From a virus: a stretch of DNA of 64,000 bases. The stretch is taken from IMG/VR virus record IMGVR_UViG_3300045996_002431, positions 1 to 64,000 of that record; one strand, 5' to 3'. The translations under genes and the position numbers were made by a program. This document shows, piece after piece, positions 1 through 64,000 of the stretch (position 1 is its first letter; each line of letters begins with the position of its first letter). Under the pieces are notes generated by a model, which was not told where the DNA came from, searched no databases, and was given only the letters and a program-made list of their open reading frames with translations.

Positions 1-553
1 ATTAAGGCGCAGAATCAATCATCTGTGTCAGAGGCTTAAGTCAAAACAGAGACCGTGTATTTTATTTTTCGATGACATTAACACTTCACCCCCTGCCGTT
101 TCTTTCCGCGATATCGAAGACTTTAAACCTCTTCCTTTTTTCCAGGAAGTTATAAACGAAAAGATGAAAGAACTGAAAAAGGATCATGACAATTTAATGA
201 GGATTGTTTGGTCCATTCCTAGGAAACCCATCCTCACAACTCATGATGGAGTTGAGATTTTCGAAGGCGACGATCGTCCGGTTTACTGGATGAATAAAAA
301 CGATTTTCGAATCTTCCGCGCGGAAAAGCCTGAAATCATTAAATGGAATGATGGTGACATCATCTTCTCAACAGAAGAAGCTGCTGCGAGATATGTCGAG
401 GATAATAAACCAGTATTCTCTTTAATGGAAGTTATGGCCGCGATGACAAAAGCAAAAGTTGCAGCAGAAGAAGAGAAAGGAAAAATAGATATTGGGTATG
501 TTCAATACCTTCTTCAGAAAGCAAAAGAAAGGATCAGGAATGCTAAAGTTTAA
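1..553 (+). CDS. Hypothetical phage protein, 5'-truncated by the window edge
   Basis: The frame of ORF 164..553 stays open back to base 2 (LRRRINH...PCILFFDDINTS...EKMKELKK), so the gene probably starts before the window. Confidence 0.65.
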   Translation, partial: LRRRINHLCQRLKSKQRPCILFFDDINTSPPAVSFRDIEDFKPLPFFQEVINEKMKELKKDHDNLMRIVWSIPRKPILTTHDGVEIFEGDDRPVYWMNKNDFRIFRAEKPEIIKWNDGDIIFSTEEAAARYVEDNKPVFSLMEVMAAMTKAKVAAEEEKGKIDIGYVQYLLQKAKERIRNAKV

Positions 554-725
554 GTGGATATTCCTAACGATACTACTTTACACAGTAGTTCCCGCGGCTC
601 ACATTAAATTGTCAGAGTCGTGGGAGCCGATGGCAAAGGCCCTCACGGGAACATTACTATCGATCGCAATACCAGGTTATTTAATTTTTGGATACGCACA
701 TGATAAAAGGAAAGAAAGAAGCTAA
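540..725 (+). CDS. Small membrane protein (2 TM)
   Basis: Two hydrophobic stretches. ATG 540 overlaps the end of the previous gene. Confidence 0.6.
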   Translation: MLKFKWIFLTILLYTVVPAAHIKLSESWEPMAKALTGTLLSIAIPGYLIFGYAHDKRKERS

Positions 726-1008
726 GTATTTTCTCGATACTGACAAGCTAAGAAGAATTTTTGAAGAGAAGAATATGTCAGATGTTCAGGTTGCCTCAAA
801 AGCAGGACTTTCTAAAACAACTGTACTGAATGTTAAGCTCGGAAGAGTGGAAGGCCTGACGCTTGACACTGCTATAAGGATGTGTATTGCGGCTGGAATA
901 GACGTGAGTAATTGTATCACAGAAACCAAGCCATTCCGGGAACCAACAGCCGAGGATATTCGAGCTGAAAACGCAAGAAGAATAAGGCATTTAAAATCAT
1001 ACGATTAA
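688..1008 (+). CDS. XRE/Cro-family HTH DNA-binding protein
   Basis: KLRRIFEEKNMSDVQVASKAGLSKTTVLNVKLGR...TLDTAIRMCIAAGIDVS is a typical HTH_XRE pattern. Confidence 0.85.
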   Translation: MDTHMIKGKKEAKYFLDTDKLRRIFEEKNMSDVQVASKAGLSKTTVLNVKLGRVEGLTLDTAIRMCIAAGIDVSNCITETKPFREPTAEDIRAENARRIRHLKSYD

Positions 1009-1013
1009 AGAAT

Positions 1014-1247
1014 ATGGAAGCACAAACAACAACCAAAACACTCGGCGAACTAAGAGTTCGTACCGAGTTCAATCCAGCCGCAAATGGCGATGTGGATTTA
1101 ATTAAACAAAAAACAGCAGAGTTGATCAACCTTGTTGATAACTTAAAAACCGCAGACAGGCGACTCGTTTCGTTAGCTCAGACTTCTTTCGAAGAAGCTG
1201 CGATGTGGGCCGTAAAAGCGGCAACAGCCAGCGTGGTTAAGGCTTAA
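1014..1247 (+). CDS. Acb2/Tad1-like helical hairpin protein (putative nucleotide-signal sponge)
   Basis: 77 aa. C-terminal R-x-x-SLAQTSFEEAAMWAVKAAT resembles the Acb2/Tad1 hairpin signature (A-x-T-x-x-EEA-x-MW). Confidence 0.65.
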   Translation: MEAQTTTKTLGELRVRTEFNPAANGDVDLIKQKTAELINLVDNLKTADRRLVSLAQTSFEEAAMWAVKAATASVVKA

Positions 1248-1304
1248 AATCATAACGCTATTAAAAATACTCATCCCAAAATTGGCTGTTTGGTGAGTAA
1301 AAAC

Positions 1305-1381
1305 GTCTCAAGTAGTTCTACTGGTTGAACATCCCTTGATTTGATGGGAAGGTTGCGGGTTCGAGTCCCGTCTTGAGACCA
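1305..1381 (+). tRNA. tRNA-like RNA with an aberrant 10-nt anticodon loop (identity undetermined)
   Basis: Acceptor TCTCAAG/CTTGAGA, D arm GTTC/GAAC with GG, T arm GCGGG-TTCGAGT-CCCGT, followed by CCA. Anticodon stem TCCC/GGGA encloses TTGATTTGAT. Confidence 0.8.
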
Positions 1382-1417
1382 CATTTTGTATTATACAATT
1401 TGTTGAATACCATTCAA

Positions 1418-1449
1418 TTGGCTTTTCCGCCGAAAATCTCCTACTTTTA
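1418..1449 (+). promoter_or_regulatory. Bacteroidota-type promoter (TTG...TAnnTTTA)
   Basis: TTG at 1418 and TACTTTTA at 1442-1449, 4 nt before ATG 1454. Confidence 0.55.
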
Positions 1450-1453
1450 GGTT

Positions 1454-2104
1454 ATGACCACCCACAAAAAGCACCGAATTAGCAGAAATTCTCAAAAATT
1501 GTTCAAAAATTCGGAGCCGGAGGTTCAAAAACTCGTTTCAGACATTATTTCCCGGTGTGAAGAGCACAATATTGTATTCATAGCCCATCACTGCAGGTTT
1601 AAGGACGGTAATCTTGGTCTATTTAACGCCGGAAACGCCTATTTAATGATTTGTACCAAGAATGATGACTGGATCTCCACCTTAATACACGAGTCATGCC
1701 ATATGGATCAGTACGCCGAGCAGGCAAAGGTATACCGGGGCTGGGCAACAGCTCCTGACGTGTTTAAATGGATGTGGGGCGATCTAGAGCTATCCAGGCG
1801 TCAATCATCAATCGCCCTTCACAAGTATCAGGAGATCGAACTGGACTGCGAAAAACGTACACTTAAAAAGATAAACGAATACGGACTAACTCACTTGATA
1901 AATGTCGACCGGTACGTGAGGATGTCCAACTTTTGCATCATGATGTATGGCGCGGCGAAAGTCCTAAAAGACTTCCCCAGGACCAAAAGACCAAAGGCCT
2001 GGAACTACAAAATGTGGTCCGGCATGCCAAATAAATTACTTCCGCTGGAGAAATACAAACGAACACCAAAATGGTTCGTTGAGGAGATAAGGACTATGCT
2101 GTGA
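1454..2104 (+). CDS. Zincin-like metallopeptidase (HExxH)
   Basis: TLIHESCHMDQ motif with a downstream E-x-D-C-E helix. Confidence 0.6.
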   Translation: MTTHKKHRISRNSQKLFKNSEPEVQKLVSDIISRCEEHNIVFIAHHCRFKDGNLGLFNAGNAYLMICTKNDDWISTLIHESCHMDQYAEQAKVYRGWATAPDVFKWMWGDLELSRRQSSIALHKYQEIELDCEKRTLKKINEYGLTHLINVDRYVRMSNFCIMMYGAAKVLKDFPRTKRPKAWNYKMWSGMPNKLLPLEKYKRTPKWFVEEIRTML

Positions 2105-2318
2105 ATACAGACTCCTGGATCATTCTCTGAAAACAATAATCACATATGTCCCATAACTGATGGGCCGGGACCCGGTTATTACATTCATCAGAAGAACACT
2201 TCTTAACTTCCTGGGCTCTTCCAGCCAGGCTTGCTGTCATACGGCGCTTTGCCGATTCTTCGCTAATGTAAGTAAGCCAATCTACGAATGGCCTTGCTTC
2301 TTGTCTTTGATCGATCAT
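2094..2318 (-). CDS. Small Zn-finger-like protein
   Basis: CxxxxC...CxxC. Overlaps the upstream gene in a coupled run. Confidence 0.5.
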   Translation of the reverse strand: MIDQRQEARPFVDWLTYISEESAKRRMTASLAGRAQEVKKCSSDECNNRVPAHQLWDICDYCFQRMIQESVFTA

Positions 2319-2686
2319 TTCCTTTTAAGTATTTTATTAAAAAATAAATTAAATACAACATTCCACACTACTCCATAGACAATCATATTGATCAAAAAGT
2401 TTACAACCGGGTGAATATTTTTTAATATCACCGGCGGTCCGTAGTTATAGGCGGTGAGAGCGGATACGGCAAGAAAAATTATGGCAAGTGTTTTTAGCAC
2501 ATGCCATCCGTCTGATAGTGAATCAGGGACCCATTTGGGTAATGAATATTTTCTCTTCCAGGACACTTCCGGATTCCAAAAATTATGATTAAGGTAGGCG
2601 AATTTAGATCTCCAAAAATGGAATTGCAGTTTATCCATTCCTGCGATCAGAGCGGCGGAAATAGCCCAAAAAACAATACTAATCAT
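2315..2686 (-). CDS. Membrane protein
   Basis: 3 hydrophobic segments and a WNP..SW..KY...DGWH motif. Start moved to ATG 2686. Confidence 0.65.
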   Translation of the reverse strand: MISIVFWAISAALIAGMDKLQFHFWRSKFAYLNHNFWNPEVSWKRKYSLPKWVPDSLSDGWHVLKTLAIIFLAVSALTAYNYGPPVILKNIHPVVNFLINMIVYGVVWNVVFNLFFNKILKRK

Positions 2687-2885
2687 TCTTAACGAGTTTG
2701 ATCGCAGTAGCCACGAATCCAATAGGCGAAATGATCGCAGCAAGCATAACCATTATCTTACCGTCCCACCCTTCGGCTTCATAAAAAGCCTCAGCGAGAA
2801 GGCTGATGAAAGATAGTTCCGTGATCAGCATAACCAGGAACAGGATCATCATTGCTGTAAAAAATATTCTGTCTTTCTTTGTCAT
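2679..2885 (-). CDS. Small 2-TM membrane protein
   Basis: Two hydrophobic segments; overlaps the downstream gene. Confidence 0.6.
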   Translation of the reverse strand: MTKKDRIFFTAMMILFLVMLITELSFISLLAEAFYEAEGWDGKIMVMLAAIISPIGFVATAIKLVKND

Positions 2886-2906
2886 GATACTACTTGTTTG
2901 TGGGGG

Positions 2907-3140
2907 TTAACGAAAGTGTCCTAATAAAATTCTTGATTCAAAATGGTTAATTACATCATGGTGACTCTTTTCAGGCTGCCCATATCCTTCTGATACCCTA
3001 ACATCAGCAATCGGTTCAAGCGAGCCTTTTTTAAAAAGTTTTGCTCTCATAACTTTTGCGTCGTATCTGTCGCGTCTATACTGAAAGTAGTACCTGTCAT
3101 TAGACAAGTGATAAGTTTCAGACTCAAGTACCTCTTTCAT
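2907..3140 (-). CDS. Hypothetical protein
   Basis: Likely start at ATG 3140 (MKEVLESE), overlapping the end of the upstream gene. Confidence 0.55.
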   Translation of the reverse strand: MKEVLESETYHLSNDRYYFQYRRDRYDAKVMRAKLFKKGSLEPIADVRVSEGYGQPEKSHHDVINHFESRILLGHFR

Positions 3141-4215
3141 TTCCCGGTGCTTTTGGTAAGGGCATCCAATGAGATGGAGATATTCTTGACCTGTCCCACA
3201 CCTCTTCAAACTTACCGTCTATAAAAAAGCAAACTAAATGCTTCCCGCTTGTATTGATAAACACAAGAACTTTGTCAGCGTTTTCAGGCAATCTTTCTTC
3301 AACACTAATCCATTCCCCTTCTTTCTTTATAGGGAGGGATAAAGCTTTTTTGAAGCCAGTTATAAACCCTTCTGCCCTGCTTGATTGATGTCCATGAAAA
3401 TCAGTAATATCATTCGGAAACTCTAAGTCCGCCATTCTCTCAATTTCTCCTTCATCTATAACTTTCTTATCGAGACCTTCAATAAATTTCTTTGCCCTAG
3501 CAATTGAATCAGTGAATAATTCTTTCCCTTTAAATTTTTCCATCACCTCTTCTAAATCAACCTTTGGCTTGCTTTCGTCTGATAGTTTAGAAGATAAGTT
3601 TTTCATGAAATTTTCTCGTTCAGGTTTTGTTATATCGCCATACTTCTTGCACATTTCAAATCCAAAGTCGATGGCTGAGTTAATTTTATCCGTTGGCACT
3701 TCTGATACAGGGGTTGAGAGGGATTCAATGAATTTATCTAGTTGTTCTTTGAAATTCCAGCCTTTATCATTTTTCAAGATAAAATCTCTAGCCATTGCGT
3801 AAACTCTCTTATCGGCAATTACGCATCTAAGCATATACTCTGCCTCGTTTTCGTTAACCCTTGCTTTAAGTTCTGGATATTCTTTCTTGCTTGTCAATTC
3901 CTCTATCTGCTGCTTTAAAGAGGTGACTTGCTTTTCATAGTCTACCGCAGAATTATAATTAAGCTTGACTTTCTGTTTTTGAATAGTCAACTCAGACTTC
4001 AAATCATCAATCTCTTTCCTTAGCTCTGCTTCTATTTCTGAGGGTAGGGAGGATTGATACCAAAAGGAAGGATATTCTTCCGAAACCCGATCATCACGGC
4101 AACTCCAAACTGTTTCGCTTTTAAACCAAAACAGATTTCCTTTATCAGTATTATACCATCCTGCAACTTCAGGATTTATTTCTTTCGCTTTGTGTTGAAT
4201 GAATGTCTTTTCCAT
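3124..4215 (-). CDS. Mosaic phage protein with C-terminal DUF551-like domain
   Basis: EWISVEERLPE...VLVF...HWMPLPKAP; internal coiled coil. Confidence 0.75.
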   Translation of the reverse strand: MEKTFIQHKAKEINPEVAGWYNTDKGNLFWFKSETVWSCRDDRVSEEYPSFWYQSSLPSEIEAELRKEIDDLKSELTIQKQKVKLNYNSAVDYEKQVTSLKQQIEELTSKKEYPELKARVNENEAEYMLRCVIADKRVYAMARDFILKNDKGWNFKEQLDKFIESLSTPVSEVPTDKINSAIDFGFEMCKKYGDITKPERENFMKNLSSKLSDESKPKVDLEEVMEKFKGKELFTDSIARAKKFIEGLDKKVIDEGEIERMADLEFPNDITDFHGHQSSRAEGFITGFKKALSLPIKKEGEWISVEERLPENADKVLVFINTSGKHLVCFFIDGKFEEVWDRSRISPSHWMPLPKAPGNERGT

Positions 4216-4934
4216 TATTTCGCCTCCGCTCTTTCGATGATTTTTTTCAACAATTCCTTATCAACCTTATACTGACCACGGCACCCGACATTGAGAGATT
4301 GGATTTGGCCCATATTCATATTATTGAGCAACTTCTTTAAGAAGGCAATGCCGTAATTCACTCCGTTTACCGTGACAAACTTATATCCAAATCCTTCATT
4401 AAACGAAACCGCGTACTCTCCGATCTTAATTTCTTCTTCCTTCACGATTTCGGCCCATTTCCCGTTCATGAATATCGTGTACCAAGATCGGGCGTTGAAG
4501 CCGTGAGTTTTGATTAAAAGTTGAGATTGATTCACCATAAAAGCTCCTCCATCATTAATAAAAACAATTTGTTTATCATTAATCATATTCTTGAACCTCG
4601 CACCCTTCACAAATCCTTTCTGTATGGCCATTTTTACCAAAACTTCCTTGATTTCGGCATTTGTGGCTAGAACGGCACCCTGAATACACCACATGGAATC
4701 ATCTTCAAAAATTGCATCTCCGTTAATGCCTATTCCTTTAACCCAATCCTTCGTCGACAGGCTATTTACAAGGAATACAGATCCAAACTCATTCCTATAC
4801 CACTTCCCAATCTCAATTGGCTGAGGTTGCGGAGGAGTAGCCTGACCGATCAGTTTTTTCTTGATGTTGTCAAGTTTTTGGTTATATTCTTTTTGGAGAT
4901 TATCCAGCTCATCAATTAGGTTCATGTTTTCCAT
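4215..4934 (-). CDS. Hypothetical phage protein
   Basis: Long ORF coupled to the downstream gene; likely start MENMNL. Confidence 0.7.
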   Translation of the reverse strand: MENMNLIDELDNLQKEYNQKLDNIKKKLIGQATPPQPQPIEIGKWYRNEFGSVFLVNSLSTKDWVKGIGINGDAIFEDDSMWCIQGAVLATNAEIKEVLVKMAIQKGFVKGARFKNMINDKQIVFINDGGAFMVNQSQLLIKTHGFNARSWYTIFMNGKWAEIVKEEEIKIGEYAVSFNEGFGYKFVTVNGVNYGIAFLKKLLNNMNMGQIQSLNVGCRGQYKVDKELLKKIIERAEAK

Positions 4935-4979
4935 GGTTTTGCTTTTTTGTATTTGTACGGGAATCCAGCACATAAGGTT

Positions 4980-5312
4980 TCAATTATTTTTTTTAAATTT
5001 TTGGAAAAATTCTCTGACCTTTTCACGGAAGGTTGGTTCGGGCTTGGTCATCTCGACACATTTAGCCAGGATCTCAAGGCGCTTCTTTTTTCCGTATTCG
5101 TTTCTCGGGAACCATATTGACCTAACGCCTGGTGGCTTCTGTGAATAAAACTCGGTTAGTTGAGCTTCGAGCTGAAACGGATACAGATCAAGTCCAAGAT
5201 TGTCCGCGGCTCGAAAAATTCCCAAACACATTAATGCCGATTCTCTTTTCTTGACGTATTCATAAGACAACTTATAAATTTCGTGTTTTTGTTCTCTTGA
5301 TAGTTTTTTCAT
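4980..5312 (-). CDS. Hypothetical protein, paralog family A
   Basis: IY...C...EF...P...WF...R..IL..C..M pattern shared with 5575, 5919 and 13569. Confidence 0.7.
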   Translation of the reverse strand: MKKLSREQKHEIYKLSYEYVKKRESALMCLGIFRAADNLGLDLYPFQLEAQLTEFYSQKPPGVRSIWFPRNEYGKKKRLEILAKCVEMTKPEPTFREKVREFFQKFKKNN

Positions 5313-5572
5313 GGGTTTGTTTTTGATGCCATCTCATCATAAAATTTCATGGATGGCTTTATGTTGAATAATTTTTGGAACCAGTTCCTGTCTTTCAGCA
5401 TCTGCTGGTAATACCGCTCCCTGGATACTTCTCTGTCGTGTAGATAAGCCTGTAGCTCATCATAAAAGACTTTTCCGTCGCTTGTGACGTACTTGATCTT
5501 ATTCTCGGCCGGGTTTTTTAACTGGATGCCGATCCTGAACTCACTCAACAGATCAAATTCTTGGTAGTTCAT
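5309..5572 (-). CDS. Hypothetical protein
   Basis: Coupled ORF with YVTSDGKVF motif. Confidence 0.6.
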   Translation of the reverse strand: MNYQEFDLLSEFRIGIQLKNPAENKIKYVTSDGKVFYDELQAYLHDREVSRERYYQQMLKDRNWFQKLFNIKPSMKFYDEMASKTNP

Positions 5573-5574
5573 AA

Positions 5575-5922
5575 TTAAATCATTGCGGCACAAAATGCCA
5601 TTGCGGTGAAACGTTCCTTGTTAACTCGTATTACTTCTTTCCTGTAATCTATTCGCGTCATTATCGGTTCGTAATCGCCAATAAACCATACGCCGGTACT
5701 TATATCTTTCGGGCGGAGAAGCGCAAATTCAGGAAAAAGATCCATTATCTCCTCATCATCCGGATACCATTCGTTATCAGGATCTTCATCAGTATAATGC
5801 CTGTACATGAACTTAAGATAGCAGCAGATAAAAAATCGCTCATCCCCGGCATCGTAACCTTCTCTTGCGGTTATGAATGTCAGGTATATTTCCTTTCTAA
5901 TGGATTTCGGAAGTCTTTTCAT
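5575..5922 (-). CDS. Hypothetical protein, paralog family A
   Basis: EIY...ICC...LFPEFALLRP...WF...RFTAMAFCAAM. Confidence 0.7.
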   Translation of the reverse strand: MKRLPKSIRKEIYLTFITAREGYDAGDERFFICCYLKFMYRHYTDEDPDNEWYPDDEEIMDLFPEFALLRPKDISTGVWFIGDYEPIMTRIDYRKEVIRVNKERFTAMAFCAAMI

Positions 5923-6209
5923 ACAGTAAAATCCTCATCTCCCATCGCAAGAAGGAAGCATAAAATTGTTTCGCGAATTTCTTCAACTTGTTTCGGTGAT
6001 TCGTTGAAAAACTGAAAACTTCCGAAATGAACCCCATAAATCGGTTCCCGGAAAAATAAATCGAAATTCTTAAATATGCCGGTCCTGTCATACGGGCAAT
6101 TACTTCCGTAATCCTTTTTGTGGTAATAGCAAAGGCCATTAAGCTTGTAACCGGACAAATCCCTTTTTTCAAAGTAATTGAGGACAACTTCCTTAATTGA
6201 TGGTTTCAT
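5919..6209 (-). CDS. Hypothetical protein, divergent member of paralog family A
   Basis: GLC...FKNFDLFF...RETILCFLLAM. Confidence 0.6.
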   Translation of the reverse strand: MKPSIKEVVLNYFEKRDLSGYKLNGLCYYHKKDYGSNCPYDRTGIFKNFDLFFREPIYGVHFGSFQFFNESPKQVEEIRETILCFLLAMGDEDFTV

Positions 6210-6210
6210 A

Positions 6211-6522
6211 TTAATTGGCCAATACAGGCACTTCTTCTAATAGTTTGACATAAGTGATCATCGGAGCGCTTTTGGACTGTAGGGGAGTGAATCTTGAGGC
6301 CCTGAAGGTATGATAATACCCATCTTCTTCTATGCATCCACATATTGCGCATTCGCTAGTATGTTTTTCGTCTGGTATTTCTTTTAACTGAAGTTCCAGG
6401 ATACCGCACCCCGAGCAGCAAGTAACTGACTTTACGGTGTATTCGCGTCCTTTAGTCAGCCAGGGCTCGACCAGTGAGTCGTTCACGCAAAGGACCTTCT
6501 GATTTGGTTTGAATTGATTCAT
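6211..6522 (-). CDS. Hypothetical SH3-like protein with Zn-ribbon insert, paralog family B
   Basis: FKPNQKVLCVND...WLTKGREYTV...F.ASRF, similar to 15073..15447. Start ATG 6522 lies 6 nt after TAAATTTA. Confidence 0.7.
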   Translation of the reverse strand: MNQFKPNQKVLCVNDSLVEPWLTKGREYTVKSVTCCSGCGILELQLKEIPDEKHTSECAICGCIEEDGYYHTFRASRFTPLQSKSAPMITYVKLLEEVPVLAN

Positions 6523-6583
6523 TGTCGATAAATTTACACACTTATACCGGATTCGAACTGCTGAGGTTGCGTTTTTTGATAAA

Positions 6584-6889
6584 TTATTTTTTGACAGCCT
6601 GTCCGGCAACCGGTGTAAAATCAGTTGACTTTAAGGATTCCGATATAGCCTGATAGTGCAGCATGTTCTTCCGGGCCTCCATAAGACCCTCTATTAGATT
6701 ATCCAGGCCTTTAGTTCCAACCTGGAACGCCAGCCGCTTAGGTTTTTGCTTGCGGCTAATTACGTTCTTCTTTAGTTCGTATTCCGGCTCCTCGATAAGG
6801 AGAACGACTTCGGTAATTGGCACTAAAACCCCTTCAGTAGTGTCTACGTGAAGCGAGTGGTTTGTTCTTAAGCTTAATAATTGTGACAT
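6584..6889 (-). CDS. Hypothetical protein, first gene of the leftward operon
   Basis: ATG 6889 follows TATACTTG and an A-rich leader. Confidence 0.65.
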   Translation of the reverse strand: MSQLLSLRTNHSLHVDTTEGVLVPITEVVLLIEEPEYELKKNVISRKQKPKRLAFQVGTKGLDNLIEGLMEARKNMLHYQAISESLKSTDFTPVAGQAVKK

Positions 6890-7079
6890 GGTTAGATTTT
6901 TTTTCACAAGTATATGGATTTTTTTCCTCAAGGTTGCGTTTTAGTAGAAAATAATCTCCATTTTTAACAAATTTAACTTTTATAGTAGAAAATAATCGCA
7001 TTTTTTGTCTTCAGCCGGGATTTTTCGAGACATTTGTTAATAGTTTTAACAGTACCTTAGTTAAAAGAGGTTAAATAAC

Positions 7080-7190
7080 TTGACTTTTCGCCGGTCTTGA
7101 GTTACTTTTACCTTAAAGCCGTACAACTGGTTTAGCTCGGATTTGGACTCCCTGCACAAGAATTAAGGCCCTCCGGGGCCTTTTTTCTTT
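7080..7190 (+). ncRNA. Candidate ~70-nt sRNA with its own promoter and terminator
   Basis: TTGAC 7080 plus TACTTTTA 7103-7110, no ATG downstream, then an intrinsic terminator at 7165-7190. Confidence 0.5.
7165..7190 (+). terminator. Intrinsic terminator
   Basis: AAGGCCC-TCCG-GGGCCTT followed by TTTTCTTT. Confidence 0.8.
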
Positions 7191-7988
7191 AATTCCGGTA
7201 ATTACCATCACTATCCCTCAGATCCCCGCTCAATGTCGGTTTTAAACGACAATCTTATTGCATTTAAGGTATTAAGTTATTGATTATTAGTCATTTACAA
7301 TAAGTATCTTAACTGAAAGCTTGGATATTTTGGTGTGGGGTACTGTAGCATGCTTCTAACCCCTCCGGCCTCCAAAAACCGAAAGCCAAACTGACAGAGA
7401 CCCCCAGTGGGGAGGGGGTATCGACTTTTAAGGCCTTGTTACTCAGTTACTTAATAACAATATACCCATAAACTACATTATGTTAAGTAGAACAGCAAGG
7501 CATTTAATTTCTTGGCAACAAGTTGTTAATCAGATAGATGAGCAGAAAGAACTAATGATCTAAGGTACGTTGCTGTTAGGCTATTTAGTTGAGAGTCAGA
7601 CAAATATATTTGTGTATAATAAACAATACCCCAACACCTAAACATCTAAGCTTTTTAGGTCTTTAGCGAATACCTTTAGGACCTGAGAAGCAAAATGTTT
7701 TTACTCATGCATAGTACTTTGCAATACCTAGTACCTGCTTATACCCTTTAATGTCCTTAGTCCTTCTTCTTCTCCTTGTCTCTTTATAGCTTGTGTATAT
7801 TGGTCTATAATATGAGTATAATTTGATGCGTTATTTGGGCCGGTTTTTTCCGCCGCTGGTATCTTAAATTTGATTTTTTGGTATGTTCATAACTTAATTT
7901 GCAAATATCATCTATGTTCAGAATCAAATAGTTATAAACCTAGGCTTCGCAAAGTTATTAACAATTTACAATTTTAACAATTTAATAC

Positions 7989-8020
7989 TTGACAAACCCT
8001 TTTTTATTGTCGTATATTTG
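7989..8020 (+). promoter_or_regulatory. Consensus Bacteroidota primary-sigma promoter driving the early operon
   Basis: TTG(ACA) at 7989, 21-nt spacer, TATATTTG at 8013-8020 (TAnnTTTG), AT-rich upstream DNA. Confidence 0.75.
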
Positions 8021-8102
8021 TACCATGATTAACAGAAAGTTTAAAACAATTCAAAACCCAAACACGTTTAAAGTAATATATAATAACTAAAAATTAAATA
8101 CC

Positions 8103-8498
8103 ATGAAATTAGATAACCAAACACTAGAGCGCCTTACAAGACTCATTCACTTCTCAAACGGTTTTAGTTATTCATTAGCTCTTAATAAGATATTTGAAGC
8201 AGGTGAACCGTTCTATTTTGTTTCAGTCCCTGAACATGAATGGAAGCGCGAATTTTCCCCGTTTATGCTTGAAACTTCAGAATTAATTAAGAACTATGTT
8301 GATAGTCACCAGTCAGAACTATTAAAACCTCAGAACGTTTTAGGCGCTTGGGTTTATAATGGGCTCTTATACCTCGATGTTAGCGAAGCTGTTCACCAGC
8401 GGCACAAAACCCTTGAGACGGTCTTAAAATTAGCCAAGAGCAGGAATCAATTGGCAATATTCGATCTATTAAATAACAGAACTATTAACATAGCTTAA
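8103..8498 (+). CDS. Putative SAM-lyase-like early protein
   Basis: LGAWVYNGLLYLDVSE...LAKSRNQLAIFDL. The G-x-W...acidic...Q-x-hydrophobic order parallels T3-type SAM lyases. By-eye similarity only. Confidence 0.4.
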   Translation: MKLDNQTLERLTRLIHFSNGFSYSLALNKIFEAGEPFYFVSVPEHEWKREFSPFMLETSELIKNYVDSHQSELLKPQNVLGAWVYNGLLYLDVSEAVHQRHKTLETVLKLAKSRNQLAIFDLLNNRTINIA

Positions 8499-8511
8499 CA
8501 CCTTAGAAACT

Positions 8512-9129
8512 ATGCATCCAATTAAAAAAGCATACAAATACGCCAAGGCACAAAATCTCATTCATGAGGGGCAAAACTGGTATATAGAAGCGCATAATTT
8601 TGCTTTTATCTTAAGCCAAACATATCAAATTAATTTAGATAAAGTTTGCGCGGTTATTTCTGCCTTAAGTCCTGCCGTATCTTGGGATCAAAATAAAAAG
8701 GACGCCAAAGCCTTATGCCAATTGTTTGACCTGAACTTACATAATGAGAATGTATATCAGTATCACAACTTTAGCACATATGGGCAAAATGTTCAGAAGG
8801 CTGTTAATATACTGAATTCAGATAAGAGTCCGATTGAGTTTTTCCCCGCTCAAAAGTCAGGTTTTAAAACTCACTCTTTCTACCTGAATATCCTAAACCC
8901 GTTCGAATACTCAAACGTAACAATAGACAGGCATGCGCTGGCAGTTTGTGACGGGTTTAATACCTCGAGACCTCAGTCACTCACTAGGCTAAAATACGTC
9001 AATTATGAGAAGCAATACCAAGGCATAGCAAAAGAGCTGGGTTTAATACCTTGTGAGCTACAAGCTATCGTTTGGGTAGCTTATAAGCATGCACAAGACA
9101 ATAATGTTAAAATATTTAAAACTAAGTAA
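8512..9129 (+). CDS. HhH-GPD/DNA-glycosylase-like phage protein (DUF7178-type)
   Basis: WY..AH...VISALSP..SWDQN...KT.SFY.NI...VTIDRHA...ELG..P.ELQA.VW. Confidence 0.7.
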   Translation: MHPIKKAYKYAKAQNLIHEGQNWYIEAHNFAFILSQTYQINLDKVCAVISALSPAVSWDQNKKDAKALCQLFDLNLHNENVYQYHNFSTYGQNVQKAVNILNSDKSPIEFFPAQKSGFKTHSFYLNILNPFEYSNVTIDRHALAVCDGFNTSRPQSLTRLKYVNYEKQYQGIAKELGLIPCELQAIVWVAYKHAQDNNVKIFKTK

Positions 9130-9131
9130 TA

Positions 9132-12100
9132 ATGGGAACAATAATCGATCAATCCTACAGGGGTGACAAACAACAAAGATACACCAGCTACGTTAAAACG
9201 TTTAGAGTAGTTGCAATAAGCTCAAATACGAATTCCTTCGGACTTAAGCAGGTAATATTAATGGCACCCGACGGAATAACTTTTAAGGCATGTAAATATG
9301 GTCCTTTCATCCCGTCTAAAGGTTCGGACCTATCAATTGATACAAAGGTTGATAATGAGACTGGGCAGGCTACGTATAATTTTGCCGCCGCAGGTTTTGA
9401 GATACATGAAAAAATGCCCAATGCACCACAGAAAGTAAGACAGGAAGTGTTTAACAATAAAACCAAGTAAGATGAACCAGTTATTCGAATTATTCAAAGG
9501 GGTGCTTCACCAGTATTTAAAGCACAATAACATAAACCTCAATCCCGAGGAAAGAGCAGCCACAACTGAACGTGTAAAAACCAATTGGGAACGGTACGTT
9601 AAAAAGATAGTTGAGACTGCCCATTCTGACTCAGAAGCAGCAAGCTTCGGACTCAAAACTAAACGTCCTACTCAATTCCAACTGCAGGCGGCACGAATAT
9701 CAATGGAACATGGGCTGGTCTTATTCGCAAAATTTGCAGTAACAGGCGTGGAAACAATTGACGAAATAAAGTAATAACTAAAAACTTAATAACATGAAAC
9801 CAACACAATTTAAGGCAGTAAAACTCGAAAGATATTCCCAAGATATTAGGAACGGAAAAACAGTCCTAGTTAAACCACTAACTAAACGAGGCATCATTAA
9901 TACCGAGACGGGTGAGCTTATCGCTTATATACCTGACTTTTGTCCTGAAGGCACAGAACAGGGGTTAATTGCTATCCTGAATAATAACAGGACTGTTGTT
10001 TTACCTTCGCTTATTTCCGCGCCTGAAAACTGGATTCCGAAAACTGGTGAATGGGTGAGGTTAAAATCAAATAACGTAGTATATGAATTCCGATCTATGA
10101 ACCTAGGAGGCAAATGTGTATTGAGAAAAATCAGCACAAGACTAAACGCAGGTCACATAAACAACATTGATATAACCGAAATTAAACCTTATTAAGATGG
10201 AAAAGAAAATTGAATTCACCCCATTCTTGGCAGTAGCATATGCCGAGGGGTTCTGCGAAGGCGAGAACGCCACAATAGTTGAACGTATCGAGGCATTCGC
10301 ATACATAGCTAAACACAACCTGCAATCAACCCTGCAGGGATTCTTTGGCCGGACCATAGCCGAGCTGAAAAACAGGGGCCTAATCACTGAAGACAATGAG
10401 CCGAACTACGAAAAAATTGATGAACTTTTAAACGACTAAACCATGAAAAACATCAGAACATTTATTGTAAAGTACGTGCCAAGCACGGAAAGCAAACCAG
10501 CTAGAATACTAATAACAGACCTTCGCCACAAGGCATCGAAGACTATCAGTTATCATGAATTCGACGGCCGAGATATAGCCGAACGTGCCGAGAAGTATCT
10601 CAAAACAAAGGGCATCAGGATATCTTTCCAGTCAGAAGGGAGTCAATATTCTATGCTTCATACGGAAGATTTTGTAAGACCGATTAAGTAATTTAAAAAC
10701 TAGAAATCATGAAAAAGAATAAACAAAAAACATTCCCCAACGGATTCAAGAGCTGGGTGGAAACCCATCATGAGGTGGTATCGGAAATTACACAGGCCCT
10801 GACAGCCGAAGAACTTGGTCCTGAGTTTAAGAACAGGGCAGTGAGGGTCAGCGAAGAAGAAGGCACAGGTGGTATTTACCAACTAGCCGAGGCGCTTACA
10901 GACAAGTTCGAAGAACTGAATAAGGGCAGGGTGTGGGATGGTGAATTCTTTGATGAGGTCAATGAATTCATGAGAACAGAACTAAACAAGGAAGAAGACT
11001 AACTTAAAAAATATCAATTATGAAAGATCAATTTGTAACATACGAAATAGCCAAGAAGCTTAAAGAACTTGGATTTAATGAGCCATGCTTTACCTGCTAT
11101 TCCAAAAAAAATCAATCGGATAAAGAGTGTAAATTATTTGATGATGAGATTTCAATTCACAATTGGAATGAATATTCAGGTCAAACATATTCCTCACCGC
11201 TATGGCAACAAGCTATTGACTGGCTGAGGGAAAAACACGATATAATTGTTTGTTTTAACCCCGAAGAAAGAATGTGGGACACATACAACGGAAATTGTTT
11301 GGAATTTGCAGGAAACACCCGCGAAGCAGCAATACTAAAAGCACTTGAATTAATTAACTAAATAATTTTACGCTCATGAACAAGAATCAGACAACAGTAA
11401 GCACAGACTTCTTGATCCTTAAAAATGTTCGCATGCCTCGCGGCATAGAGAACGAGACAGGAGCTCAGGTAGTATTCGAATATCAATGCGAAGAAACAAA
11501 AGAGAGACTGAATGTATATGGCCGCAAGAACGAGGAAAAAGAACTGGACCAATGGGCTGATCGAGACGGGGATAATATTCCGGAGAGCGAAGCTAACCTT
11601 CTTCTTCAAAACTCAGCAGCACTGAAAGCATGGGCCGAGCACGGCTGGAGTTATGTTAAACGTTATTGTATGTAATCATGAGAAAAGTAAATGGAGAAAT
11701 TGCCCTTCGAGAAGGAGAGAGATTTCAATTAAACGGAAAAACGTATGAAGTAACTTTTGCAGAACCAATGTATGGCGGAAGGATATATGTAGAGATACCA
11801 AAACCTGGAGCCACTAACGCACTAGGGCGCGTGACTAATAAAGGCGCTATAGATGTTACAGAAGGCGTTAGAGGATATGCAGAAGAAATTGGAACAGATT
11901 CGTCCAAAATGATTTATTGGGGTAGGGCAATTTTCGTTGAGAAAAAATAAATTGTTCAAAAGTGTAACCTTAACTTATTAACTAACGTAAAAGGAAGAAA
12001 AGAATGAAACTATCAGAATATAATCAGAGACCAACAAGAACGAGGATCGACTCGGCAGGGAAGTTCTTCCTTGAGACTATCTTTGTCAATGGCAAAAGAG

Positions 12101-12500
12101 ATGTTAAGGTCCGGACCAAACAATCGAACGGCACCTTACTATCTGAGTATATGTATGGCATATGGAGTAATATGGCTGGTGACTTTACGGTGACGTTCAG
12201 TGGCCATCTTATATTCATGACTTCCGCCGAGGGAAGAGTAACTTTGAACAAACTGAAACAGGTTCATCAAAATGCACTTGATAAATTTATCGAGAAGGTT
12301 AAGAAAGGAGAAATATTATGACTATCAAAGAACTCAAGAACAGGGAAGCTACGAGAGTTTGGATCAACTGCCCTAGCCACAATCTTCACGGAAAGGTCGC
12401 TATAGCCATTGTGGATAGGTGGGATAATGTTAGGGTGTATTTCACCGAAGGTAATTTAATATCAATGGAAATTGATCCAATATACTTAGAAAGGAAGTAA
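9132..12500 (+). CDS. Run of about 11 small hypothetical early genes (9132-9470, 9472-9774, 9794-10195, 10197-10439, 10443-10691, 10709-11002, 11020-11361, 11376-11675, 11666-11950, 12004-12321, 12318-12500)
   Basis: Tightly packed, co-oriented ORFs with A-rich leaders. Several carry common phage motifs (LQGFFGRT..L..GLI; FVTYEIAKKLKELGF..C...WLREKH). Confidence 0.75.
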
Positions 12501-12504
12501 TAGA

Positions 12505-13140
12505 ATGAAAAGAGACGAATCAATATTAGACAAGCACATTTTTATCGTGGTATCAGATGCCGCTGGTAAAAAGTATACGGTCGAGATACCAAAGCAGGAC
12601 GTTTCTGTGTACAGAGTCCGCAAGACTATATCCAAGATACAAACAGACGAGAACTTCCTTAACGGAAAGATGCGTCACGACGAGGTAATCAATTACTTCA
12701 ATATAAAGGGCATCTTTGCCCGAGCTAAGTTCGACTTCAAAGTTATGTACCTGAATCCGGTTGTAAGGGCAAGAATGCGTGACAAGACCGTTAGCCAGGC
12801 CCTGAAGATCATCTACGAATGCGTAGCCACATACTACCGAATGAGACCGGAAGATCTTAAAAGCAAGTCACGCCTTAAGAGATACGTTATGTTCAGGGAA
12901 ATGTTCGCATACATAGCCAAGACAAGGTGTGATCGGGCTACTTACTGGGAGATCGGCGAAGAGCTTGGGGGGATGTCTCACTGTACCATGCTACACCATA
13001 AGAATAAGATCGATGGATTTGTTGAGACCGGAGATGAGATGGTGACTCATGATATTTCCGAGATCGACAGGCTAATCAGTCTGAGGTTAATAGAAGAGGA
13101 CAAAAAAGTTTCAAAAGAAATACAAGTTGTTAATAGTTAA
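12505..13140 (+). CDS. Protein with DnaA C-terminal (domain IV) HTH
   Basis: VATYY.M..EDLKSKSR...VMFREMFAYIA...TYWEIGEELGGMSHCTMLH matches the Bac_DnaA_C pattern. No AAA+ domain. Confidence 0.8.
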   Translation: MKRDESILDKHIFIVVSDAAGKKYTVEIPKQDVSVYRVRKTISKIQTDENFLNGKMRHDEVINYFNIKGIFARAKFDFKVMYLNPVVRARMRDKTVSQALKIIYECVATYYRMRPEDLKSKSRLKRYVMFREMFAYIAKTRCDRATYWEIGEELGGMSHCTMLHHKNKIDGFVETGDEMVTHDISEIDRLISLRLIEEDKKVSKEIQVVNS

Positions 13141-13519
13141 ATTCATATTAATCGAGGTTGGAAAACTAACCATCATAGGGGCGGCGAATATGTTCCTGCT
13201 TCCGGTGCATCTTGTGATGTTTGGATGGAAGTCTTTCCGCCGCAAAAAACGAAAAATGGAAACAGAAGAAGAACAGATGAACGACAAGAAACTGAAACTC
13301 ATCAAGAAAGTAAACAAGATGGGTTTTTTCACCGGATCAACAAACGTTGCCATCATTGGTCGCGAAGCCCAGCTAGGGTACGGAAAGATCATAAAAATGG
13401 ACTACGATCCGGAGTATTATAAGCCATACGACGTGAACCCGAGTCACCTAGTTCTTCATGTTCAATTCCCAGGAGACTCTACTGTTTGGTTTGTGAACAT
13501 CGATAAGTTGAGAAAATAA
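13127..13519 (+). CDS. Hypothetical protein (start uncertain)
   Basis: ORF in operon; N-terminal hydrophobic segment. Confidence 0.5.
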   Translation: MLIVKFILIEVGKLTIIGAANMFLLPVHLVMFGWKSFRRKKRKMETEEEQMNDKKLKLIKKVNKMGFFTGSTNVAIIGREAQLGYGKIIKMDYDPEYYKPYDVNPSHLVLHVQFPGDSTVWFVNIDKLRK

Positions 13520-13568
13520 CATACATTAACAAATAAATAAAATTAATCACCGTAATATTGTAAAAGCC

Positions 13569-13859
13569 ATGATTGAAGCTCCTGACACAAAAAAAAGAAT
13601 TCAGATCTACACAAAGGCAATTGAGATCGTTGGAGACAATAACACTTTAAGCAAGAACCATACATGTACTTGCAAGGCGCTGTTCGATCAATTAATGCAA
13701 TTCCATTGCGGTCTTTACTACAGGGATATGTCTGAATTCTTTCCTGAGTTTGTCATGTTTCAGCCTGAGTACAAAACCACAAGAGAGAGATGGTTCGAAA
13801 CAAGATTGGAACGTCAAATTGCACTTGAGTTTTGCATACAAATCACTAAAGACAAATAA
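13569..13859 (+). CDS. Hypothetical protein, paralog family A
   Basis: RIQIY...CKAL...FFPEFVMFQP...WF...RQIALEFC. Confidence 0.7.
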   Translation: MIEAPDTKKRIQIYTKAIEIVGDNNTLSKNHTCTCKALFDQLMQFHCGLYYRDMSEFFPEFVMFQPEYKTTRERWFETRLERQIALEFCIQITKDK

Positions 13860-13874
13860 AAATTAAATCGTAAC

Positions 13875-14873
13875 ATGAGAAAAGAATCAGTATTTGGGAA
13901 ACCATCAACAGAGGTGTCAATTGATCCGGAAATTCCATTCGGAGACTGGCTGGCAAGAAATAACTTCCAACCTTATCACGCAAACTGGAGAATGGAGTCA
14001 CCTCAGTGGATCCAAACAGGAGTTAATCCTACATTGTTCTCAACAACAGAATTGTTTAACCGATATAAAACCGAAACGCAACATGAAACCAAGTAAGGCA
14101 TTATTCCACATCTTCGCAGGCATATCCCTGCAGTATTTCAAAGACTACTACAAAGACGAGCAACAGTCTTTCATCGATGACGAGAACAAACGCATCGAAG
14201 AAGCGCCAAACTCCAAGCTTAAAAGCAAAGCAAAAAGCAATATGAAGACTGGACTGGACCAGCTCAAAAACTATCACAATCGCACTATAAACGCACTTGA
14301 GTTCGCCATGAAGAGTAACGTCTCCAGGCTCAACATCGAGGCTCAGGAGCACCTTAACAAGTCAATGGCTGGGGTTAAACTTATGGTTGAGAAAATCAAG
14401 TCTCCTGAAGACTTCCCGAGACTAATCACCCTGATCGATCTGTACAACACTGGTGCTTTTAAAGAAGTGTTTGCCGATCTTGATGGTAAGACGGCGGAAG
14501 AATTGGAAGAGGAGAATTACTCTCAATACAACGAATCTGATAAGGATAAATTTGTTGAAGAATACCCGGTTGATGCGAAAGACGCGTTCACGCAAAACGA
14601 TCCTGAAGAACAATTGCCATAATGATAGAACTGACAGCCAAGGAAGAAAAGTGGGCCGAGGCCGTAAGTAAGGCAATCGCATCCACGGCATACGACTCAG
14701 CTCACTGGAAGAGCCTCAAAGATATCATTAGAACCGCAACTGGTATCTATCGATCATCGAATGAAGAGGAGTCCATCCTGGACAACAACACACTAAGAAG
14801 GGTAGTCCTTTACCTCACACAAAAAGGGAATAAGATCAGATTCGAAAAAGGAGTTATTCATGCAGGAGTTTAA
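13875..14873 (+). CDS. Three hypothetical genes (13875-14096, 14083-14622, 14622-14873)
   Basis: Overlapping start/stop codons. Start of the second gene moved to ATG 14083. Confidence 0.65.
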
Positions 14874-15072
14874 AGACACACTAAGAAAAGCAGCGGACCT
14901 CGCTATTCACCATAACCAGGCTTCGGTGCCATTCTTCCAAAGGAAGCTTAATATGTCCTACCTGAAGGCGGAAATCGTTTGTACCGCACTGGAAGGATAC
15001 GGAGCCATCCGGCAGACAGAAACAAGGGAGTATGAAGTTAATCATGAAGTAGCCAAACAATTATTCAAGTAA
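14860..15072 (+). CDS. Stand-alone FtsK gamma-like winged-helix domain
   Basis: AADLAIHHNQASVPFFQRKLNMSYLKAEIVCTALEGYGAI versus the FtsK-gamma consensus AS.S.LQR.L.IGY.RA..I...LE..G.V. Confidence 0.75.
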   Translation: MQEFKDTLRKAADLAIHHNQASVPFFQRKLNMSYLKAEIVCTALEGYGAIRQTETREYEVNHEVAKQLFK

Positions 15073-15447
15073 ATGGAAAACTTATTTGAAATAGGGGACA
15101 GGGTGATCTGTGTTGACGATCGCCGAAACCATCCTCAGACTGTATTCGACTTCCGGCAATGGGTCGTAAGGGAAAAGGAATACCATGTAAGAGGCTTTCA
15201 GGGGAATGATGGTATCGTAACAGGTATTCTTCTTGAAGAGGTCCATAATCCACCCATATTCATTAAATTACTGGGTAGGAAACAGGAGCCCGCATTTGCG
15301 GTATGGAGATTCAGGAAAACTAAATCTGCGTTTTTGATCGCTGAAGAAAAAGAAGAAGAGTGTGTTCCGATAGAGGAACTTCCGCCCGGAGAACTTAACC
15401 CAGGAAAATTCACAATAGATTTAAGACCAGCAGCACAAAATGTCTAG
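15073..15447 (+). CDS. Hypothetical SH3-like protein, paralog family B
   Basis: FEIGDRVICVDD...WVVREKEYHV...GILLEEV...FAVWRF. Confidence 0.7.
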   Translation: MENLFEIGDRVICVDDRRNHPQTVFDFRQWVVREKEYHVRGFQGNDGIVTGILLEEVHNPPIFIKLLGRKQEPAFAVWRFRKTKSAFLIAEEKEEECVPIEELPPGELNPGKFTIDLRPAAQNV

Positions 15448-15531
15448 GTTGTTAGAGAAATCAGAGGAACCTAGACATAGACCTAGACACGATGTCTAGG
15501 TTGATGAAGAAATTAAAAGGAACCTAGACAT
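15440..15531. repeat. Cluster of five (A)ACCTAGACA motifs forming two inverted-repeat units
   Basis: ATGTCTAGGTT-N17-AACCTAGACAT (15440-15478), ACCTAGACA (15481-15489), ATGTCTAGGTT-N18-AACCTAGACAT (15492-15531). Confidence 0.9.
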
Positions 15532-15543
15532 TAACCCACTAAC

Positions 15544-16273
15544 ATGAAAGCAACAATATTCTATTCATCACGCCGAAGGGCAGAATCCATGAAAATGTGG
15601 TTATCGATCGATCTTCAGAAAAAGATCGGTAATTCACTGATATTCGAAGAGTCCCCCAATCCAAGGATCCGGTCAGCCGGAGATCTTGAGAACGGTAACA
15701 AGATTCATGCTAATGACAAAGTATCCACTTGCGTTGTAATCCTTAAGGGAGTGCATAACGATGATCTAAGAGGAGATTACGAAGTTGAACAGGAGGGTGA
15801 TTGGTTTTATCTTGATAAAATTTAAAAACATGAGATATATTATTATTCCTTTACTAATACTGTTTTACATTTACTGGTCTTATTTATCAGTGGTGAATAT
15901 ACTTGACTGCTTTCCTAGACTGGAGTGGTATGCCGCTTTGTGGTTTACTGTACACTCAGCAATCAGTGTTAGTATAGTGTTCACGTACTTGTTGTATTTC
16001 ACAATCAAACACTGGTAGATGACCCTAAAAAGGATCTTTGACGACACATTGAGACCGGGGGATCCGGTTATTCATAGACTGTCAGATCAAACATGTGAGT
16101 ATGTCGCGGTATTTATAGATGATATCATTATTGTTAAGTTCGGAGACTATCACTATAAGGTTCATCAGAAGCATGTGAGTAAGTTCAGGTTGTATATGTT
16201 TTTTAAATGGATAGGTCAGAAAGCTTATGGAATTAACTGTAGACTCGGAAGGATTTTCCGCCGTGGAAAATAA
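15544..16273 (+). CDS. Three small hypothetical/membrane genes (15544-15825, about 15830-16018, 16019-16273)
   Basis: Packed co-oriented ORFs; the middle one has 2 TM segments. Confidence 0.6.
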
Positions 16274-16279
16274 AGAATC

Positions 16280-16816
16280 ATGTTCAAGCCATTCAAAGGA
16301 GAATGCAAAGATTGTGGTAATTGGCGTTGGATCGTCGTTAAAGCCGGATTTTGTAAAGCGTGTAATGAGCGGCGAAAGTTCAGTTCTTCTAAAAGAGATG
16401 GATGGACCCAGGATATTGTGGCCACAAAAGAGGACAAACATAATTATAAAAAAGACTTCAAGACAAAAAAACCGATTCAGAAAAAGGCATCAAAGATACA
16501 GTACCGCAAAAAAAGTACTGGTGAGCTGGCGCTTTTCCTTGAAATGTGGCAAGAGGCAATCGAGAGTCCTACGGGTCCCGTATGTAGATGTTGCGCCACG
16601 CCCCTGGGATTCTTCTCTGTGTCATACTTCTCTCATTTACTGGGAAAAGGAGCCTACCCTAAGTTTAGACTCTTTAAAGAAAATATTTGGATTAAATGCA
16701 CGGAGTGTCATAAACTTTGGGAAACAAAGGCCATCTCCGATCTTCCAATTTGGTTCTCAGGAGCCATAGCTGAAAAAGAAAGATTAAAACAATTATATTA
16801 CACCAAAACACTATAA
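16280..16816 (+). CDS. NinG/Rap-like HNH nuclease with N-terminal Zn ribbon
   Basis: CRCC...SHLLGKGAYPKFRLFKENI...CTECH. Confidence 0.7.
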   Translation: MFKPFKGECKDCGNWRWIVVKAGFCKACNERRKFSSSKRDGWTQDIVATKEDKHNYKKDFKTKKPIQKKASKIQYRKKSTGELALFLEMWQEAIESPTGPVCRCCATPLGFFSVSYFSHLLGKGAYPKFRLFKENIWIKCTECHKLWETKAISDLPIWFSGAIAEKERLKQLYYTKTL

Positions 16817-17007
16817 ATTATGAAATCACCTAAATATTCTCTAATGCCCTTTCTTCTGTCAGTTTTATTAATAACAGTATTGTACTTTATTTTTGTTTTC
16901 ATTTCACTCAAATGGGACCCCTCTGATTGGAGGTCTGATGGTCGGTTCGCTTTTGTTTTTTTTTCACTAGTGCTTATAGTTGGCGTCTTGACAGCCAAAG
17001 GTTAAAA

Positions 17008-17460
17008 ATGAGATCGTTCACCGGAATATTTAACGCCAAGATAGATCGAGGGGAAATCTACTTTGATTCTCCCAACGATCACGACGCATATCTTAACCAT
17101 CACGATGGCCAGGACATAACAGTGACTTATGAAATAACTTCCAGGTCATCTGTAAAAAAGAAACTCTACAACTATTATCACGGACACGTACTCGACATGT
17201 ATGTAAAGAAATTTACAGAAGACGGTTTCGCTGGAATTGATAAAGTAGCTGCTGACGAATTCATAAAATCACGTATCGCAAGGTTCAAGGTTTACAACGA
17301 AAAAACCGGAGAGACTATTGAGTATCATGAAGACAAAAGAGGAATGAATAAAGAGCGGCTGACTAAATTTGTGTCAGATGCTATTTATCTTGGAGAAGAG
17401 ATGGGTATTCAGTTTGTGGATGCGGAAGAGTATAAAACAGGATGGAAAAAAGCAAAGTAA
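17008..17460 (+). CDS. NinB/Orf-like recombination protein
   Basis: RS....NYYHG...M.K..LTKFV.......EMGI pattern; adjacent to the NinG-like gene. Confidence 0.55.
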   Translation: MRSFTGIFNAKIDRGEIYFDSPNDHDAYLNHHDGQDITVTYEITSRSSVKKKLYNYYHGHVLDMYVKKFTEDGFAGIDKVAADEFIKSRIARFKVYNEKTGETIEYHEDKRGMNKERLTKFVSDAIYLGEEMGIQFVDAEEYKTGWKKAK

Positions 17461-17801
17461 CAATATTAACGCCGGAGGCTCTTCGCGAGGCCTTTGATTC
17501 AATGCCATATAGGACAGACGACTGGAGAGATGAGTATTTGAAATTCGAAAACCTTACATTCAACCTGGCATTCACCGATAATAAAAAGGTAGTGTCTTGC
17601 TGGTTTGTTTATTGTCCACTTTTTGGTGATGACGAGCCTAAGCCACCTAGGTTATTTTCAATTGAAGATTCTCATGCGATTAGTGCCATCAAAAATCAAA
17701 TCCCTGAGCCTATTTTTGGTCAAGATCCATTCATCGCACAAAAACAGCTTAAGGAGTATTATGACTTAATAATAAGTAAATTTGATGATTTGAAAAAATA
17801 A
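17442..17801 (+). CDS. Hypothetical protein
   Basis: ORF overlapping the previous gene. Confidence 0.6.
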   Translation: MEKSKVTILTPEALREAFDSMPYRTDDWRDEYLKFENLTFNLAFTDNKKVVSCWFVYCPLFGDDEPKPPRLFSIEDSHAISAIKNQIPEPIFGQDPFIAQKQLKEYYDLIISKFDDLKK

Positions 17802-18099
17802 ATTTGCAAATATGAAAAACAGCAACAAATCCGTATTCCCATTCATAGAGTTGAATGAAATAACAGGGAAACCTTTCGATCAACAATTTGGACTAACAAA
17901 ACGCGAGCATTTTGCTGCAATGGCTATGCAGGGTATTTTATCCAACAGTAATCAAGTTGAAAAATTTCAAGTAAATGACTGGGGAATAGACTCAAACAGA
18001 GTGGCTCAATGCGCTATTGATTGTGCCGACGAACTTTTAAGACAACTGGACAACCAGCAAAGCCCGATGATTTGAAAAAAATAAATTTGCAAATATGAA
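17784..18099 (+). repeat. 33/34-bp direct repeats flanking one gene
   Basis: GATGATTTGAAAAAA(A)TAAATTTGCAAATATGAA at 17784-17816 and 18066-18099. Confidence 0.9.
17812..18075 (+). CDS. Conserved small phage protein (GLTKREHFAAMAMQG family)
   Basis: FP...GLTKREHFAAMAMQGILS...A...ADELL motif, common in phages. Confidence 0.75.
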   Translation: MKNSNKSVFPFIELNEITGKPFDQQFGLTKREHFAAMAMQGILSNSNQVEKFQVNDWGIDSNRVAQCAIDCADELLRQLDNQQSPMI

Positions 18100-18120
18100 G
18101 TTTGCGTATTACATTGCAAA

Positions 18121-19191
18121 ATGACCCAAGTAACCAACCGCTACAAGTACCCTCAGCCATTAGTTGATGCCGTCTCTCACGACGGCCACATCACTTCGGG
18201 CGACATTTCAGTAACAACATTAATCGATGCTCCTCAGATATTTTATTTGAGAAAGAAGCACAAGGTTGATATACAAACAGACGTATCAGATTTGATTTGG
18301 GCTCTTATCGGGACTGCCATTCATGGTATCCTGGAACGAGCAAATATCACCAGCCACAGACGCAACGCCTTAATGGAAGTTATCCAGTTGCTGAAAGAAT
18401 TCTATTACAATAACCGTGAAAAGGAGGACCTTAAGGATGAGGCTTCCCAGGCAGAAAGAGTTTTCAAGTGGTTACTAAAGTTCATGTTCAAACATTATCC
18501 CGAACTCGAGTCTCGATATGAATTTGAAACTCATGTTACTCTTGAGGTTAACGGATGGGTTGTTTCCGGCACTGTCGATTTATATGATAAGATTGACAAG
18601 AGGATCCAGGACTATAAAGTCACCAGCACGTACATGTATACAACTCCGGAGGCTAGGAAGAAGTGGAAGCTTCAGGTAAATACATATGCTTATATGCTTC
18701 GAAAGAAAGGATACGAGGTTCTTGGTGCCGACATCATTGGTATTTTCCGCGATTGGTCAAGAAAGAAAGTAGGAAAGCCTAATTATCCGCCTCTTCAGGT
18801 AATGACCATGGAGATAATGCTTCACAAACAAGAGGATCTTGAAAAGTGGATTCTTCATAGGGTTAAGCTTCATCAAAAGGCACACGAGGGAGATTTTCCG
18901 CCTTGTAGTGGCGAAGAACGATGGGCGGTTGCCGATCAGTATGCGGTCCTGCAGTATAAAGAAGGCAAGGCGATATCGGGAAGCATAGTTTCCGAACGAG
19001 GTCTTGCTGAGAAGTTCGTAAAAGAGAACCAGCACAAATACAAGAAGCCCCTAATCATTGAGCACCGACCATCTGAATGGCGCAAGTGTGAGAGTTATTG
19101 TTCAGTTTCGAAATTCTGCGATCAGTGGGCGGAAAGAAAAAAACAAACAAGTTCACAATTTGTTAATAACTCTTCCGGTTGGGAAGGGTAA
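18121..19191 (+). CDS. PD-(D/E)xK (Cas4/RecB-like) exonuclease
   Basis: GTAIH...SGTVDLYD...IQDYKVT...QVNTY, with C-terminal C...C-x-x-x-C-x5-C. Confidence 0.85.
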   Translation: MTQVTNRYKYPQPLVDAVSHDGHITSGDISVTTLIDAPQIFYLRKKHKVDIQTDVSDLIWALIGTAIHGILERANITSHRRNALMEVIQLLKEFYYNNREKEDLKDEASQAERVFKWLLKFMFKHYPELESRYEFETHVTLEVNGWVVSGTVDLYDKIDKRIQDYKVTSTYMYTTPEARKKWKLQVNTYAYMLRKKGYEVLGADIIGIFRDWSRKKVGKPNYPPLQVMTMEIMLHKQEDLEKWILHRVKLHQKAHEGDFPPCSGEERWAVADQYAVLQYKEGKAISGSIVSERGLAEKFVKENQHKYKKPLIIEHRPSEWRKCESYCSVSKFCDQWAERKKQTSSQFVNNSSGWEG

Positions 19192-19225
19192 CTTTTTCTA
19201 CATTTGATCGTACAAGAGTAAAAAA

Positions 19226-19504
19226 ATGGAAAAGAAAGTACGAATAAAGAGAAAAGAACTGATCGCAAAAAGAAATCCCGGTTGCATTGTTATTGATGAC
19301 TTTCACGTTGTCGAGAACTTTGAGAACGACGCAGTATCTGACATTATAAGAAGCGCCACGGCTCATTCAGCAGCAAGAAAGATAGCCGGTAGATTCAGAG
19401 TGGAGATGTTGAAGTTGCTCAATGATATTACCGCAGGCAATCCATCCCACGAAAGATTGATAGTGAGAATTAATGAATTAAAATCAAAATATAACCATGA
19501 ATAA
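19226..19504 (+). CDS. Hypothetical protein
   Basis: ORF downstream of a TACATTTG promoter-like element. Confidence 0.6.
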   Translation: MEKKVRIKRKELIAKRNPGCIVIDDFHVVENFENDAVSDIIRSATAHSAARKIAGRFRVEMLKLLNDITAGNPSHERLIVRINELKSKYNHE

Positions 19505-20378
19505 TTTCCAAGAATTAAAAGAAGAATTGTTAGTAAAAGCAAAAGAAGCTAACGCCTGCTCTTCCGAATACAGGAGAGCGTATGGATCAGAAACCCAAGA
19601 ACAGTTATTAAAAGTAGTATACGATAATTTAAGTTGGTGTTTTGATCATAAAATTATTTCTGACGAATATTTTTCAAAATTCGATCAAGAAATTTTCCTA
19701 AAATCAGGCCTCGCAAATACAGGAGAATGTAATACTGGTTTTGCCAACGACGGATACGCCAACGCCGGAAACCGAAACGCCGGATACGCCAACGCCGGAA
19801 ACTACAACGCCGGAAACTACAACGCCGGATACGCCAACGCCGGAAACGACAACGCCGGAAACTACAACGCCGGAAACTACAACGCCGGAAACCGAAACGC
19901 CGGATACGCCAACGCCGGAAACGACAACGCCGGAAACGACAACGCCGGAAACGACAACGCCGGAAACTACAACGCCGGAAACTACAACGCCGGAAACTAC
20001 AACGCCGGAAACCGAAACGCCGGATACGCCAACGCCGGAAACGACAACGCCGGAGCCTTCAATACTATTCAATCTCCATACATGATGTTTAATAAGCCAT
20101 CTGACTGGACTTTTGAGAAATTCAGAGATTCAACAGCCTTCGGTCTTCTTAATTCAATAGACACAACTCTTTGGATCCCATCAGACAATATGAGTGATCA
20201 AGAAAAGAAATATCATCCATACCACGAAACGACTGGCGGTTACATTAAAAATATTCCTTTCAAAGAGGCTTTTACTAACCAATGGAATAATTGGTCAAAT
20301 TCTGCTAAACAATCATTTAAAGACCTGCCCAACTTTGATGCTGAAGTGTTTTTTAAAATAACCGGTGTAAAGATGTAA
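19497..20378 (+). CDS. N-x-G-x-x pentapeptide-repeat phage protein
   Basis: 20 NAGxx repeats followed by MFNKP...GGY....FKEAF..W...LPNFDAEVFFKITG. Confidence 0.85.
   Translation: MNNFQELKEELLVKAKEANACSSEYRRAYGSETQEQLLKVVYDNLSWCFDHKIISDEYFSKFDQEIFLKSGLANTGECNTGFANDGYANAGNRNAGYANAGNYNAGNYNAGYANAGNDNAGNYNAGNYNAGNRNAGYANAGNDNAGNDNAGNDNAGNYNAGNYNAGNYNAGNRNAGYANAGNDNAGAFNTIQSPYMMFNKPSDWTFEKFRDSTAFGLLNSIDTTLWIPSDNMSDQEKKYHPYHETTGGYIKNIPFKEAFTNQWNNWSNSAKQSFKDLPNFDAEVFFKITGVKM
19761..20060 (+). repeat. 15-bp tandem repeat, 20 units of AACGCCGGA+6 nt
   Basis: Invariant AACGCCGGA every 15 bp from 19761 to 20046. Confidence 0.95.
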
Positions 20379-20380
20379 TC

Positions 20381-20551
20381 ATGACAACTAGATTTGAAAT
20401 AATACAGTGGCTTCAGGAAAAGGAAAGAGAGGCCATGAAGAATAAGACTGACAACGCATGGAACGCGGACATGGAAGAAGTCCGTTATGAAGAAGGAAGA
20501 ATCGATCTCATAAATGAATTAATTGAAAAACTAGAAGAAGATGAACAATAA
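20381..20551 (+). CDS. 56-aa hypothetical protein (not in ORF track)
   Basis: MTTRFEIIQWLQEKER...KLEEDEQ* fills the gap and overlaps the next start. Confidence 0.65.
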   Translation: MTTRFEIIQWLQEKEREAMKNKTDNAWNADMEEVRYEEGRIDLINELIEKLEEDEQ

Positions 20552-21935
20552 CCTCAAACTACAACAACTCGAAATCGAGAATTTTAAAGGCATTGGCGAG
20601 TTTCGCCGCCTGGACATCAATGGACGATCATTTGTTATTATCGCAAAGAATGAGTCAGGTAAGTCATCACTGATTGATGCGATCATTAGTCCGGTAAATA
20701 AGAAAGTCGTTCCGTCTAAGCCAATCAAAAAAGGCGAGGAAAGAGCAACCATCAGAGAGGTCCTGGCTGGTGAGGTTAATGGAGAGCAACGCGAATATAC
20801 TCTTGACCTTCATTTCACACCATCTCAGCAGACGGGTAAATTAATCGTTTATAACGAGAAGGAAGAAAAGATCGCACGTCCGGGTCAGTTTCTCGATGAT
20901 ATCCTTGGCAACTGTTCGTTTGATGTTGAGGAGTTTCTTAGAGGAAGCAGAGCCGAAGATCGCGAACGTCGCCTGAAGTTATTACGTCAGCTTACAGGCA
21001 AGGAAAAAGAGCTTGATGAATTGGATCGTCAGAAGAAAGAAACCGTCTCCAAGCGCGAGGAAATGAGCCGGGAGATCAAAACTCTCGACGCTAACGTATA
21101 CTCGCATGGGATTACCGACGAGGAGTTTCAAAAGTACATGAATCCGCCCAAGGTTTCTCCCGAAGAAATTGAAAAGGAACTTAAGGACGTGCAGCCAAGG
21201 ATCGACACCTACAATAAGCAAAAGGAAGAGTTTGCTAAGATCCTTAACCAGGTTGCTAATCTTGAGTCAGCGTCTTCCGCGAGCGAAATCGTAATTAAGG
21301 AACAGGAAGAATTAATCAAGAACCTTAAAAATCAGATCGTAGCGGCGGAAAAACGAATCGAAACCAACCGCGACATCATCAAACAATCATCCGAAGCCAT
21401 CGCGACTCACAAGGTTCGTATCGCAAAAGCAGAAAAATGGTTTGAGGCTCAGAAACTTCCGGATATTTCCGAAATTACTGATCGATTAAATGAAACCAAC
21501 AAGCACATGAATACGTACAAACGTATAGTTGAGTTTCAGGAAAAGCAGCAGACTCTCTTCAAGAAAAAACAAGAATATGAGAACCTATCAACAAGCATCG
21601 ATGAAATTGACAGACGAAAGGCGGGAATTATTGCGAAATCGAACCTGCCTGTTGCCGGACTCACGTTTGACGAGAGTGGGATATATCTCAATGGCCTACC
21701 TCTCGAATCCGGACAGATCAACTCCGCAAAAATACTTGAGGTTGGTGAAGAAATATCGATGGCTCTCAACCCAGGCCTCAAAGTCTTATTTGTTAGAGAT
21801 GGATCTCTTTACGATTCGGAGAACCTTAAGCGTCTTGTATCTAAGGCAGAATCTAGGGGTTATCAAGTCATCATTGAGATTGTTGGAGACAATCAGGAAC
21901 TTGAAATAAAGTGGACTGAAGATTATTTTAAATAG
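20541..21935 (+). CDS. SbcC/Rad50-like coiled-coil ABC ATPase
   Basis: LEIENFKGI, Walker A-like AKNESGKSS, long coiled coil, degenerate Walker B VLFVRDGSLYD. Confidence 0.85.
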   Translation: MNNNLKLQQLEIENFKGIGEFRRLDINGRSFVIIAKNESGKSSLIDAIISPVNKKVVPSKPIKKGEERATIREVLAGEVNGEQREYTLDLHFTPSQQTGKLIVYNEKEEKIARPGQFLDDILGNCSFDVEEFLRGSRAEDRERRLKLLRQLTGKEKELDELDRQKKETVSKREEMSREIKTLDANVYSHGITDEEFQKYMNPPKVSPEEIEKELKDVQPRIDTYNKQKEEFAKILNQVANLESASSASEIVIKEQEELIKNLKNQIVAAEKRIETNRDIIKQSSEAIATHKVRIAKAEKWFEAQKLPDISEITDRLNETNKHMNTYKRIVEFQEKQQTLFKKKQEYENLSTSIDEIDRRKAGIIAKSNLPVAGLTFDESGIYLNGLPLESGQINSAKILEVGEEISMALNPGLKVLFVRDGSLYDSENLKRLVSKAESRGYQVIIEIVGDNQELEIKWTEDYFK

Positions 21936-21942
21936 CTAACGG

Positions 21943-21987
21943 TTGCATGTTGATCCGTGTGCAATGGAAGATAGCCTAGAACGGATC
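21943..21987 (+). ncRNA. H-type pseudoknot (RNA element 1)
   Basis: Stem TTGCAT/GTGCAA; loop GATCCGT pairs with ACGGATC at 21981-21987. Confidence 0.55.
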
Positions 21988-21999
21988 CCACATTAAAAG

Positions 22000-22086
22000 A
22001 CAGGGAAGGATATTGTACACGCGAATGGTAGTAGTCTACTGGGTGACGAGGTTCAATGCAAGTGCGGTAGTCGGCACACTCCCTGT
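22000..22086 (+). ncRNA. Structured RNA element 2
   Basis: Closing stem ACAGGGA/TCCCTGT; internal TTGTA/TGCAA, TGGTAG/CTACTG and GTGC/GCAC. Confidence 0.5.
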
Positions 22087-22094
22087 TTAAATAA

Positions 22095-22315
22095 GCACCT
22101 GTGGCGGAAATGGAAGACGCACTACCTTGAATGGTAACACAGAGACTCGCGGGTTTTACGCTGGCGAGAAGTCGAATACCATAATGCCTATCGCTGATCG
22201 AAAAGGAAGTTACCTCGAAAGAGATATTGTACAATAGATCGAAATGGAAAGCCAGTAGTTAGTACAGATAGGAGAGAAAGACTTGTATGGAGGTTCGAAT
22301 CCTTCCAGGTGCTCA
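22095..22315 (+). ncRNA. tRNA-Leu-like RNA with 151-nt variable-arm insertion and 6-nt anticodon loop (element 3)
   Basis: Acceptor GCACCTG/CAGGTGC; Leu-type D arm GGCGGAAATGGAAGACGC; TACC-TTGAAT-GGTA; T arm GGAGG-TTCGAAT-CCTTC. Confidence 0.75.
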
Positions 22316-22338
22316 AAAAATTAAGTTCTTTAAAATAG

Positions 22339-22476
22339 TGTCGCTAAGACGAAGTGAATACAGTGGCCTATAACGATCATAGATGTGGTTTTGGCTTATA
22401 ATCAAAACATCACTAAGGTGATTCGCACCCGGCAAGGTCGCTCCCCAACGAGCATTGCATTCACCTCTTAGCGACA
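22339..22476 (+). ncRNA. Structured RNA element 4 (long basal helix plus multibranch head)
   Basis: Perfect 11-bp TGTCGCTAAGA/TCTTAGCGACA, 11-of-12-bp GTGAATACAGTG/CATTGCATTCAC, and 4-5 internal hairpins. Confidence 0.7.
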
Positions 22477-22495
22477 ACCTTATTAAAAAAAAACC

Positions 22496-22942
22496 ATGAG
22501 TGACGCAAAATTATTTATCGTAATCGGGATCACGTTCTACGTGATTTGGATTCTAAGTTGGCTTTTTTCTATCTACAAGTGGACCCTTGACGATAAGAAA
22601 AACAAAATACCATACTATCGTTCTGAAGTTGGTATACTCTATGACATGTGGATGCTTGCAGTAACCGGATTGTTGATAATTTGTTTCGTATTCTTAAACA
22701 TTTTTTAGATGAAACCTGAGAATATTTTTCTTATCTTTCTGATCCTGGAGTTGAGTTATGTGATCACATTTATTTGGTCATACATATCATGGAATCGACA
22801 CAAAAGATTCGTTGATTACTTAACCTTCAGGCACCTTACACTTCTGTGGTTTCTTCTTGACATGATCCACGGAATTATATACACGATTGCTCTTGTTGCC
22901 GGGGCCTTCGCGTTACTCTTACAGGCAGTTAGGATTATATGA
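22496..22942 (+). CDS. Two small 2-TM membrane proteins (22496-22708, 22709-22942)
   Basis: Hydrophobic hairpins, abutting. Confidence 0.65.
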
Positions 22943-24597
22943 GACAAATAGAATTTCCGGACCGTTACACAATTAAAATGAATAAGGCCATTTGGTCTGA
23001 GCAGGAACTTTCTCTTGCGGCGTGTTATAGTTTTAAGGTTTCCGCCGAGGAAAACTTCACTTCAGTGATCTGTAACATTAAAAGAACATCCAGGCAATCA
23101 GTTGAGAATTTTATCTCGCTGGCTTTTCAGGCCCTTGTTCAAAGTCCTCTTCGGGAGAACGAAAGGAAAACTACTTTCGCTCACATCGACAAAATGTACC
23201 TTGATATGATTACTGCCAGGGACGGGATCATGAGTGACAGATTGAAGTATTGGTCCATGCTCCGAGAATATCAGAAAGAGTCTGTTATGCTCATGACCGG
23301 AAGGAAACACAACCTTCTTTCACTTCAGCAGGGTATGGGAAAGTCAATCACCGCAGCAACCGTCTCTCGTGCTCTTAAAATCCGTCGCACCCTCATCATC
23401 TGTATTCCTGTAGCCAAATGGAATTGGCAAGATGACCTTTGTACAAAATTCGGATACAATCAACTGTATTTCTCGATCCTTGACAGCAAGAAATCCAAAA
23501 CAATTAAGGCCCTGTCGCCATACCATGAGCGGTTCGTGATCACGCATTACGACGCCATCCCCAAGCACATGGATTACATTCTTTCTGCACCAATTGATCA
23601 TATCATAATAGATGAGTCGCAATTCATTAAAAACACAAATACTGCCAGGTATAAGCTTATTTCACGAATCGTTGAAGCCAATCCCCAGGCCAAGATCTCA
23701 TTCCTCTCCGGAACTCCAATCAAAAATAGAGTCGATGATCTCTTTGCGTACTTCAAGCTCGCCGGACATGAACTCGGCAAGAACAGAGCGAAGTTTATCA
23801 GGGAGTATGCGAAGACCGGCCAGGGCAGGAACCTCGACAAAGTAGTAGGGGCAAGAAACATGGATCAGTTATCCATGAACATGGCGAACTTCATGATCCG
23901 TAAAACCAAGAAGGACTGCCCGGAAATTCCTGACAAAACTTACATGAAGGTAGTAATGGAACTCGGAGATTACCGGGAAGAGTACGATCGCATCATGCTC
24001 GAGCTTCTTCAGTCAAAGGATCGAGGCGCAATCAATGGCCATATCATCTCAATGAACAGGATCTTTGCAATGGCAAAGGTTAAACCGGCCACAGAGATGA
24101 TTGAGGACCTTATAGACAAAGGTGAGAAGGTTGTGGTATTCACGTCCTACAAAGATCCGATACGCGAACTGGAGGCTTATTTTGGCGACAGGTGCGTTAA
24201 AGTTGACGGAGACGTTGACCACTCAGAGAGATTCGTTCGCGTGAAGAAATTTGTGAACGATCCTAAATGCATGGTCTTCCTTGGCAACATGATCGCAGCC
24301 GGGACCTCACTTAATCTTACAGTTTCATCAGAAGTAATATTCCTAAACTACCCATTCACGGCCACCGAGATCGATCAGGCTGTTGATAGAACTCACCGCA
24401 TCGGACAAGAGAATAAAGTTAACGTTTATTTTCTTACCTGTAAAGATACAATTGACGAAAATATTTATAACTTAGTCGCATCGAAGCAGGGGGAAATAAA
24501 TCAGATCATCGACGGGGGAGACGGCCTAGATTACGGATCCGACGTCAAAGAGAAACTTTATCAAATGTTCACCAATCAACCAGCAATATGTCAGTAG
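22939..24597 (+). CDS. SNF2-family (SF2) helicase
   Basis: LREYQ, QGMGKS, IIDESQ, LSGTP, QAVDRTHRIGQ. Confidence 0.92.
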   Translation: MRQIEFPDRYTIKMNKAIWSEQELSLAACYSFKVSAEENFTSVICNIKRTSRQSVENFISLAFQALVQSPLRENERKTTFAHIDKMYLDMITARDGIMSDRLKYWSMLREYQKESVMLMTGRKHNLLSLQQGMGKSITAATVSRALKIRRTLIICIPVAKWNWQDDLCTKFGYNQLYFSILDSKKSKTIKALSPYHERFVITHYDAIPKHMDYILSAPIDHIIIDESQFIKNTNTARYKLISRIVEANPQAKISFLSGTPIKNRVDDLFAYFKLAGHELGKNRAKFIREYAKTGQGRNLDKVVGARNMDQLSMNMANFMIRKTKKDCPEIPDKTYMKVVMELGDYREEYDRIMLELLQSKDRGAINGHIISMNRIFAMAKVKPATEMIEDLIDKGEKVVVFTSYKDPIRELEAYFGDRCVKVDGDVDHSERFVRVKKFVNDPKCMVFLGNMIAAGTSLNLTVSSEVIFLNYPFTATEIDQAVDRTHRIGQENKVNVYFLTCKDTIDENIYNLVASKQGEINQIIDGGDGLDYGSDVKEKLYQMFTNQPAICQ

Positions 24598-25420
24598 TTT
24601 TAAAAGTCAATGTTAACGACGAATTTCTAAAAGAAAATTTCCAGGTATTTAAAGATGAGGTTTATCAATCACATCACAACGAGTGGGGCAAAGACAAGAA
24701 TGGATTCGAGCAACGAGCCTACCTGATCAATACTCCAAACGACAGAGCAGTCGTTCTTTATAAATCTGAAATAGATATCCTAAGTGAGTAAATCCCTATT
24801 CACATATCCTACAGAAATTCCAAAGAGCGCCATGAATGATTATGTTATGGTGAGTAAATACAACCACGCTGAAATGATAAAGCTTGGGAGAATCTACTAC
24901 GTCATTGACACTACTTTTCATAAGCCTCATTTAATGGGAGTGTATTGCATATATCCGTGTCTTCGGCCGAATTCAACATTAGTCGTGAAGGGCGATCATT
25001 CTACTCCTCGCGCCAATTATGAAGTTTTCTGCAAGGATGGTCAAAAGTATGATGACTGGAAGGATGGATACGATTCAGTTATTAAGATGTACGAGAACTC
25101 AGGCATGCTATATGTTAAAAAAGGAGAAAAACTCGTAAAGTTCGAATTTAGGTAGTAATTTCGAAACCTCTGCAATAAGAATTGCGTATAAGACCAAAAA
25201 AACTATGATAGTGTTAATTATAATCCTGGCTTATGTGGCCAGTGTTTTTCTGAACAGGTGGATGAATAAGTTACTGTATAAGTGGGATATTGAAATCGAA
25301 CCGAATCCCACGGCCTGGTTTCTTTCATTAATATGCACCGTGTTACTTATCTTTGTGTTCTTTTCAATTTTGATCGAGAAAAACAGGAGTTGGTTCATTG
25401 GAGAAAACTGGAAAAGATAA
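24588..25420 (+). CDS. Three hypothetical genes (24588-24791, 24784-25155, 25205-25420 membrane)
   Basis: Packed co-oriented ORFs. Confidence 0.6.
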
Positions 25421-25423
25421 ACT

Positions 25424-26566
25424 ATGAGCAAAACCACAATAATTTTCGAAAAAGATCAGATCATCAATGACCTGATAAGAATCTACAACATCGTTCCATC
25501 GAAGCCACTTGTGCCGATACACGACTACTACCTGTTTCATGTCGTGGATATGCACACATGTCACATCTATGCCTCTGACGCTACAATGACGATCAGGGCC
25601 ACGGCACAGGTTCAGGCAGATGCTGATAATTTCAGATTCTGTATTCCGGCAAAACTCTTCACCGAGACAGTGAAACTTCTTCACGAGCCAACCTTCACCC
25701 TGACAGTAAAAGATAACGTCTGTCAGCTAAAATCAGGAAAGTCTAAGTTTAAACTACCTACGGAGAATCCCGACTTCTTTGTAATGATCGAAGAAGGTGC
25801 TCAGAAATCTGAAGTGTCAATTCTTGGACTTCAGTTTAAAGATGCCTTCCGCGTAGCTTCATCGTTCATCAATAAGAAACAGGACACCGCGCTAAAGAAT
25901 GTAAACCTTTCAATCAGGGATAATAAACTGGTTGTGATCGGTGGTCAGACAGTTTGTTTATCAAAGAATAACATAGCGCCACACTCACTCACTTCATTCG
26001 AGGAAACATCTATTCCGCTGGGAACGGCCAAGATTCTTCAGACGCTGTTTCAGGATAAGGATATTGTAGATGTTTATCACGACGGACGTACCGCGATGGT
26101 GAGTAATAGTTCTCTTAAGTTGATCTTTACTCTATTCGTAGGAAAGTATCCAAACACATCTACCCTTTTCAGCAGGGATAAATGTCAATACTTCAGGATC
26201 TCAACTTCATATCTACTTGAGGCTGTAAAGCGAGTTGAGTTGTATTCAGAGGAAGGTTCGTATCAATCGATATTTACTATTTCCGCCGAGAATTTATCAA
26301 TTACGACTGACGCACCGGAATCCGGGAAGGCAGCAGAAGAACATCTTGAGATTATTTCTCCACAGGAATTTACAGTGGCTCTTCCTTCGAATCAATTGAT
26401 CGAGGTATTGAGTTCTCTCACGGACCAGGACACTCTTAATACAGAGTCGATAAGGTTCTATATGCCCGACACTCCTAAGAAACCAATCATCATAACCGAT
26501 GACAGTGATTCGCCAAGCAGGGAGTTTTTAATTTCACCAATGATGATAAATAAACCAAAACCATGA
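25424..26566 (+). CDS. dnaN: DNA polymerase III beta sliding clamp homolog
   Basis: 380 aa. IVPSKPLVPI..YLF, IPAKLF.E.VK.L, SKFKLP, GKYPN, C-terminal LISPM. Confidence 0.85.
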   Translation: MSKTTIIFEKDQIINDLIRIYNIVPSKPLVPIHDYYLFHVVDMHTCHIYASDATMTIRATAQVQADADNFRFCIPAKLFTETVKLLHEPTFTLTVKDNVCQLKSGKSKFKLPTENPDFFVMIEEGAQKSEVSILGLQFKDAFRVASSFINKKQDTALKNVNLSIRDNKLVVIGGQTVCLSKNNIAPHSLTSFEETSIPLGTAKILQTLFQDKDIVDVYHDGRTAMVSNSSLKLIFTLFVGKYPNTSTLFSRDKCQYFRISTSYLLEAVKRVELYSEEGSYQSIFTISAENLSITTDAPESGKAAEEHLEIISPQEFTVALPSNQLIEVLSSLTDQDTLNTESIRFYMPDTPKKPIIITDDSDSPSREFLISPMMINKPKP

Positions 26567-26955
26567 CAATAAACGACATGCGAGATAAGGCATATGCCAA
26601 CTCGAAATCAAAAGGATTCCATGATGAGCCGGTGGAATTTGGAACGCGGCTTGCTCTTATTCATTCTGAAGTTTCTGAAGCTCTTGAGGCCCATAGGAAG
26701 GGCGGAAGTTTAAGTAACCTTGAAGACTTCAAATTAAATTACGATTGGAGATTAAGGAACGGCGAGGACGAGGCGACTGCGTTTAAAATGGCTTTTGAAA
26801 ATCACATAAAAGATTCGGTTGGAGATGAATTATCAGATGCCATGATAAGAATCGGAGATCTTACCGGGCTTATGAAGATAGACATCCAGGAACACGTTCG
26901 TTTAAAAATGCGTTACAACTCAATGAGACCACATAAGCATGGAAAAAACTACTAA
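26563..26955 (+). CDS. MazG-like all-alpha NTP pyrophosphohydrolase
   Basis: LALIHSEVSEALEA...DELSDAMIRIGDL...KMRYNSMRPHKHGK. Confidence 0.85.
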   Translation: MTINDMRDKAYANSKSKGFHDEPVEFGTRLALIHSEVSEALEAHRKGGSLSNLEDFKLNYDWRLRNGEDEATAFKMAFENHIKDSVGDELSDAMIRIGDLTGLMKIDIQEHVRLKMRYNSMRPHKHGKNY

Positions 26956-27064
26956 GCCGGGATCATACGACCAGGAAGGTCGTTACAATCCAACAGATAA
27001 AGAGTTAAATAAAACTTTGCTAATCGTGATCGCAATCGCTATATTAGCGGTCCTTGGTCATTAA
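26939..27064 (+). CDS. 41-aa single-TM peptide (not in ORF track)
   Basis: MEKTTKPGSY...KTLLIVIAIAILAVLGH* fills the gap between genes. Confidence 0.45.
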   Translation: MEKTTKPGSYDQEGRYNPTDKELNKTLLIVIAIAILAVLGH

Positions 27065-27067
27065 TCT

Positions 27068-29074
27068 ATGAAAGTAAGCGTCTTCAGTAATACTTGGGAT
27101 ATAACTCCCATCGCAACCTCTTCCATTAAATCAATCTTCCGGACCATACAGTCTGAGAAGTTTAAGAGTAATGTTGAATTAATTCGAAAGCTTAAAGCCG
27201 ATGAAGACAAAAATTATCGAGAAGAAAAAAAGAAACTCCCCGCAGTCACATTCTCAGGAGTTTTTACTGAACGTAATGTTAGTTCTTTGGTTGATTATGG
27301 GGGCATCCTATGTGTGGATATTGATTCAATATCTCAGGGGCAACTCCTGGATCTACGAGTAAAACTCAAAGACAATAAAATGGTCCTGGGGTACTTCGTG
27401 TCTCCGAGTGGCGACGGTCTTAAGGTGTTACTGTATTCGTCAGCGGTTTCTAAGGAGTATCACCAGGCATTTTATTTTTCGGCCGAGAAATACTTCAGAG
27501 AGACTTATTCTGTTGAGATCGATCGTGCATGTAAGGACGTGAGTAGACTATGTTACATCTCTTATGATCCGGAGGCTTATCTTGCCTCAGAGGTTGAGTC
27601 GTTTCCGATCGACTTCGACATACGTCCGGTTGAGTTCTTCTTAAAGAATAGTTTTCCAACCACGAATACAGAAATATTCAATGCCGATGTTGATCGTTGT
27701 TTCAGGACCGCCAAGAAATGGGTGGAGCGGATCTTCATGTATGAGGACGGCCAAAAGAATAAGTACCTGCACAATCTTGCCTGCTCACTTAATAGACTGG
27801 GAGTTCCAATGCAGACCTGTGTCGAACTTATCGATGCAAATTACATAACTCCCGATCGTAAATGGCTGCAGTCAATTGAGTCTGCCTATAAGCACAATGC
27901 TCAACAGTTTAATTCTGTCCAGCTTAAAAACTGGAACGGAGATGATCTTAAACCATACGAGGAGAGGCCGTATAAGCACGGAGATGTCGAGAAGAGTATT
28001 CGTCGCATCATCATGAGGCTTTTCGAGAACCGGTTCCCTGTTGACGTTATTAAGCCACAGGCCGAAGTTTGGATCCAGGTGTATAGGAACTTTTTCGATC
28101 AGGAGATTATCGAGTCTGAAGGAATCAGTGCGGTAGTTGAATACCTGATCAATGAGGCCCAGCAGGAATTTAAGAACAATGAATTACTGAATATTAATCC
28201 CATAAAGGCGGAAACAATATTCGACCTCGGAATGGGCATAGAAGCTATGCTATCTCAACCATCGGACTTCTCTTCGGGAATTGATGAGGAATACGATGAA
28301 CAGGTTCCGGGATTATTCTCAAGAGGTAACGTTATTGGTGTGATTGGACGCGAGAAGACCTTTAAGTCTGTGTTCGTTCAGAATATGGCCTACAAGAACG
28401 CCAAAGCAGGCCTTCCTGGCATCTATATCAACGGAGAGATGTCTACGGGTCAATTCATCAAAAGAGCCGTTAAAATCGATTCCGGAGTGGATTTCGACTA
28501 CTACCTTGGAAAGAAGGAAAAGATCCCTACAGAGACCTACAAAACAGCCATGGAGAGTCTTAAGAGCGCCGTGGGCAAGAACCTATATGTGCACTCGGGA
28601 CTTGGTTTCACAAGGGATGGTATTCATGATCTTATTAAGAAACTAAGGCACGAAGGACTCGATATCGGATATGTGATAGTGGATGGGTTGTCTCAAATGC
28701 ACCAATGTAAGGGAGAAGAAATCCCTTCAGCTATTCAGAACGCAATGGAACTTAAGGAACTTGCCAAAGAAGCAAATGTCCTTGTGATTGTTCTGATCCA
28801 CATGAAGTCCGGTATTAAAAAGACTGTTCGAGATACTGGAGAATACGTTCGTGGCGGTATTAAAGTAACGGCTAACTTCGATGCATACTTCTCAACTTCT
28901 CTTCTTGAGATTCAGTCTGTCGACGATGATCTAGAGCCTGAGTTCCACAAGGGAGTGTTCTGCTTGAGGCTAAACGACAAGAGAGGAGCCCTGGATATCA
29001 TTACAAAAATCATCGAGGTTAAGGACCTTAAATTAAAAACATCAGATAAACAACTATCAGATTATGAGTTTTAA
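27068..29074 (+). CDS. Primase-helicase: BT4734/VirE-N primase domain + PriCT-like + DnaB/RecA-like helicase
   Basis: KKKLPAVTFSGVF, VDID, FVSPSGDGLKV, DVSRLCYISYDP; G.KNKYLHNLAC; Walker A GREKTFKS, INGEMS, VIVDGLS. Confidence 0.88.
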   Translation: MKVSVFSNTWDITPIATSSIKSIFRTIQSEKFKSNVELIRKLKADEDKNYREEKKKLPAVTFSGVFTERNVSSLVDYGGILCVDIDSISQGQLLDLRVKLKDNKMVLGYFVSPSGDGLKVLLYSSAVSKEYHQAFYFSAEKYFRETYSVEIDRACKDVSRLCYISYDPEAYLASEVESFPIDFDIRPVEFFLKNSFPTTNTEIFNADVDRCFRTAKKWVERIFMYEDGQKNKYLHNLACSLNRLGVPMQTCVELIDANYITPDRKWLQSIESAYKHNAQQFNSVQLKNWNGDDLKPYEERPYKHGDVEKSIRRIIMRLFENRFPVDVIKPQAEVWIQVYRNFFDQEIIESEGISAVVEYLINEAQQEFKNNELLNINPIKAETIFDLGMGIEAMLSQPSDFSSGIDEEYDEQVPGLFSRGNVIGVIGREKTFKSVFVQNMAYKNAKAGLPGIYINGEMSTGQFIKRAVKIDSGVDFDYYLGKKEKIPTETYKTAMESLKSAVGKNLYVHSGLGFTRDGIHDLIKKLRHEGLDIGYVIVDGLSQMHQCKGEEIPSAIQNAMELKELAKEANVLVIVLIHMKSGIKKTVRDTGEYVRGGIKVTANFDAYFSTSLLEIQSVDDDLEPEFHKGVFCLRLNDKRGALDIITKIIEVKDLKLKTSDKQLSDYEF

Positions 29075-29262
29075 CGATCCAACATCACCAAAGTCATTTG
29101 CCGACAAGATTTTTAAAGACATTGACGGGATGCTCGTTACAGAACAGGATGCCGTAGACATCACGGAATATATTCTTGAATTACTAAGAGATCGTGAGGC
29201 GAGGCCCGGACCTGGATATCAGGGTTCATATGAATATTATCAACGAGCAATAAAATCACTTT

Positions 29263-29712
29263 ATGAGTAAATACAAACAAACCCATATGTCCCTAACGGC
29301 ATTCACCGAGAAGGACGGCAAGGTCAAAAAAACAAGGGTCAAGAGGCCTAAATCAGACCTATCAGAGGACGATCTTCAGAAACTATGCGTAAGATGGTTT
29401 GAGATTCAGTACCGGGACGTACTCCTTCATCATAGTCCTAACGGAGGATCTCGTCACTTACTCGAGGCTGTCAAACTAAAGGCCATGGGTACTCGTCCAG
29501 GATGCCCGGATATTCTTATCTTTCATCCCGGTAAGTTGGTTGTTCCTATGTCGGGTCTTGCTATAGAGCTTAAGATTCCGGGCGGGAAGGTTACAGAACA
29601 CCAAAAGAACTTTCAGCACCAATTGGCAGTGGCCGGATGGTATACTGAGGTTGTTTGGTCCTTTGAGGAGTTTCAAAATACTGTTAATAAGTATTTCGGG
29701 AAAAATTCGTAA
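29263..29712 (+). CDS. VRR-NUC domain nuclease (probable Holliday-junction resolvase)
   Basis: EDDLQ...HSPNGG.R......LKAMG..PGCPD...IELK..GG.....Q. Confidence 0.88.
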   Translation: MSKYKQTHMSLTAFTEKDGKVKKTRVKRPKSDLSEDDLQKLCVRWFEIQYRDVLLHHSPNGGSRHLLEAVKLKAMGTRPGCPDILIFHPGKLVVPMSGLAIELKIPGGKVTEHQKNFQHQLAVAGWYTEVVWSFEEFQNTVNKYFGKNS

Positions 29713-29735
29713 CTTGAGGTTTTACCTACAAGATT

Positions 29736-30619
29736 ATGAGTCAAGAACTTCCCCTTATATGGATTAAAAAAATAGTAAGACGAGACGGTCAGATCATCAA
29801 CATCGAGGATGACGTTATTCGTAAAGCAGACGTTAAGCGTATCCGCAGATGGCATAAGAATGATAAGGATGAATCCATTACTGGAGATATCACCCTTGTG
29901 ACCGTTGAGAACGTGAGAGGTATTCCGCTGGTTAATATCCAGGTCAATGAGAGCCTCGAGAGTCTTACAAAGAGATTAGGTAATGTCGATCAAATTACAA
30001 GCTAATGAATATGGGATCTTCGAGTCATTCGATATCCGGAAGGCGCTTATAGACAATCTCAGAAAGTATTCTGATATTTCCGCCGTCAAAGCCTGCAATT
30101 CACTTAACATTGACTATCAGAAATTTTACAAACATTATTTGAATAATCCGCACCCGAACGGTGTGACGATGAGTCGTATCTTAAATGTCACGCAGTTTAA
30201 AAACTTTTTAAAACTTTACGGATTAGATCTCAAATACACCCTATATTTGAATAATTCATTCGATCCAAATGAGGCAAACGAAGTCATTAGAACAGGAATT
30301 AAGAGACTCAGAATTACTTCTGACTCGTCAGAGGGACTTCACAACGAAGTACAAGGCTCTGATAAAGAAACTTCATGAGATCGCGCCGAAGGTCGTGATC
30401 ATAGAGAGCGAGAATCACAAGCAGACTTGTATAGATATACTGAATGCCCTTGCTGACCTTAGAATAAGAATGATTCCGGAGCTGGAAGGTGAGATCAGGG
30501 AGTTAAGGGATGCCACAAAAGTTAAAAACAAGTTGAAAAAAAGTTTACGCTCTGAGGATGAGACTAAAAGAATTTATCGTAACTTCGAACAAAATATAAA
30601 AACCAAAAAACAACTATGA
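29736..30619 (+). CDS. Three hypothetical genes (29736-30005, 29983-30378, 30269-30619)
   Basis: Overlapping co-oriented ORFs; 29064-29270 is a further hypothetical upstream. Confidence 0.55.
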
Positions 30620-31206
30620 GTAACGCGAAACAAACAGCGGCTACCACTTCTCAGGATGATGAGTGGGAATCAACAAAAGGATCAGGCAGTAGCTGGAATC
30701 CAAAACAAGACGATGAAGGAATTATGTACGCGCCAGCCGAGCGAGTATATGATGCTACCAAACAACCAAATCACGCGGAGAAAGATATCCTTGTAGGGTA
30801 TTATATCGACAAGCGCGATGGAATTGGTCAGTACAATTCTTCTGTGATCACTGTGGTTGAGAAATCAACCGGAACCAAAAAAGATGTGTGGCTGGATACG
30901 GTTCTTGCAAAGGAATTGGATAAAGTTCCATCGATGAACATCCTTGTGAAACTTGAGTGGCTTGGAACCAAGCTAAAAAAGGACAAGAAGGAAGGTCAGA
31001 AAGGCGCAACCTTTAACGCATGGGATGTGAAATACAATTCCAAAGACGTTTACCAGGGCGGTGCTCCGGTTCCGAATGTGGCCTCAGAAGCTCAACAATC
31101 AAAATCTGTTCCTGAATCAACCCCAGCGAAACCTGCTCCGGTAAAAGGAGCTAAGATGAATGTTGATGAGGTGAGCGGTGAGGATACTGACGATCTTCCA
31201 TTTTAA
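30616..31206 (+). CDS. Putative single-stranded DNA-binding protein
   Basis: Beta-rich core, flexible linker and acidic tail EDTDDLPF. Confidence 0.7.
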   Translation: MSNAKQTAATTSQDDEWESTKGSGSSWNPKQDDEGIMYAPAERVYDATKQPNHAEKDILVGYYIDKRDGIGQYNSSVITVVEKSTGTKKDVWLDTVLAKELDKVPSMNILVKLEWLGTKLKKDKKEGQKGATFNAWDVKYNSKDVYQGGAPVPNVASEAQQSKSVPESTPAKPAPVKGAKMNVDEVSGEDTDDLPF

Positions 31207-31212
31207 TCTTAA

Positions 31213-31572
31213 ATGACGAATAAGAAACACGTACAAATCGCAAAAGTAGCGCACGAGTTAAATCGTGCCTACTGTCTTTCTCTCGGTGACGATAGTCAGC
31301 CGACTTGGGAAGAAGCGCCTGAATGGCAAAAAACATCTGCAATCAACGGAGTAATATTCCATCTTGGACATCCTGAAGCTACACCTGAAAACTCTCACGA
31401 GAGTTGGTTGAAGCAAAAAAAGGAAGAAGGATGGAGCTATGGCCCTACAAAAGATGTTGAAAAGAAGGAACATCCTTGTTTCGTTCCATACAGCGAATTG
31501 CCGGTTGAGCAAAAAGCAAAGGATTATATCTTTAGACAAACAGTGCACAGTCTAAGAGAAATCCTGTTCTAA
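31213..31572 (+). CDS. RyR-domain protein
   Basis: SHESWLKQKKEEGWSYGPTKDVEKKEHPCFVPYSELPVEQKAKD. Confidence 0.9.
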   Translation: MTNKKHVQIAKVAHELNRAYCLSLGDDSQPTWEEAPEWQKTSAINGVIFHLGHPEATPENSHESWLKQKKEEGWSYGPTKDVEKKEHPCFVPYSELPVEQKAKDYIFRQTVHSLREILF

Positions 31573-31591
31573 AGTGTCAAGTTCAATAAAC

Positions 31592-31625
31592 AAAAAACCC
31601 GGTTATTAGCCGGGTTTTTCTTTTT
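31592..31625. terminator. Bidirectional intrinsic terminator between the convergent arms
   Basis: AAAAAACCCGGT-TATTA-GCCGGGTTTTTCTTTTT. Confidence 0.9.
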
Positions 31626-31647
31626 AAACTAATAGCCACTAATTTCT

Positions 31648-31950
31648 TTATAACCATCCATTGATAATCACCAGGGCGGCATTTAAGTCTACAGGAGTAC
31701 CGCCGGTTAAAGCAGCTAGGGCGCCGCCGGTTATTTTCTGAAGATCAAACTTTAAAGGACTCTGAGTCTTGTCAGTGAAGTATATTGCAACCTCTGTCAT
31801 GGTAGGATATGGATAGTTATCCGGATAATTCATTACCGGCAAATATTGACCATAAACCTGGGCCACGTCAGCCACTGGATAGAATTCTGAAATTGCACCA
31901 GCCACACCTGAGTTGACCTCTATTGAGTTACCTGTTAATTGGACGATCAT
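31648..31950 (-). CDS. Hypothetical, probably virion-associated protein
   Basis: Last gene of the late arm; TATATTTA element 4 nt upstream. Confidence 0.6.
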   Translation of the reverse strand: MIVQLTGNSIEVNSGVAGAISEFYPVADVAQVYGQYLPVMNYPDNYPYPTMTEVAIYFTDKTQSPLKFDLQKITGGALAALTGGTPVDLNAALVIINGWL

Positions 31951-31973
31951 AACTTAAATATATAAAACTTTTT

Positions 31974-32639
31974 TTATTTGACAAATACCCTTATGGCCTG
32001 CCTTGTTCCCTCGGCGGCAATCACTCCGATCGCAAACCAGGTGTCGGGCCTCTCCCACCACTTTTTCTTCTCCTTTATCGTTAAACTTTGAATCTGATCT
32101 GTTTTCACGTATGGATTGGAATGCGATATAATGGCCTGCTGTTCGCTTTTGAATAAGCCGGTCTTTCGTTTACCCTCTATTAGGCTTATTTTATCGTTTA
32201 TAGCGATACTTTCGAACGTCACCTGGTCTTTGGATACCTTCAGGTCAATTCGATAGTGAGGGGTCTCTTTTGTGAGCAGGAATGGCTTAAAGTCGCATGG
32301 GATTTGACCGTCTTTGATCTTTACGCTGTCACGTATATTCGTATAATTGTGAAATGTTGTGACGGAGTTTACCTTTTTGAATTCTTTTACAAGTTTCTTA
32401 AGGGTGTCGTTTTGCGCGATCAAGCTTTTCATCTGCTCTTGAGTTTCCAGGAGAGCTTGGTGTACCGAAGCGATGTCGATTCCTTTAACTGTTTCTTGTT
32501 TTGTGGAGTCGGTAAAATAGCGGGATGTTTCCGCCGCGATTTTGTCAGGATTGGGTTTTGGCCAAAAAAGAGCCCAGGCCGCCAACATTAAAAGTCCAAC
32601 AGTAATAACGATTATTACGTTCTTGATTTTATTTTTCAT
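31974..32639 (-). CDS. Spanin-like membrane-anchored protein
   Basis: N-terminal TM, coiled coil, beta region, C-terminal KKWW...WFAIGVIA. Function inferred from context. Confidence 0.5.
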   Translation of the reverse strand: MKNKIKNVIIVITVGLLMLAAWALFWPKPNPDKIAAETSRYFTDSTKQETVKGIDIASVHQALLETQEQMKSLIAQNDTLKKLVKEFKKVNSVTTFHNYTNIRDSVKIKDGQIPCDFKPFLLTKETPHYRIDLKVSKDQVTFESIAINDKISLIEGKRKTGLFKSEQQAIISHSNPYVKTDQIQSLTIKEKKKWWERPDTWFAIGVIAAEGTRQAIRVFVK

Positions 32640-32853
32640 CTTTTGGCTCTAAATAAAGGCAGCCGAGGACAATCTTATCAACAACAAATGACAGTATTGC
32701 GGCGGCGAGCGTATGACGATCGTCAGACATTACGAATGTCGAACCTGTGATCACGGTTGCCAGTCCGGCCCAAACCATTTGAAGCTTAACGACCTCTTCT
32801 TGAGTGGAAGAGGTTAAGTTAAAGATTGACCAATGTACTCTGTATTTTTTCAT
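32629..32853 (-). CDS. Holin-like 2-TM protein
   Basis: 74 aa with two hydrophobic segments, next to the spanin-like gene. Confidence 0.45.
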   Translation of the reverse strand: MKKYRVHWSIFNLTSSTQEEVVKLQMVWAGLATVITGSTFVMSDDRHTLAAAILSFVVDKIVLGCLYLEPKDEK

Positions 32854-32854
32854 A

Positions 32855-33268
32855 TTATTCTTCGGCTTTTTCCGGAATCACAAACCCCGAGAAAAAGTGT
32901 TGTTCTACTTCTGTCAGCTCAGGGATCTCAGTTGAAAAGTAAGGTTCAAATTCAACCTCTTCTTTAAGTAACTGTTTTTCCTGATCTCTTTTTTGCTTCA
33001 GCTTTTCGGCTGTGTAAACCTTGTTGCCATTTGGATCGATAATAATATTCTTTTTTTCGTCCGTAGAGGCAAGTTCGTTTGCAATGTCTTCCAGTTTTTC
33101 GTAGTACTTAGAGATCGCGTCCGTAAGCCTACCTGGTTTTTTGAATTTGGCATCACCGATCATTTTTTTAATCGAGTAAGCCATTTTCGTGTTCTTGTTT
33201 TCTTCTTTATGAACGTGATTGTAAGCAGGTTCGATAAAATCGAAGATTTCTTGATACGTCTTTTTCAT
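32855..33268 (-). CDS. Hypothetical protein downstream of fibre genes (possible chaperone)
   Basis: Charged helical protein; function from position only. Confidence 0.5.
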   Translation of the reverse strand: MKKTYQEIFDFIEPAYNHVHKEENKNTKMAYSIKKMIGDAKFKKPGRLTDAISKYYEKLEDIANELASTDEKKNIIIDPNGNKVYTAEKLKQKRDQEKQLLKEEVEFEPYFSTEIPELTEVEQHFFSGFVIPEKAEE

Positions 33269-33318
33269 GTTTCTTTGGTCTTTTTCCTAATATATAAAGA
33301 TATTTTTATCTATGCAAA

Positions 33319-35583
33319 TTAGGCGTTTGCGATCACCGTAATGGTTCCTGATGAACCTCTGTATTTTAAGGCCCCGGCTTCCACGTATAAAATTCCACCA
33401 CCTGTGGGATTCGCGCTTGGTGCTGTACCGTTGGCTATGAATAACACTTTAACGCCGGATCCGAACGAAGTACCGTTAAATCCGAAGTTACCATCCGATG
33501 TTACGGTTCCTTTGATGGAGTCATTGGTTAAGATCTCGAACGATGTGGCGTTCCTTGTTCCAACCAAGCATCCACCACCTGATAAAGCGTAAAGGGCGAC
33601 TTTGTTAGTAGCTGTAGGCACAGCCGTATGAGCTGAAGAGAATGCGCCGAATATACCAATGGCAGTATCTGCCGTCATGTAGTAAATGGCCCCGGCACTT
33701 GTTCCGGTACTCGTATTCTTTAGTTCCATTGATATGGATGAGGTGCTGTTGTCTGATCCAACGATGGCAAACGGATTTGTTGCTGAAACTGTTGAGATCG
33801 CGCCACCACCTGTAGCTACAATGTGAAGTTTTGTTGCCTGGGTTACTCCGGTAGACGCTCCTATATTTAATCTAGCATCATTCCAAAGTAGGTTTGTACC
33901 AGCCTGGAATAGTACGGTATTGGCGGTGTGTACTGTTGATATTTGACCAACTCTAAAACCAGTTGCATCAAGCCTGTAACCGTAATTTGTAGAGGTTGTT
34001 CCAACCACACCATAAATAGGTGTACCAGCTAACAATAAAGCTGATGCCGCATTAGAAGTTCCAAACTGAGATAAAGAGGCTAGATTTATAGAGGTTCCGG
34101 AGAAAACGCCAGGAAAAGCAGAACCGTATACTGCAAAACTTGCAATTGTTGAGTTTTGTTCACAGGTAAAACCAACAGCTCCGGTTGTAAGTACATTTTT
34201 AGCAATCAAACCAACACTTGTTGCATTATCACTAATGTTAATGTTTCTGTTTACTACGGGAGCCGCACCGCTACCTATTGTTACTCTTGAGTTAGCTGAA
34301 TCATATTTAAAAGAAGCAGCAGATGTAACAGTATCAGCCACGCCTGTGCCAAACGGTATAAGCCCGGCTGTTGCGCCAATAGAACCTTTTATTTTAGCGT
34401 CTGTATAAGTTGTGGAAATAGAATTTCCCTGCCAGGTCTTGTTTGTCAGAACATCTACAGAGCTTGCTGTAATAAATCCTGAGTCGTTTACAAAGATTGA
34501 TATGTTCTGCCCGGTTAATGCGGTTATTGCCCTGGCATTCGTGAAGTATAGGTTTCCGTTTTCAGGTACTGCAGAAGTGTCGAGAGTTTGCCATGTTTTA
34601 TCGCCCCTCCAGTACTGAGTTATTAGCCCGGCAGCAATAGCATTCTCCTTGTTATTGAATGTGGTCCAGTCGGCAGAACTTAAATATCCGTCCTGGGCTC
34701 CAGTGGCTTGTTGTATTGATACTTCGTTCTTCGCCGAAGAGAATACGAGCGGTGTGATATAAGACCTTCCCCTATCAAGCTCAACAGACTCAACGATGTT
34801 TCCGTAATTAACATTAGGATAATCGATGGCTTTGATTTTGATGGAGTAAAGTATCGCTACTTGAGGGTCTGTGTAGGCTCCTGTCGCTGCCCAAACGCCT
34901 GTTGTCGGATTAAGGGACGCAGTAACCACATTCCCAAGCGCAGTCTTAGGAGATATAAAGGTCGGCTTATTTTGTACATCAAGCGTCGAAAGAACGGCAT
35001 TTGCGTTGTTTCCGAACTCGTCTTGATTGATGGTAGCCCCAAGTGGCAATGTAACGGTACCGCCTGCTCCTGAGACAATTTCGAAATACGTAATCTTGTA
35101 CTCATTGTTTTCAAGTAATGTTACCCGGTTAGCAAGTGACGCTGACTGGGCGATGATTTGTGCAATAGTTTGAGACACCTCATACTCTACGGTTGAAGTG
35201 TCTCCGTCCTCAACATAACGAAACTTGGTCCCGCTCGCTGTTGGAACTAAATTCTCACTGATACGACTTGATACGAAAAGATACGATTCAGGTGTAGATG
35301 ATACTCCGTTCTTACTTATTACAGTAAGATTTAAGAGCATGTCTGATTTTCCCGCGATCGAATTTAAACTATCGGATACCTTGTAAGTAACCTTTAGGCT
35401 ATTCGTAACCTGGCGGACCGATCCTTTTAATTGATTTGATACAATTATGGAAGAGGTTCCGTCGTTTCTTATTGGAACAACAATATCATCAACATCTAGA
35501 GCGAAGGTTGAGGCAAATGATTGCCACTCTAACCTGCCCTGGAACTGTCGTTCAGTAGCGGTTAATGATATTAGTTGTGACAT
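33319..35583 (-). CDS. Tail fibre/spike protein 1
   Basis: G/S/T/A-rich. Fibre motifs [38 protein letters not shown]; C-terminal [18 protein letters not shown]. Confidence 0.8.
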
Positions 35584-35589
35584 TGTTTA

Positions 35590-36753
35590 TTAAACTAGAG
35601 TGAAGGTTTTGGTTACTCCGCCAACCTGTGCTTTAAAGTCAGCTCCGTCAAGCCATATATCTCCGTTGTTCGGCGCTGCCGGAGCAACCCCTTCGCGTAT
35701 TCTTAAAGATGCTCTTGAAATGTTTGATGCAACTAAATCCAGGGCTGCTGTCGCTACAGCTTGGCCGAGACCAACAAGGTTGCCTAATGGATTGATCATT
35801 AAATTGAGACCATCGAACGACTGAATCCACTTGTATGTAGATTTCTGACCCAAAACGAGTCCGTTACTTGCCAGTGATGGATCAACGTCTCCGCCGATAG
35901 TAATATACCCGTCAGTAACAATGATACCAGGGTATGCTAAGTTAGGGGCGGCACCTAAGAATAATTGACCAGTCGCACTGAAGATCGCCCTTGTGGTATT
36001 GTCTGTTTTAACGTAAAAAGAATTGAGATCAGTTGTTCCGATGAAATTTACACCTGGAGTTGTTCCGGCGTTACCGCCCAAAGTCCAAAATCCAGCAGCA
36101 GAAGCGGCTACTTTTTTGATCTTTCCGGTAGCATCAATAACAAGACGATCGTCACCGGCAACACCGGCAGGAACGTTATCAAACGTTAAGTTAAAAGCAC
36201 CGAAGTCAAGAGTTGTATTTTGAACCAAAACGCCACCAAGCTGAACAAATCCAGCCGCAACACTCAGTCCGTTATTCGCTCCGAAAAGCGCAGAAACTAA
36301 ATTTGTTTGAGCAACGATATTTGCAATACTGTTTGATACTTCGTATTTAACCGGGCGAGAAAGACCATCTTCCAAATACATGAATTCGGTTCCGCCTGCA
36401 GTTGGTACGAGGTTTTCTGAAATCCTGCTCGCTACAAAGACATAGTTTTCTGAAGTCGCCAACGCAACCCCGTCAATCTTTGTAACAGTTACGTTTATAA
36501 GTCCTGGAGATTTTCCCGAGATCACCGCAAGGGTGTCTGTTACGCGGTAATCTACCTTAACACTATTTTTAGATCCACCGTCTGAATCTTTTAATGGATT
36601 CGCGGTGAAGTAAGATCTGTTTAATACTGTATCACGACGAATAGGGCTTACGATGTCATCGACGTCGAATCCTATTGTTGAAGAGAAGTCTTGCCATTCG
36701 TTACGGCCTTGAACTTTTCTTTGTGTCGCTGTAAGAGAAATAAGTTGTGACAT
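35590..36753 (-). CDS. Tail fibre protein 2
   Basis: Shares a ~150-aa N-terminal domain with fibre 1. WTLGGNAGT...FIGTTD; APAAPNNGDIW. Confidence 0.8.
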   Translation of the reverse strand: MSQLISLTATQRKVQGRNEWQDFSSTIGFDVDDIVSPIRRDTVLNRSYFTANPLKDSDGGSKNSVKVDYRVTDTLAVISGKSPGLINVTVTKIDGVALATSENYVFVASRISENLVPTAGGTEFMYLEDGLSRPVKYEVSNSIANIVAQTNLVSALFGANNGLSVAAGFVQLGGVLVQNTTLDFGAFNLTFDNVPAGVAGDDRLVIDATGKIKKVAASAAGFWTLGGNAGTTPGVNFIGTTDLNSFYVKTDNTTRAIFSATGQLFLGAAPNLAYPGIIVTDGYITIGGDVDPSLASNGLVLGQKSTYKWIQSFDGLNLMINPLGNLVGLGQAVATAALDLVASNISRASLRIREGVAPAAPNNGDIWLDGADFKAQVGGVTKTFTLV

Positions 36754-36758
36754 AATTT

Positions 36759-37244
36759 TTAATCTTTATAAACGTTTGGACGAACAAAAATTGCATTCTT
36801 ATATTTACGATCGTCCCTGTACATGAATTCTCCGCCATTTGAATCATTTCCTATAGCGGTGTTTCCTTCATAGGCTGCGAATTTTCCGCCGCCAAGATCC
36901 TTATCGAAGATTCCGGTGTGATCAAACCTTCCGTCGCCATTCCAATCATAGAAGGTTACGTCTCCAGGAAGAGGTACGGTGACGATTCGTCCCCATTTCT
37001 TTACATTGGCTACAGCGTATGGGCAGCCAGCGAAGCCTCTTAAGAAGCCTACTTTTCCAAGATTTATTTCAGCTTGATCAAATATCCAGGAAACAGATGT
37101 TCCGCACCATGGGTATTCAGCTCCTGAAACTTCTTTTCCGTAGAACCAGGTATTGTACTTTACTTTGTTGCTTCCTGCCGGAGATTCTTTAATTCCAACC
37201 TGGGCCTTTGCAATTTCAAGTACTTTTATTCTTAACTGATTCAT
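36759..37244 (-). CDS. CHAP-domain endolysin
   Basis: A..QVG.KE.P.GSN.VKY, PWC, PGD..FYDW, DHTGI, EGNT. Likely start MNQLRIK. Confidence 0.88.
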   Translation of the reverse strand: MNQLRIKVLEIAKAQVGIKESPAGSNKVKYNTWFYGKEVSGAEYPWCGTSVSWIFDQAEINLGKVGFLRGFAGCPYAVANVKKWGRIVTVPLPGDVTFYDWNGDGRFDHTGIFDKDLGGGKFAAYEGNTAIGNDSNGGEFMYRDDRKYKNAIFVRPNVYKD

Positions 37245-37486
37245 TAAAGTCCGAATACGTGTGTTTTTATCCAAGACCAGGCAACTACCAGCACCGGTGT
37301 GCCGACGGCTATGCCGCCAGCAACCTTGTGCTTGAATTTCTGATCAGCCTCCTTGTAGTCTTCGAGAGTTTTCATTCTCTTAACCAGCCCGGTAGTGCCA
37401 GCTTCCTCGTCGCCGAGTACCGCCATTTCTATTCGAGTCAAGGATCTTTTGATCTCCTTTATGTCTTCCTTCTCCTGCTCAGACAT
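37244..37486 (-). CDS. Small C-terminally anchored membrane protein (holin/lysis-associated)
   Basis: Coiled N-terminus plus TM; directly upstream of the endolysin. Confidence 0.55.
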   Translation of the reverse strand: MSEQEKEDIKEIKRSLTRIEMAVLGDEEAGTTGLVKRMKTLEDYKEADQKFKHKVAGGIAVGTPVLVVAWSWIKTHVFGL

Positions 37487-38103
37487 TACGCTACTGTGAT
37501 TTCTACTGTGTCAAAAATTGAAGGATCTGAAATTGAAATCGCTTTGATTACAACGAATCCTGGAACGATTGATGTTACAAGTCCTGTCGCGTTTACTGTA
37601 GCTACAGCAAGGTCGTTTGATTCCCAAGTTACGCCAAGGTTGCTTGCGTTTGCAGGCAGAAGCGTAGCTGTTAACTGAAGGGTTGCGGCTGGAGCCATGT
37701 TACGGGTTCCAGCACCATCAATTGATAACGAGGTTACGTTGATGTTTCTTGGTCCGCTGTTAACCGAGCAAGATGTATTTCCTTCTCCGTCATCAGTCTC
37801 TACGTTAGTAGAATTGAATCCGAGGCTTATTAGGGCCTGAAGTTGCGTTGCATCTATTAACCCTTTGTTTACCGCGCACATTACTTGCTTCCAGTAGTTT
37901 TCTACTATTTCACAAGAACAGCATTCAGTAGCGGTTGTTGAAGTTGATGATGTAGCCCGAGCTTCTAAGTCAACAATGTCACGATCTGAATCCATATAGG
38001 ATAGATGGTTGTTGTTGGTCGAATCCCTGAACAGTTCTACTGTTCCGGCGGCTGGTGTTACGATTGAGCTCGGATTTTTCGAGCTTACTATGATGTCAGG
38101 CAT
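37486..38103 (-). CDS. Virion protein with C-terminal Ig-like (Big_2) domain
   Basis: TLQLTATLLPANASNLGVTWESNDLAVATVNATGLVT. Confidence 0.85.
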   Translation of the reverse strand: MPDIIVSSKNPSSIVTPAAGTVELFRDSTNNNHLSYMDSDRDIVDLEARATSSTSTTATECCSCEIVENYWKQVMCAVNKGLIDATQLQALISLGFNSTNVETDDGEGNTSCSVNSGPRNINVTSLSIDGAGTRNMAPAATLQLTATLLPANASNLGVTWESNDLAVATVNATGLVTSIVPGFVVIKAISISDPSIFDTVEITVA

Positions 38104-38110
38104 ATCTTAA

Positions 38111-38807
38111 TTAAACTACGATTGATGATAAATACGTTGCGTACTCTGCCGGTGTAAGACAACCAAGAAAAACATCAGCTACCGTGAATACTTTAATGTA
38201 TCCGTCGGGGCAGACGATAGTGTTTTTCTTATAAAGTTCTGCGTCGTTTGGAGTAAGACAGCCAAGTGAGTTTCCCTCTTGGTCCTTAACTTCCACTAAA
38301 CCCGGAGGGCAGCAGCTACATTCTGAAGTAGAACCGCATCCTGAATTACAGTCTTCGCAATCAGAACATTCTGAACTTGAAGATGTTAGAGCGAGGTATT
38401 TCGCGTATTCTTGTTGATTGGTATAAGCCATTTTTTAAATAAAGTTAGCAGTCGCAATTGCAGTTTTCACAAAGTATTGAAAGTTGTTCCCTTAGTTGGC
38501 AGATCTCGTCAGGACTCAGGCAGTTTGCCTCTTCCGGATCGATTTCAATACATTTTGTTTTGTATAAATTTAATGATTTGCAGTCAAAGTTCAAAATGTC
38601 CGATTCACTGACAATCACCGAGGCTACCTGCACCTTTTTCTTAGGATGAAAATCATAATTTGCAAGCGCACTGTAGAGTTGATACATCGATAAAAGCTTA
38701 AGGTCTTCGGTTTCGTTGTTTTCTCCGAAGTTAAGCTTATCGATCCATCCACTAAGGTAGTCGACAAGGCAGTTTTGATATGTGCATATTAGCTTTTGGC
38801 TGATCAT
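38111..38807 (-). CDS. Two Cys-rich virion-module proteins (38111-38431, 38445-38807)
   Basis: CSDCEDCNSGC...CSCCPPG with duplicated GCLTP; C-terminal CENCNCDC. Confidence 0.7.
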
Positions 38808-39646
38808 TAACCTATGAGCTTAATAAATACTCCAGCGTAATAAGGAGGTAGGTTGTTGTGTGACAATCCGCCGCCCGAGTTGGCCATTGTTATTCCTGTA
38901 GCTTCGCTTGCTACGGTTGCGCCGGTAAAAGCAGATTGGGCAGAAACTCCTGTTGCCGCAGCATCTACCGAAACAGTAGCTGGATTGGTTGGAGGATTTG
39001 TGGTTCCTGTATGGAAGTGATCACCGGCTACCCCTGAACCTGAATAAGCAACAGGACTTGCCGCTGCAAATGAGTCAGGACTTGCTCCGCTGGCCTCAAA
39101 CGAGTTCGGAAGATCAGGTATTGGGTGACTGTGATTACCGGTTGTGTTTGTAGTGAAAGCGTGAGTGTGGTTATCTGTAGAGCTTGATGCGTGAGTGTGG
39201 GTTGGATCTGTTATTCCGTGCGTGTGTCCCGGATCAACGACGTTATGATCGTGACCAGGATCTGTTAATGGGTGCGAGTGAGCCGGGATCTGATTGATGG
39301 AAAGCGTTTCTGACGCTGTTCCGCCGGTGTCACCTGTATTGTAGAGATTCCCTGAACCAACAATAAACCTATCTACAAGGTTTGGGGTAGTAATCGTTAC
39401 TCCCTTAGAGTTGACGTGAGACTGTCCATCACAAACAGCGTATAGCGCGTAGTCGCCTGATCCCTTACCTGTAGCGTAATCAAATAAAGCGATGTCACTT
39501 GCATCCTCAATAAAAAGGATAGGGTGACGGTTGATAAAAGGAGCCAAGAAACTGGTTAAGTTGTCTACAGTTTCCTGTAGTGTGATAACCGAATCTTCAA
39601 CTGAACTTGATGATGCGCTTGTGCAGCCGCAATTATTGTTGCTCAT
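38807..39646 (-). CDS. Tail collar / short fibre with HxH metal-binding repeats
   Basis: CDG...TPNLVDRFIVG...QIPAHSH...HNNLPPYY; seven HxH motifs. Confidence 0.85.
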   Translation of the reverse strand: MSNNNCGCTSASSSSVEDSVITLQETVDNLTSFLAPFINRHPILFIEDASDIALFDYATGKGSGDYALYAVCDGQSHVNSKGVTITTPNLVDRFIVGSGNLYNTGDTGGTASETLSINQIPAHSHPLTDPGHDHNVVDPGHTHGITDPTHTHASSSTDNHTHAFTTNTTGNHSHPIPDLPNSFEASGASPDSFAAASPVAYSGSGVAGDHFHTGTTNPPTNPATVSVDAAATGVSAQSAFTGATVASEATGITMANSGGGLSHNNLPPYYAGVFIKLIG

Positions 39647-40215
39647 TAGTATTTGAATTTATGGAACATCCAGGCATTCAGCGTTGGATTTGTTCCGGTA
39701 GCGATTAATCTTAAGTTTAATTCGGTAGCTGGACCGGCAAGAGGGGTTTCATCAGGGACCATTACGGTAACTGTATTCTTCCCGACTTGTAATTGAGTTT
39801 TCCACGAAGTCCCGGCGCTGAACACGTATGCTCCGCCTGCTTGATCTACAAACGACCAGGTTAATTCACCAGCGGTATCAATATCTATCTCAAGAGTAAT
39901 GATGGCAGAGATGGTCTCGCCGTTTACTCCATGGATTAAAAGGTCGTAGGCTACTGATATGTCTTGCGGAAACTCAAAGAAACTACCATTCTCAACCGTT
40001 ATAGCGGTTGTTCCGGCAGGGCCTTGAGGACCGGCAGGACCTTCAGGGCCAGCAGGACCGGCAGGACCTTCGGCACCAGCAGGGCCAGCGGCTCCGGCAG
40101 GGCCAGCGGGGCCAATTGGTCCTTGAGGACCTTTAGGGCCTTGAGGACCTCTAATACCTTGTCTGTCAATTATTTTGACACACTTACAATTATCTACACC
40201 GCAACTGGTACACAT
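39646..40215 (-). CDS. Collagen-like (Gly-X-Y) protein
   Basis: About 17 consecutive G-X-Y triplets after a Cys-rich N-terminus. Confidence 0.9.
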
Positions 40216-40229
40216 GCTTTATTGGGAAT

Positions 40230-40784
40230 TTAAAAACAACAATCACACTTACATTGAGCGTATATTGTCTCAATGGATTTTTGGGCTTCTTTGAAACGTC
40301 CGCAATCTCCGGCGATCTTAGTCATTTCCATAGCGGCTGACAAAAGGGCGATCTTTCTTTGATACTCGTCTCCCTGAAGCAGGAGTTTAATGTCTACTTT
40401 GTTTCTCAGTTTTTCAACACAACACTCAGCAAGTCTGCTAAGTAGTTTTTGAGTCTTGGCTGATTTGTACTGTTTTCCGCCGATTTCCAGGATATATTGG
40501 AACGTCCAAACTCCAGGAATAACAACGCCGCCAACCATGAAACTTCTGACCAAGTAACCAACCCCGTCTGTACGCGGCATGTCGCCGGTCATATTGATTT
40601 CGTAAGTGGTTAATCCGTCAGGAGTTGTTGCTAATAACGTAGCTTTGTCAAAATCACCAATAGCTGGATTCTTTATACCAAAACCACCGGTATTCGATGA
40701 AGAGTGTGTGCCGGTGCAGTCATAAGCTATGAATCCTTCCGAATCTTCGGTAATGGAAACTTTTGGCTTAACAGTTTGAGACAT
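40230..40784 (-). CDS. Virion protein (tail hub/adaptor-like)
   Basis: First gene of the fibre block; C-terminal CKCDCCF. Function from position. Confidence 0.55.
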   Translation of the reverse strand: MSQTVKPKVSITEDSEGFIAYDCTGTHSSSNTGGFGIKNPAIGDFDKATLLATTPDGLTTYEINMTGDMPRTDGVGYLVRSFMVGGVVIPGVWTFQYILEIGGKQYKSAKTQKLLSRLAECCVEKLRNKVDIKLLLQGDEYQRKIALLSAAMEMTKIAGDCGRFKEAQKSIETIYAQCKCDCCF

Positions 40785-40823
40785 ATTACAAATTTAAGAA
40801 AATAGGCGAGAAATCAAAATGGA

Positions 40824-43800
40824 CTACTCGTCCACTGTTTCGAGATCCGAGAATAGTTGTTTTTCCACCTTTTTATCAAAATTGGAGATCTTGGACTTAA
40901 TGGTGGATTCAAATTCTGAATCAGTCATCTCGGACAGTCTCTCGAAATTGTTCTCCATGTAATCAAGAAGCATTGAGCCGCGCATCTTATTGGCGTCGTA
41001 TCTTTGTTTGGCGTCCAGGGGAATCGTTTCGATCCTTACTCCGCCATCGTCGTGAATGTTAACCTTTATCTTCCGCTTGTTGTAACCAAATGGCAGATAG
41101 TGTTTGTCTACAAACATTTTGTAATACTCGTCATCTCCTGTTTTCTGATATCCGGCTATACCGAACTTCTCTTTTATTGGACGACCAAGCACGTCTATCT
41201 TGGACTCATTACCGTAGAATTGCTGAGAAACTACGTCTACTATAGGCATGTCTTTAATCACATCGTCCATAAATGACGTAGAGGCTATCCTGTCCTGATC
41301 GAAGAGTGCTTTGATGTCGGTGTTTGTTTGTGTTGCAATGTTTGGTACGAGTAGGGTTTTAGCTATTTGAGCTGATTTTTTACTAACGAATTCGTTAAAT
41401 TTCCCGCCCTTATCTCCACCGCCTTTGATCATTTCATCGTACCCCTCTTCAACTGCCTTTAAAACCTCATTTACACCCTTCATGGAGGCCTGATCGTTAA
41501 CGAGTCCCAGGTAGTTTATAAATACGTTTGAGGTCACGGAGGCTCCCATGTCTTCAGGTATACTTCCGTTATTCTCTATTCTCAGGTCATTAAGTAGTCC
41601 CGGGATAGCGAAGATGGTCATCCATGGTGTGTACTGATATTTAAGAAGTGGAACTCCGCCAACGTACACGGTGTATGGTTGATCGTATCCAGCCTGCTCG
41701 CGAGCCATTGCGTCAGTGTAGCTCTTTCCGTTCTTTCCGGTTATATAGAAGAATGGCTTATCGTCATCATCTCTTAGACCCTCCTGGAGGGCAATAAGAG
41801 CGGCAGTTATCGCGGTATGAGTGATGGCGCTTTGTACGTGGCTCATGTATTGATCTCGTGTCATCTTCTCTCCGCCACCAAATTGGCCACGAACTCCGTA
41901 TCCGCCATGAATTAGCGGGGATGCTATTCTTACCAGGTTCAGGATCGGTGCATTCTGAATAAGGTTATTGGCCACATTCATAGGAACCTTCAAGAACGGA
42001 ATAAACACCCGGGTAGCTGGAACTTTATTTAAGAATCCTTGTATACCCTGGTAAAACCTTCCCATTGTTCCGGTAGGATCGTTCTGAAGAAGGGCCTCTT
42101 TAGACCATTCAATAGCTTCGGACATCACCTCTCCATCTCTTTGGTTTACTATTTGACGATATATCTCTCTTTGGTATTCCGCCTTTATTGTATTCCTTCT
42201 TTTAGCATCCTTGCCCGACAATTCTGCCTGAAGATCGAAATCTTCGCCGTAATAGTTTTTTAGAGACTCTTCTGCTTTCGCAGTAGCCGCATCAATCGAT
42301 TCTTTAGTGTAGCCAAGATCTTTGTTAACCGACTCCATTACTTGATCATGAACTACTTTTTCGCCCATGTCTTGCAGGGCCTTAACTCTTTTGTTGTATA
42401 GGATTTGTTTTGCTTTAGACTCGGTTAATCCAACTGTTCCGAAAGCGTCTTCAGCAGACAACGCCCTTGTTGGCAGGTACGCGTACCTGTATAGTGTTTT
42501 ACCAAGGAAGCTGTCGGATTTTGAAAGTTGCTCAAGGGATGATTGAGCTACCGGCTTCCCGGTGAATGCGTTCGTTCCTGTAAGCATCACTCCCTTTGCT
42601 TCATTTAACATGAAGTTAGCGACATTCTTAGTGTACGAGGCGTAAGCAGCACCCGACTTTAAGCCGCCCTTCTGAAGCATCATCTGAACAGGTTTATTGA
42701 GATATGTTTGAATCGCGTTGAATAAAACAAAGTTTTTCAGATGAGTTTCGTATCCTGAAAGGATCGAGTTATAGTAAATATCCGTGCCGAGCTCCCATGA
42801 TCCGGTAGGTGTGTATTTACGCATCTCATTATACAAGTCTCTCATCGCTTTGTCTTTCATGACTGAATTTTCAGTCTGAGATGCAACCTTTATAGATAAT
42901 TCCCTTATTCTATCCTGAGCAGCGGTGTCAGCTTCCTTGAGTCCGATCGCTTCCATGAAGGCTGGTTTTAGCTTTTCCCCCTCGAAAGTTCCGTTTAAGA
43001 CATCATTTACGATTCTGTCTTCAGCGACCTTATTATTCTTTTTTATTGTAGAGATTAACCCCTTATTTTTAATGGACTTTAATTTGGATCTTACTTGTTT
43101 CCGGGCCTGGTTTTCAAATTCCGAACTAAAGGTGTCAACTATGTGTTGAGCGTACCCGTTGGTTAAACCAAGCTCTGATATTAATCTTTTTTTGATCTTA
43201 TCCTTAGACTCCTGAGATGTGTTGCTGTCGGCGAGAATGGATCTTATTGCGTCGGATTGTTCTTTTACCTTGTCTTTAGCCTGAGATGCGATAAGGGAAT
43301 CAACCTCCCTTGGAGACGCATTCTTATATGCTTCTTTGATGGCCTGTGATACCTTATTGTTAAGGTTTCCCCACGCCTCCTGAAGTTCCTTCCCGTATAC
43401 TTCGACACCGGCGGATTGTAGAGCGGATTGCATTTTCCTTGACCATTGATTATACGTCAAGTATCCCTCATCAATGAAAGTCTCACCAACCTCTTGTATT
43501 GATTTTAGTTTTTCGGCATCAATCGGAGTTGAATTAGGTTCTTCAAACGAGAACTTTTCCCCCGGCTTGTTTTTACCGAACTTCTTTTTTAATTCCTCTA
43601 GTTTTGAGTTTCGCTTTTCGCGAATTGCATTAAGGTCTTTGCTTGATTTGGTGCCAACTGGACCATTGTATTTTGGTTGTGAGTACGCCGAGTTTGCGGC
43701 TTTTGATGAGGCTTTTGATTTAGCATCATCAACTACGCTTTTAGCTTCGGACGCGAATTTATTTATTCTCTGAGATGCTGATTCGCTGGCTGTGCCAAGT

Positions 43801-46800
43801 TTTTTCTCCAGTATTTTGGACTGAACATTCGCTATGGCAGCAACTTGCTTTTCAGCAAATATTTGAGGATTCATCTTATACATGAAGTTGTAGTAAGAGA
43901 TCCTTCTTCCGGATTGTTCTCCGAGACTAGCAATATTGTCTATAATCTCAGCCTGTAGGTTTTTATTCAACTCGGGGTCTATACCCTTCTGCTCTAATGA
44001 ATATGCAGCAGATAAGGCGTTGTCGAGTATGGCAGCTTGAATGTCTCCATCCATCTTGTCTCCATTACTCATGGCGAATTTAACGGCATCGCTAATGTTC
44101 TCGAATGCGTTCACTATTTCGGCACCAAGCCCCCTGGCCTCTTCTTGAGAGTATCTTTTTGAATTGAGGGCTTTGTTGTAATCTCCACCAAACCTTTTAG
44201 TGATAGCGGCAATGAGTGTTCTTGGAGCGTCGTCATTATTGAATACCCTCTCAATAACCGCTCTTACCCTGTCTTCGACCGGAATACGATCGATAGCGAT
44301 AATTTTGTCTTTAGTCTCAACGGAATGTCTAACCATCTTTGATTGACGGTTCTCCTCCTCCTTGATTTGTTGTTCCTGGGTTTTTTGTTCAGTTTTTGAG
44401 CCCTGTTCATTAGTCATGAACTTTTGTTTTTCCTGAACAGGCTTTTTTGCCGACTTCATAATGTCGGCTATCATTTTGTCGGAAAGACCTTTTCGTTTAA
44501 AGTATTTAACGACGTCTTCTTCTGAGGCGCCTTCCTCTAATTTTTTGGCTACTGTTTCTCTGACTTTTCTTCCTGATTCTGACTCGGGGTCAAATTGGAA
44601 TTTTCCTCGTTTTTCATCTCCTGAAGACCTTTCAGATACGCCTCTCCCGCCTTCTTGCTCCACTCCTCCGCTTCCGATAAATTCTTGAAGCCGTTTACTG
44701 TCTCCGATGAGTCCTGCGTAGAGGCTTTCGACTGGGAATTTTGATCCTTTTTCGAGTTCTCCTGATTTGTATTGTCGTTCGATTTCATTTTTAATGTTCT
44801 CCTTCGCCTTTTCGAAGTCTACTTTTATCTTTTTTACGTCTTCTAATGAAATAGGTTTCGGTTCACCCTTCTTAAAATTGTTGTTAAAATAATGGAAGGA
44901 TACGTTTTTATTGTCCTTGAAGTGTTCAGAAAGTTCTATAATAGTCTTAAGGGCCTTCCTATTTATCTCAGTAGCAATATCATAAGGCACTGTTCTGCCG
45001 ACCTTTTTTGCTCTTTCAATAACCCCACCCTCTTTGCTGGTGAATGAATTTACCGGATCACGAAATGTGAACATAATATCAACACGCTTACCGTGATCGA
45101 TGGCTTCTTGGATGTCGGCTACGGCACGAGGGAAGTTTGATAAATTTGTGTCAACCGTGATTTGGTTGTTTAATTTCATGTTCTCGGCAGCGCGAGACTT
45201 CCCTACACCGGATCCACCTGCAGTGAATATAACTGAATTAGTCTTTCCTTCAGGAGCCTCTTTCTGAAGCTCTTCCTTGTACATTTTGCTTACAAATTCC
45301 CTTGCTGGTATCTGAGTTGCATTTGAAAGAAGTTCCGGATTGTTGTTGTACTCGGGAGAAAACACACGCGCACGATCGGTGTCAAAAATGTTTCCATTCT
45401 TTTTGAGATACTCTGTCTTTCTTTCCTCGTAATTCTCTTCCAGGTCTTTTTGCATTTTATCCTGGATGGTTTTTTCCGCCGGAGTAAGAGAGTTTTCGTA
45501 AGACTTCTTTCCTTGAACAACCCAATCAGGTAATAGCCCAATTTTCTGTTCAGCGAAAGGGCGGTTTTTTGCATCAAGATAACCTTCCTCGCCCTTCTTG
45601 ATAATAGCCCCTTCTGAATTCCTCATGTGAGGACCGAAGTTTACGAAAGAGTTTTGGCCACGAGTTTCAGTCGTCATGGCCCTCCTGGCTGATTCTGAGT
45701 ACATTTTCGAATGCACGTTCCATGCATTTTCCTCGCCTATCGGCCCAAATCCATTGCCAAGTTTGCCATGACCGAAAGCGTCGTGAACTCCGCGAAACAC
45801 ATCATTAACAAGCAGTGGCTTGCCATTAATATCCTTGTGACCTGAATCTCTCAATAACGGATTCTCATCGCGCTGAGAGTCTGAAATCTTGTTATTGCCG
45901 AATTCTTTATCAGTGGATAAAACAAAGAGATGTTTATTATCTCTTAGGTCCTTAAGCATCGCTTTGCTGTCAGCGTAAGGCTCGCCTTCGCCTTCGAATA
46001 TTTCAAACTTATACCCAGCTCCTGTTAGTGTTTTGTACTGATCAATGGTTTCTGTGGCCATTGCCTCATAAGCAGCCTTCACCTCGGGATTCTGAGGATC
46101 ATGCTTCATTGCTATAAAAGCATCGGCGATTTTCTTTGAATTCTCATTATCCAGGCCTTTAACCGTCTCGGGAATTGAGTAATCTTTTATTCTTTTTGAA
46201 TTAGCGTAAGATCTTGCAACGTCTGCTATTTCGTTGTCGTGTTGGAATTTAATATCCTTGCGTTTTGCGTTTGGCTTAAAGTTCCTGCTTTCCTCATTAC
46301 TGTATTTTACAACGTTGCCAACCATTTTATTGTATGGTTCGGCTTTTAATGCCTCGGTTGTTTGAGCCCTTAGCGCTTTGGTTTTTCCGATATTCCACTC
46401 GGCAACCGTTACTTTGAATCCTTTTTCCGCAGCAAGCTTGGATATATATCCTACCTGCTTGTTAGGATCAAATGCCTTTCCGGGATGGTCTTTTTCAAAC
46501 ATAGCCTTTGCTTCATCGTAAAGATTAAGCGGGTCTCTGTTTATTGGATAAACCTCTCCTTTCGGAATCCTGACTATGTGGCCGTAATTACTTGGGACGT
46601 TCGACTCCTGTAGATCAGGACGGGTATAGTACATTGAAATATTCACCCCTGGCTGTTCGTCCCTTCCGGTAGCTTGTGTGTTTGATCCGAATTTATTTGG
46701 ATCTATTTTCTTTAATTCTTTTGACGAGTAGTGGTAGAATACATAATTACCCTTGTCGTCTTCAGTCATTTGCTTACGCAGTCCTGATTCCTCTACAAGA

Positions 46801-49800
46801 TCTCTTTTTTCGATCTGCTGCTTCTGATCACCTTGCTTTTCTGAAGTTTTGATCTCTTTATTTTTAGCCAGGTCTTCCGCCGCAAGTTCTACGAATTTGG
46901 TAAACGAAGTGTTCTCGTCGAACTTAAAATCATTCATTCCAAATGCGTTCTTAATAGTATCCCACATGTCCTTCATGGCCTGTGTAAATGCATTTTGATT
47001 AGCCATGTCAGAAAATACGTCTACGCCTTTCTTTCCGAGAGCCTGCACAAACGACTCTTCTGCTATATCATTATCTGATAAATGAGAATAGTTTGGGTTA
47101 GATTTCGCTTCCTTGTAGAAATCTGACTGCCTGGAAAGTTCGAGCATCTTGTCGTATGCTCCTGGGTTTTTTTCAAGAAGAACATCGGTCCATATGTGTC
47201 CGAACTCATGAACCGGGGTGTCCTTTTTAACCTTCGAAGGATTGAGATATATTTTATTGGTTTTCGGATCGTAGAAACCATTTGAATTAATAGCGTTTTC
47301 ATGTTCAGAAGCCTGAGCGGCCTGATTGAACTCTTCCTGATTAAAAGAAACATCTGTCCCTTTAAATACCTTTCCTAATCTATTTTTAACGGCAAGATTC
47401 CAGGCTTCATTACCCGGCTTTAATACCGATGAGGTTTGTTGTTTTTGTTGTTCGTAGTCGTCCTGTTTTTTCAGAGCCTCTACTTCTGCATCCTCAAGAC
47501 CTAAATCAACAGGCTCTTTCACTAGCGCTTTGTCGCGAACAATTTTCATGTTCTTGCCTTTTCCGCCGGAGAAATCTACCATTGAGGTTCCGTTATTCAG
47601 CTTGTATCTGATGATTCCTTTCTTAATGGATCCCTCTTCAACATAAGACACTTCAGAACCATCTTTGAGGTCAGCAATTTCTTTGTCAGTTAGAAATTCA
47701 AACTCGGGGGCCTTCTGCTCTTCGGGCTTATCTTTCTTTTCTGTATTCTCAGGTTTCTTCTCGCCAACTTTTTCTGTTTCCTCTTTAACAGGATCAGCAG
47801 TTTCGAACTCTTGGAACGCCTTAAGCTGCGCGTTTACTTCTGATAACTTAGCTTCGTCTCTGAATTTGAAATTCTCATCAAGCCTTTTTACAGACTCGTC
47901 GAGAGACGCCTTTTCTCTTAGTAAAGGGATGACGCGAGACTTTGATTCGTCTGAGTAACTAGATGGAATTTTATCGTAAAGTTCTTTTGTTCTTTCAAGT
48001 GTGGCTGAAACTCTATTGTACGCTTCGTTTGACAACTTCCCGCCATCTTTCATCTCGGAAAGAATTTTCTGAGACTCGTCGTAATTTTTCAACAACTCAA
48101 GAGTAGCCCCGTCCGTAATGGCTGACGAGCTTGATGATTGGGCTATCGCTGTGGCGGGGGCTGTTAAAGCAACAGAAAGAATGGTGTTTGACAGGAATTC
48201 GCTTTTTGATATCTCCTCATCCATCTTTCTATAAGACGGATCTCTTCTTGCTGAAGAGTTAGCGAGTATATTCACAGCCTTTTCGGCAATTGATTCAAGA
48301 TTCTCCTGACCGGCTTCTTTTAGAGCCTCTTTTGAAGAGGTTCCTATAACACTTACTGCCTCGGAAATAAATTTATTGAATGTTTCTTTTTTAGTTAAAG
48401 ATATCATTCCCTGTGAGGCATATCTTTTCGCCAAATCCTGCAACGATCCTTTGATTGTTGTTGGATTTAATAAAGCCTCGTTTGGAGACAGAGCGGCCAT
48501 TATTGATGTAGCTGCGCTTGCTGCTAATCCATACGCAGAAGCTTCTTTATCTGACATCCCATGAGCAACAGCATCTTTCTTGTAATCATCATACGTAAAT
48601 ATGAATTGAGAGGATACAGCAGCGGCCTCGTCTGCGTATTTTCCCAGCTTCGCTGTTTCGCCTAATTGACGAAGGCGACCAACCGGAGCCAGCATGATAG
48701 CCATGTCGGTTCCGACTTTTGCAAGATTTGGACCAAGGCGATACATTCTCATGTTGCCGTTTTCATCAAAAAGATCAGTCTCGGAAACCGTGGCCTTTAC
48801 AGTCGATTCAGTGAAACTGTTCAATTTGTCAATGATTCTGTCGTTTACAGAGTATCCTGAATTGGCAACATCGCCAATGTCTTTAAGTGTTTCAAGTAGT
48901 CCGGCTCCGTTATCAACAACGGTATTCCAAACGTTTGACAACGACTCTCTACCCTGATACAGCTTTGCTCTGCCGAATGTTCCCGACTTTATGTCTTCCG
49001 GGGTTACATCTTTGAAGTCTCCGGCGATAAGTTCTTCTTGTCTCTTGATGTCGGCTTGATCCTTCATCTTTTTGAGAACAGAAGGATTGTCTTTGATTAT
49101 TTTAGCCTGAGCTCTTAAAACTTCGTCGTACTGTTTTTCAATATCGGAATAGGAGTCCAAAGCGTCTTTGTACTTAGGATCCGCGTCGAGTTTTTCTTTC
49201 TGTTGAGATAGGGAATCCCATTTACTTTTAAGTTCTGTTTTCTTCTCGTCCGATAGTGCGTTCGGATCACCATATGATTCAATCTCGCTGGCAAGTTGGT
49301 TCATTTGACCAACTACTTTACTGTATTCTTTTATTCTGTATTCGTGGCCCCTGGCTTTAGCTACTTCGGCATCATTCTTCGCCATACTAGCATTGAAGTT
49401 AAGAGCCTCCTGAAATTCGTTATGTCTTTCTTTATCAGAAAGATCAAAACCATAATTCATCAACTTCTCGTACTTTTCATTGAATTTCTCAGGATTATTA
49501 TCTTTCAGGTGCAGTAAATACTTTCCGTAAGCAGCCCCTTCAGGACCGTATGCTTTGCCGCCAGCTAATCTCGCTGTTGCGTTAGATACAACCTGGATGT
49601 CCGACTTCATTATGTCGGGATCTTTTGAAGAAAGTTTTTCACGAGATGTTTGCTCGTGCTGTTTTTCTTGCCAAGAATCTATTTTATCCTTAAACGCCTT
49701 CGATGCCCGGTATTGACCACCAAGCATATTAGTTGTTTCGGATGGCATTGATGAGTTTGTCTTGTCAATGGTGTAATCCATCCTCGACATATCGGAAGCC

Positions 49801-50093
49801 ATTTTAGGCAACTCTTCATTGGCTCTGTCAAAATCTTCAACTGTTGTGGACGGAAGATTCTCAACTTTTTTCGAAGGAGATGCTATGCTTGGTAGCTGGA
49901 AGTTAAATGTATTGAAATCCTTTTTAAAGGATTCTCCGTAGGCCTGTTTTAGATTAGAGTGAACGGTTCTCCTGTAATTAAAATCAGAATTGAGCTTCTC
50001 TCGAAACTCTTCTTCCGTTTTTGTGAAATCATTAGAATAGGCTTGCTTTAGGTTTTGGTAAACCGTCGAAATGTAGTCTTGATTTTCAGGCAT
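40824..50093 (-). CDS. 3089-aa polyvalent ejection/internal virion protein (zincin, ART-like, HDxxGH domain, zeta-toxin-like kinase)
   Basis: HEFGH at 47196-47210; YHYS...FGS...YY at about 46.6-46.75 kb; FRGVHDAFGH at about 45.77 kb; TAGGSGVGKS at about 45.2 kb. Lies downstream of the tail stabilisation gene. Confidence 0.8.
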   Translation of the reverse strand: MPENQDYISTVYQNLKQAYSNDFTKTEEEFREKLNSDFNYRRTVHSNLKQAYGESFKKDFNTFNFQLPSIASPSKKVENLPSTTVEDFDRANEELPKMASDMSRMDYTIDKTNSSMPSETTNMLGGQYRASKAFKDKIDSWQEKQHEQTSREKLSSKDPDIMKSDIQVVSNATARLAGGKAYGPEGAAYGKYLLHLKDNNPEKFNEKYEKLMNYGFDLSDKERHNEFQEALNFNASMAKNDAEVAKARGHEYRIKEYSKVVGQMNQLASEIESYGDPNALSDEKKTELKSKWDSLSQQKEKLDADPKYKDALDSYSDIEKQYDEVLRAQAKIIKDNPSVLKKMKDQADIKRQEELIAGDFKDVTPEDIKSGTFGRAKLYQGRESLSNVWNTVVDNGAGLLETLKDIGDVANSGYSVNDRIIDKLNSFTESTVKATVSETDLFDENGNMRMYRLGPNLAKVGTDMAIMLAPVGRLRQLGETAKLGKYADEAAAVSSQFIFTYDDYKKDAVAHGMSDKEASAYGLAASAATSIMAALSPNEALLNPTTIKGSLQDLAKRYASQGMISLTKKETFNKFISEAVSVIGTSSKEALKEAGQENLESIAEKAVNILANSSARRDPSYRKMDEEISKSEFLSNTILSVALTAPATAIAQSSSSSAITDGATLELLKNYDESQKILSEMKDGGKLSNEAYNRVSATLERTKELYDKIPSSYSDESKSRVIPLLREKASLDESVKRLDENFKFRDEAKLSEVNAQLKAFQEFETADPVKEETEKVGEKKPENTEKKDKPEEQKAPEFEFLTDKEIADLKDGSEVSYVEEGSIKKGIIRYKLNNGTSMVDFSGGKGKNMKIVRDKALVKEPVDLGLEDAEVEALKKQDDYEQQKQQTSSVLKPGNEAWNLAVKNRLGKVFKGTDVSFNQEEFNQAAQASEHENAINSNGFYDPKTNKIYLNPSKVKKDTPVHEFGHIWTDVLLEKNPGAYDKMLELSRQSDFYKEAKSNPNYSHLSDNDIAEESFVQALGKKGVDVFSDMANQNAFTQAMKDMWDTIKNAFGMNDFKFDENTSFTKFVELAAEDLAKNKEIKTSEKQGDQKQQIEKRDLVEESGLRKQMTEDDKGNYVFYHYSSKELKKIDPNKFGSNTQATGRDEQPGVNISMYYTRPDLQESNVPSNYGHIVRIPKGEVYPINRDPLNLYDEAKAMFEKDHPGKAFDPNKQVGYISKLAAEKGFKVTVAEWNIGKTKALRAQTTEALKAEPYNKMVGNVVKYSNEESRNFKPNAKRKDIKFQHDNEIADVARSYANSKRIKDYSIPETVKGLDNENSKKIADAFIAMKHDPQNPEVKAAYEAMATETIDQYKTLTGAGYKFEIFEGEGEPYADSKAMLKDLRDNKHLFVLSTDKEFGNNKISDSQRDENPLLRDSGHKDINGKPLLVNDVFRGVHDAFGHGKLGNGFGPIGEENAWNVHSKMYSESARRAMTTETRGQNSFVNFGPHMRNSEGAIIKKGEEGYLDAKNRPFAEQKIGLLPDWVVQGKKSYENSLTPAEKTIQDKMQKDLEENYEERKTEYLKKNGNIFDTDRARVFSPEYNNNPELLSNATQIPAREFVSKMYKEELQKEAPEGKTNSVIFTAGGSGVGKSRAAENMKLNNQITVDTNLSNFPRAVADIQEAIDHGKRVDIMFTFRDPVNSFTSKEGGVIERAKKVGRTVPYDIATEINRKALKTIIELSEHFKDNKNVSFHYFNNNFKKGEPKPISLEDVKKIKVDFEKAKENIKNEIERQYKSGELEKGSKFPVESLYAGLIGDSKRLQEFIGSGGVEQEGGRGVSERSSGDEKRGKFQFDPESESGRKVRETVAKKLEEGASEEDVVKYFKRKGLSDKMIADIMKSAKKPVQEKQKFMTNEQGSKTEQKTQEQQIKEEENRQSKMVRHSVETKDKIIAIDRIPVEDRVRAVIERVFNNDDAPRTLIAAITKRFGGDYNKALNSKRYSQEEARGLGAEIVNAFENISDAVKFAMSNGDKMDGDIQAAILDNALSAAYSLEQKGIDPELNKNLQAEIIDNIASLGEQSGRRISYYNFMYKMNPQIFAEKQVAAIANVQSKILEKKLGTASESASQRINKFASEAKSVVDDAKSKASSKAANSAYSQPKYNGPVGTKSSKDLNAIREKRNSKLEELKKKFGKNKPGEKFSFEEPNSTPIDAEKLKSIQEVGETFIDEGYLTYNQWSRKMQSALQSAGVEVYGKELQEAWGNLNNKVSQAIKEAYKNASPREVDSLIASQAKDKVKEQSDAIRSILADSNTSQESKDKIKKRLISELGLTNGYAQHIVDTFSSEFENQARKQVRSKLKSIKNKGLISTIKKNNKVAEDRIVNDVLNGTFEGEKLKPAFMEAIGLKEADTAAQDRIRELSIKVASQTENSVMKDKAMRDLYNEMRKYTPTGSWELGTDIYYNSILSGYETHLKNFVLFNAIQTYLNKPVQMMLQKGGLKSGAAYASYTKNVANFMLNEAKGVMLTGTNAFTGKPVAQSSLEQLSKSDSFLGKTLYRYAYLPTRALSAEDAFGTVGLTESKAKQILYNKRVKALQDMGEKVVHDQVMESVNKDLGYTKESIDAATAKAEESLKNYYGEDFDLQAELSGKDAKRRNTIKAEYQREIYRQIVNQRDGEVMSEAIEWSKEALLQNDPTGTMGRFYQGIQGFLNKVPATRVFIPFLKVPMNVANNLIQNAPILNLVRIASPLIHGGYGVRGQFGGGEKMTRDQYMSHVQSAITHTAITAALIALQEGLRDDDDKPFFYITGKNGKSYTDAMAREQAGYDQPYTVYVGGVPLLKYQYTPWMTIFAIPGLLNDLRIENNGSIPEDMGASVTSNVFINYLGLVNDQASMKGVNEVLKAVEEGYDEMIKGGGDKGGKFNEFVSKKSAQIAKTLLVPNIATQTNTDIKALFDQDRIASTSFMDDVIKDMPIVDVVSQQFYGNESKIDVLGRPIKEKFGIAGYQKTGDDEYYKMFVDKHYLPFGYNKRKIKVNIHDDGGVRIETIPLDAKQRYDANKMRGSMLLDYMENNFERLSEMTDSEFESTIKSKISNFDKKVEKQLFSDLETVDE

Positions 50094-50105
50094 GTAGCTT
50101 TATCT

Positions 50106-51866
50106 TTATAAAGGCCCAATAGGCTTGAGTCCGCCTTTGGATTTTGATGAAGATACAGATTTTTTCTGATTTTTGCCAACAGTTTTAGGATTTTCTGTCC
50201 TGTTATATTCATCCACTGCCTTTAGGCGCTCGTTGTCCTGAAGTTTAGCTTGCTTCTGAACATCATTAGCCATATCAGTCAGGTCAAGTTCGCCCTGTTT
50301 TTTATCAGGTTTTGCATAGTGGCCAATAACTTCATTGAGCGGCATAACAACGGTCCTGTTAACCTGATCTTTGCCGGTTTCGCCTTCCTGTGTTTCGGTA
50401 ACGTTGAACATAGCCACCGACTGCATGTTGTAGAATGATGGATTTTTGTTTGTTGTTCCTGGCTTATCAACATCTACAGAACCTACAACCATTCCGCCAA
50501 CATCTTTAGTTTCGTATATAGCCCTTCCATCCTTGTCGACACCGGTCTTAACAGGTAGCTTAAGTCCTTTTTTGTAAACTGGAGCTACACCTATATCTGA
50601 CACTGTTCCGCGAACATAACCATTGCCTGTTACAGCTTTTCCGTCGGTGTATTTTAAGCCTTGGCTTATAGGAACCGATACTACTTTTGACTGATCTGTC
50701 GCGGTTGTTTTGTAAACGTTATTTAAAGTGAAACTGGTCTGAACTTTTTCGTTTCCTGACGTTCCTCTCGATTGCGTACTTATGCCTCGGGCTGTTTCTT
50801 TATTGTTGTACGAATAGGCGTCGTTATTTCCGCCGCTGTTTTCTCGTGGAGCAAATTGGTTTGCGTGAGTCTGAAGCTGGTTCTTCTTGGTATAAGGAAG
50901 CGCCTTTTGGAATCTTGCACGAACCTCTTCTTTTGTGAATGTATTTGTCCCCTTGAATTTGTTTTCGTAAACACTGTCGGCAAGTTCGTTTATTAAATTG
51001 CGATCCTTATTTGTTTCTTCCGTAGTAGTCAGCATGTCATAGATACCCATGTCTTTCTTTGTAGGATCACTTTCAATCACCTGGGCCTTATAGTGCTGCA
51101 GGGCGTCGTTTACTGCCAAGTCAAGATCGTAAGACTGGTTTAATTTAAACGCCTTGGACGTGAAGTTTTGAGCTTCGGGATTAGTTGGGTCGCTTAGTGT
51201 TGCTGCGCCAGCTAAAAACGATTTATAGGCTTCTCTAGTGTCGGGGCTAAAATACATTTTTCCCTCATCCATCTCTTTGCCCATTTGAGCATACTGTTCA
51301 TATGCGGCATCGTTTATTTTCCCGGCAGTCTTAACGTCATTCATCCAGGCCTGGAATCTCGGATCCTTGGACATTGTTTTAATGTCGCCACCGTACATCT
51401 GCTTCCACTTTTCAACTCCGCCAAGATAAATATCATTCATCTCCGGTTGATCAGGAGCGTTTTTTAACTGAGGAACTTTATAAAGATCGTCCTCAAGTTG
51501 TTTGATTTCCTTTGCTTTTGCTTGGGCAGCCAGCGCTAATCGCTGTTCGCGATATGCATTTGGAGTTGTGGCGACCATTGAGTTGTCAACAAAAATAGGA
51601 ATGTTGCCCACGATGCTTCCGCTGTAGGATCCTACGTTTATTGGCTTGTTGTAGCCAAGGTTTACGATATCTCTGCTGTTATTATCCTCGAATGGATTTG
51701 ATCTCTGAGCCTCTACTGGCTGAAATCCTTCAGGGTAATAAGACGATATGTCGTTAACGCTTGGTTGAGGTTCAGAGCCTCTGTTTTGAATACCTCCCAA
51801 GGTCGGAGCCGATGGCGGAGCCGGTGGTTTTGGGCTGTATTCTTCATAATTTTCTACTCCTGGCAT
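50106..51866 (-). CDS. Putative ejection/internal virion protein
   Basis: 586 aa, between the small ejection-like gene and the giant protein. Confidence 0.6.
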   Translation of the reverse strand: MPGVENYEEYSPKPPAPPSAPTLGGIQNRGSEPQPSVNDISSYYPEGFQPVEAQRSNPFEDNNSRDIVNLGYNKPINVGSYSGSIVGNIPIFVDNSMVATTPNAYREQRLALAAQAKAKEIKQLEDDLYKVPQLKNAPDQPEMNDIYLGGVEKWKQMYGGDIKTMSKDPRFQAWMNDVKTAGKINDAAYEQYAQMGKEMDEGKMYFSPDTREAYKSFLAGAATLSDPTNPEAQNFTSKAFKLNQSYDLDLAVNDALQHYKAQVIESDPTKKDMGIYDMLTTTEETNKDRNLINELADSVYENKFKGTNTFTKEEVRARFQKALPYTKKNQLQTHANQFAPRENSGGNNDAYSYNNKETARGISTQSRGTSGNEKVQTSFTLNNVYKTTATDQSKVVSVPISQGLKYTDGKAVTGNGYVRGTVSDIGVAPVYKKGLKLPVKTGVDKDGRAIYETKDVGGMVVGSVDVDKPGTTNKNPSFYNMQSVAMFNVTETQEGETGKDQVNRTVVMPLNEVIGHYAKPDKKQGELDLTDMANDVQKQAKLQDNERLKAVDEYNRTENPKTVGKNQKKSVSSSKSKGGLKPIGPL

Positions 51867-51868
51867 GG

Positions 51869-52597
51869 TTAAGCTGTTGTTGGTGCAAATGATGATAAAT
51901 TTCCGAGCTGGCCGCCTAATCCTTGCGATCCTTCAGCTCCGCCGAAACCGCCCATTAGTCCTGATTGTTTGTTATTTCCAGTCGGGCTCTGCCCGTTGAA
52001 TGATTGTTTGGTTCCGCTTCCGCTTCCGCCACCCATCATTCCAAGTCCTGCTGAGTCTGTGTCGTTTAAGTGATTGATTAAGGCGGTTCCTTGTGCGTGG
52101 GCCTGCTGGCGATAGTTCATGGCTTGAGCTAAGTACTGAGCCCTATCGGCCAGTTGTAACTGCATGCGTCTGTCGGCTATCTTGCTAACGAGGCCACCGG
52201 CCATCTGTGTTAACATATTTTGAGTGTTCTGCGAGTTCGCGAAAACATCCGAATACTGTTGGGCTCCCATCCTGGCAGCTAATAGCATACTGTTAATTGA
52301 GGCCCCAAGATCACCACCGGCAACTTTAGACATCATGTTTTGGGTATTAGCTACCGTCTGATCAGCCTGTCTTTCTCCAGCCGCATATCCAACGCCGGTG
52401 TCAAGATTTTTCCTCTTCATGTTTATTTCATCGAGGAATCCAGCCTCTTGTTGATCAACAAGTGGTGGTTTAGCCGCGTCGGCTTTCTTTTGGTATTTTC
52501 TTGCTTTTAGGAAACTATTACCGGTCTCAAGAGCCATATGAGTGGTCTGAGTTCCGTGTTTAATCCATTGAAGCCAAGGTAAGTTAGGTCCGGCCAT
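51869..52597 (-). CDS. Putative small ejection (pilot) protein
   Basis: A/Q/G/M-rich helical sequence typical of podovirus ejection proteins. Confidence 0.6.
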   Translation of the reverse strand: MAGPNLPWLQWIKHGTQTTHMALETGNSFLKARKYQKKADAAKPPLVDQQEAGFLDEINMKRKNLDTGVGYAAGERQADQTVANTQNMMSKVAGGDLGASINSMLLAARMGAQQYSDVFANSQNTQNMLTQMAGGLVSKIADRRMQLQLADRAQYLAQAMNYRQQAHAQGTALINHLNDTDSAGLGMMGGGSGSGTKQSFNGQSPTGNNKQSGLMGGFGGAEGSQGLGGQLGNLSSFAPTTA

Positions 52598-52626
52598 GAT
52601 ATCAAATTTAAGTGAAATTTATGTGA

Positions 52627-55600
52627 TTACCTAATCTTTTTGTATTGAACTCCCGAATCATGGAGCACAAAATCTTCAGGTAAATCGTGTTTAATTTTAT
52701 AGTAAATAATCCTTCTTTGGAATCTTGGTTCCTTTGAGTCTACGGAAGATAGTAGTCTTGGAACATACTGTTCAAATCCACCGTAATTCTTCAGGTAGTG
52801 TGTGCCTTGAGAAGGGTCAAGAAAACACATGATTGCGCCATCAAGCGTGTCTGTAAATTCTACTCGGGTAGGCTTCTTTGAGCTGTTTATTCTCACCCTT
52901 ATGAATTCTTTATCAACAGCCGGTTCAGGAGCATGGGCCTGCACAGCTTCGAATACGATGTTTCCGCCGTTTATAACGTAACCGTCATTTAGCTTGTAAG
53001 TATCGAGTCCGCGCATGCCATACATGTGGCTTCCGTTTGCAAGGAACTTATCGAATCTGTAGTCGTTATAGCCTGACCATGTTTGTTCCTGTTGATTGAA
53101 TACAAACGTCCTCTTGATATTTCCGTTTTCCGGATCTCCATCAATATGCAGCCAGTATTCCTCGTGCTTACGATCAAACCCGGCTGTTACGTGCGTAGAG
53201 AATCCTGAACGAACTCTTGTAGAGAAGTCGTTAAATATTCTGTAATGGTAGGCATATTCATTCTTTGCGATGTCCTTTACGTTATTATTATAAAGGGCGT
53301 ATGCAGATTCCTTATTAGCCAGGAAAAGCGTGTCTATTCTCGCTTCTCCGTATGTTGCTGATGAGGTTTCCGCGATAGTTCTCCACATCTCGTCAGGAAC
53401 TCCAACGTCTTTGCTTAACCAGTATTCATCACTTATGAAGTTATCGGCCTGCATGTATGCAATTTGACCGGCATTAGCGTCACTCAGCGTGTTCTTATTT
53501 GTGGTTAAAAGACAAATACCACGACTGCATATAGCATAAAGGTTAGTACCGCGGCCAGTATTAGCGTCATAAGCATAGTTGATGCATCCCTGGTTGTCTG
53601 AAATATCTCTGACATTTAATGAAGGGAATGTTTTTAATCCCGGAACATCTTGAGCATTTACCGCTCTTTGTATAGACCAAATAACCCTCGAACAGTACCA
53701 ATTCTGCTCCACAAAACCAACCAGCGGCTTAGAGGTATATATCCTATCATTGAGTGATACTGAATAATCCGCGTTAGATGATGGAAGGAACTTGAATCCG
53801 CCGTAGCCCCATTCATTTTCCTCTCCCGGATAATCAGTGAAGTATTGACAATAAATCTTATTATTGTCGGTGCACATGTTACTGGTTATCTTGTATCGGT
53901 GCGGACGAACAACGTAATGTACGTTCGGGAATGTTTTACCAAAAAATAAATGAGAGGCCGCTCTTGATTCAGAAGGATACATTACCACCCACTGACGAAC
54001 AAAGTCTACCAGTGTTTCGAAAACAGTGTCCTGAACATTGTTCCCGGCTCCGTATGACTTAAGATCCACGAAGTAATTCGAGTTGAACTTATGGCCATGA
54101 TAAGGCATTCCTGAGCACATTAAGAATTGTGCGTTTTCATCAGGATCATTGTCATTACCCGGTGAATATCTATCTATAGGCGAGAATACGTTTTCACCAA
54201 CGAAGTGTTCGCCGGGAAACAAAGCAATAGGGAACCTATTGTCGTATTTTACTTTGATGATACTTCCCGTCTTCGGTATGTAAAAGTCATTGCTGTAAAG
54301 CGAATCAATGATCGAAAATTCAACTCCAAACGTTCTAAACGAATTATCGTAAGAAGTGTAGACGCCTTCGATATTATGAGTTCCGTCGTAATGAAATCCA
54401 TTTATTTGAATGTCGTTTAGAATTGTTGTTAATTGAGTTGCGCTTTTGTATGTTACGTTAAGCCAAACATGATCAACTCCAAATTCGTCCTCAATAAATA
54501 AGTACGTGTTTATGTTTGCAACACCGGCATCAAACTTATTAGGAATACAGTCTTCCCATCTCTCATCAATAAGGTCGTATCTGTTTGGATTTCCATCGGA
54601 CCTTCCTATGATTGAAGTTAATTTCTGATAGTGACCTGTTGGGTAATAATTCGTTGTATTACCCTTTGGCGGCTGTGCTCCGTCGCTGATAATATTGATA
54701 ATATAAAACGGCTCTTTAAATTCTCGAGTAGTCCCATCATCGATATCCCATCCTTCAAGTCCCGCAGCGCCTTGGCTTTGCTTATTGTAGATTGGGCGAT
54801 CTAATTCTATTTGATAATAACCATCCCTTCCTTCTGAAACATAATTAAAACTCTTCAGTCCGAATTTAGTTTCAGCGAAGTCAGGACCGGTATTAACCGG
54901 TAGTGAATTAGGAATAGTGTTGAGATAATTTCCAAACTCTACCTGTCCTGGAGTCTCTGTTGGATTTATTGTTCCATCTTCATCTTGAACGCGAGCATAA
55001 GTGATCATGTCGCAAGAACGATCCATTGCAGGAGGAACTATTTTCTTTACGTTATTGTAAACTTCAGTGAAATATCCTACAGGAGAAATAAGCTGAACCT
55101 TATAGTTAAGTGGATTCGCTTTCATGTCGGCTATGATGGCCGCATCTACAAATCCCATCTGAATGTCTGGAGAGTGGAACCAAAGCTTTGCTGTTTCTTT
55201 GGTTAATCCCTTACTGAAAGTGTATGGAACGATTCCTTTAACAGCAGGGCTCAGGCTGTATATTCCTATTCCCTGACAAACAGTTCTTTTAGCTGATTTG
55301 GTTCTGACTATGGAGAAGGCTTTTGCCCATTCAGGCAAGGAGGCTGTGTTAAGTCCTTTGATTGTGATTCCTCTGCTCCACCAGTTTGGTCCGAATCCTT
55401 GCGGATTGTAGTTTACCCAAGTACCAAGAGATCTCTTGACTTGAATGTTTACCTTCAGATCATGTTCAGTAACATCACCATCACCATCACTTGTTGGATT
55501 AAGAATTCCATATTCCCTTGCCGCGCTTATGATTGGTATGCTTTCGCTACATATGTTTACAAGGGAGTCATTTGTTTTTTGAACAGCATCATTAAGGTCC

Positions 55601-57006
55601 CATATTTCGTGAACCCTATTAATGTTGTTCTGAGTGTCTTTGAGAAGCGGAGCGCCTTGGCCACTTGTCACGCAATAAGCTAGTGATCTTGCCGATAGGG
55701 CCTTTCTGTGATTAGGTACTGTTTGAATGTCCTGCATTTGAGTTGCAGTCATTTCTTTAACGTGCGATGTTCCGCCGGATCCATCTAAAATTACGGCACC
55801 GTAATTATACCTCTCAGCAGACATTAAGTTTCTTCTGTATGTATGATTCCATGGATCAGAATGGCCTGACTTACCGAGAGGCCACATGATTGGAAATCCC
55901 GAAGTGCCATCATTCTCCTGAAGGAATTGAACATTTGAAACATCCATTGATGGATATTTTATGTTCATTAAGACGATGCGCTTGTCGTAATATCGGATTG
56001 ACTTGGCAGCACTGAATGATGAAAATCTTTGAAGGTCTTCAGAATCAGCTAACGTTAGTGGTGTTGAGAATGCATCGGATGGATCAATGAAATCCATGAT
56101 ACCTATTTCACCAGGACTTACCGGTATTTTTGCGATAATTTCAGGAGAAGGAACAAATGATAATCCAGCTCCGCTGTTGTATGCGATTCGTCTTACTTCA
56201 ATATAACTATAGTTGTAAATGTTAGTTATCCTGAATCTGATTTTTATTCCGTATTGAGATTTGAAAGATGGATTGGCTCCGCCGCCATACGTTTTTACGT
56301 AGTCGTACTGTCCTGATGGAGTTCCGTAATTTGCAGGAACATCTATAGGAGGAGTCTCCATTGAAAAGTTTGTGCTGTCTCCTTTTTCAGAAACATATCT
56401 AATAGAGTATGCGTATGATCCATACGGCAATCCGCCGCCACCACCGACATTTATCAGTGAATCAAACACCGGCATGTCAAGAGGGGTCTTGAGCGATATC
56501 TTGTATAGATCAGGATTGAATGCGGCAAAGTATTTGGTTGGATTTCCTACAAGGGAATCAACCATATCTTTTACATTGAATATGTATGGAGCCTGAACGA
56601 AGTCTGTTACATAAACTTCACCGCCCACGCAAGAGTCATTAGTATCTCCCTGTAGCGGATTATTCCATGTGAACCCAAGCCTGCTTGACTTGCAAACTAC
56701 AACGCCATTGACGCGAATAAGAGGATCTTCTATTCCGGCCCTGTCTGCCCAAAACTCCACGATATCCTCGTTTACATTAAAGGCACCAATACAGAAATAA
56801 TTTCCTACGTTGAAGTTTTTCGGATAAATAATAACCTCTCCCTTGATTTTCTCAAGAGCTTTGTCTTTCCCGTTTCCGCCCCTAAGTCTTGCGTTTCGAG
56901 CGTCTACGAATTCATCCTGCGACTGTTGTGTTTCTTTATCGTGGTCAGTGTTAGCGCCGCCGCTGTACGCCTTCATGTGCCACGGATAGTGTTGTAAAAT
57001 AGGCAT
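52627..57006 (-). CDS. Tail stabilisation/muzzle (P22 gp10-like nozzle) protein
   Basis: 1459 aa, beta-rich. N-terminal GG.N.D.D...F.DARNAR; GFDRKHEEYW..TFVFN near the C-terminus. Confidence 0.75.
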   Translation of the reverse strand: MPILQHYPWHMKAYSGGANTDHDKETQQSQDEFVDARNARLRGGNGKDKALEKIKGEVIIYPKNFNVGNYFCIGAFNVNEDIVEFWADRAGIEDPLIRVNGVVVCKSSRLGFTWNNPLQGDTNDSCVGGEVYVTDFVQAPYIFNVKDMVDSLVGNPTKYFAAFNPDLYKISLKTPLDMPVFDSLINVGGGGGLPYGSYAYSIRYVSEKGDSTNFSMETPPIDVPANYGTPSGQYDYVKTYGGGANPSFKSQYGIKIRFRITNIYNYSYIEVRRIAYNSGAGLSFVPSPEIIAKIPVSPGEIGIMDFIDPSDAFSTPLTLADSEDLQRFSSFSAAKSIRYYDKRIVLMNIKYPSMDVSNVQFLQENDGTSGFPIMWPLGKSGHSDPWNHTYRRNLMSAERYNYGAVILDGSGGTSHVKEMTATQMQDIQTVPNHRKALSARSLAYCVTSGQGAPLLKDTQNNINRVHEIWDLNDAVQKTNDSLVNICSESIPIISAAREYGILNPTSDGDGDVTEHDLKVNIQVKRSLGTWVNYNPQGFGPNWWSRGITIKGLNTASLPEWAKAFSIVRTKSAKRTVCQGIGIYSLSPAVKGIVPYTFSKGLTKETAKLWFHSPDIQMGFVDAAIIADMKANPLNYKVQLISPVGYFTEVYNNVKKIVPPAMDRSCDMITYARVQDEDGTINPTETPGQVEFGNYLNTIPNSLPVNTGPDFAETKFGLKSFNYVSEGRDGYYQIELDRPIYNKQSQGAAGLEGWDIDDGTTREFKEPFYIINIISDGAQPPKGNTTNYYPTGHYQKLTSIIGRSDGNPNRYDLIDERWEDCIPNKFDAGVANINTYLFIEDEFGVDHVWLNVTYKSATQLTTILNDIQINGFHYDGTHNIEGVYTSYDNSFRTFGVEFSIIDSLYSNDFYIPKTGSIIKVKYDNRFPIALFPGEHFVGENVFSPIDRYSPGNDNDPDENAQFLMCSGMPYHGHKFNSNYFVDLKSYGAGNNVQDTVFETLVDFVRQWVVMYPSESRAASHLFFGKTFPNVHYVVRPHRYKITSNMCTDNNKIYCQYFTDYPGEENEWGYGGFKFLPSSNADYSVSLNDRIYTSKPLVGFVEQNWYCSRVIWSIQRAVNAQDVPGLKTFPSLNVRDISDNQGCINYAYDANTGRGTNLYAICSRGICLLTTNKNTLSDANAGQIAYMQADNFISDEYWLSKDVGVPDEMWRTIAETSSATYGEARIDTLFLANKESAYALYNNNVKDIAKNEYAYHYRIFNDFSTRVRSGFSTHVTAGFDRKHEEYWLHIDGDPENGNIKRTFVFNQQEQTWSGYNDYRFDKFLANGSHMYGMRGLDTYKLNDGYVINGGNIVFEAVQAHAPEPAVDKEFIRVRINSSKKPTRVEFTDTLDGAIMCFLDPSQGTHYLKNYGGFEQYVPRLLSSVDSKEPRFQRRIIYYKIKHDLPEDFVLHDSGVQYKKIR

Positions 57007-57007
57007 A

Positions 57008-57808
57008 TTACCAGGCTGGTTTTGCTAAATATTCTCTGATGGCTTCGCGTTCGTGGCTACCCATGTTTCTTACTCTTTCTTTGGCTTTATACCAACTTCC
57101 AGTGTAGAATCCGTAATTCTCATGGTAGTTAAGATTCTTTTCGTATGTTCTCCAAACGTTTATCAATTGAGGCTCGTCTTTTAATCTATTCCGGAGTGAT
57201 ATCTCACAAACCCAATCCTTAACGGCCTGTCTGAAGAAATTCGGAATTATCGGCAGCTCTCCGATCTCACACCCGGTTCCATTAATCACCATTGCGATCT
57301 TTTGGAAAGTTCTACACGCAGGGCTCAACATCACTACTCCGTTGTAAACATTGTAGTAGTATGTGTTCTCGTTGCCTGAGTTGTGAAAATTAGAACCGGT
57401 ATTAAGTTGATTGTCGTTTAGAAAATTGCGTCCATTCAAACTTGAATAGAACGGATCATTGTTGGATGCAGTATTCCTTGCCAGGTATCCATTACCTTTA
57501 GTGAAGTAATTTCTTTTTGGCCAAAGATTTCTTTTTGAAGAAATATTGCAAAGATCTCCGTTGAATACGTACAGTTGTTTTATATTGAATGTACCCGCAG
57601 GCAGATCCAAATTAAGATTCTGTGGAACAGCGAAATCCAATACCTTAGTGTTAAATAAAGTATCAAAAGAAAGTTCCTCAAGAGCCTCTTGCATTTGGGA
57701 TATGTACCATCCCTTCGAGTTATGTCGATAGTCTTCGTCACCAACAGATTTTAGTACGTCTGCAAGAATCTCGTCAGGTGTAACAAAACTTTTTCTTGAG
57801 AATTCCAT
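57008..57808 (-). CDS. Tail ring/adaptor protein
   Basis: FVT.DEI..D...ALEEL.FD...LDLP...P.IP...AVKDW pattern; position in module. Confidence 0.65.
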   Translation of the reverse strand: MEFSRKSFVTPDEILADVLKSVGDEDYRHNSKGWYISQMQEALEELSFDTLFNTKVLDFAVPQNLNLDLPAGTFNIKQLYVFNGDLCNISSKRNLWPKRNYFTKGNGYLARNTASNNDPFYSSLNGRNFLNDNQLNTGSNFHNSGNENTYYYNVYNGVVMLSPACRTFQKIAMVINGTGCEIGELPIIPNFFRQAVKDWVCEISLRNRLKDEPQLINVWRTYEKNLNYHENYGFYTGSWYKAKERVRNMGSHEREAIREYLAKPAW

Positions 57809-57812
57809 TTAT

Positions 57813-58544
57813 TTAAGCTTGTTGTGGATTGTTCATGTTTTGATCATTTACGCTGATCAGTTTTTGCGTAGGAACCTCTTGTCCTTTAGTTCCGTCATCT
57901 CCATCATTGGTTCTTTCTGAAGGCACCATGAGAACAAATCTTCCAAGATCAAGAACCTGCTTTTTTAAAACCGGCAGAAGCTCTTCAGGGAAGTCAAACG
58001 GAGCGTCGATATCAATAGACGTAATCGGATCAAAGGTGCTGTATAAGCCTACCTCTAGGCTTTTTACAATAGTGTGTTCTATTCCTAAAAGACCAACATA
58101 ATTACCGGTCCTGTAGAAGTACGGGTTTTTCGGCGACGGTTTTTCGTATTTTGAATAATACAATCTTTCCGCCGGTCTTCCCGCCTTTGTTCTGTTAAAT
58201 CCAATTCCTGAGTAAGCGAGATCGCATTCCGCATTCTTAGCATAAGATACATAAGCTATCCCTTGATCTTTATGAAAGTCGTATATGGATTTTGGTAGTT
58301 CGAAATATTTCCTTCCTTTTACCAAATCAGGAACCGAGTTTGTTGTGGCTGTCAGTACCGGAACTTCCGCGAATATGTGAAGGAATGCTCCTGAATCTCG
58401 CTTTTCGATGTGCTGAGACTTGATTCTGTTCCCAACCATTAATACATAGAAAGCAATTTTAGGAAGAGTGATCTCCCTGTCGTCGCCGGTCTGTTTTAGG
58501 TCGCTCTGAATATCGTAACAGATATGTCGTAAAATATGATTCAT
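57813..58544 (-). CDS. Tail ring/adaptor protein
   Basis: 243 aa, YFELP...D.PFDFPEEL; one of three consecutive similar-sized genes. Confidence 0.6.
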   Translation of the reverse strand: MNHILRHICYDIQSDLKQTGDDREITLPKIAFYVLMVGNRIKSQHIEKRDSGAFLHIFAEVPVLTATTNSVPDLVKGRKYFELPKSIYDFHKDQGIAYVSYAKNAECDLAYSGIGFNRTKAGRPAERLYYSKYEKPSPKNPYFYRTGNYVGLLGIEHTIVKSLEVGLYSTFDPITSIDIDAPFDFPEELLPVLKKQVLDLGRFVLMVPSERTNDGDDGTKGQEVPTQKLISVNDQNMNNPQQA

Positions 58545-59311
58545 TAGCTAAGAAGTCCTGTTATTCGTTTAATGTCACCTTCTGAAATGTTCCATAGGGT
58601 GGTTTGATCTCCTTGTTTTGTCGACATGAATGACAACATCTTTTCGGTGATCACCTGAGTCATGGATTCAGGAAACTCTAATACGTCGGTAATAAGTGTT
58701 ACCGGAGTTGGGTACTTCAGGTATTCTATAGCAACGTATTTTCCGCCGATAGAAGGCCTGATTTCAATTTCGGGCGCGCTTGGGTTAGAGTATGTCGAAG
58801 ATGAGTAATCCGCGAAATCTCTGTAAGAAAACTGCCGAAGTCCACTTGTCGACGAAAATACCTCACTGCCCTCAAGGAATGGGTTCTTATGGTTAATGTT
58901 TGCTTGCTCGGATGTCTTCCTGGCTGCCGAATAATCACTCCTGACAAATGACTTGCCGGGCATGAACTTTGATTGATTAGGATCAGCAAGGGGGGCTATT
59001 GAGTTATTTGGGTGAAGCTGAGGTTCAGGATATACTCCAATTATGGTCCAAAGACTGTGACCGACATCTGCCGGATTGAAAGATACCCTGGAATATTGAT
59101 TGGCCTGGAATACTCGGACCTTAACAAGATCTCTAAGTTGTTCAGGCACAACCTTTTTCTTACCAAAAATTTCATTAAAAACCAGCACCAGCCACTCTAT
59201 GGCTGAGTTTATGTTTGGTTTATAGTCCTGGTCGAATTTGTAGTAGTCGTTATTTTCCGCGTCGAGGGCCGCAGCGCCTCTGTCAACTACCGTTTGTACT
59301 TGGATGGCCAT
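58544..59311 (-). CDS. Head-tail adaptor/ring protein
   Basis: IEYLKYPT......LEFPES pattern. Start moved to ATG 59311 because the upstream part overlaps a terminator. Confidence 0.65.
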   Translation of the reverse strand: MAIQVQTVVDRGAAALDAENNDYYKFDQDYKPNINSAIEWLVLVFNEIFGKKKVVPEQLRDLVKVRVFQANQYSRVSFNPADVGHSLWTIIGVYPEPQLHPNNSIAPLADPNQSKFMPGKSFVRSDYSAARKTSEQANINHKNPFLEGSEVFSSTSGLRQFSYRDFADYSSSTYSNPSAPEIEIRPSIGGKYVAIEYLKYPTPVTLITDVLEFPESMTQVITEKMLSFMSTKQGDQTTLWNISEGDIKRITGLLS

Positions 59312-59339
59312 TCCAGTAAATTTAACGAATTGAAACGGG

Positions 59340-59379
59340 AAAAGCAAAGCCCGATACATATCCTGATGTACCGGGCTTT
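59340..59379 (-). terminator. Intrinsic terminator-like hairpin
   Basis: AAAGCCCG...CGGGCTTT followed by GCTTTT on the - strand. Confidence 0.65.
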
Positions 59380-59411
59380 GAAACCCTTTCTACCGATGGT
59401 TAGATGGGTGA

Positions 59412-60218
59412 TTATGGATTGAAAGTAGTCTTTACTTCCAGTTGCTTCGCAAAGATATCTTTGAAGAAGTGTTGTTGTGCATCCTTATCGGCAGCGATTT
59501 CCTTTTTAACAGCTTCCAGGGCCAGGTAATTCTTCATGGCTGTGATGTCTGCTGATTTAGGATAACCGGCCTTATTGTACATGGTCACGATTTGAGCCGG
59601 TTCCATAGAAGCCAGCGCATTGATGTGCTTGGTGATCCTTGACGCGATATCGGCATTTACTTCCATAGCCTGCTTTGCAGTTTCAAAGAAGTGGATCCCG
59701 TACTTACTGTGGGCTCTTAACCATTCCTTCTCCTTTTTAGAGTAGCATGGGTATGTTGAATAAGAGTACAGGTCGTAATGATTTCCGTTTCTCACCTTCT
59801 GTGTAGCTTGGTGCATGAAGAAGATGGACTTGTTTACCGGTGGAATGATTGGCTTACCGTTGCGCTTGTCGTCGGTAATAACGTATCCGTATCCGTAAGA
59901 ATAGAATATGATCGGGTCTTCAAGAACATCTTCAGGATCGATTTCTTCCGCCGAATAGAATTTAAGCGGGTTTCCGATGTCCTGTAGATCGCTTTGTTGT
60001 TTGAACATCTTGGCTGCTAAAGTAGCAGCAAGTTCAGCAATATCCTGATTTCCTTGTCCGCCTTTTTGACGTTTAAGTTCAGCGATTTCTCGTTCTTGAT
60101 CTTCGAGTTTGCCTAATAATGTTTGTAGTAATTCTGCGGTTTTATCCGTGTTGGAGACAGAGGATTCTTCTCCGAGATTGCCAAGGTCATCGCTTGGCTT
60201 GTTGTTGCCTTTTGCCAT
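59412..60218 (-). CDS. Conserved head-module protein downstream of the capsid gene
   Basis: 268 aa ORF; function from position only. Confidence 0.55.
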   Translation of the reverse strand: MAKGNNKPSDDLGNLGEESSVSNTDKTAELLQTLLGKLEDQEREIAELKRQKGGQGNQDIAELAATLAAKMFKQQSDLQDIGNPLKFYSAEEIDPEDVLEDPIIFYSYGYGYVITDDKRNGKPIIPPVNKSIFFMHQATQKVRNGNHYDLYSYSTYPCYSKKEKEWLRAHSKYGIHFFETAKQAMEVNADIASRITKHINALASMEPAQIVTMYNKAGYPKSADITAMKNYLALEAVKKEIAADKDAQQHFFKDIFAKQLEVKTTFNP

Positions 60219-60245
60219 TTTTCTTTTATCTTAATCGTTATTATT

Positions 60246-60280
60246 AAAAAATAACCCCGACCGATGTAGCCGGGGTTATT
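60246..60280 (-). terminator. Intrinsic terminator after the major capsid gene
   Basis: AATAACCCCG...CGGGGTTATTTTTT on the - strand. Confidence 0.85.
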
Positions 60281-60293
60281 ATGTTTTTTAGGA

Positions 60294-61577
60294 CTATTGA
60301 ACGTCGATCCAAAAAGATGCAGGAGGGTTGTGGAATTGAAGACCCATCTGAGCCTCAACATACATATCCTGGAATCCTTCGCGAGAACCTTGTACACCTT
60401 TGTCAAGTGTGCTTTGCTCACCTGAGATGGTTGGGATTCCGCGCATTGATACCGGAGTGATTGTCTCCTGGTCAAGAACCAAGATACGACGCTTCCAAAT
60501 TGCAGGGAAACATGATGTTTCTTTGAACAATTCACAAGGAACTGTTACGAAACGCATTCCGCCGAATTCGTATTCTTTAAGATCAAGCTTCGCGATCTCA
60601 TCGTTCGGAGTGTAACGAAGACCTGGATCTTTGAAGATCTTGCTTAATTCATACAACATCTCTGCAGTAGCGTAGATAAAGCGAATTTCACCTTCAGCTT
60701 TGAAGTTTGTTGCGAAAGCAAGCGCCTCGAATGCAGGACGAAGACCGGCAAGAGTTGGGTTCGCGCTCATTGAACCAGCAGCTACCATTGTAGGGAAGAT
60801 ACCGCCTGTTGCTTTAGCGATATAACCGCTGGAGATTGCGAACTCACCGCGAGTACCGTTAAACAATGTATTGAACATGTCAATACGAAGTTGTTTAATC
60901 TTCTGCTCCTTGTCGATAACAAGATAATCAGTCTTGTTGCTGTTGATGTGCTTCTGAAGCTCGATACGGCCCCAACGAGAAGCGCGTAAGAAGAATTGAA
61001 CGTAGTTGTAACGCTCAACAACATCCATACGGCTGTAGTTAGAGAAGTATGTCATTGCATCAGCAACGATCGTAGACTGAGTTGAAAGAACTGTGGTTGC
61101 AGCGGCAGCAGGGATACCTAAAGAGGTTAATGAAGAAACTGTAACCTGATTACCGGGACCAACAACTGTGATCACTGCTTTTTCGTTTCCAGGGAAAATA
61201 AGAACTAAATCCGGAGTCACGAAAGACATTGAAGCTGCTGTAAGCGGAATTGTCTGAGTTACGTTAGTACCTGGCACTGCAGCAACGGCACCCGAACCGG
61301 GAGCGTCAACGATGATCGGTGAACGACCAAAGGTGTTCTCAAGGTAAGAGAATTCGTCGAGGTCTACTTCTTTGAAAGGTTTCGCAAAAAGCAGCTTTAA
61401 CGCGTTGTACAATTTTGGAGCAGCATCAAAAATCTCACGCTTAAGCGCTTTGGCGATCATGATACTCTCGTCAGGAGATTGACCTGAGTCTACCGAGTAA
61501 TTTGAGTTCTCGGGATTGACGTTGGTGTTACCATACGGTAGACCACCTAAGCCTGGGGTATAGTTAGTGTTTGACAT
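60294..61577 (-). CDS. Major capsid protein (HK97 fold, SU10/DUF5309-like)
   Basis: RYNYVQFF...DMFNTLFNG.R...TGGIF...VEAQMGLQFHNP; strongly biased codon usage; followed by a terminator; downstream of portal and scaffold. Confidence 0.85.
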   Translation of the reverse strand: MSNTNYTPGLGGLPYGNTNVNPENSNYSVDSGQSPDESIMIAKALKREIFDAAPKLYNALKLLFAKPFKEVDLDEFSYLENTFGRSPIIVDAPGSGAVAAVPGTNVTQTIPLTAASMSFVTPDLVLIFPGNEKAVITVVGPGNQVTVSSLTSLGIPAAAATTVLSTQSTIVADAMTYFSNYSRMDVVERYNYVQFFLRASRWGRIELQKHINSNKTDYLVIDKEQKIKQLRIDMFNTLFNGTRGEFAISSGYIAKATGGIFPTMVAAGSMSANPTLAGLRPAFEALAFATNFKAEGEIRFIYATAEMLYELSKIFKDPGLRYTPNDEIAKLDLKEYEFGGMRFVTVPCELFKETSCFPAIWKRRILVLDQETITPVSMRGIPTISGEQSTLDKGVQGSREGFQDMYVEAQMGLQFHNPPASFWIDVQ

Positions 61578-61602
61578 AATTAGTCTTTACTTTTTTTTGT
61601 TT

Positions 61603-62823
61603 TTAGAATGTTTTGTTTTGCTTCAAACCTTTCAAGAAATTCATTGCGCGTTTTCCATTTTCAGACAGCTCTTGTTTTTTATCGGCTGCGTTTCCGCTTG
61701 CGATTTTATCAGGAGCCTTTGAAACAAATTCTTCGCGAACTTCTGTCTCGGTTCGTTTTGTGGCGAAGTTCATGTACTGCTGGAGAGCCTCCATTCCATG
61801 TTTCGCCATTGTGAGTTTCATTGCAGCATCCGGCCTGAGTGAGCCCTTTTCATCTATGAATTCGGCAAGGATCGCATTCGCACCACCTTCAAGCGTCTTA
61901 GCGGAATCGTTTATGGCGATATCGCTAATTAAGGGAAGTGTTTTCCGAAGGTTTTCTACGGAACCGTTTATCGAAGCTTTATAAGCCTCCATTTGGGCTT
62001 TTTGCTTACCGACAATCTCGGCACGTTTACCATCGAAACTGCGTTTGTCAACATCATACTTGAGTTTGGCAGCATCATACGCTACTTCAAGTGCCTTATT
62101 CTCCTCTTCCGCGTCTGTAAAGTCATCTTTCGAAAACTTTCCAGGGAAGTAATGGTTAATAAGTTGTTCCTTGGAGTAATCGTCTACTTTCTTGTTGAAG
62201 TTGAGACCCGGATCCTTTTGGAATTGACTTTCCCAGTCTTCGCCCTGATCAAAGGCCATAACTGCGTTGAAAAGTTTTTCCGGCATGGTTTCGAAGAACT
62301 TGTCGTAACTTTCGACTTTCTTAGAAACATCTCCAAGTTTCTGAGCTTGTTCGCGCCATTTAGGAGCGATCTCGGTCAGGAACTTTTTTGCGTCATCAAC
62401 ACCGTAGTTCGATTTGACGTATTTTTCTATGTCAGAGAACTCTTTGAACTCTACCTGATTTTCACCAGGAGTTTCTTTTTTTCCACCAATTTTTTGTTTT
62501 CCAAAAAGTTTGGTTTCAATTTCAATATCTTTTTCGCCTTCGCCTGTCTTTGCAGCTCCCTCGCCAGGAGTCTGTTTGTCTTCCGGCTTTGCAGCAGGAG
62601 TTTCAGCAGGTTTTTGTTGTGGCGGCGTAGTATTATTCGGCGGAGTTGTATTTCCAGCCGGTTTTTTCAAGGACTCAACATCCTTTTTAAAATCATTTTC
62701 AGTCTTCATTCCGCTAAGAAAGGCAGAAGTGCCGGTTAGCTTTGGACTTGAAGTTTGTGAAGGAACGTTATTTTGTTGGCTTGCAACATTCTGCGTACCA
62801 GCATTTTGGTTTTCTGTAGACAT
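61603..62823 (-). CDS. Scaffold-like protein
   Basis: Disordered N-terminus, charged helical body, between portal and MCP. Confidence 0.65.
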   Translation of the reverse strand: MSTENQNAGTQNVASQQNNVPSQTSSPKLTGTSAFLSGMKTENDFKKDVESLKKPAGNTTPPNNTTPPQQKPAETPAAKPEDKQTPGEGAAKTGEGEKDIEIETKLFGKQKIGGKKETPGENQVEFKEFSDIEKYVKSNYGVDDAKKFLTEIAPKWREQAQKLGDVSKKVESYDKFFETMPEKLFNAVMAFDQGEDWESQFQKDPGLNFNKKVDDYSKEQLINHYFPGKFSKDDFTDAEEENKALEVAYDAAKLKYDVDKRSFDGKRAEIVGKQKAQMEAYKASINGSVENLRKTLPLISDIAINDSAKTLEGGANAILAEFIDEKGSLRPDAAMKLTMAKHGMEALQQYMNFATKRTETEVREEFVSKAPDKIASGNAADKKQELSENGKRAMNFLKGLKQNKTF

Positions 62824-62895
62824 GAATCTTTTATCTTAAATCAAGAGGTGTTGATTAAAGTTAATAAAAAATTCTTAATTACCAAAAGCGTGGCA

Positions 62896-64000
62896 CTATT
62901 GTTGAGTTTTGAGCGCCTGCGACATGGCTGCGATACGCTCTTTAGACTTTGTTTCCATTGCTGTTTTTGCAAGTGAATTCTGTTCCGCCATGTGTTGGCT
63001 CTGAAGATTGTTTAACTGATTCTGTTCTTCTCGAGCGCCTTGAAGCTTGTTTTGAGTGGCCATCTTGTTATACATGTCCTCGGTTTGAGCGGCCTGGTTT
63101 TTGATAGCCTGGCGACGCATTTCAAGTTTCTCTTTAGCGTATTGACGCATAGCCATGCCAACTTCAGAAGGAGTTGCACGACCCCAAAGATCAGCGATAC
63201 GAATATCATCAAGCATGTCGAGTTGCTTTAACTGCATCATTAAGTTGTTTGCTGCATTGATTAATACTTCGTCGACGTTCTCGCGAACTATGCTTGTTCT
63301 GAAGTCTTCTGACTTCATGTCTTTAGATATACGGATTATCTGAACACCCTCGTCACCAACCGCAATCGCCAACTCTCTTTCGTTATCGGCGTATAGGTTT
63401 TTTCCATAACTAACGATAGCCTGGTACATGCGTTTCATTTTTTCAGCTATCGCATTATAGAATGGCTCCTGCATTAAAGATCCTCTTTGGATCATTAACT
63501 GTGTTGTTCCGACTAATTGATCACTTCCGCCCTGCTGGCCCTGTAGAGCTTCGTTTACGCCGGTCATCCTGGTTGTGTAGTTATTTAATGTATCGATTAC
63601 ATTAAATAGTACCTGAGTGCCTTGACGAATGGTTCCGTCGTACTGGCCAACCATGTTTTGAATACCGCGGCCGCGAGCATTTACTGTCACCGGCCTGGAT
63701 TGATTCATTGCCCTTAGCGCTTCTGATTCTTCGTCCGGGTGATCGAATACTGACTTGTCAAGTATTGTTCCGGCTCCTCGGCTGTTGTTAATTTGGTTTT
63801 CCGCCACGGATAGTACGCGGTTGATTAACCTTTGAGGATCGATGGCGTCATCAACCGGAGCGATGACCTGTCCGTCAATGTAGTTCCATGTATAAATACA
63901 GAATGGGAATTTCGCGCTGTGAAAATCCATATTATCGGTTTCCTGGTAAGCTAAAACTCCGTAGTCAAGAATAATGTCTTTTTTATTGAATTGTGATTGG
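62896..64000 (-). CDS. Portal protein (5' part beyond the window)
   Basis: FPF......DG......DDAIDPQRLINR.LS...TGVNEALQG...GTTQL. The frame remains open to the window edge. Confidence 0.85.
   Translation of the reverse strand, partial: QSQFNKKDIILDYGVLAYQETDNMDFHSAKFPFCIYTWNYIDGQVIAPVDDAIDPQRLINRVLSVAENQINNSRGAGTILDKSVFDHPDEESEALRAMNQSRPVTVNARGRGIQNMVGQYDGTIRQGTQVLFNVIDTLNNYTTRMTGVNEALQGQQGGSDQLVGTTQLMIQRGSLMQEPFYNAIAEKMKRMYQAIVSYGKNLYADNERELAIAVGDEGVQIIRISKDMKSEDFRTSIVRENVDEVLINAANNLMMQLKQLDMLDDIRIADLWGRATPSEVGMAMRQYAKEKLEMRRQAIKNQAAQTEDMYNKMATQNKLQGAREEQNQLNNLQSQHMAEQNSLAKTAMETKSKERIAAMSQALKTQQ

Follow-up and report, generated by a model that had tools for sequence, protein, structure and literature searches.

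A putative tRNA-Leu-framed RNA gene in a non-coding block of a phage replication operon

The ORF-free block and its setting

The parent virus record comprises 75,216 bp with direct terminal repeats. In the window, that is, the whole stretch of 64,000 nt of DNA that was analyzed, all genes from about 8.1 to 31.5 kb (8103–31572) lie on the + strand. Within this run, genes for a PD-(D/E)XK nuclease, a pentapeptide-repeat protein, an SbcC-like ATPase, an SNF2 helicase, and a beta sliding clamp follow one another, with a 560-nt block and two small ORFs located between the SbcC-like and SNF2 genes. The features of this region, including four structural elements that can be delineated in the block, are as follows:

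18121–19191, + strand: gene for a PD-(D/E)XK nuclease
Between the PD-(D/E)XK nuclease and SbcC-like ATPase genes, + strand: gene for a pentapeptide-repeat protein
20541–21935, + strand: gene for an SbcC-like ATPase, directly 5' of the block
21936–22495, + strand: ORF-free accessory block of 560 nt, between the SbcC-like ATPase gene and the two small ORFs
21943–21987, + strand: element 1, a hairpin (GATCCGT/ACGGATC) with a possible H-type pseudoknot, 7 nt past the stop codon of the SbcC-like gene
22000–22086, + strand: element 2, an 87-nt Y-shaped fold with a 7-bp stem (ACAGGGA/TCCCTGT), sharing an 11-mer with element 3
22095–22313, + strand: element 3, a putative 219-nt tRNA-Leu-framed RNA gene, recognized by the intron option of ARAGORN, the D-arm match, and its class
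22339–22476, no strand assigned: element 4, a 138-nt multibranch stem-loop with a perfect 11-bp closing stem, recognized by its folding z-score and the rarity of its inverted repeat
22496–22708, + strand: ORF of 70 aa for a small membrane protein without family match, with its ATG 19 nt past the end of element 4
22709–22942, + strand: ORF of 77 aa for a small membrane protein without family match, 5' of the SNF2 gene
22939–24597, + strand: gene for an SNF2 helicase
25424–26566, + strand: gene for a beta sliding clamp

The 560-nt gap is non-coding. An earlier note on this DNA had pointed out the lack of a credible + strand ORF; indeed, 21936–22495 contains none of at least 50 aa, and when gaps are defined as at least 120 nt without such an ORF, this gap is the sole one in 8103–31572. 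The small ORFs within 21936–22495 showed no family match, and tblastx comparison of the block with 14 loci from relatives produced chance matches only and no remnant of a coding gene, which argues against a decayed protein gene. The G+C content of the block is higher than that of its flanks; neither a promoter nor a terminator match was seen inside it on the + strand, and a search for DnaA boxes and iterons found none. The hexamer ATGGAA is present in three copies, compared with 0.26 expected, an excess that reflects D-loop-like words. Two further candidate features were rejected, namely, a Bacteroidota-type promoter for element 4 on the minus strand, which amounts to a single −7 box with the −33 box missing, and a GGA-rich CsrA sponge, given that GGA is not enriched in the block (10 occurrences observed vs 10.2 expected). 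Elsewhere in the window, at 7002–8102, there is a 1.1-kb AT-rich gap that is ORF-free on both strands.

The earlier note had divided the block into four self-contained folds separated by A/U-rich spacers, and the spacers read as claimed. The closing stems are likewise found at the coordinates given above, and minimum free energy (MFE) folding of the whole 560 nt yields four domains, but elements 1 and 2 fold no better than shuffled sequences, and element 4 has neither a strand preference nor a homologue. In terms of folding energy, element 4 is a clear outlier (z −3.55 for the + strand, −3.89 for the minus strand), whereas element 1 (−0.80 on the + strand, −2.59 on the minus strand), element 2 (−1.74 on the + strand, with 9 of 200 shuffles as good), element 3 (−1.4 on the + strand), and the whole block (−1.5 on the + strand) are not beyond chance. 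When sliding windows were taken over the whole run of + strand genes, the window at element 4 was the only one here to rank high (z −2.5, about 18th of 1551), whereas the inner part of element 3 is less stable than a sequence of its composition should be; the 151-nt domain that occupies most of this interior is, on its own, no better than shuffles (z −0.44). Perfect 7-bp inverted repeats number 13 in the block, compared with 6.0 expected in shuffles, and the shuffle expectation for an 11-bp inverted repeat, such as the element 4 stem, is 0.02. Because 7-bp inverted repeats are commonplace and the z-scores of elements 1 and 2 fall within the chance range, these two elements are indistinguishable from chance; all three RNAs proposed besides element 3 are weakly supported. 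Element 3 is validated by its tRNA anatomy, not by its folding energy.

Anatomy of element 3

The suggestion that the block harbors a tRNA fold is borne out by element 3, which consists of the following parts:

22095–22101 with 22306–22312, + strand: acceptor stem GCACCTG/CAGGTGC, 7/7 Watson-Crick pairs
22102, + strand: U8
22104–22120, + strand: Leu-type D arm GCG / GAAATGGAAGA / CGC with a 3-bp D stem, A14, G18, G19, and A21 being present
22122–22137, + strand: anticodon-arm remnant CTACC-TTGAAT-GGTAA, with four pairs, one C.A mismatch, and a 6-nt loop
22138–22288, + strand: purine-rich 151-nt domain in the variable-arm position, with predicted helices
22146–22168, + strand: predicted hairpin in the 151-nt domain
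22169–73/22280–84, + strand: predicted helix AAGTC/GACTT
22187–92/22267–72, + strand: predicted helix CCTATC/GATAGG
22214–22223, + strand: predicted GAAA-capped hairpin
22225–22236: 12-nt palindrome TATTGTACAATA in the 151-nt domain
22289–22305, + strand: canonical T arm GGAGG-TTCGAAT-CCTTC with one G.U pair, also written as GGAGG-TTCGAATC-CTTC-type
22313, + strand: discriminator U73, with no CCA encoded

All base pairs of the tRNA frame are intact (15/15), the nucleotides of the elbow, which the D and T arms make up, (U8, A14, G18G19, A21, and GTTCGAATC) are all conserved, and the G.U pair in the T arm identifies the + strand as the RNA strand. The Leu-type D arm that follows U8, GGCGGAAnTGGnAGACGC, is matched exactly in element 3, and the 19-nt D-arm stretch occurs in exact copies in 120+ bacterial genomes from many phyla; 28 of the 29 tRNAs that ARAGORN called at these bacterial copies are tRNA-Leu. 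The 16 nt after the D arm align with the anticodon arm of genuine tRNA-Leu genes bearing the same D arm. Although default ARAGORN and Rfam missed element 3, ARAGORN run with the intron option called a tRNA at 22095–22314, compared with a single call across 40 dinucleotide-shuffled versions of the 64-kb window. The identity attached to this call, 'tRNA-Thr(TGT) with a 126-nt intron', is an artefact, as follows from the placement of the anticodon arm by alignment to the tRNA-Leu genes: the body is of the Leu type, and the anticodon hairpin closes locally. Constraining the fold to the tRNA frame costs 2.3 kcal/mol (−54.8 kcal/mol vs −57.1 for the MFE structure). Given the 6-nt loop and the 151 nt in the variable-arm position, element 3 cannot be a normal decoder. 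Judged by this anatomy, it appears to be a solid RNA gene, and it represents the core of the finding.

The same combination of intact and deviating parts emerges from comparison with the tRNA family. Element 3 does not reach the RF00005 gathering score (29 bits) and gives only a 12-bit local match in the T arm (22288–22305), and the block contains no full tRNA match to RF00005 at E<10. The acceptor, D, and T arms are present along with the conserved elbow nucleotides, and the 7-mer located 5' of the D arm is fully complementary (7/7) to the one that lies three bases past the T-loop motif, with >100 nt inserted between the D and T arms, which is the arrangement that characterizes the phage RNAs described below. 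The 7-nt loop on a 5-bp stem typical of a decoding tRNA is, however, replaced by the 6-nt loop and a stem with one C.A mismatch, and the leucine identity element A73 is replaced by U at 22313. In Escherichia coli, LeuRS requires A73 and the elbow, whereas the anticodon arm and variable arm are dispensable (PMC9976931), so that element 3, with U73 in place of A73, is probably not charged with leucine.

Consistent with the expectation that no Rfam family would account for the block, searches against Rfam 15 at the gathering and E<=10 thresholds produced chance matches only, namely, at E<=10, five low-scoring matches to four eukaryotic snoRNA or lncRNA models and to the bacterial serC leader. Several specific RNA types were considered and rejected. 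For a group I intron in a tRNA-Leu (RF00028), there was no match at E<10, and the anticodon hairpin is closed 5' of the insert; known group I introns are about 200 nt or more in length, so the insert of only 151 nt also speaks against this assignment. A tmRNA (RF00023) is likewise not matched, element 3 having A3-U70 in place of the alanine identity pair G3.U70 and a full rather than reduced D arm, and ARAGORN called no tmRNA. Finally, the covariance models of the large, ornate phage RNAs ROOL and GOLLD and of the self-cleaving ribozymes in Rfam gave no match to the block.

The phage RNA class, the relatives, and the flanking elements

We searched IMG/VR with a pattern composed of the Leu D arm, N150–180, and the T loop, which matched at least 108 viral loci. 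Among these at least 108 matches listed, the 7-mers in the acceptor register pair 7/7 in at least 42 loci, whereas in shifted registers, such pairing was observed in 0 of 108. Among the matches listed, position 8 is T in 42/42 of the 7/7-paired loci, and position 73 is A in 37 and T in 2 of the 42. Two of the 42 paired loci are mere tandem tRNAs, and the rest correspond to about 22 distinct genes at least, of 198–227 nt; most of the class members among the matches listed are solitary, residing in ORF-free gaps of tight fit. Rfam 15 contains no family matching the class members. In a subfamily of nine sequences (alignment A4), compensatory changes were detected in the acceptor and T stems as well as in a long-range helix, AGTCNN/NNGACT, and two more helices, discerned by eye, cross this long-range helix. 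The crossing helices together with the compensatory changes indicate that the inserts of this subfamily are pseudoknotted structured RNAs. A group I intron was rejected for the A/B subfamily as well, because GACT covaries with the upstream AGTCNN strand and not with the 'S-element-like' GATATAG.

Element 3 resembles these giant tRNA-Leu-framed RNAs in the frame, the acceptor register, U8, the length range, and the ORF-free location, but differs from them in U73, in a dissimilar insert, and in the additional non-coding flanks. BLAST comparison of its insert with the 22 distinct members showed no similarity; the sole link to the members is AGAAGT (A[GC]AAG[TC]), which is located at nt 73 in element 3 and at nt 70–75 in the A/B subfamily, a shared position of a 6-nt motif that hints at distant homology and no more. 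MAFFT alignment gave no convincing fit of the A/B subfamily's pseudoknot helices to element 3, and scans for closer element-3-like genes (the AGAAGTC motif or the exact D loop) recovered L204 and L267 only, with dissimilar inserts. In another phage group (L201, L202, and L203), the class member is encoded one gene 5' of the SNF2 helicase. By sequence, then, element 3 is assigned, with its own insert, to a widespread class of phage tRNA-Leu-framed RNAs.

The genomic neighborhood was compared with 14 loci of the same phage group, which were obtained from SNF2 homologues at 33–42% identity and represent distant relatives; closer SNF2 homologues, P0002–P0007, are 57–70% identical to the SNF2 protein of the window. 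The distant relatives keep the gene order of PD-(D/E)XK nuclease, SbcC-like ATPase, SNF2 helicase, and clamp, with the SbcC-like and SNF2 genes abutting in four of the loci (L012, L014, L017, and L021). The conservation in relatives that the earlier note had looked to was not found among these distant ones: none of the 14 loci matches the block, with blastn, nhmmer, and tblastx yielding chance matches only. In addition, no Leu-type D arm was found in five whole relative genomes, a related-locus search with the SbcC-like protein and an exact scan for the 24-mer of T arm plus acceptor found nothing, and genome and metagenome scans with an SNF2 alignment returned nothing useful. Because the block is missing from these distant relatives and the flanking genes abut in four of them, we consider the block and the two small ORFs to be a lineage-specific insertion at a variable junction. 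With regard to tRNA genes in general, the window's own tRNA at 1306–1380 has a 10-nt anticodon loop, as does L011:93–167, and other oversized or odd tRNA-like genes in this phage group are found at L014:3266–3371, L063:576–687, and L011:174–290.

These findings bear on the possibility that element 3 is a product of decay, that is, a captured tRNA-Leu gene that was disrupted by insertion or expansion and is drifting amid junk spacer. The absence of the block from relatives, the lack of detectable conservation and poor folding energy of the insert, the 6-nt anticodon loop, and U73 all fit this scenario. It is, however, difficult to reconcile with the integrity of all 15 frame base pairs and of the elbow nucleotides, as well as with the recurrence of the architecture in at least 42 viral loci, with covariation in one subfamily; furthermore, genomes this dense rarely keep 560 nt of junk, and the gap is the sole one of its kind in 23 kb. 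We regard decay as very improbable.

For elements 1, 2, and 4, there are no tRNA features by ARAGORN and no Rfam matches. A covariance model of element 4 (R1) found no match in the relatives' loci, the five whole relative genomes, or the 22 class loci, and an exact scan of IMG/VR for the closing stem of this element found none. The word reported earlier as a 10-mer repeated in elements 2 and 3 does recur, and is actually the 11-mer GATATTGTACA, at 22009 and 22223; the two elements also share a 9-bp complement, TATTGTACA / TGTACAATA (22011–19 / 22228–36). For element 4, the candidate identities are a further stable RNA, a 5' leader with a protective or regulatory role, and a palindrome acting as DNA.

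The original reading of the block was that of an ncRNA system, in which cleavage of a single precursor at the A/U-rich spacers yields four separate small RNAs of about 45, 87, 220, and 138 nt. The four closed domains of the whole-block MFE structure, the recurring words (the 11-mer and ATGGAA), and the clear folding outlier at element 4 are compatible with such a system, and a precedent for processed phage small-RNA arrays that include a tRNA-like RNA, to which the earlier note had appealed, does exist in the rnaIII-rnaI-rna1 array of phage T5, where three stable RNAs lie side by side, one of them with a tRNA-Leu frame. However, elements 1 and 2 are within chance, element 4 lacks a strand preference, none of the three has homologues in relatives or beside other class members, and most class members are solitary in tightly fitting gaps. 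Hence, the four-RNA reading is only partly supported, and we consider it unlikely; the function proposed for the set, as decoys for host RNA-binding defence proteins or anticodon nucleases, is purely inferential, and the description of the system as undescribed was overstated, the class of its core element having an experimentally known member, T5 RNA1.

A different possibility is that the block acts at the level of DNA, with the long imperfect palindrome of element 4 and the 12-nt palindrome TATTGTACAATA serving as a site for protein binding, recombination, or replication. The stability of element 4 is the same on either strand, the two defects of its helix reading as mismatches in one orientation and as G.U pairs in the opposite one, and both palindromes are situated among replication genes. 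Yet, the block contains no iterons or DnaA-box matches and is not AT-rich, its G+C content exceeding that of the flanks, the AT-rich 1.1-kb gap at 7002–8102 is a better origin candidate, and element 3 is clearly a strand-specific RNA. A function as a DNA element is, in our estimate, highly improbable.

Interpretation and comparison with known systems

We interpret the block as a lineage-specific non-coding insertion in a replication/recombination operon, with element 3, a scaffolded, stable, non-decoding RNA, as the functional core of the block, and assign to this reading a probability of roughly 0.6. The transcription, processing, stability, and role of this RNA we infer from sequence, as follows. 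Element 3 would be transcribed along with the flanking + strand early genes. As the parts by which they recognize their substrates are intact, host tRNA-processing enzymes would be expected to cut element 3 out, with RNase P acting at G22095, and a 3' endonuclease and the CCA-adding enzyme acting past U22313; thus, tRNA-like processing probably releases element 3 from the early operon. The excised RNA would persist as a stable, non-decoding molecule, in which the tRNA frame acts as a scaffold that secures processing and stability for the 151-nt domain. With U73, it would remain uncharged with leucine; most class members keep A73. Excision would also split the operon mRNA, and the flanking structures, above all element 4, could then serve as protective or regulatory ends. 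With respect to function, element 3 may be a mimic or decoy for tRNA-directed host factors, a scaffolded functional RNA, a carrier, or a processing signal.

The last of these roles can be taken further, such that element 3 would be mainly mRNA punctuation, an RNase P/Z cleavage signal between the SbcC-like and the membrane-protein/SNF2 mRNAs, with the released RNA being roleless. The co-directional operon without an internal + strand promoter or terminator match, the stable structures beside the cut sites, and the position of the class member one gene 5' of SNF2 in L201, L202, and L203 are in line with this proposal. However, cleavage would need no more than a 75-nt tRNA or a minimal acceptor/T helix; both the 151-nt domain and the conserved pseudoknotted inserts of other members point to the RNA itself having a role; and the relatives do without any element at this junction. 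We find punctuation as the main function distinctly unlikely. More elaborate, and very doubtful, is a multi-RNA cassette for host takeover or counter-defence, in which the tRNA-Leu scaffold would carry a payload, element 2 would dock via TATTGTACA / TGTACAATA, element 4 would be a further RNA, and the ensemble would titrate a tRNA-directed factor of the host, such as a nuclease, a modification enzyme, or an elbow sensor.

Stable tRNA-shaped RNAs of phages T4 and T5 have long been on record. Together with the at least 42 loci, element 3 shows that the leucine-tRNA frame recurs as a chassis in uncultivated phages, carrying inserts that are large, diverse, and sometimes pseudoknotted. The choice of the leucine frame might be explained by LeuRS ignoring the anticodon and the variable arm. 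Working out what the tRNA-framed RNAs do would fill a long-standing gap in phage biology. The kind of RNA is already known from T5 RNA1; what is new here is a large U73 variant in a replication operon.

T5 RNA1 (rna1, T5s03, NC_005859 30501–30644) carries the annotation 'tRNA-like stable RNA with unknown functions' and has the same tRNA-Leu frame as element 3 (T-G-CCG-GAATTGGTAGA-CGG in T5 RNA1 and T-G-GCG-GAAATGGAAGA-CGC in element 3), with a compensated D stem (GCCGGAATTGGTAGACGG), and both RNAs combine a paired acceptor with a canonical T arm and a large insert that separates the latter from the D arm. Owing to this shared frame, the class has an experimentally observed member. The similarity is confined to the frame, given that blastn of the block in a sensitive ('distant') mode against 50,697 phage records gave no match. 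T5 RNA1 and its neighbors rnaIII and rnaI, also stable RNAs, form a contiguous array free of ORFs, and the block around element 3 is likewise ORF-free, but the T5 array lies inside a large tRNA cluster, whereas element 3 is alone in a replication operon. Furthermore, T5 RNA1 is 144 nt long with an insert of ~80 nt, compared with 219 nt, a 151-nt domain, and an anticodon-like hairpin in element 3, and T5 RNA1 is annotated as a stable RNA, whereas element 3 is known here from sequence alone.

Among cellular RNAs, bacterial class II tRNA-Leu (RF00005) shares with element 3 the exact D arm, with its 3-bp D stem and long D loop, the acceptor and T arms, and the presence of an extra domain at the variable-arm position, whereas element 3 departs from it in the 6-nt instead of 7-nt loop, the 151-nt variable domain instead of one of about 13–21 nt, and U73 instead of A73. 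The T4 species 1 and species 2 stable RNAs (rnaC and rnaD) are tRNA-cluster RNAs that are co-transcribed and processed with tRNAs; to our knowledge, they have no Leu-type frame, and they are encoded in a tRNA operon as opposed to the replication operon of element 3. The tRNAs with 'enigmatic introns' of Lak megaphages are oversized genes in phages of Bacteroidota that are found by intron-tolerant predictors only (bioRxiv 10.1101/356790; PMC6784885). The Lak set includes a tRNA-Thr(TGT) call, similar to the one that ARAGORN made on element 3, but in element 3 the anticodon hairpin closes ahead of the insert, which takes the place of the variable arm instead of interrupting the anticodon loop as an intron would, and no splicing mechanism is evident. 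Finally, in the tRNA scaffolds engineered for recombinant RNA, the tRNA frame reportedly allows a foreign domain to be correctly processed and kept stable in bacteria. Such constructs, being artificial, carry their cargo in place of the anticodon arm, whereas element 3 is natural and accommodates its insert in the variable arm.

A subfamily of tRNA-Leu-framed RNAs

Nine of the IMG/VR viral loci recovered in the scan for giant tRNA-Leu-framed RNAs (L187, L189, L196, L223, L194, L244, L254, L271, and L204) were combined in alignment A4, which defines a subfamily of approximately 200 nt with a conserved insert carrying the motifs GAAAAT-ATTAA and GACTAACA. A long-range helix is backed by covariation in this alignment, and by-eye inspection revealed two helices that cross it. 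Rfam contains no family for this subfamily, and its interpretation as a group I intron failed to hold.

Unusual tRNAs and oversized tRNA-like genes

The window encodes a tRNA of its own, in which a 4-bp anticodon stem closes a 10-nt loop, TTGATTTGAT, made up of TTGAT in direct repeat. ARAGORN gives two readings of this gene: Asn(att), or Gln(ttg) carrying a 3-nt 'intron'. In the distant relative L011, one tRNA apparently has a 10-nt loop as well, and this phage group may tend towards aberrant anticodon loops. Oversized tRNA-like genes of 106-134 nt, with frames that are not of the Leu type, were observed in L011, in L014 (another distant relative), and in loci L063 and L241; their acceptor, D, and T arms are canonical, with enlargement of the anticodon or variable regions. 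The L014 gene is followed by approximately 290 nt devoid of ORFs, terminating in a terminator-like hairpin and a T8 run.

tRNAs and oversized tRNA-like genes
Window 1306-1380, +: tRNA, Rfam 43 bits
L011:93-167: tRNA
L011:174-290: oversized tRNA-like gene
L014:3266-3668: oversized tRNA-like gene (3266-3371) and the ORF-free sequence after it
L063:576-687: oversized tRNA-like gene
L241:2362-2495: oversized tRNA-like gene

Other features of the phage group

A 1.1-kb region of the window (7002-8102) lacks ORFs of at least 50 aa on both strands and marks the point where minus-strand genes give way to plus-strand genes. The G+C content falls to 24-30% around 7900-8200, and two of the three DnaA-box-like words of the window, the total of which is below chance, lie within or adjoin this region. 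The region is a candidate for an origin or for an early promoter. A local G+C maximum (0.59) at 19750-20050 lies within the pentapeptide-repeat gene, with the word TGTCGTTTCCGGCG in tandem repeats on the minus strand. Several large minus-strand ORFs have no match in PHROG, so the structural module is very divergent.

Large minus-strand ORF
Window 40824-50093, -: 3089-aa ORF, with a 1459-aa ORF next to it at 52627-57006

In the distant relative L012 (2340-2640), a Bacteroidota-type promoter word (TTTG ... TACATTTG) precedes an ORF-free leader of approximately 250 nt. The last part of this leader, immediately upstream of the PD-(D/E)XK nuclease gene, is a terminator-like hairpin (CCCC...GGGG TTTT). 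An attenuator and a small RNA are possible readings of the leader, and the arrangement hints at a Bacteroidota host for the group.

Position upstream of the SNF2 helicase gene

Giant tRNA-Leu-framed RNAs are also present in a phage group unrelated to that of the window (SNF2 25-30% identical), located one gene upstream of an SNF2 helicase in a recombination and replication module.

Giant tRNA-Leu-framed RNAs of the unrelated group
L201:6257-6456
L203:1520-1700
L202:7652-7832, -

The position one gene upstream of SNF2 may be a recurrent site for such RNAs.
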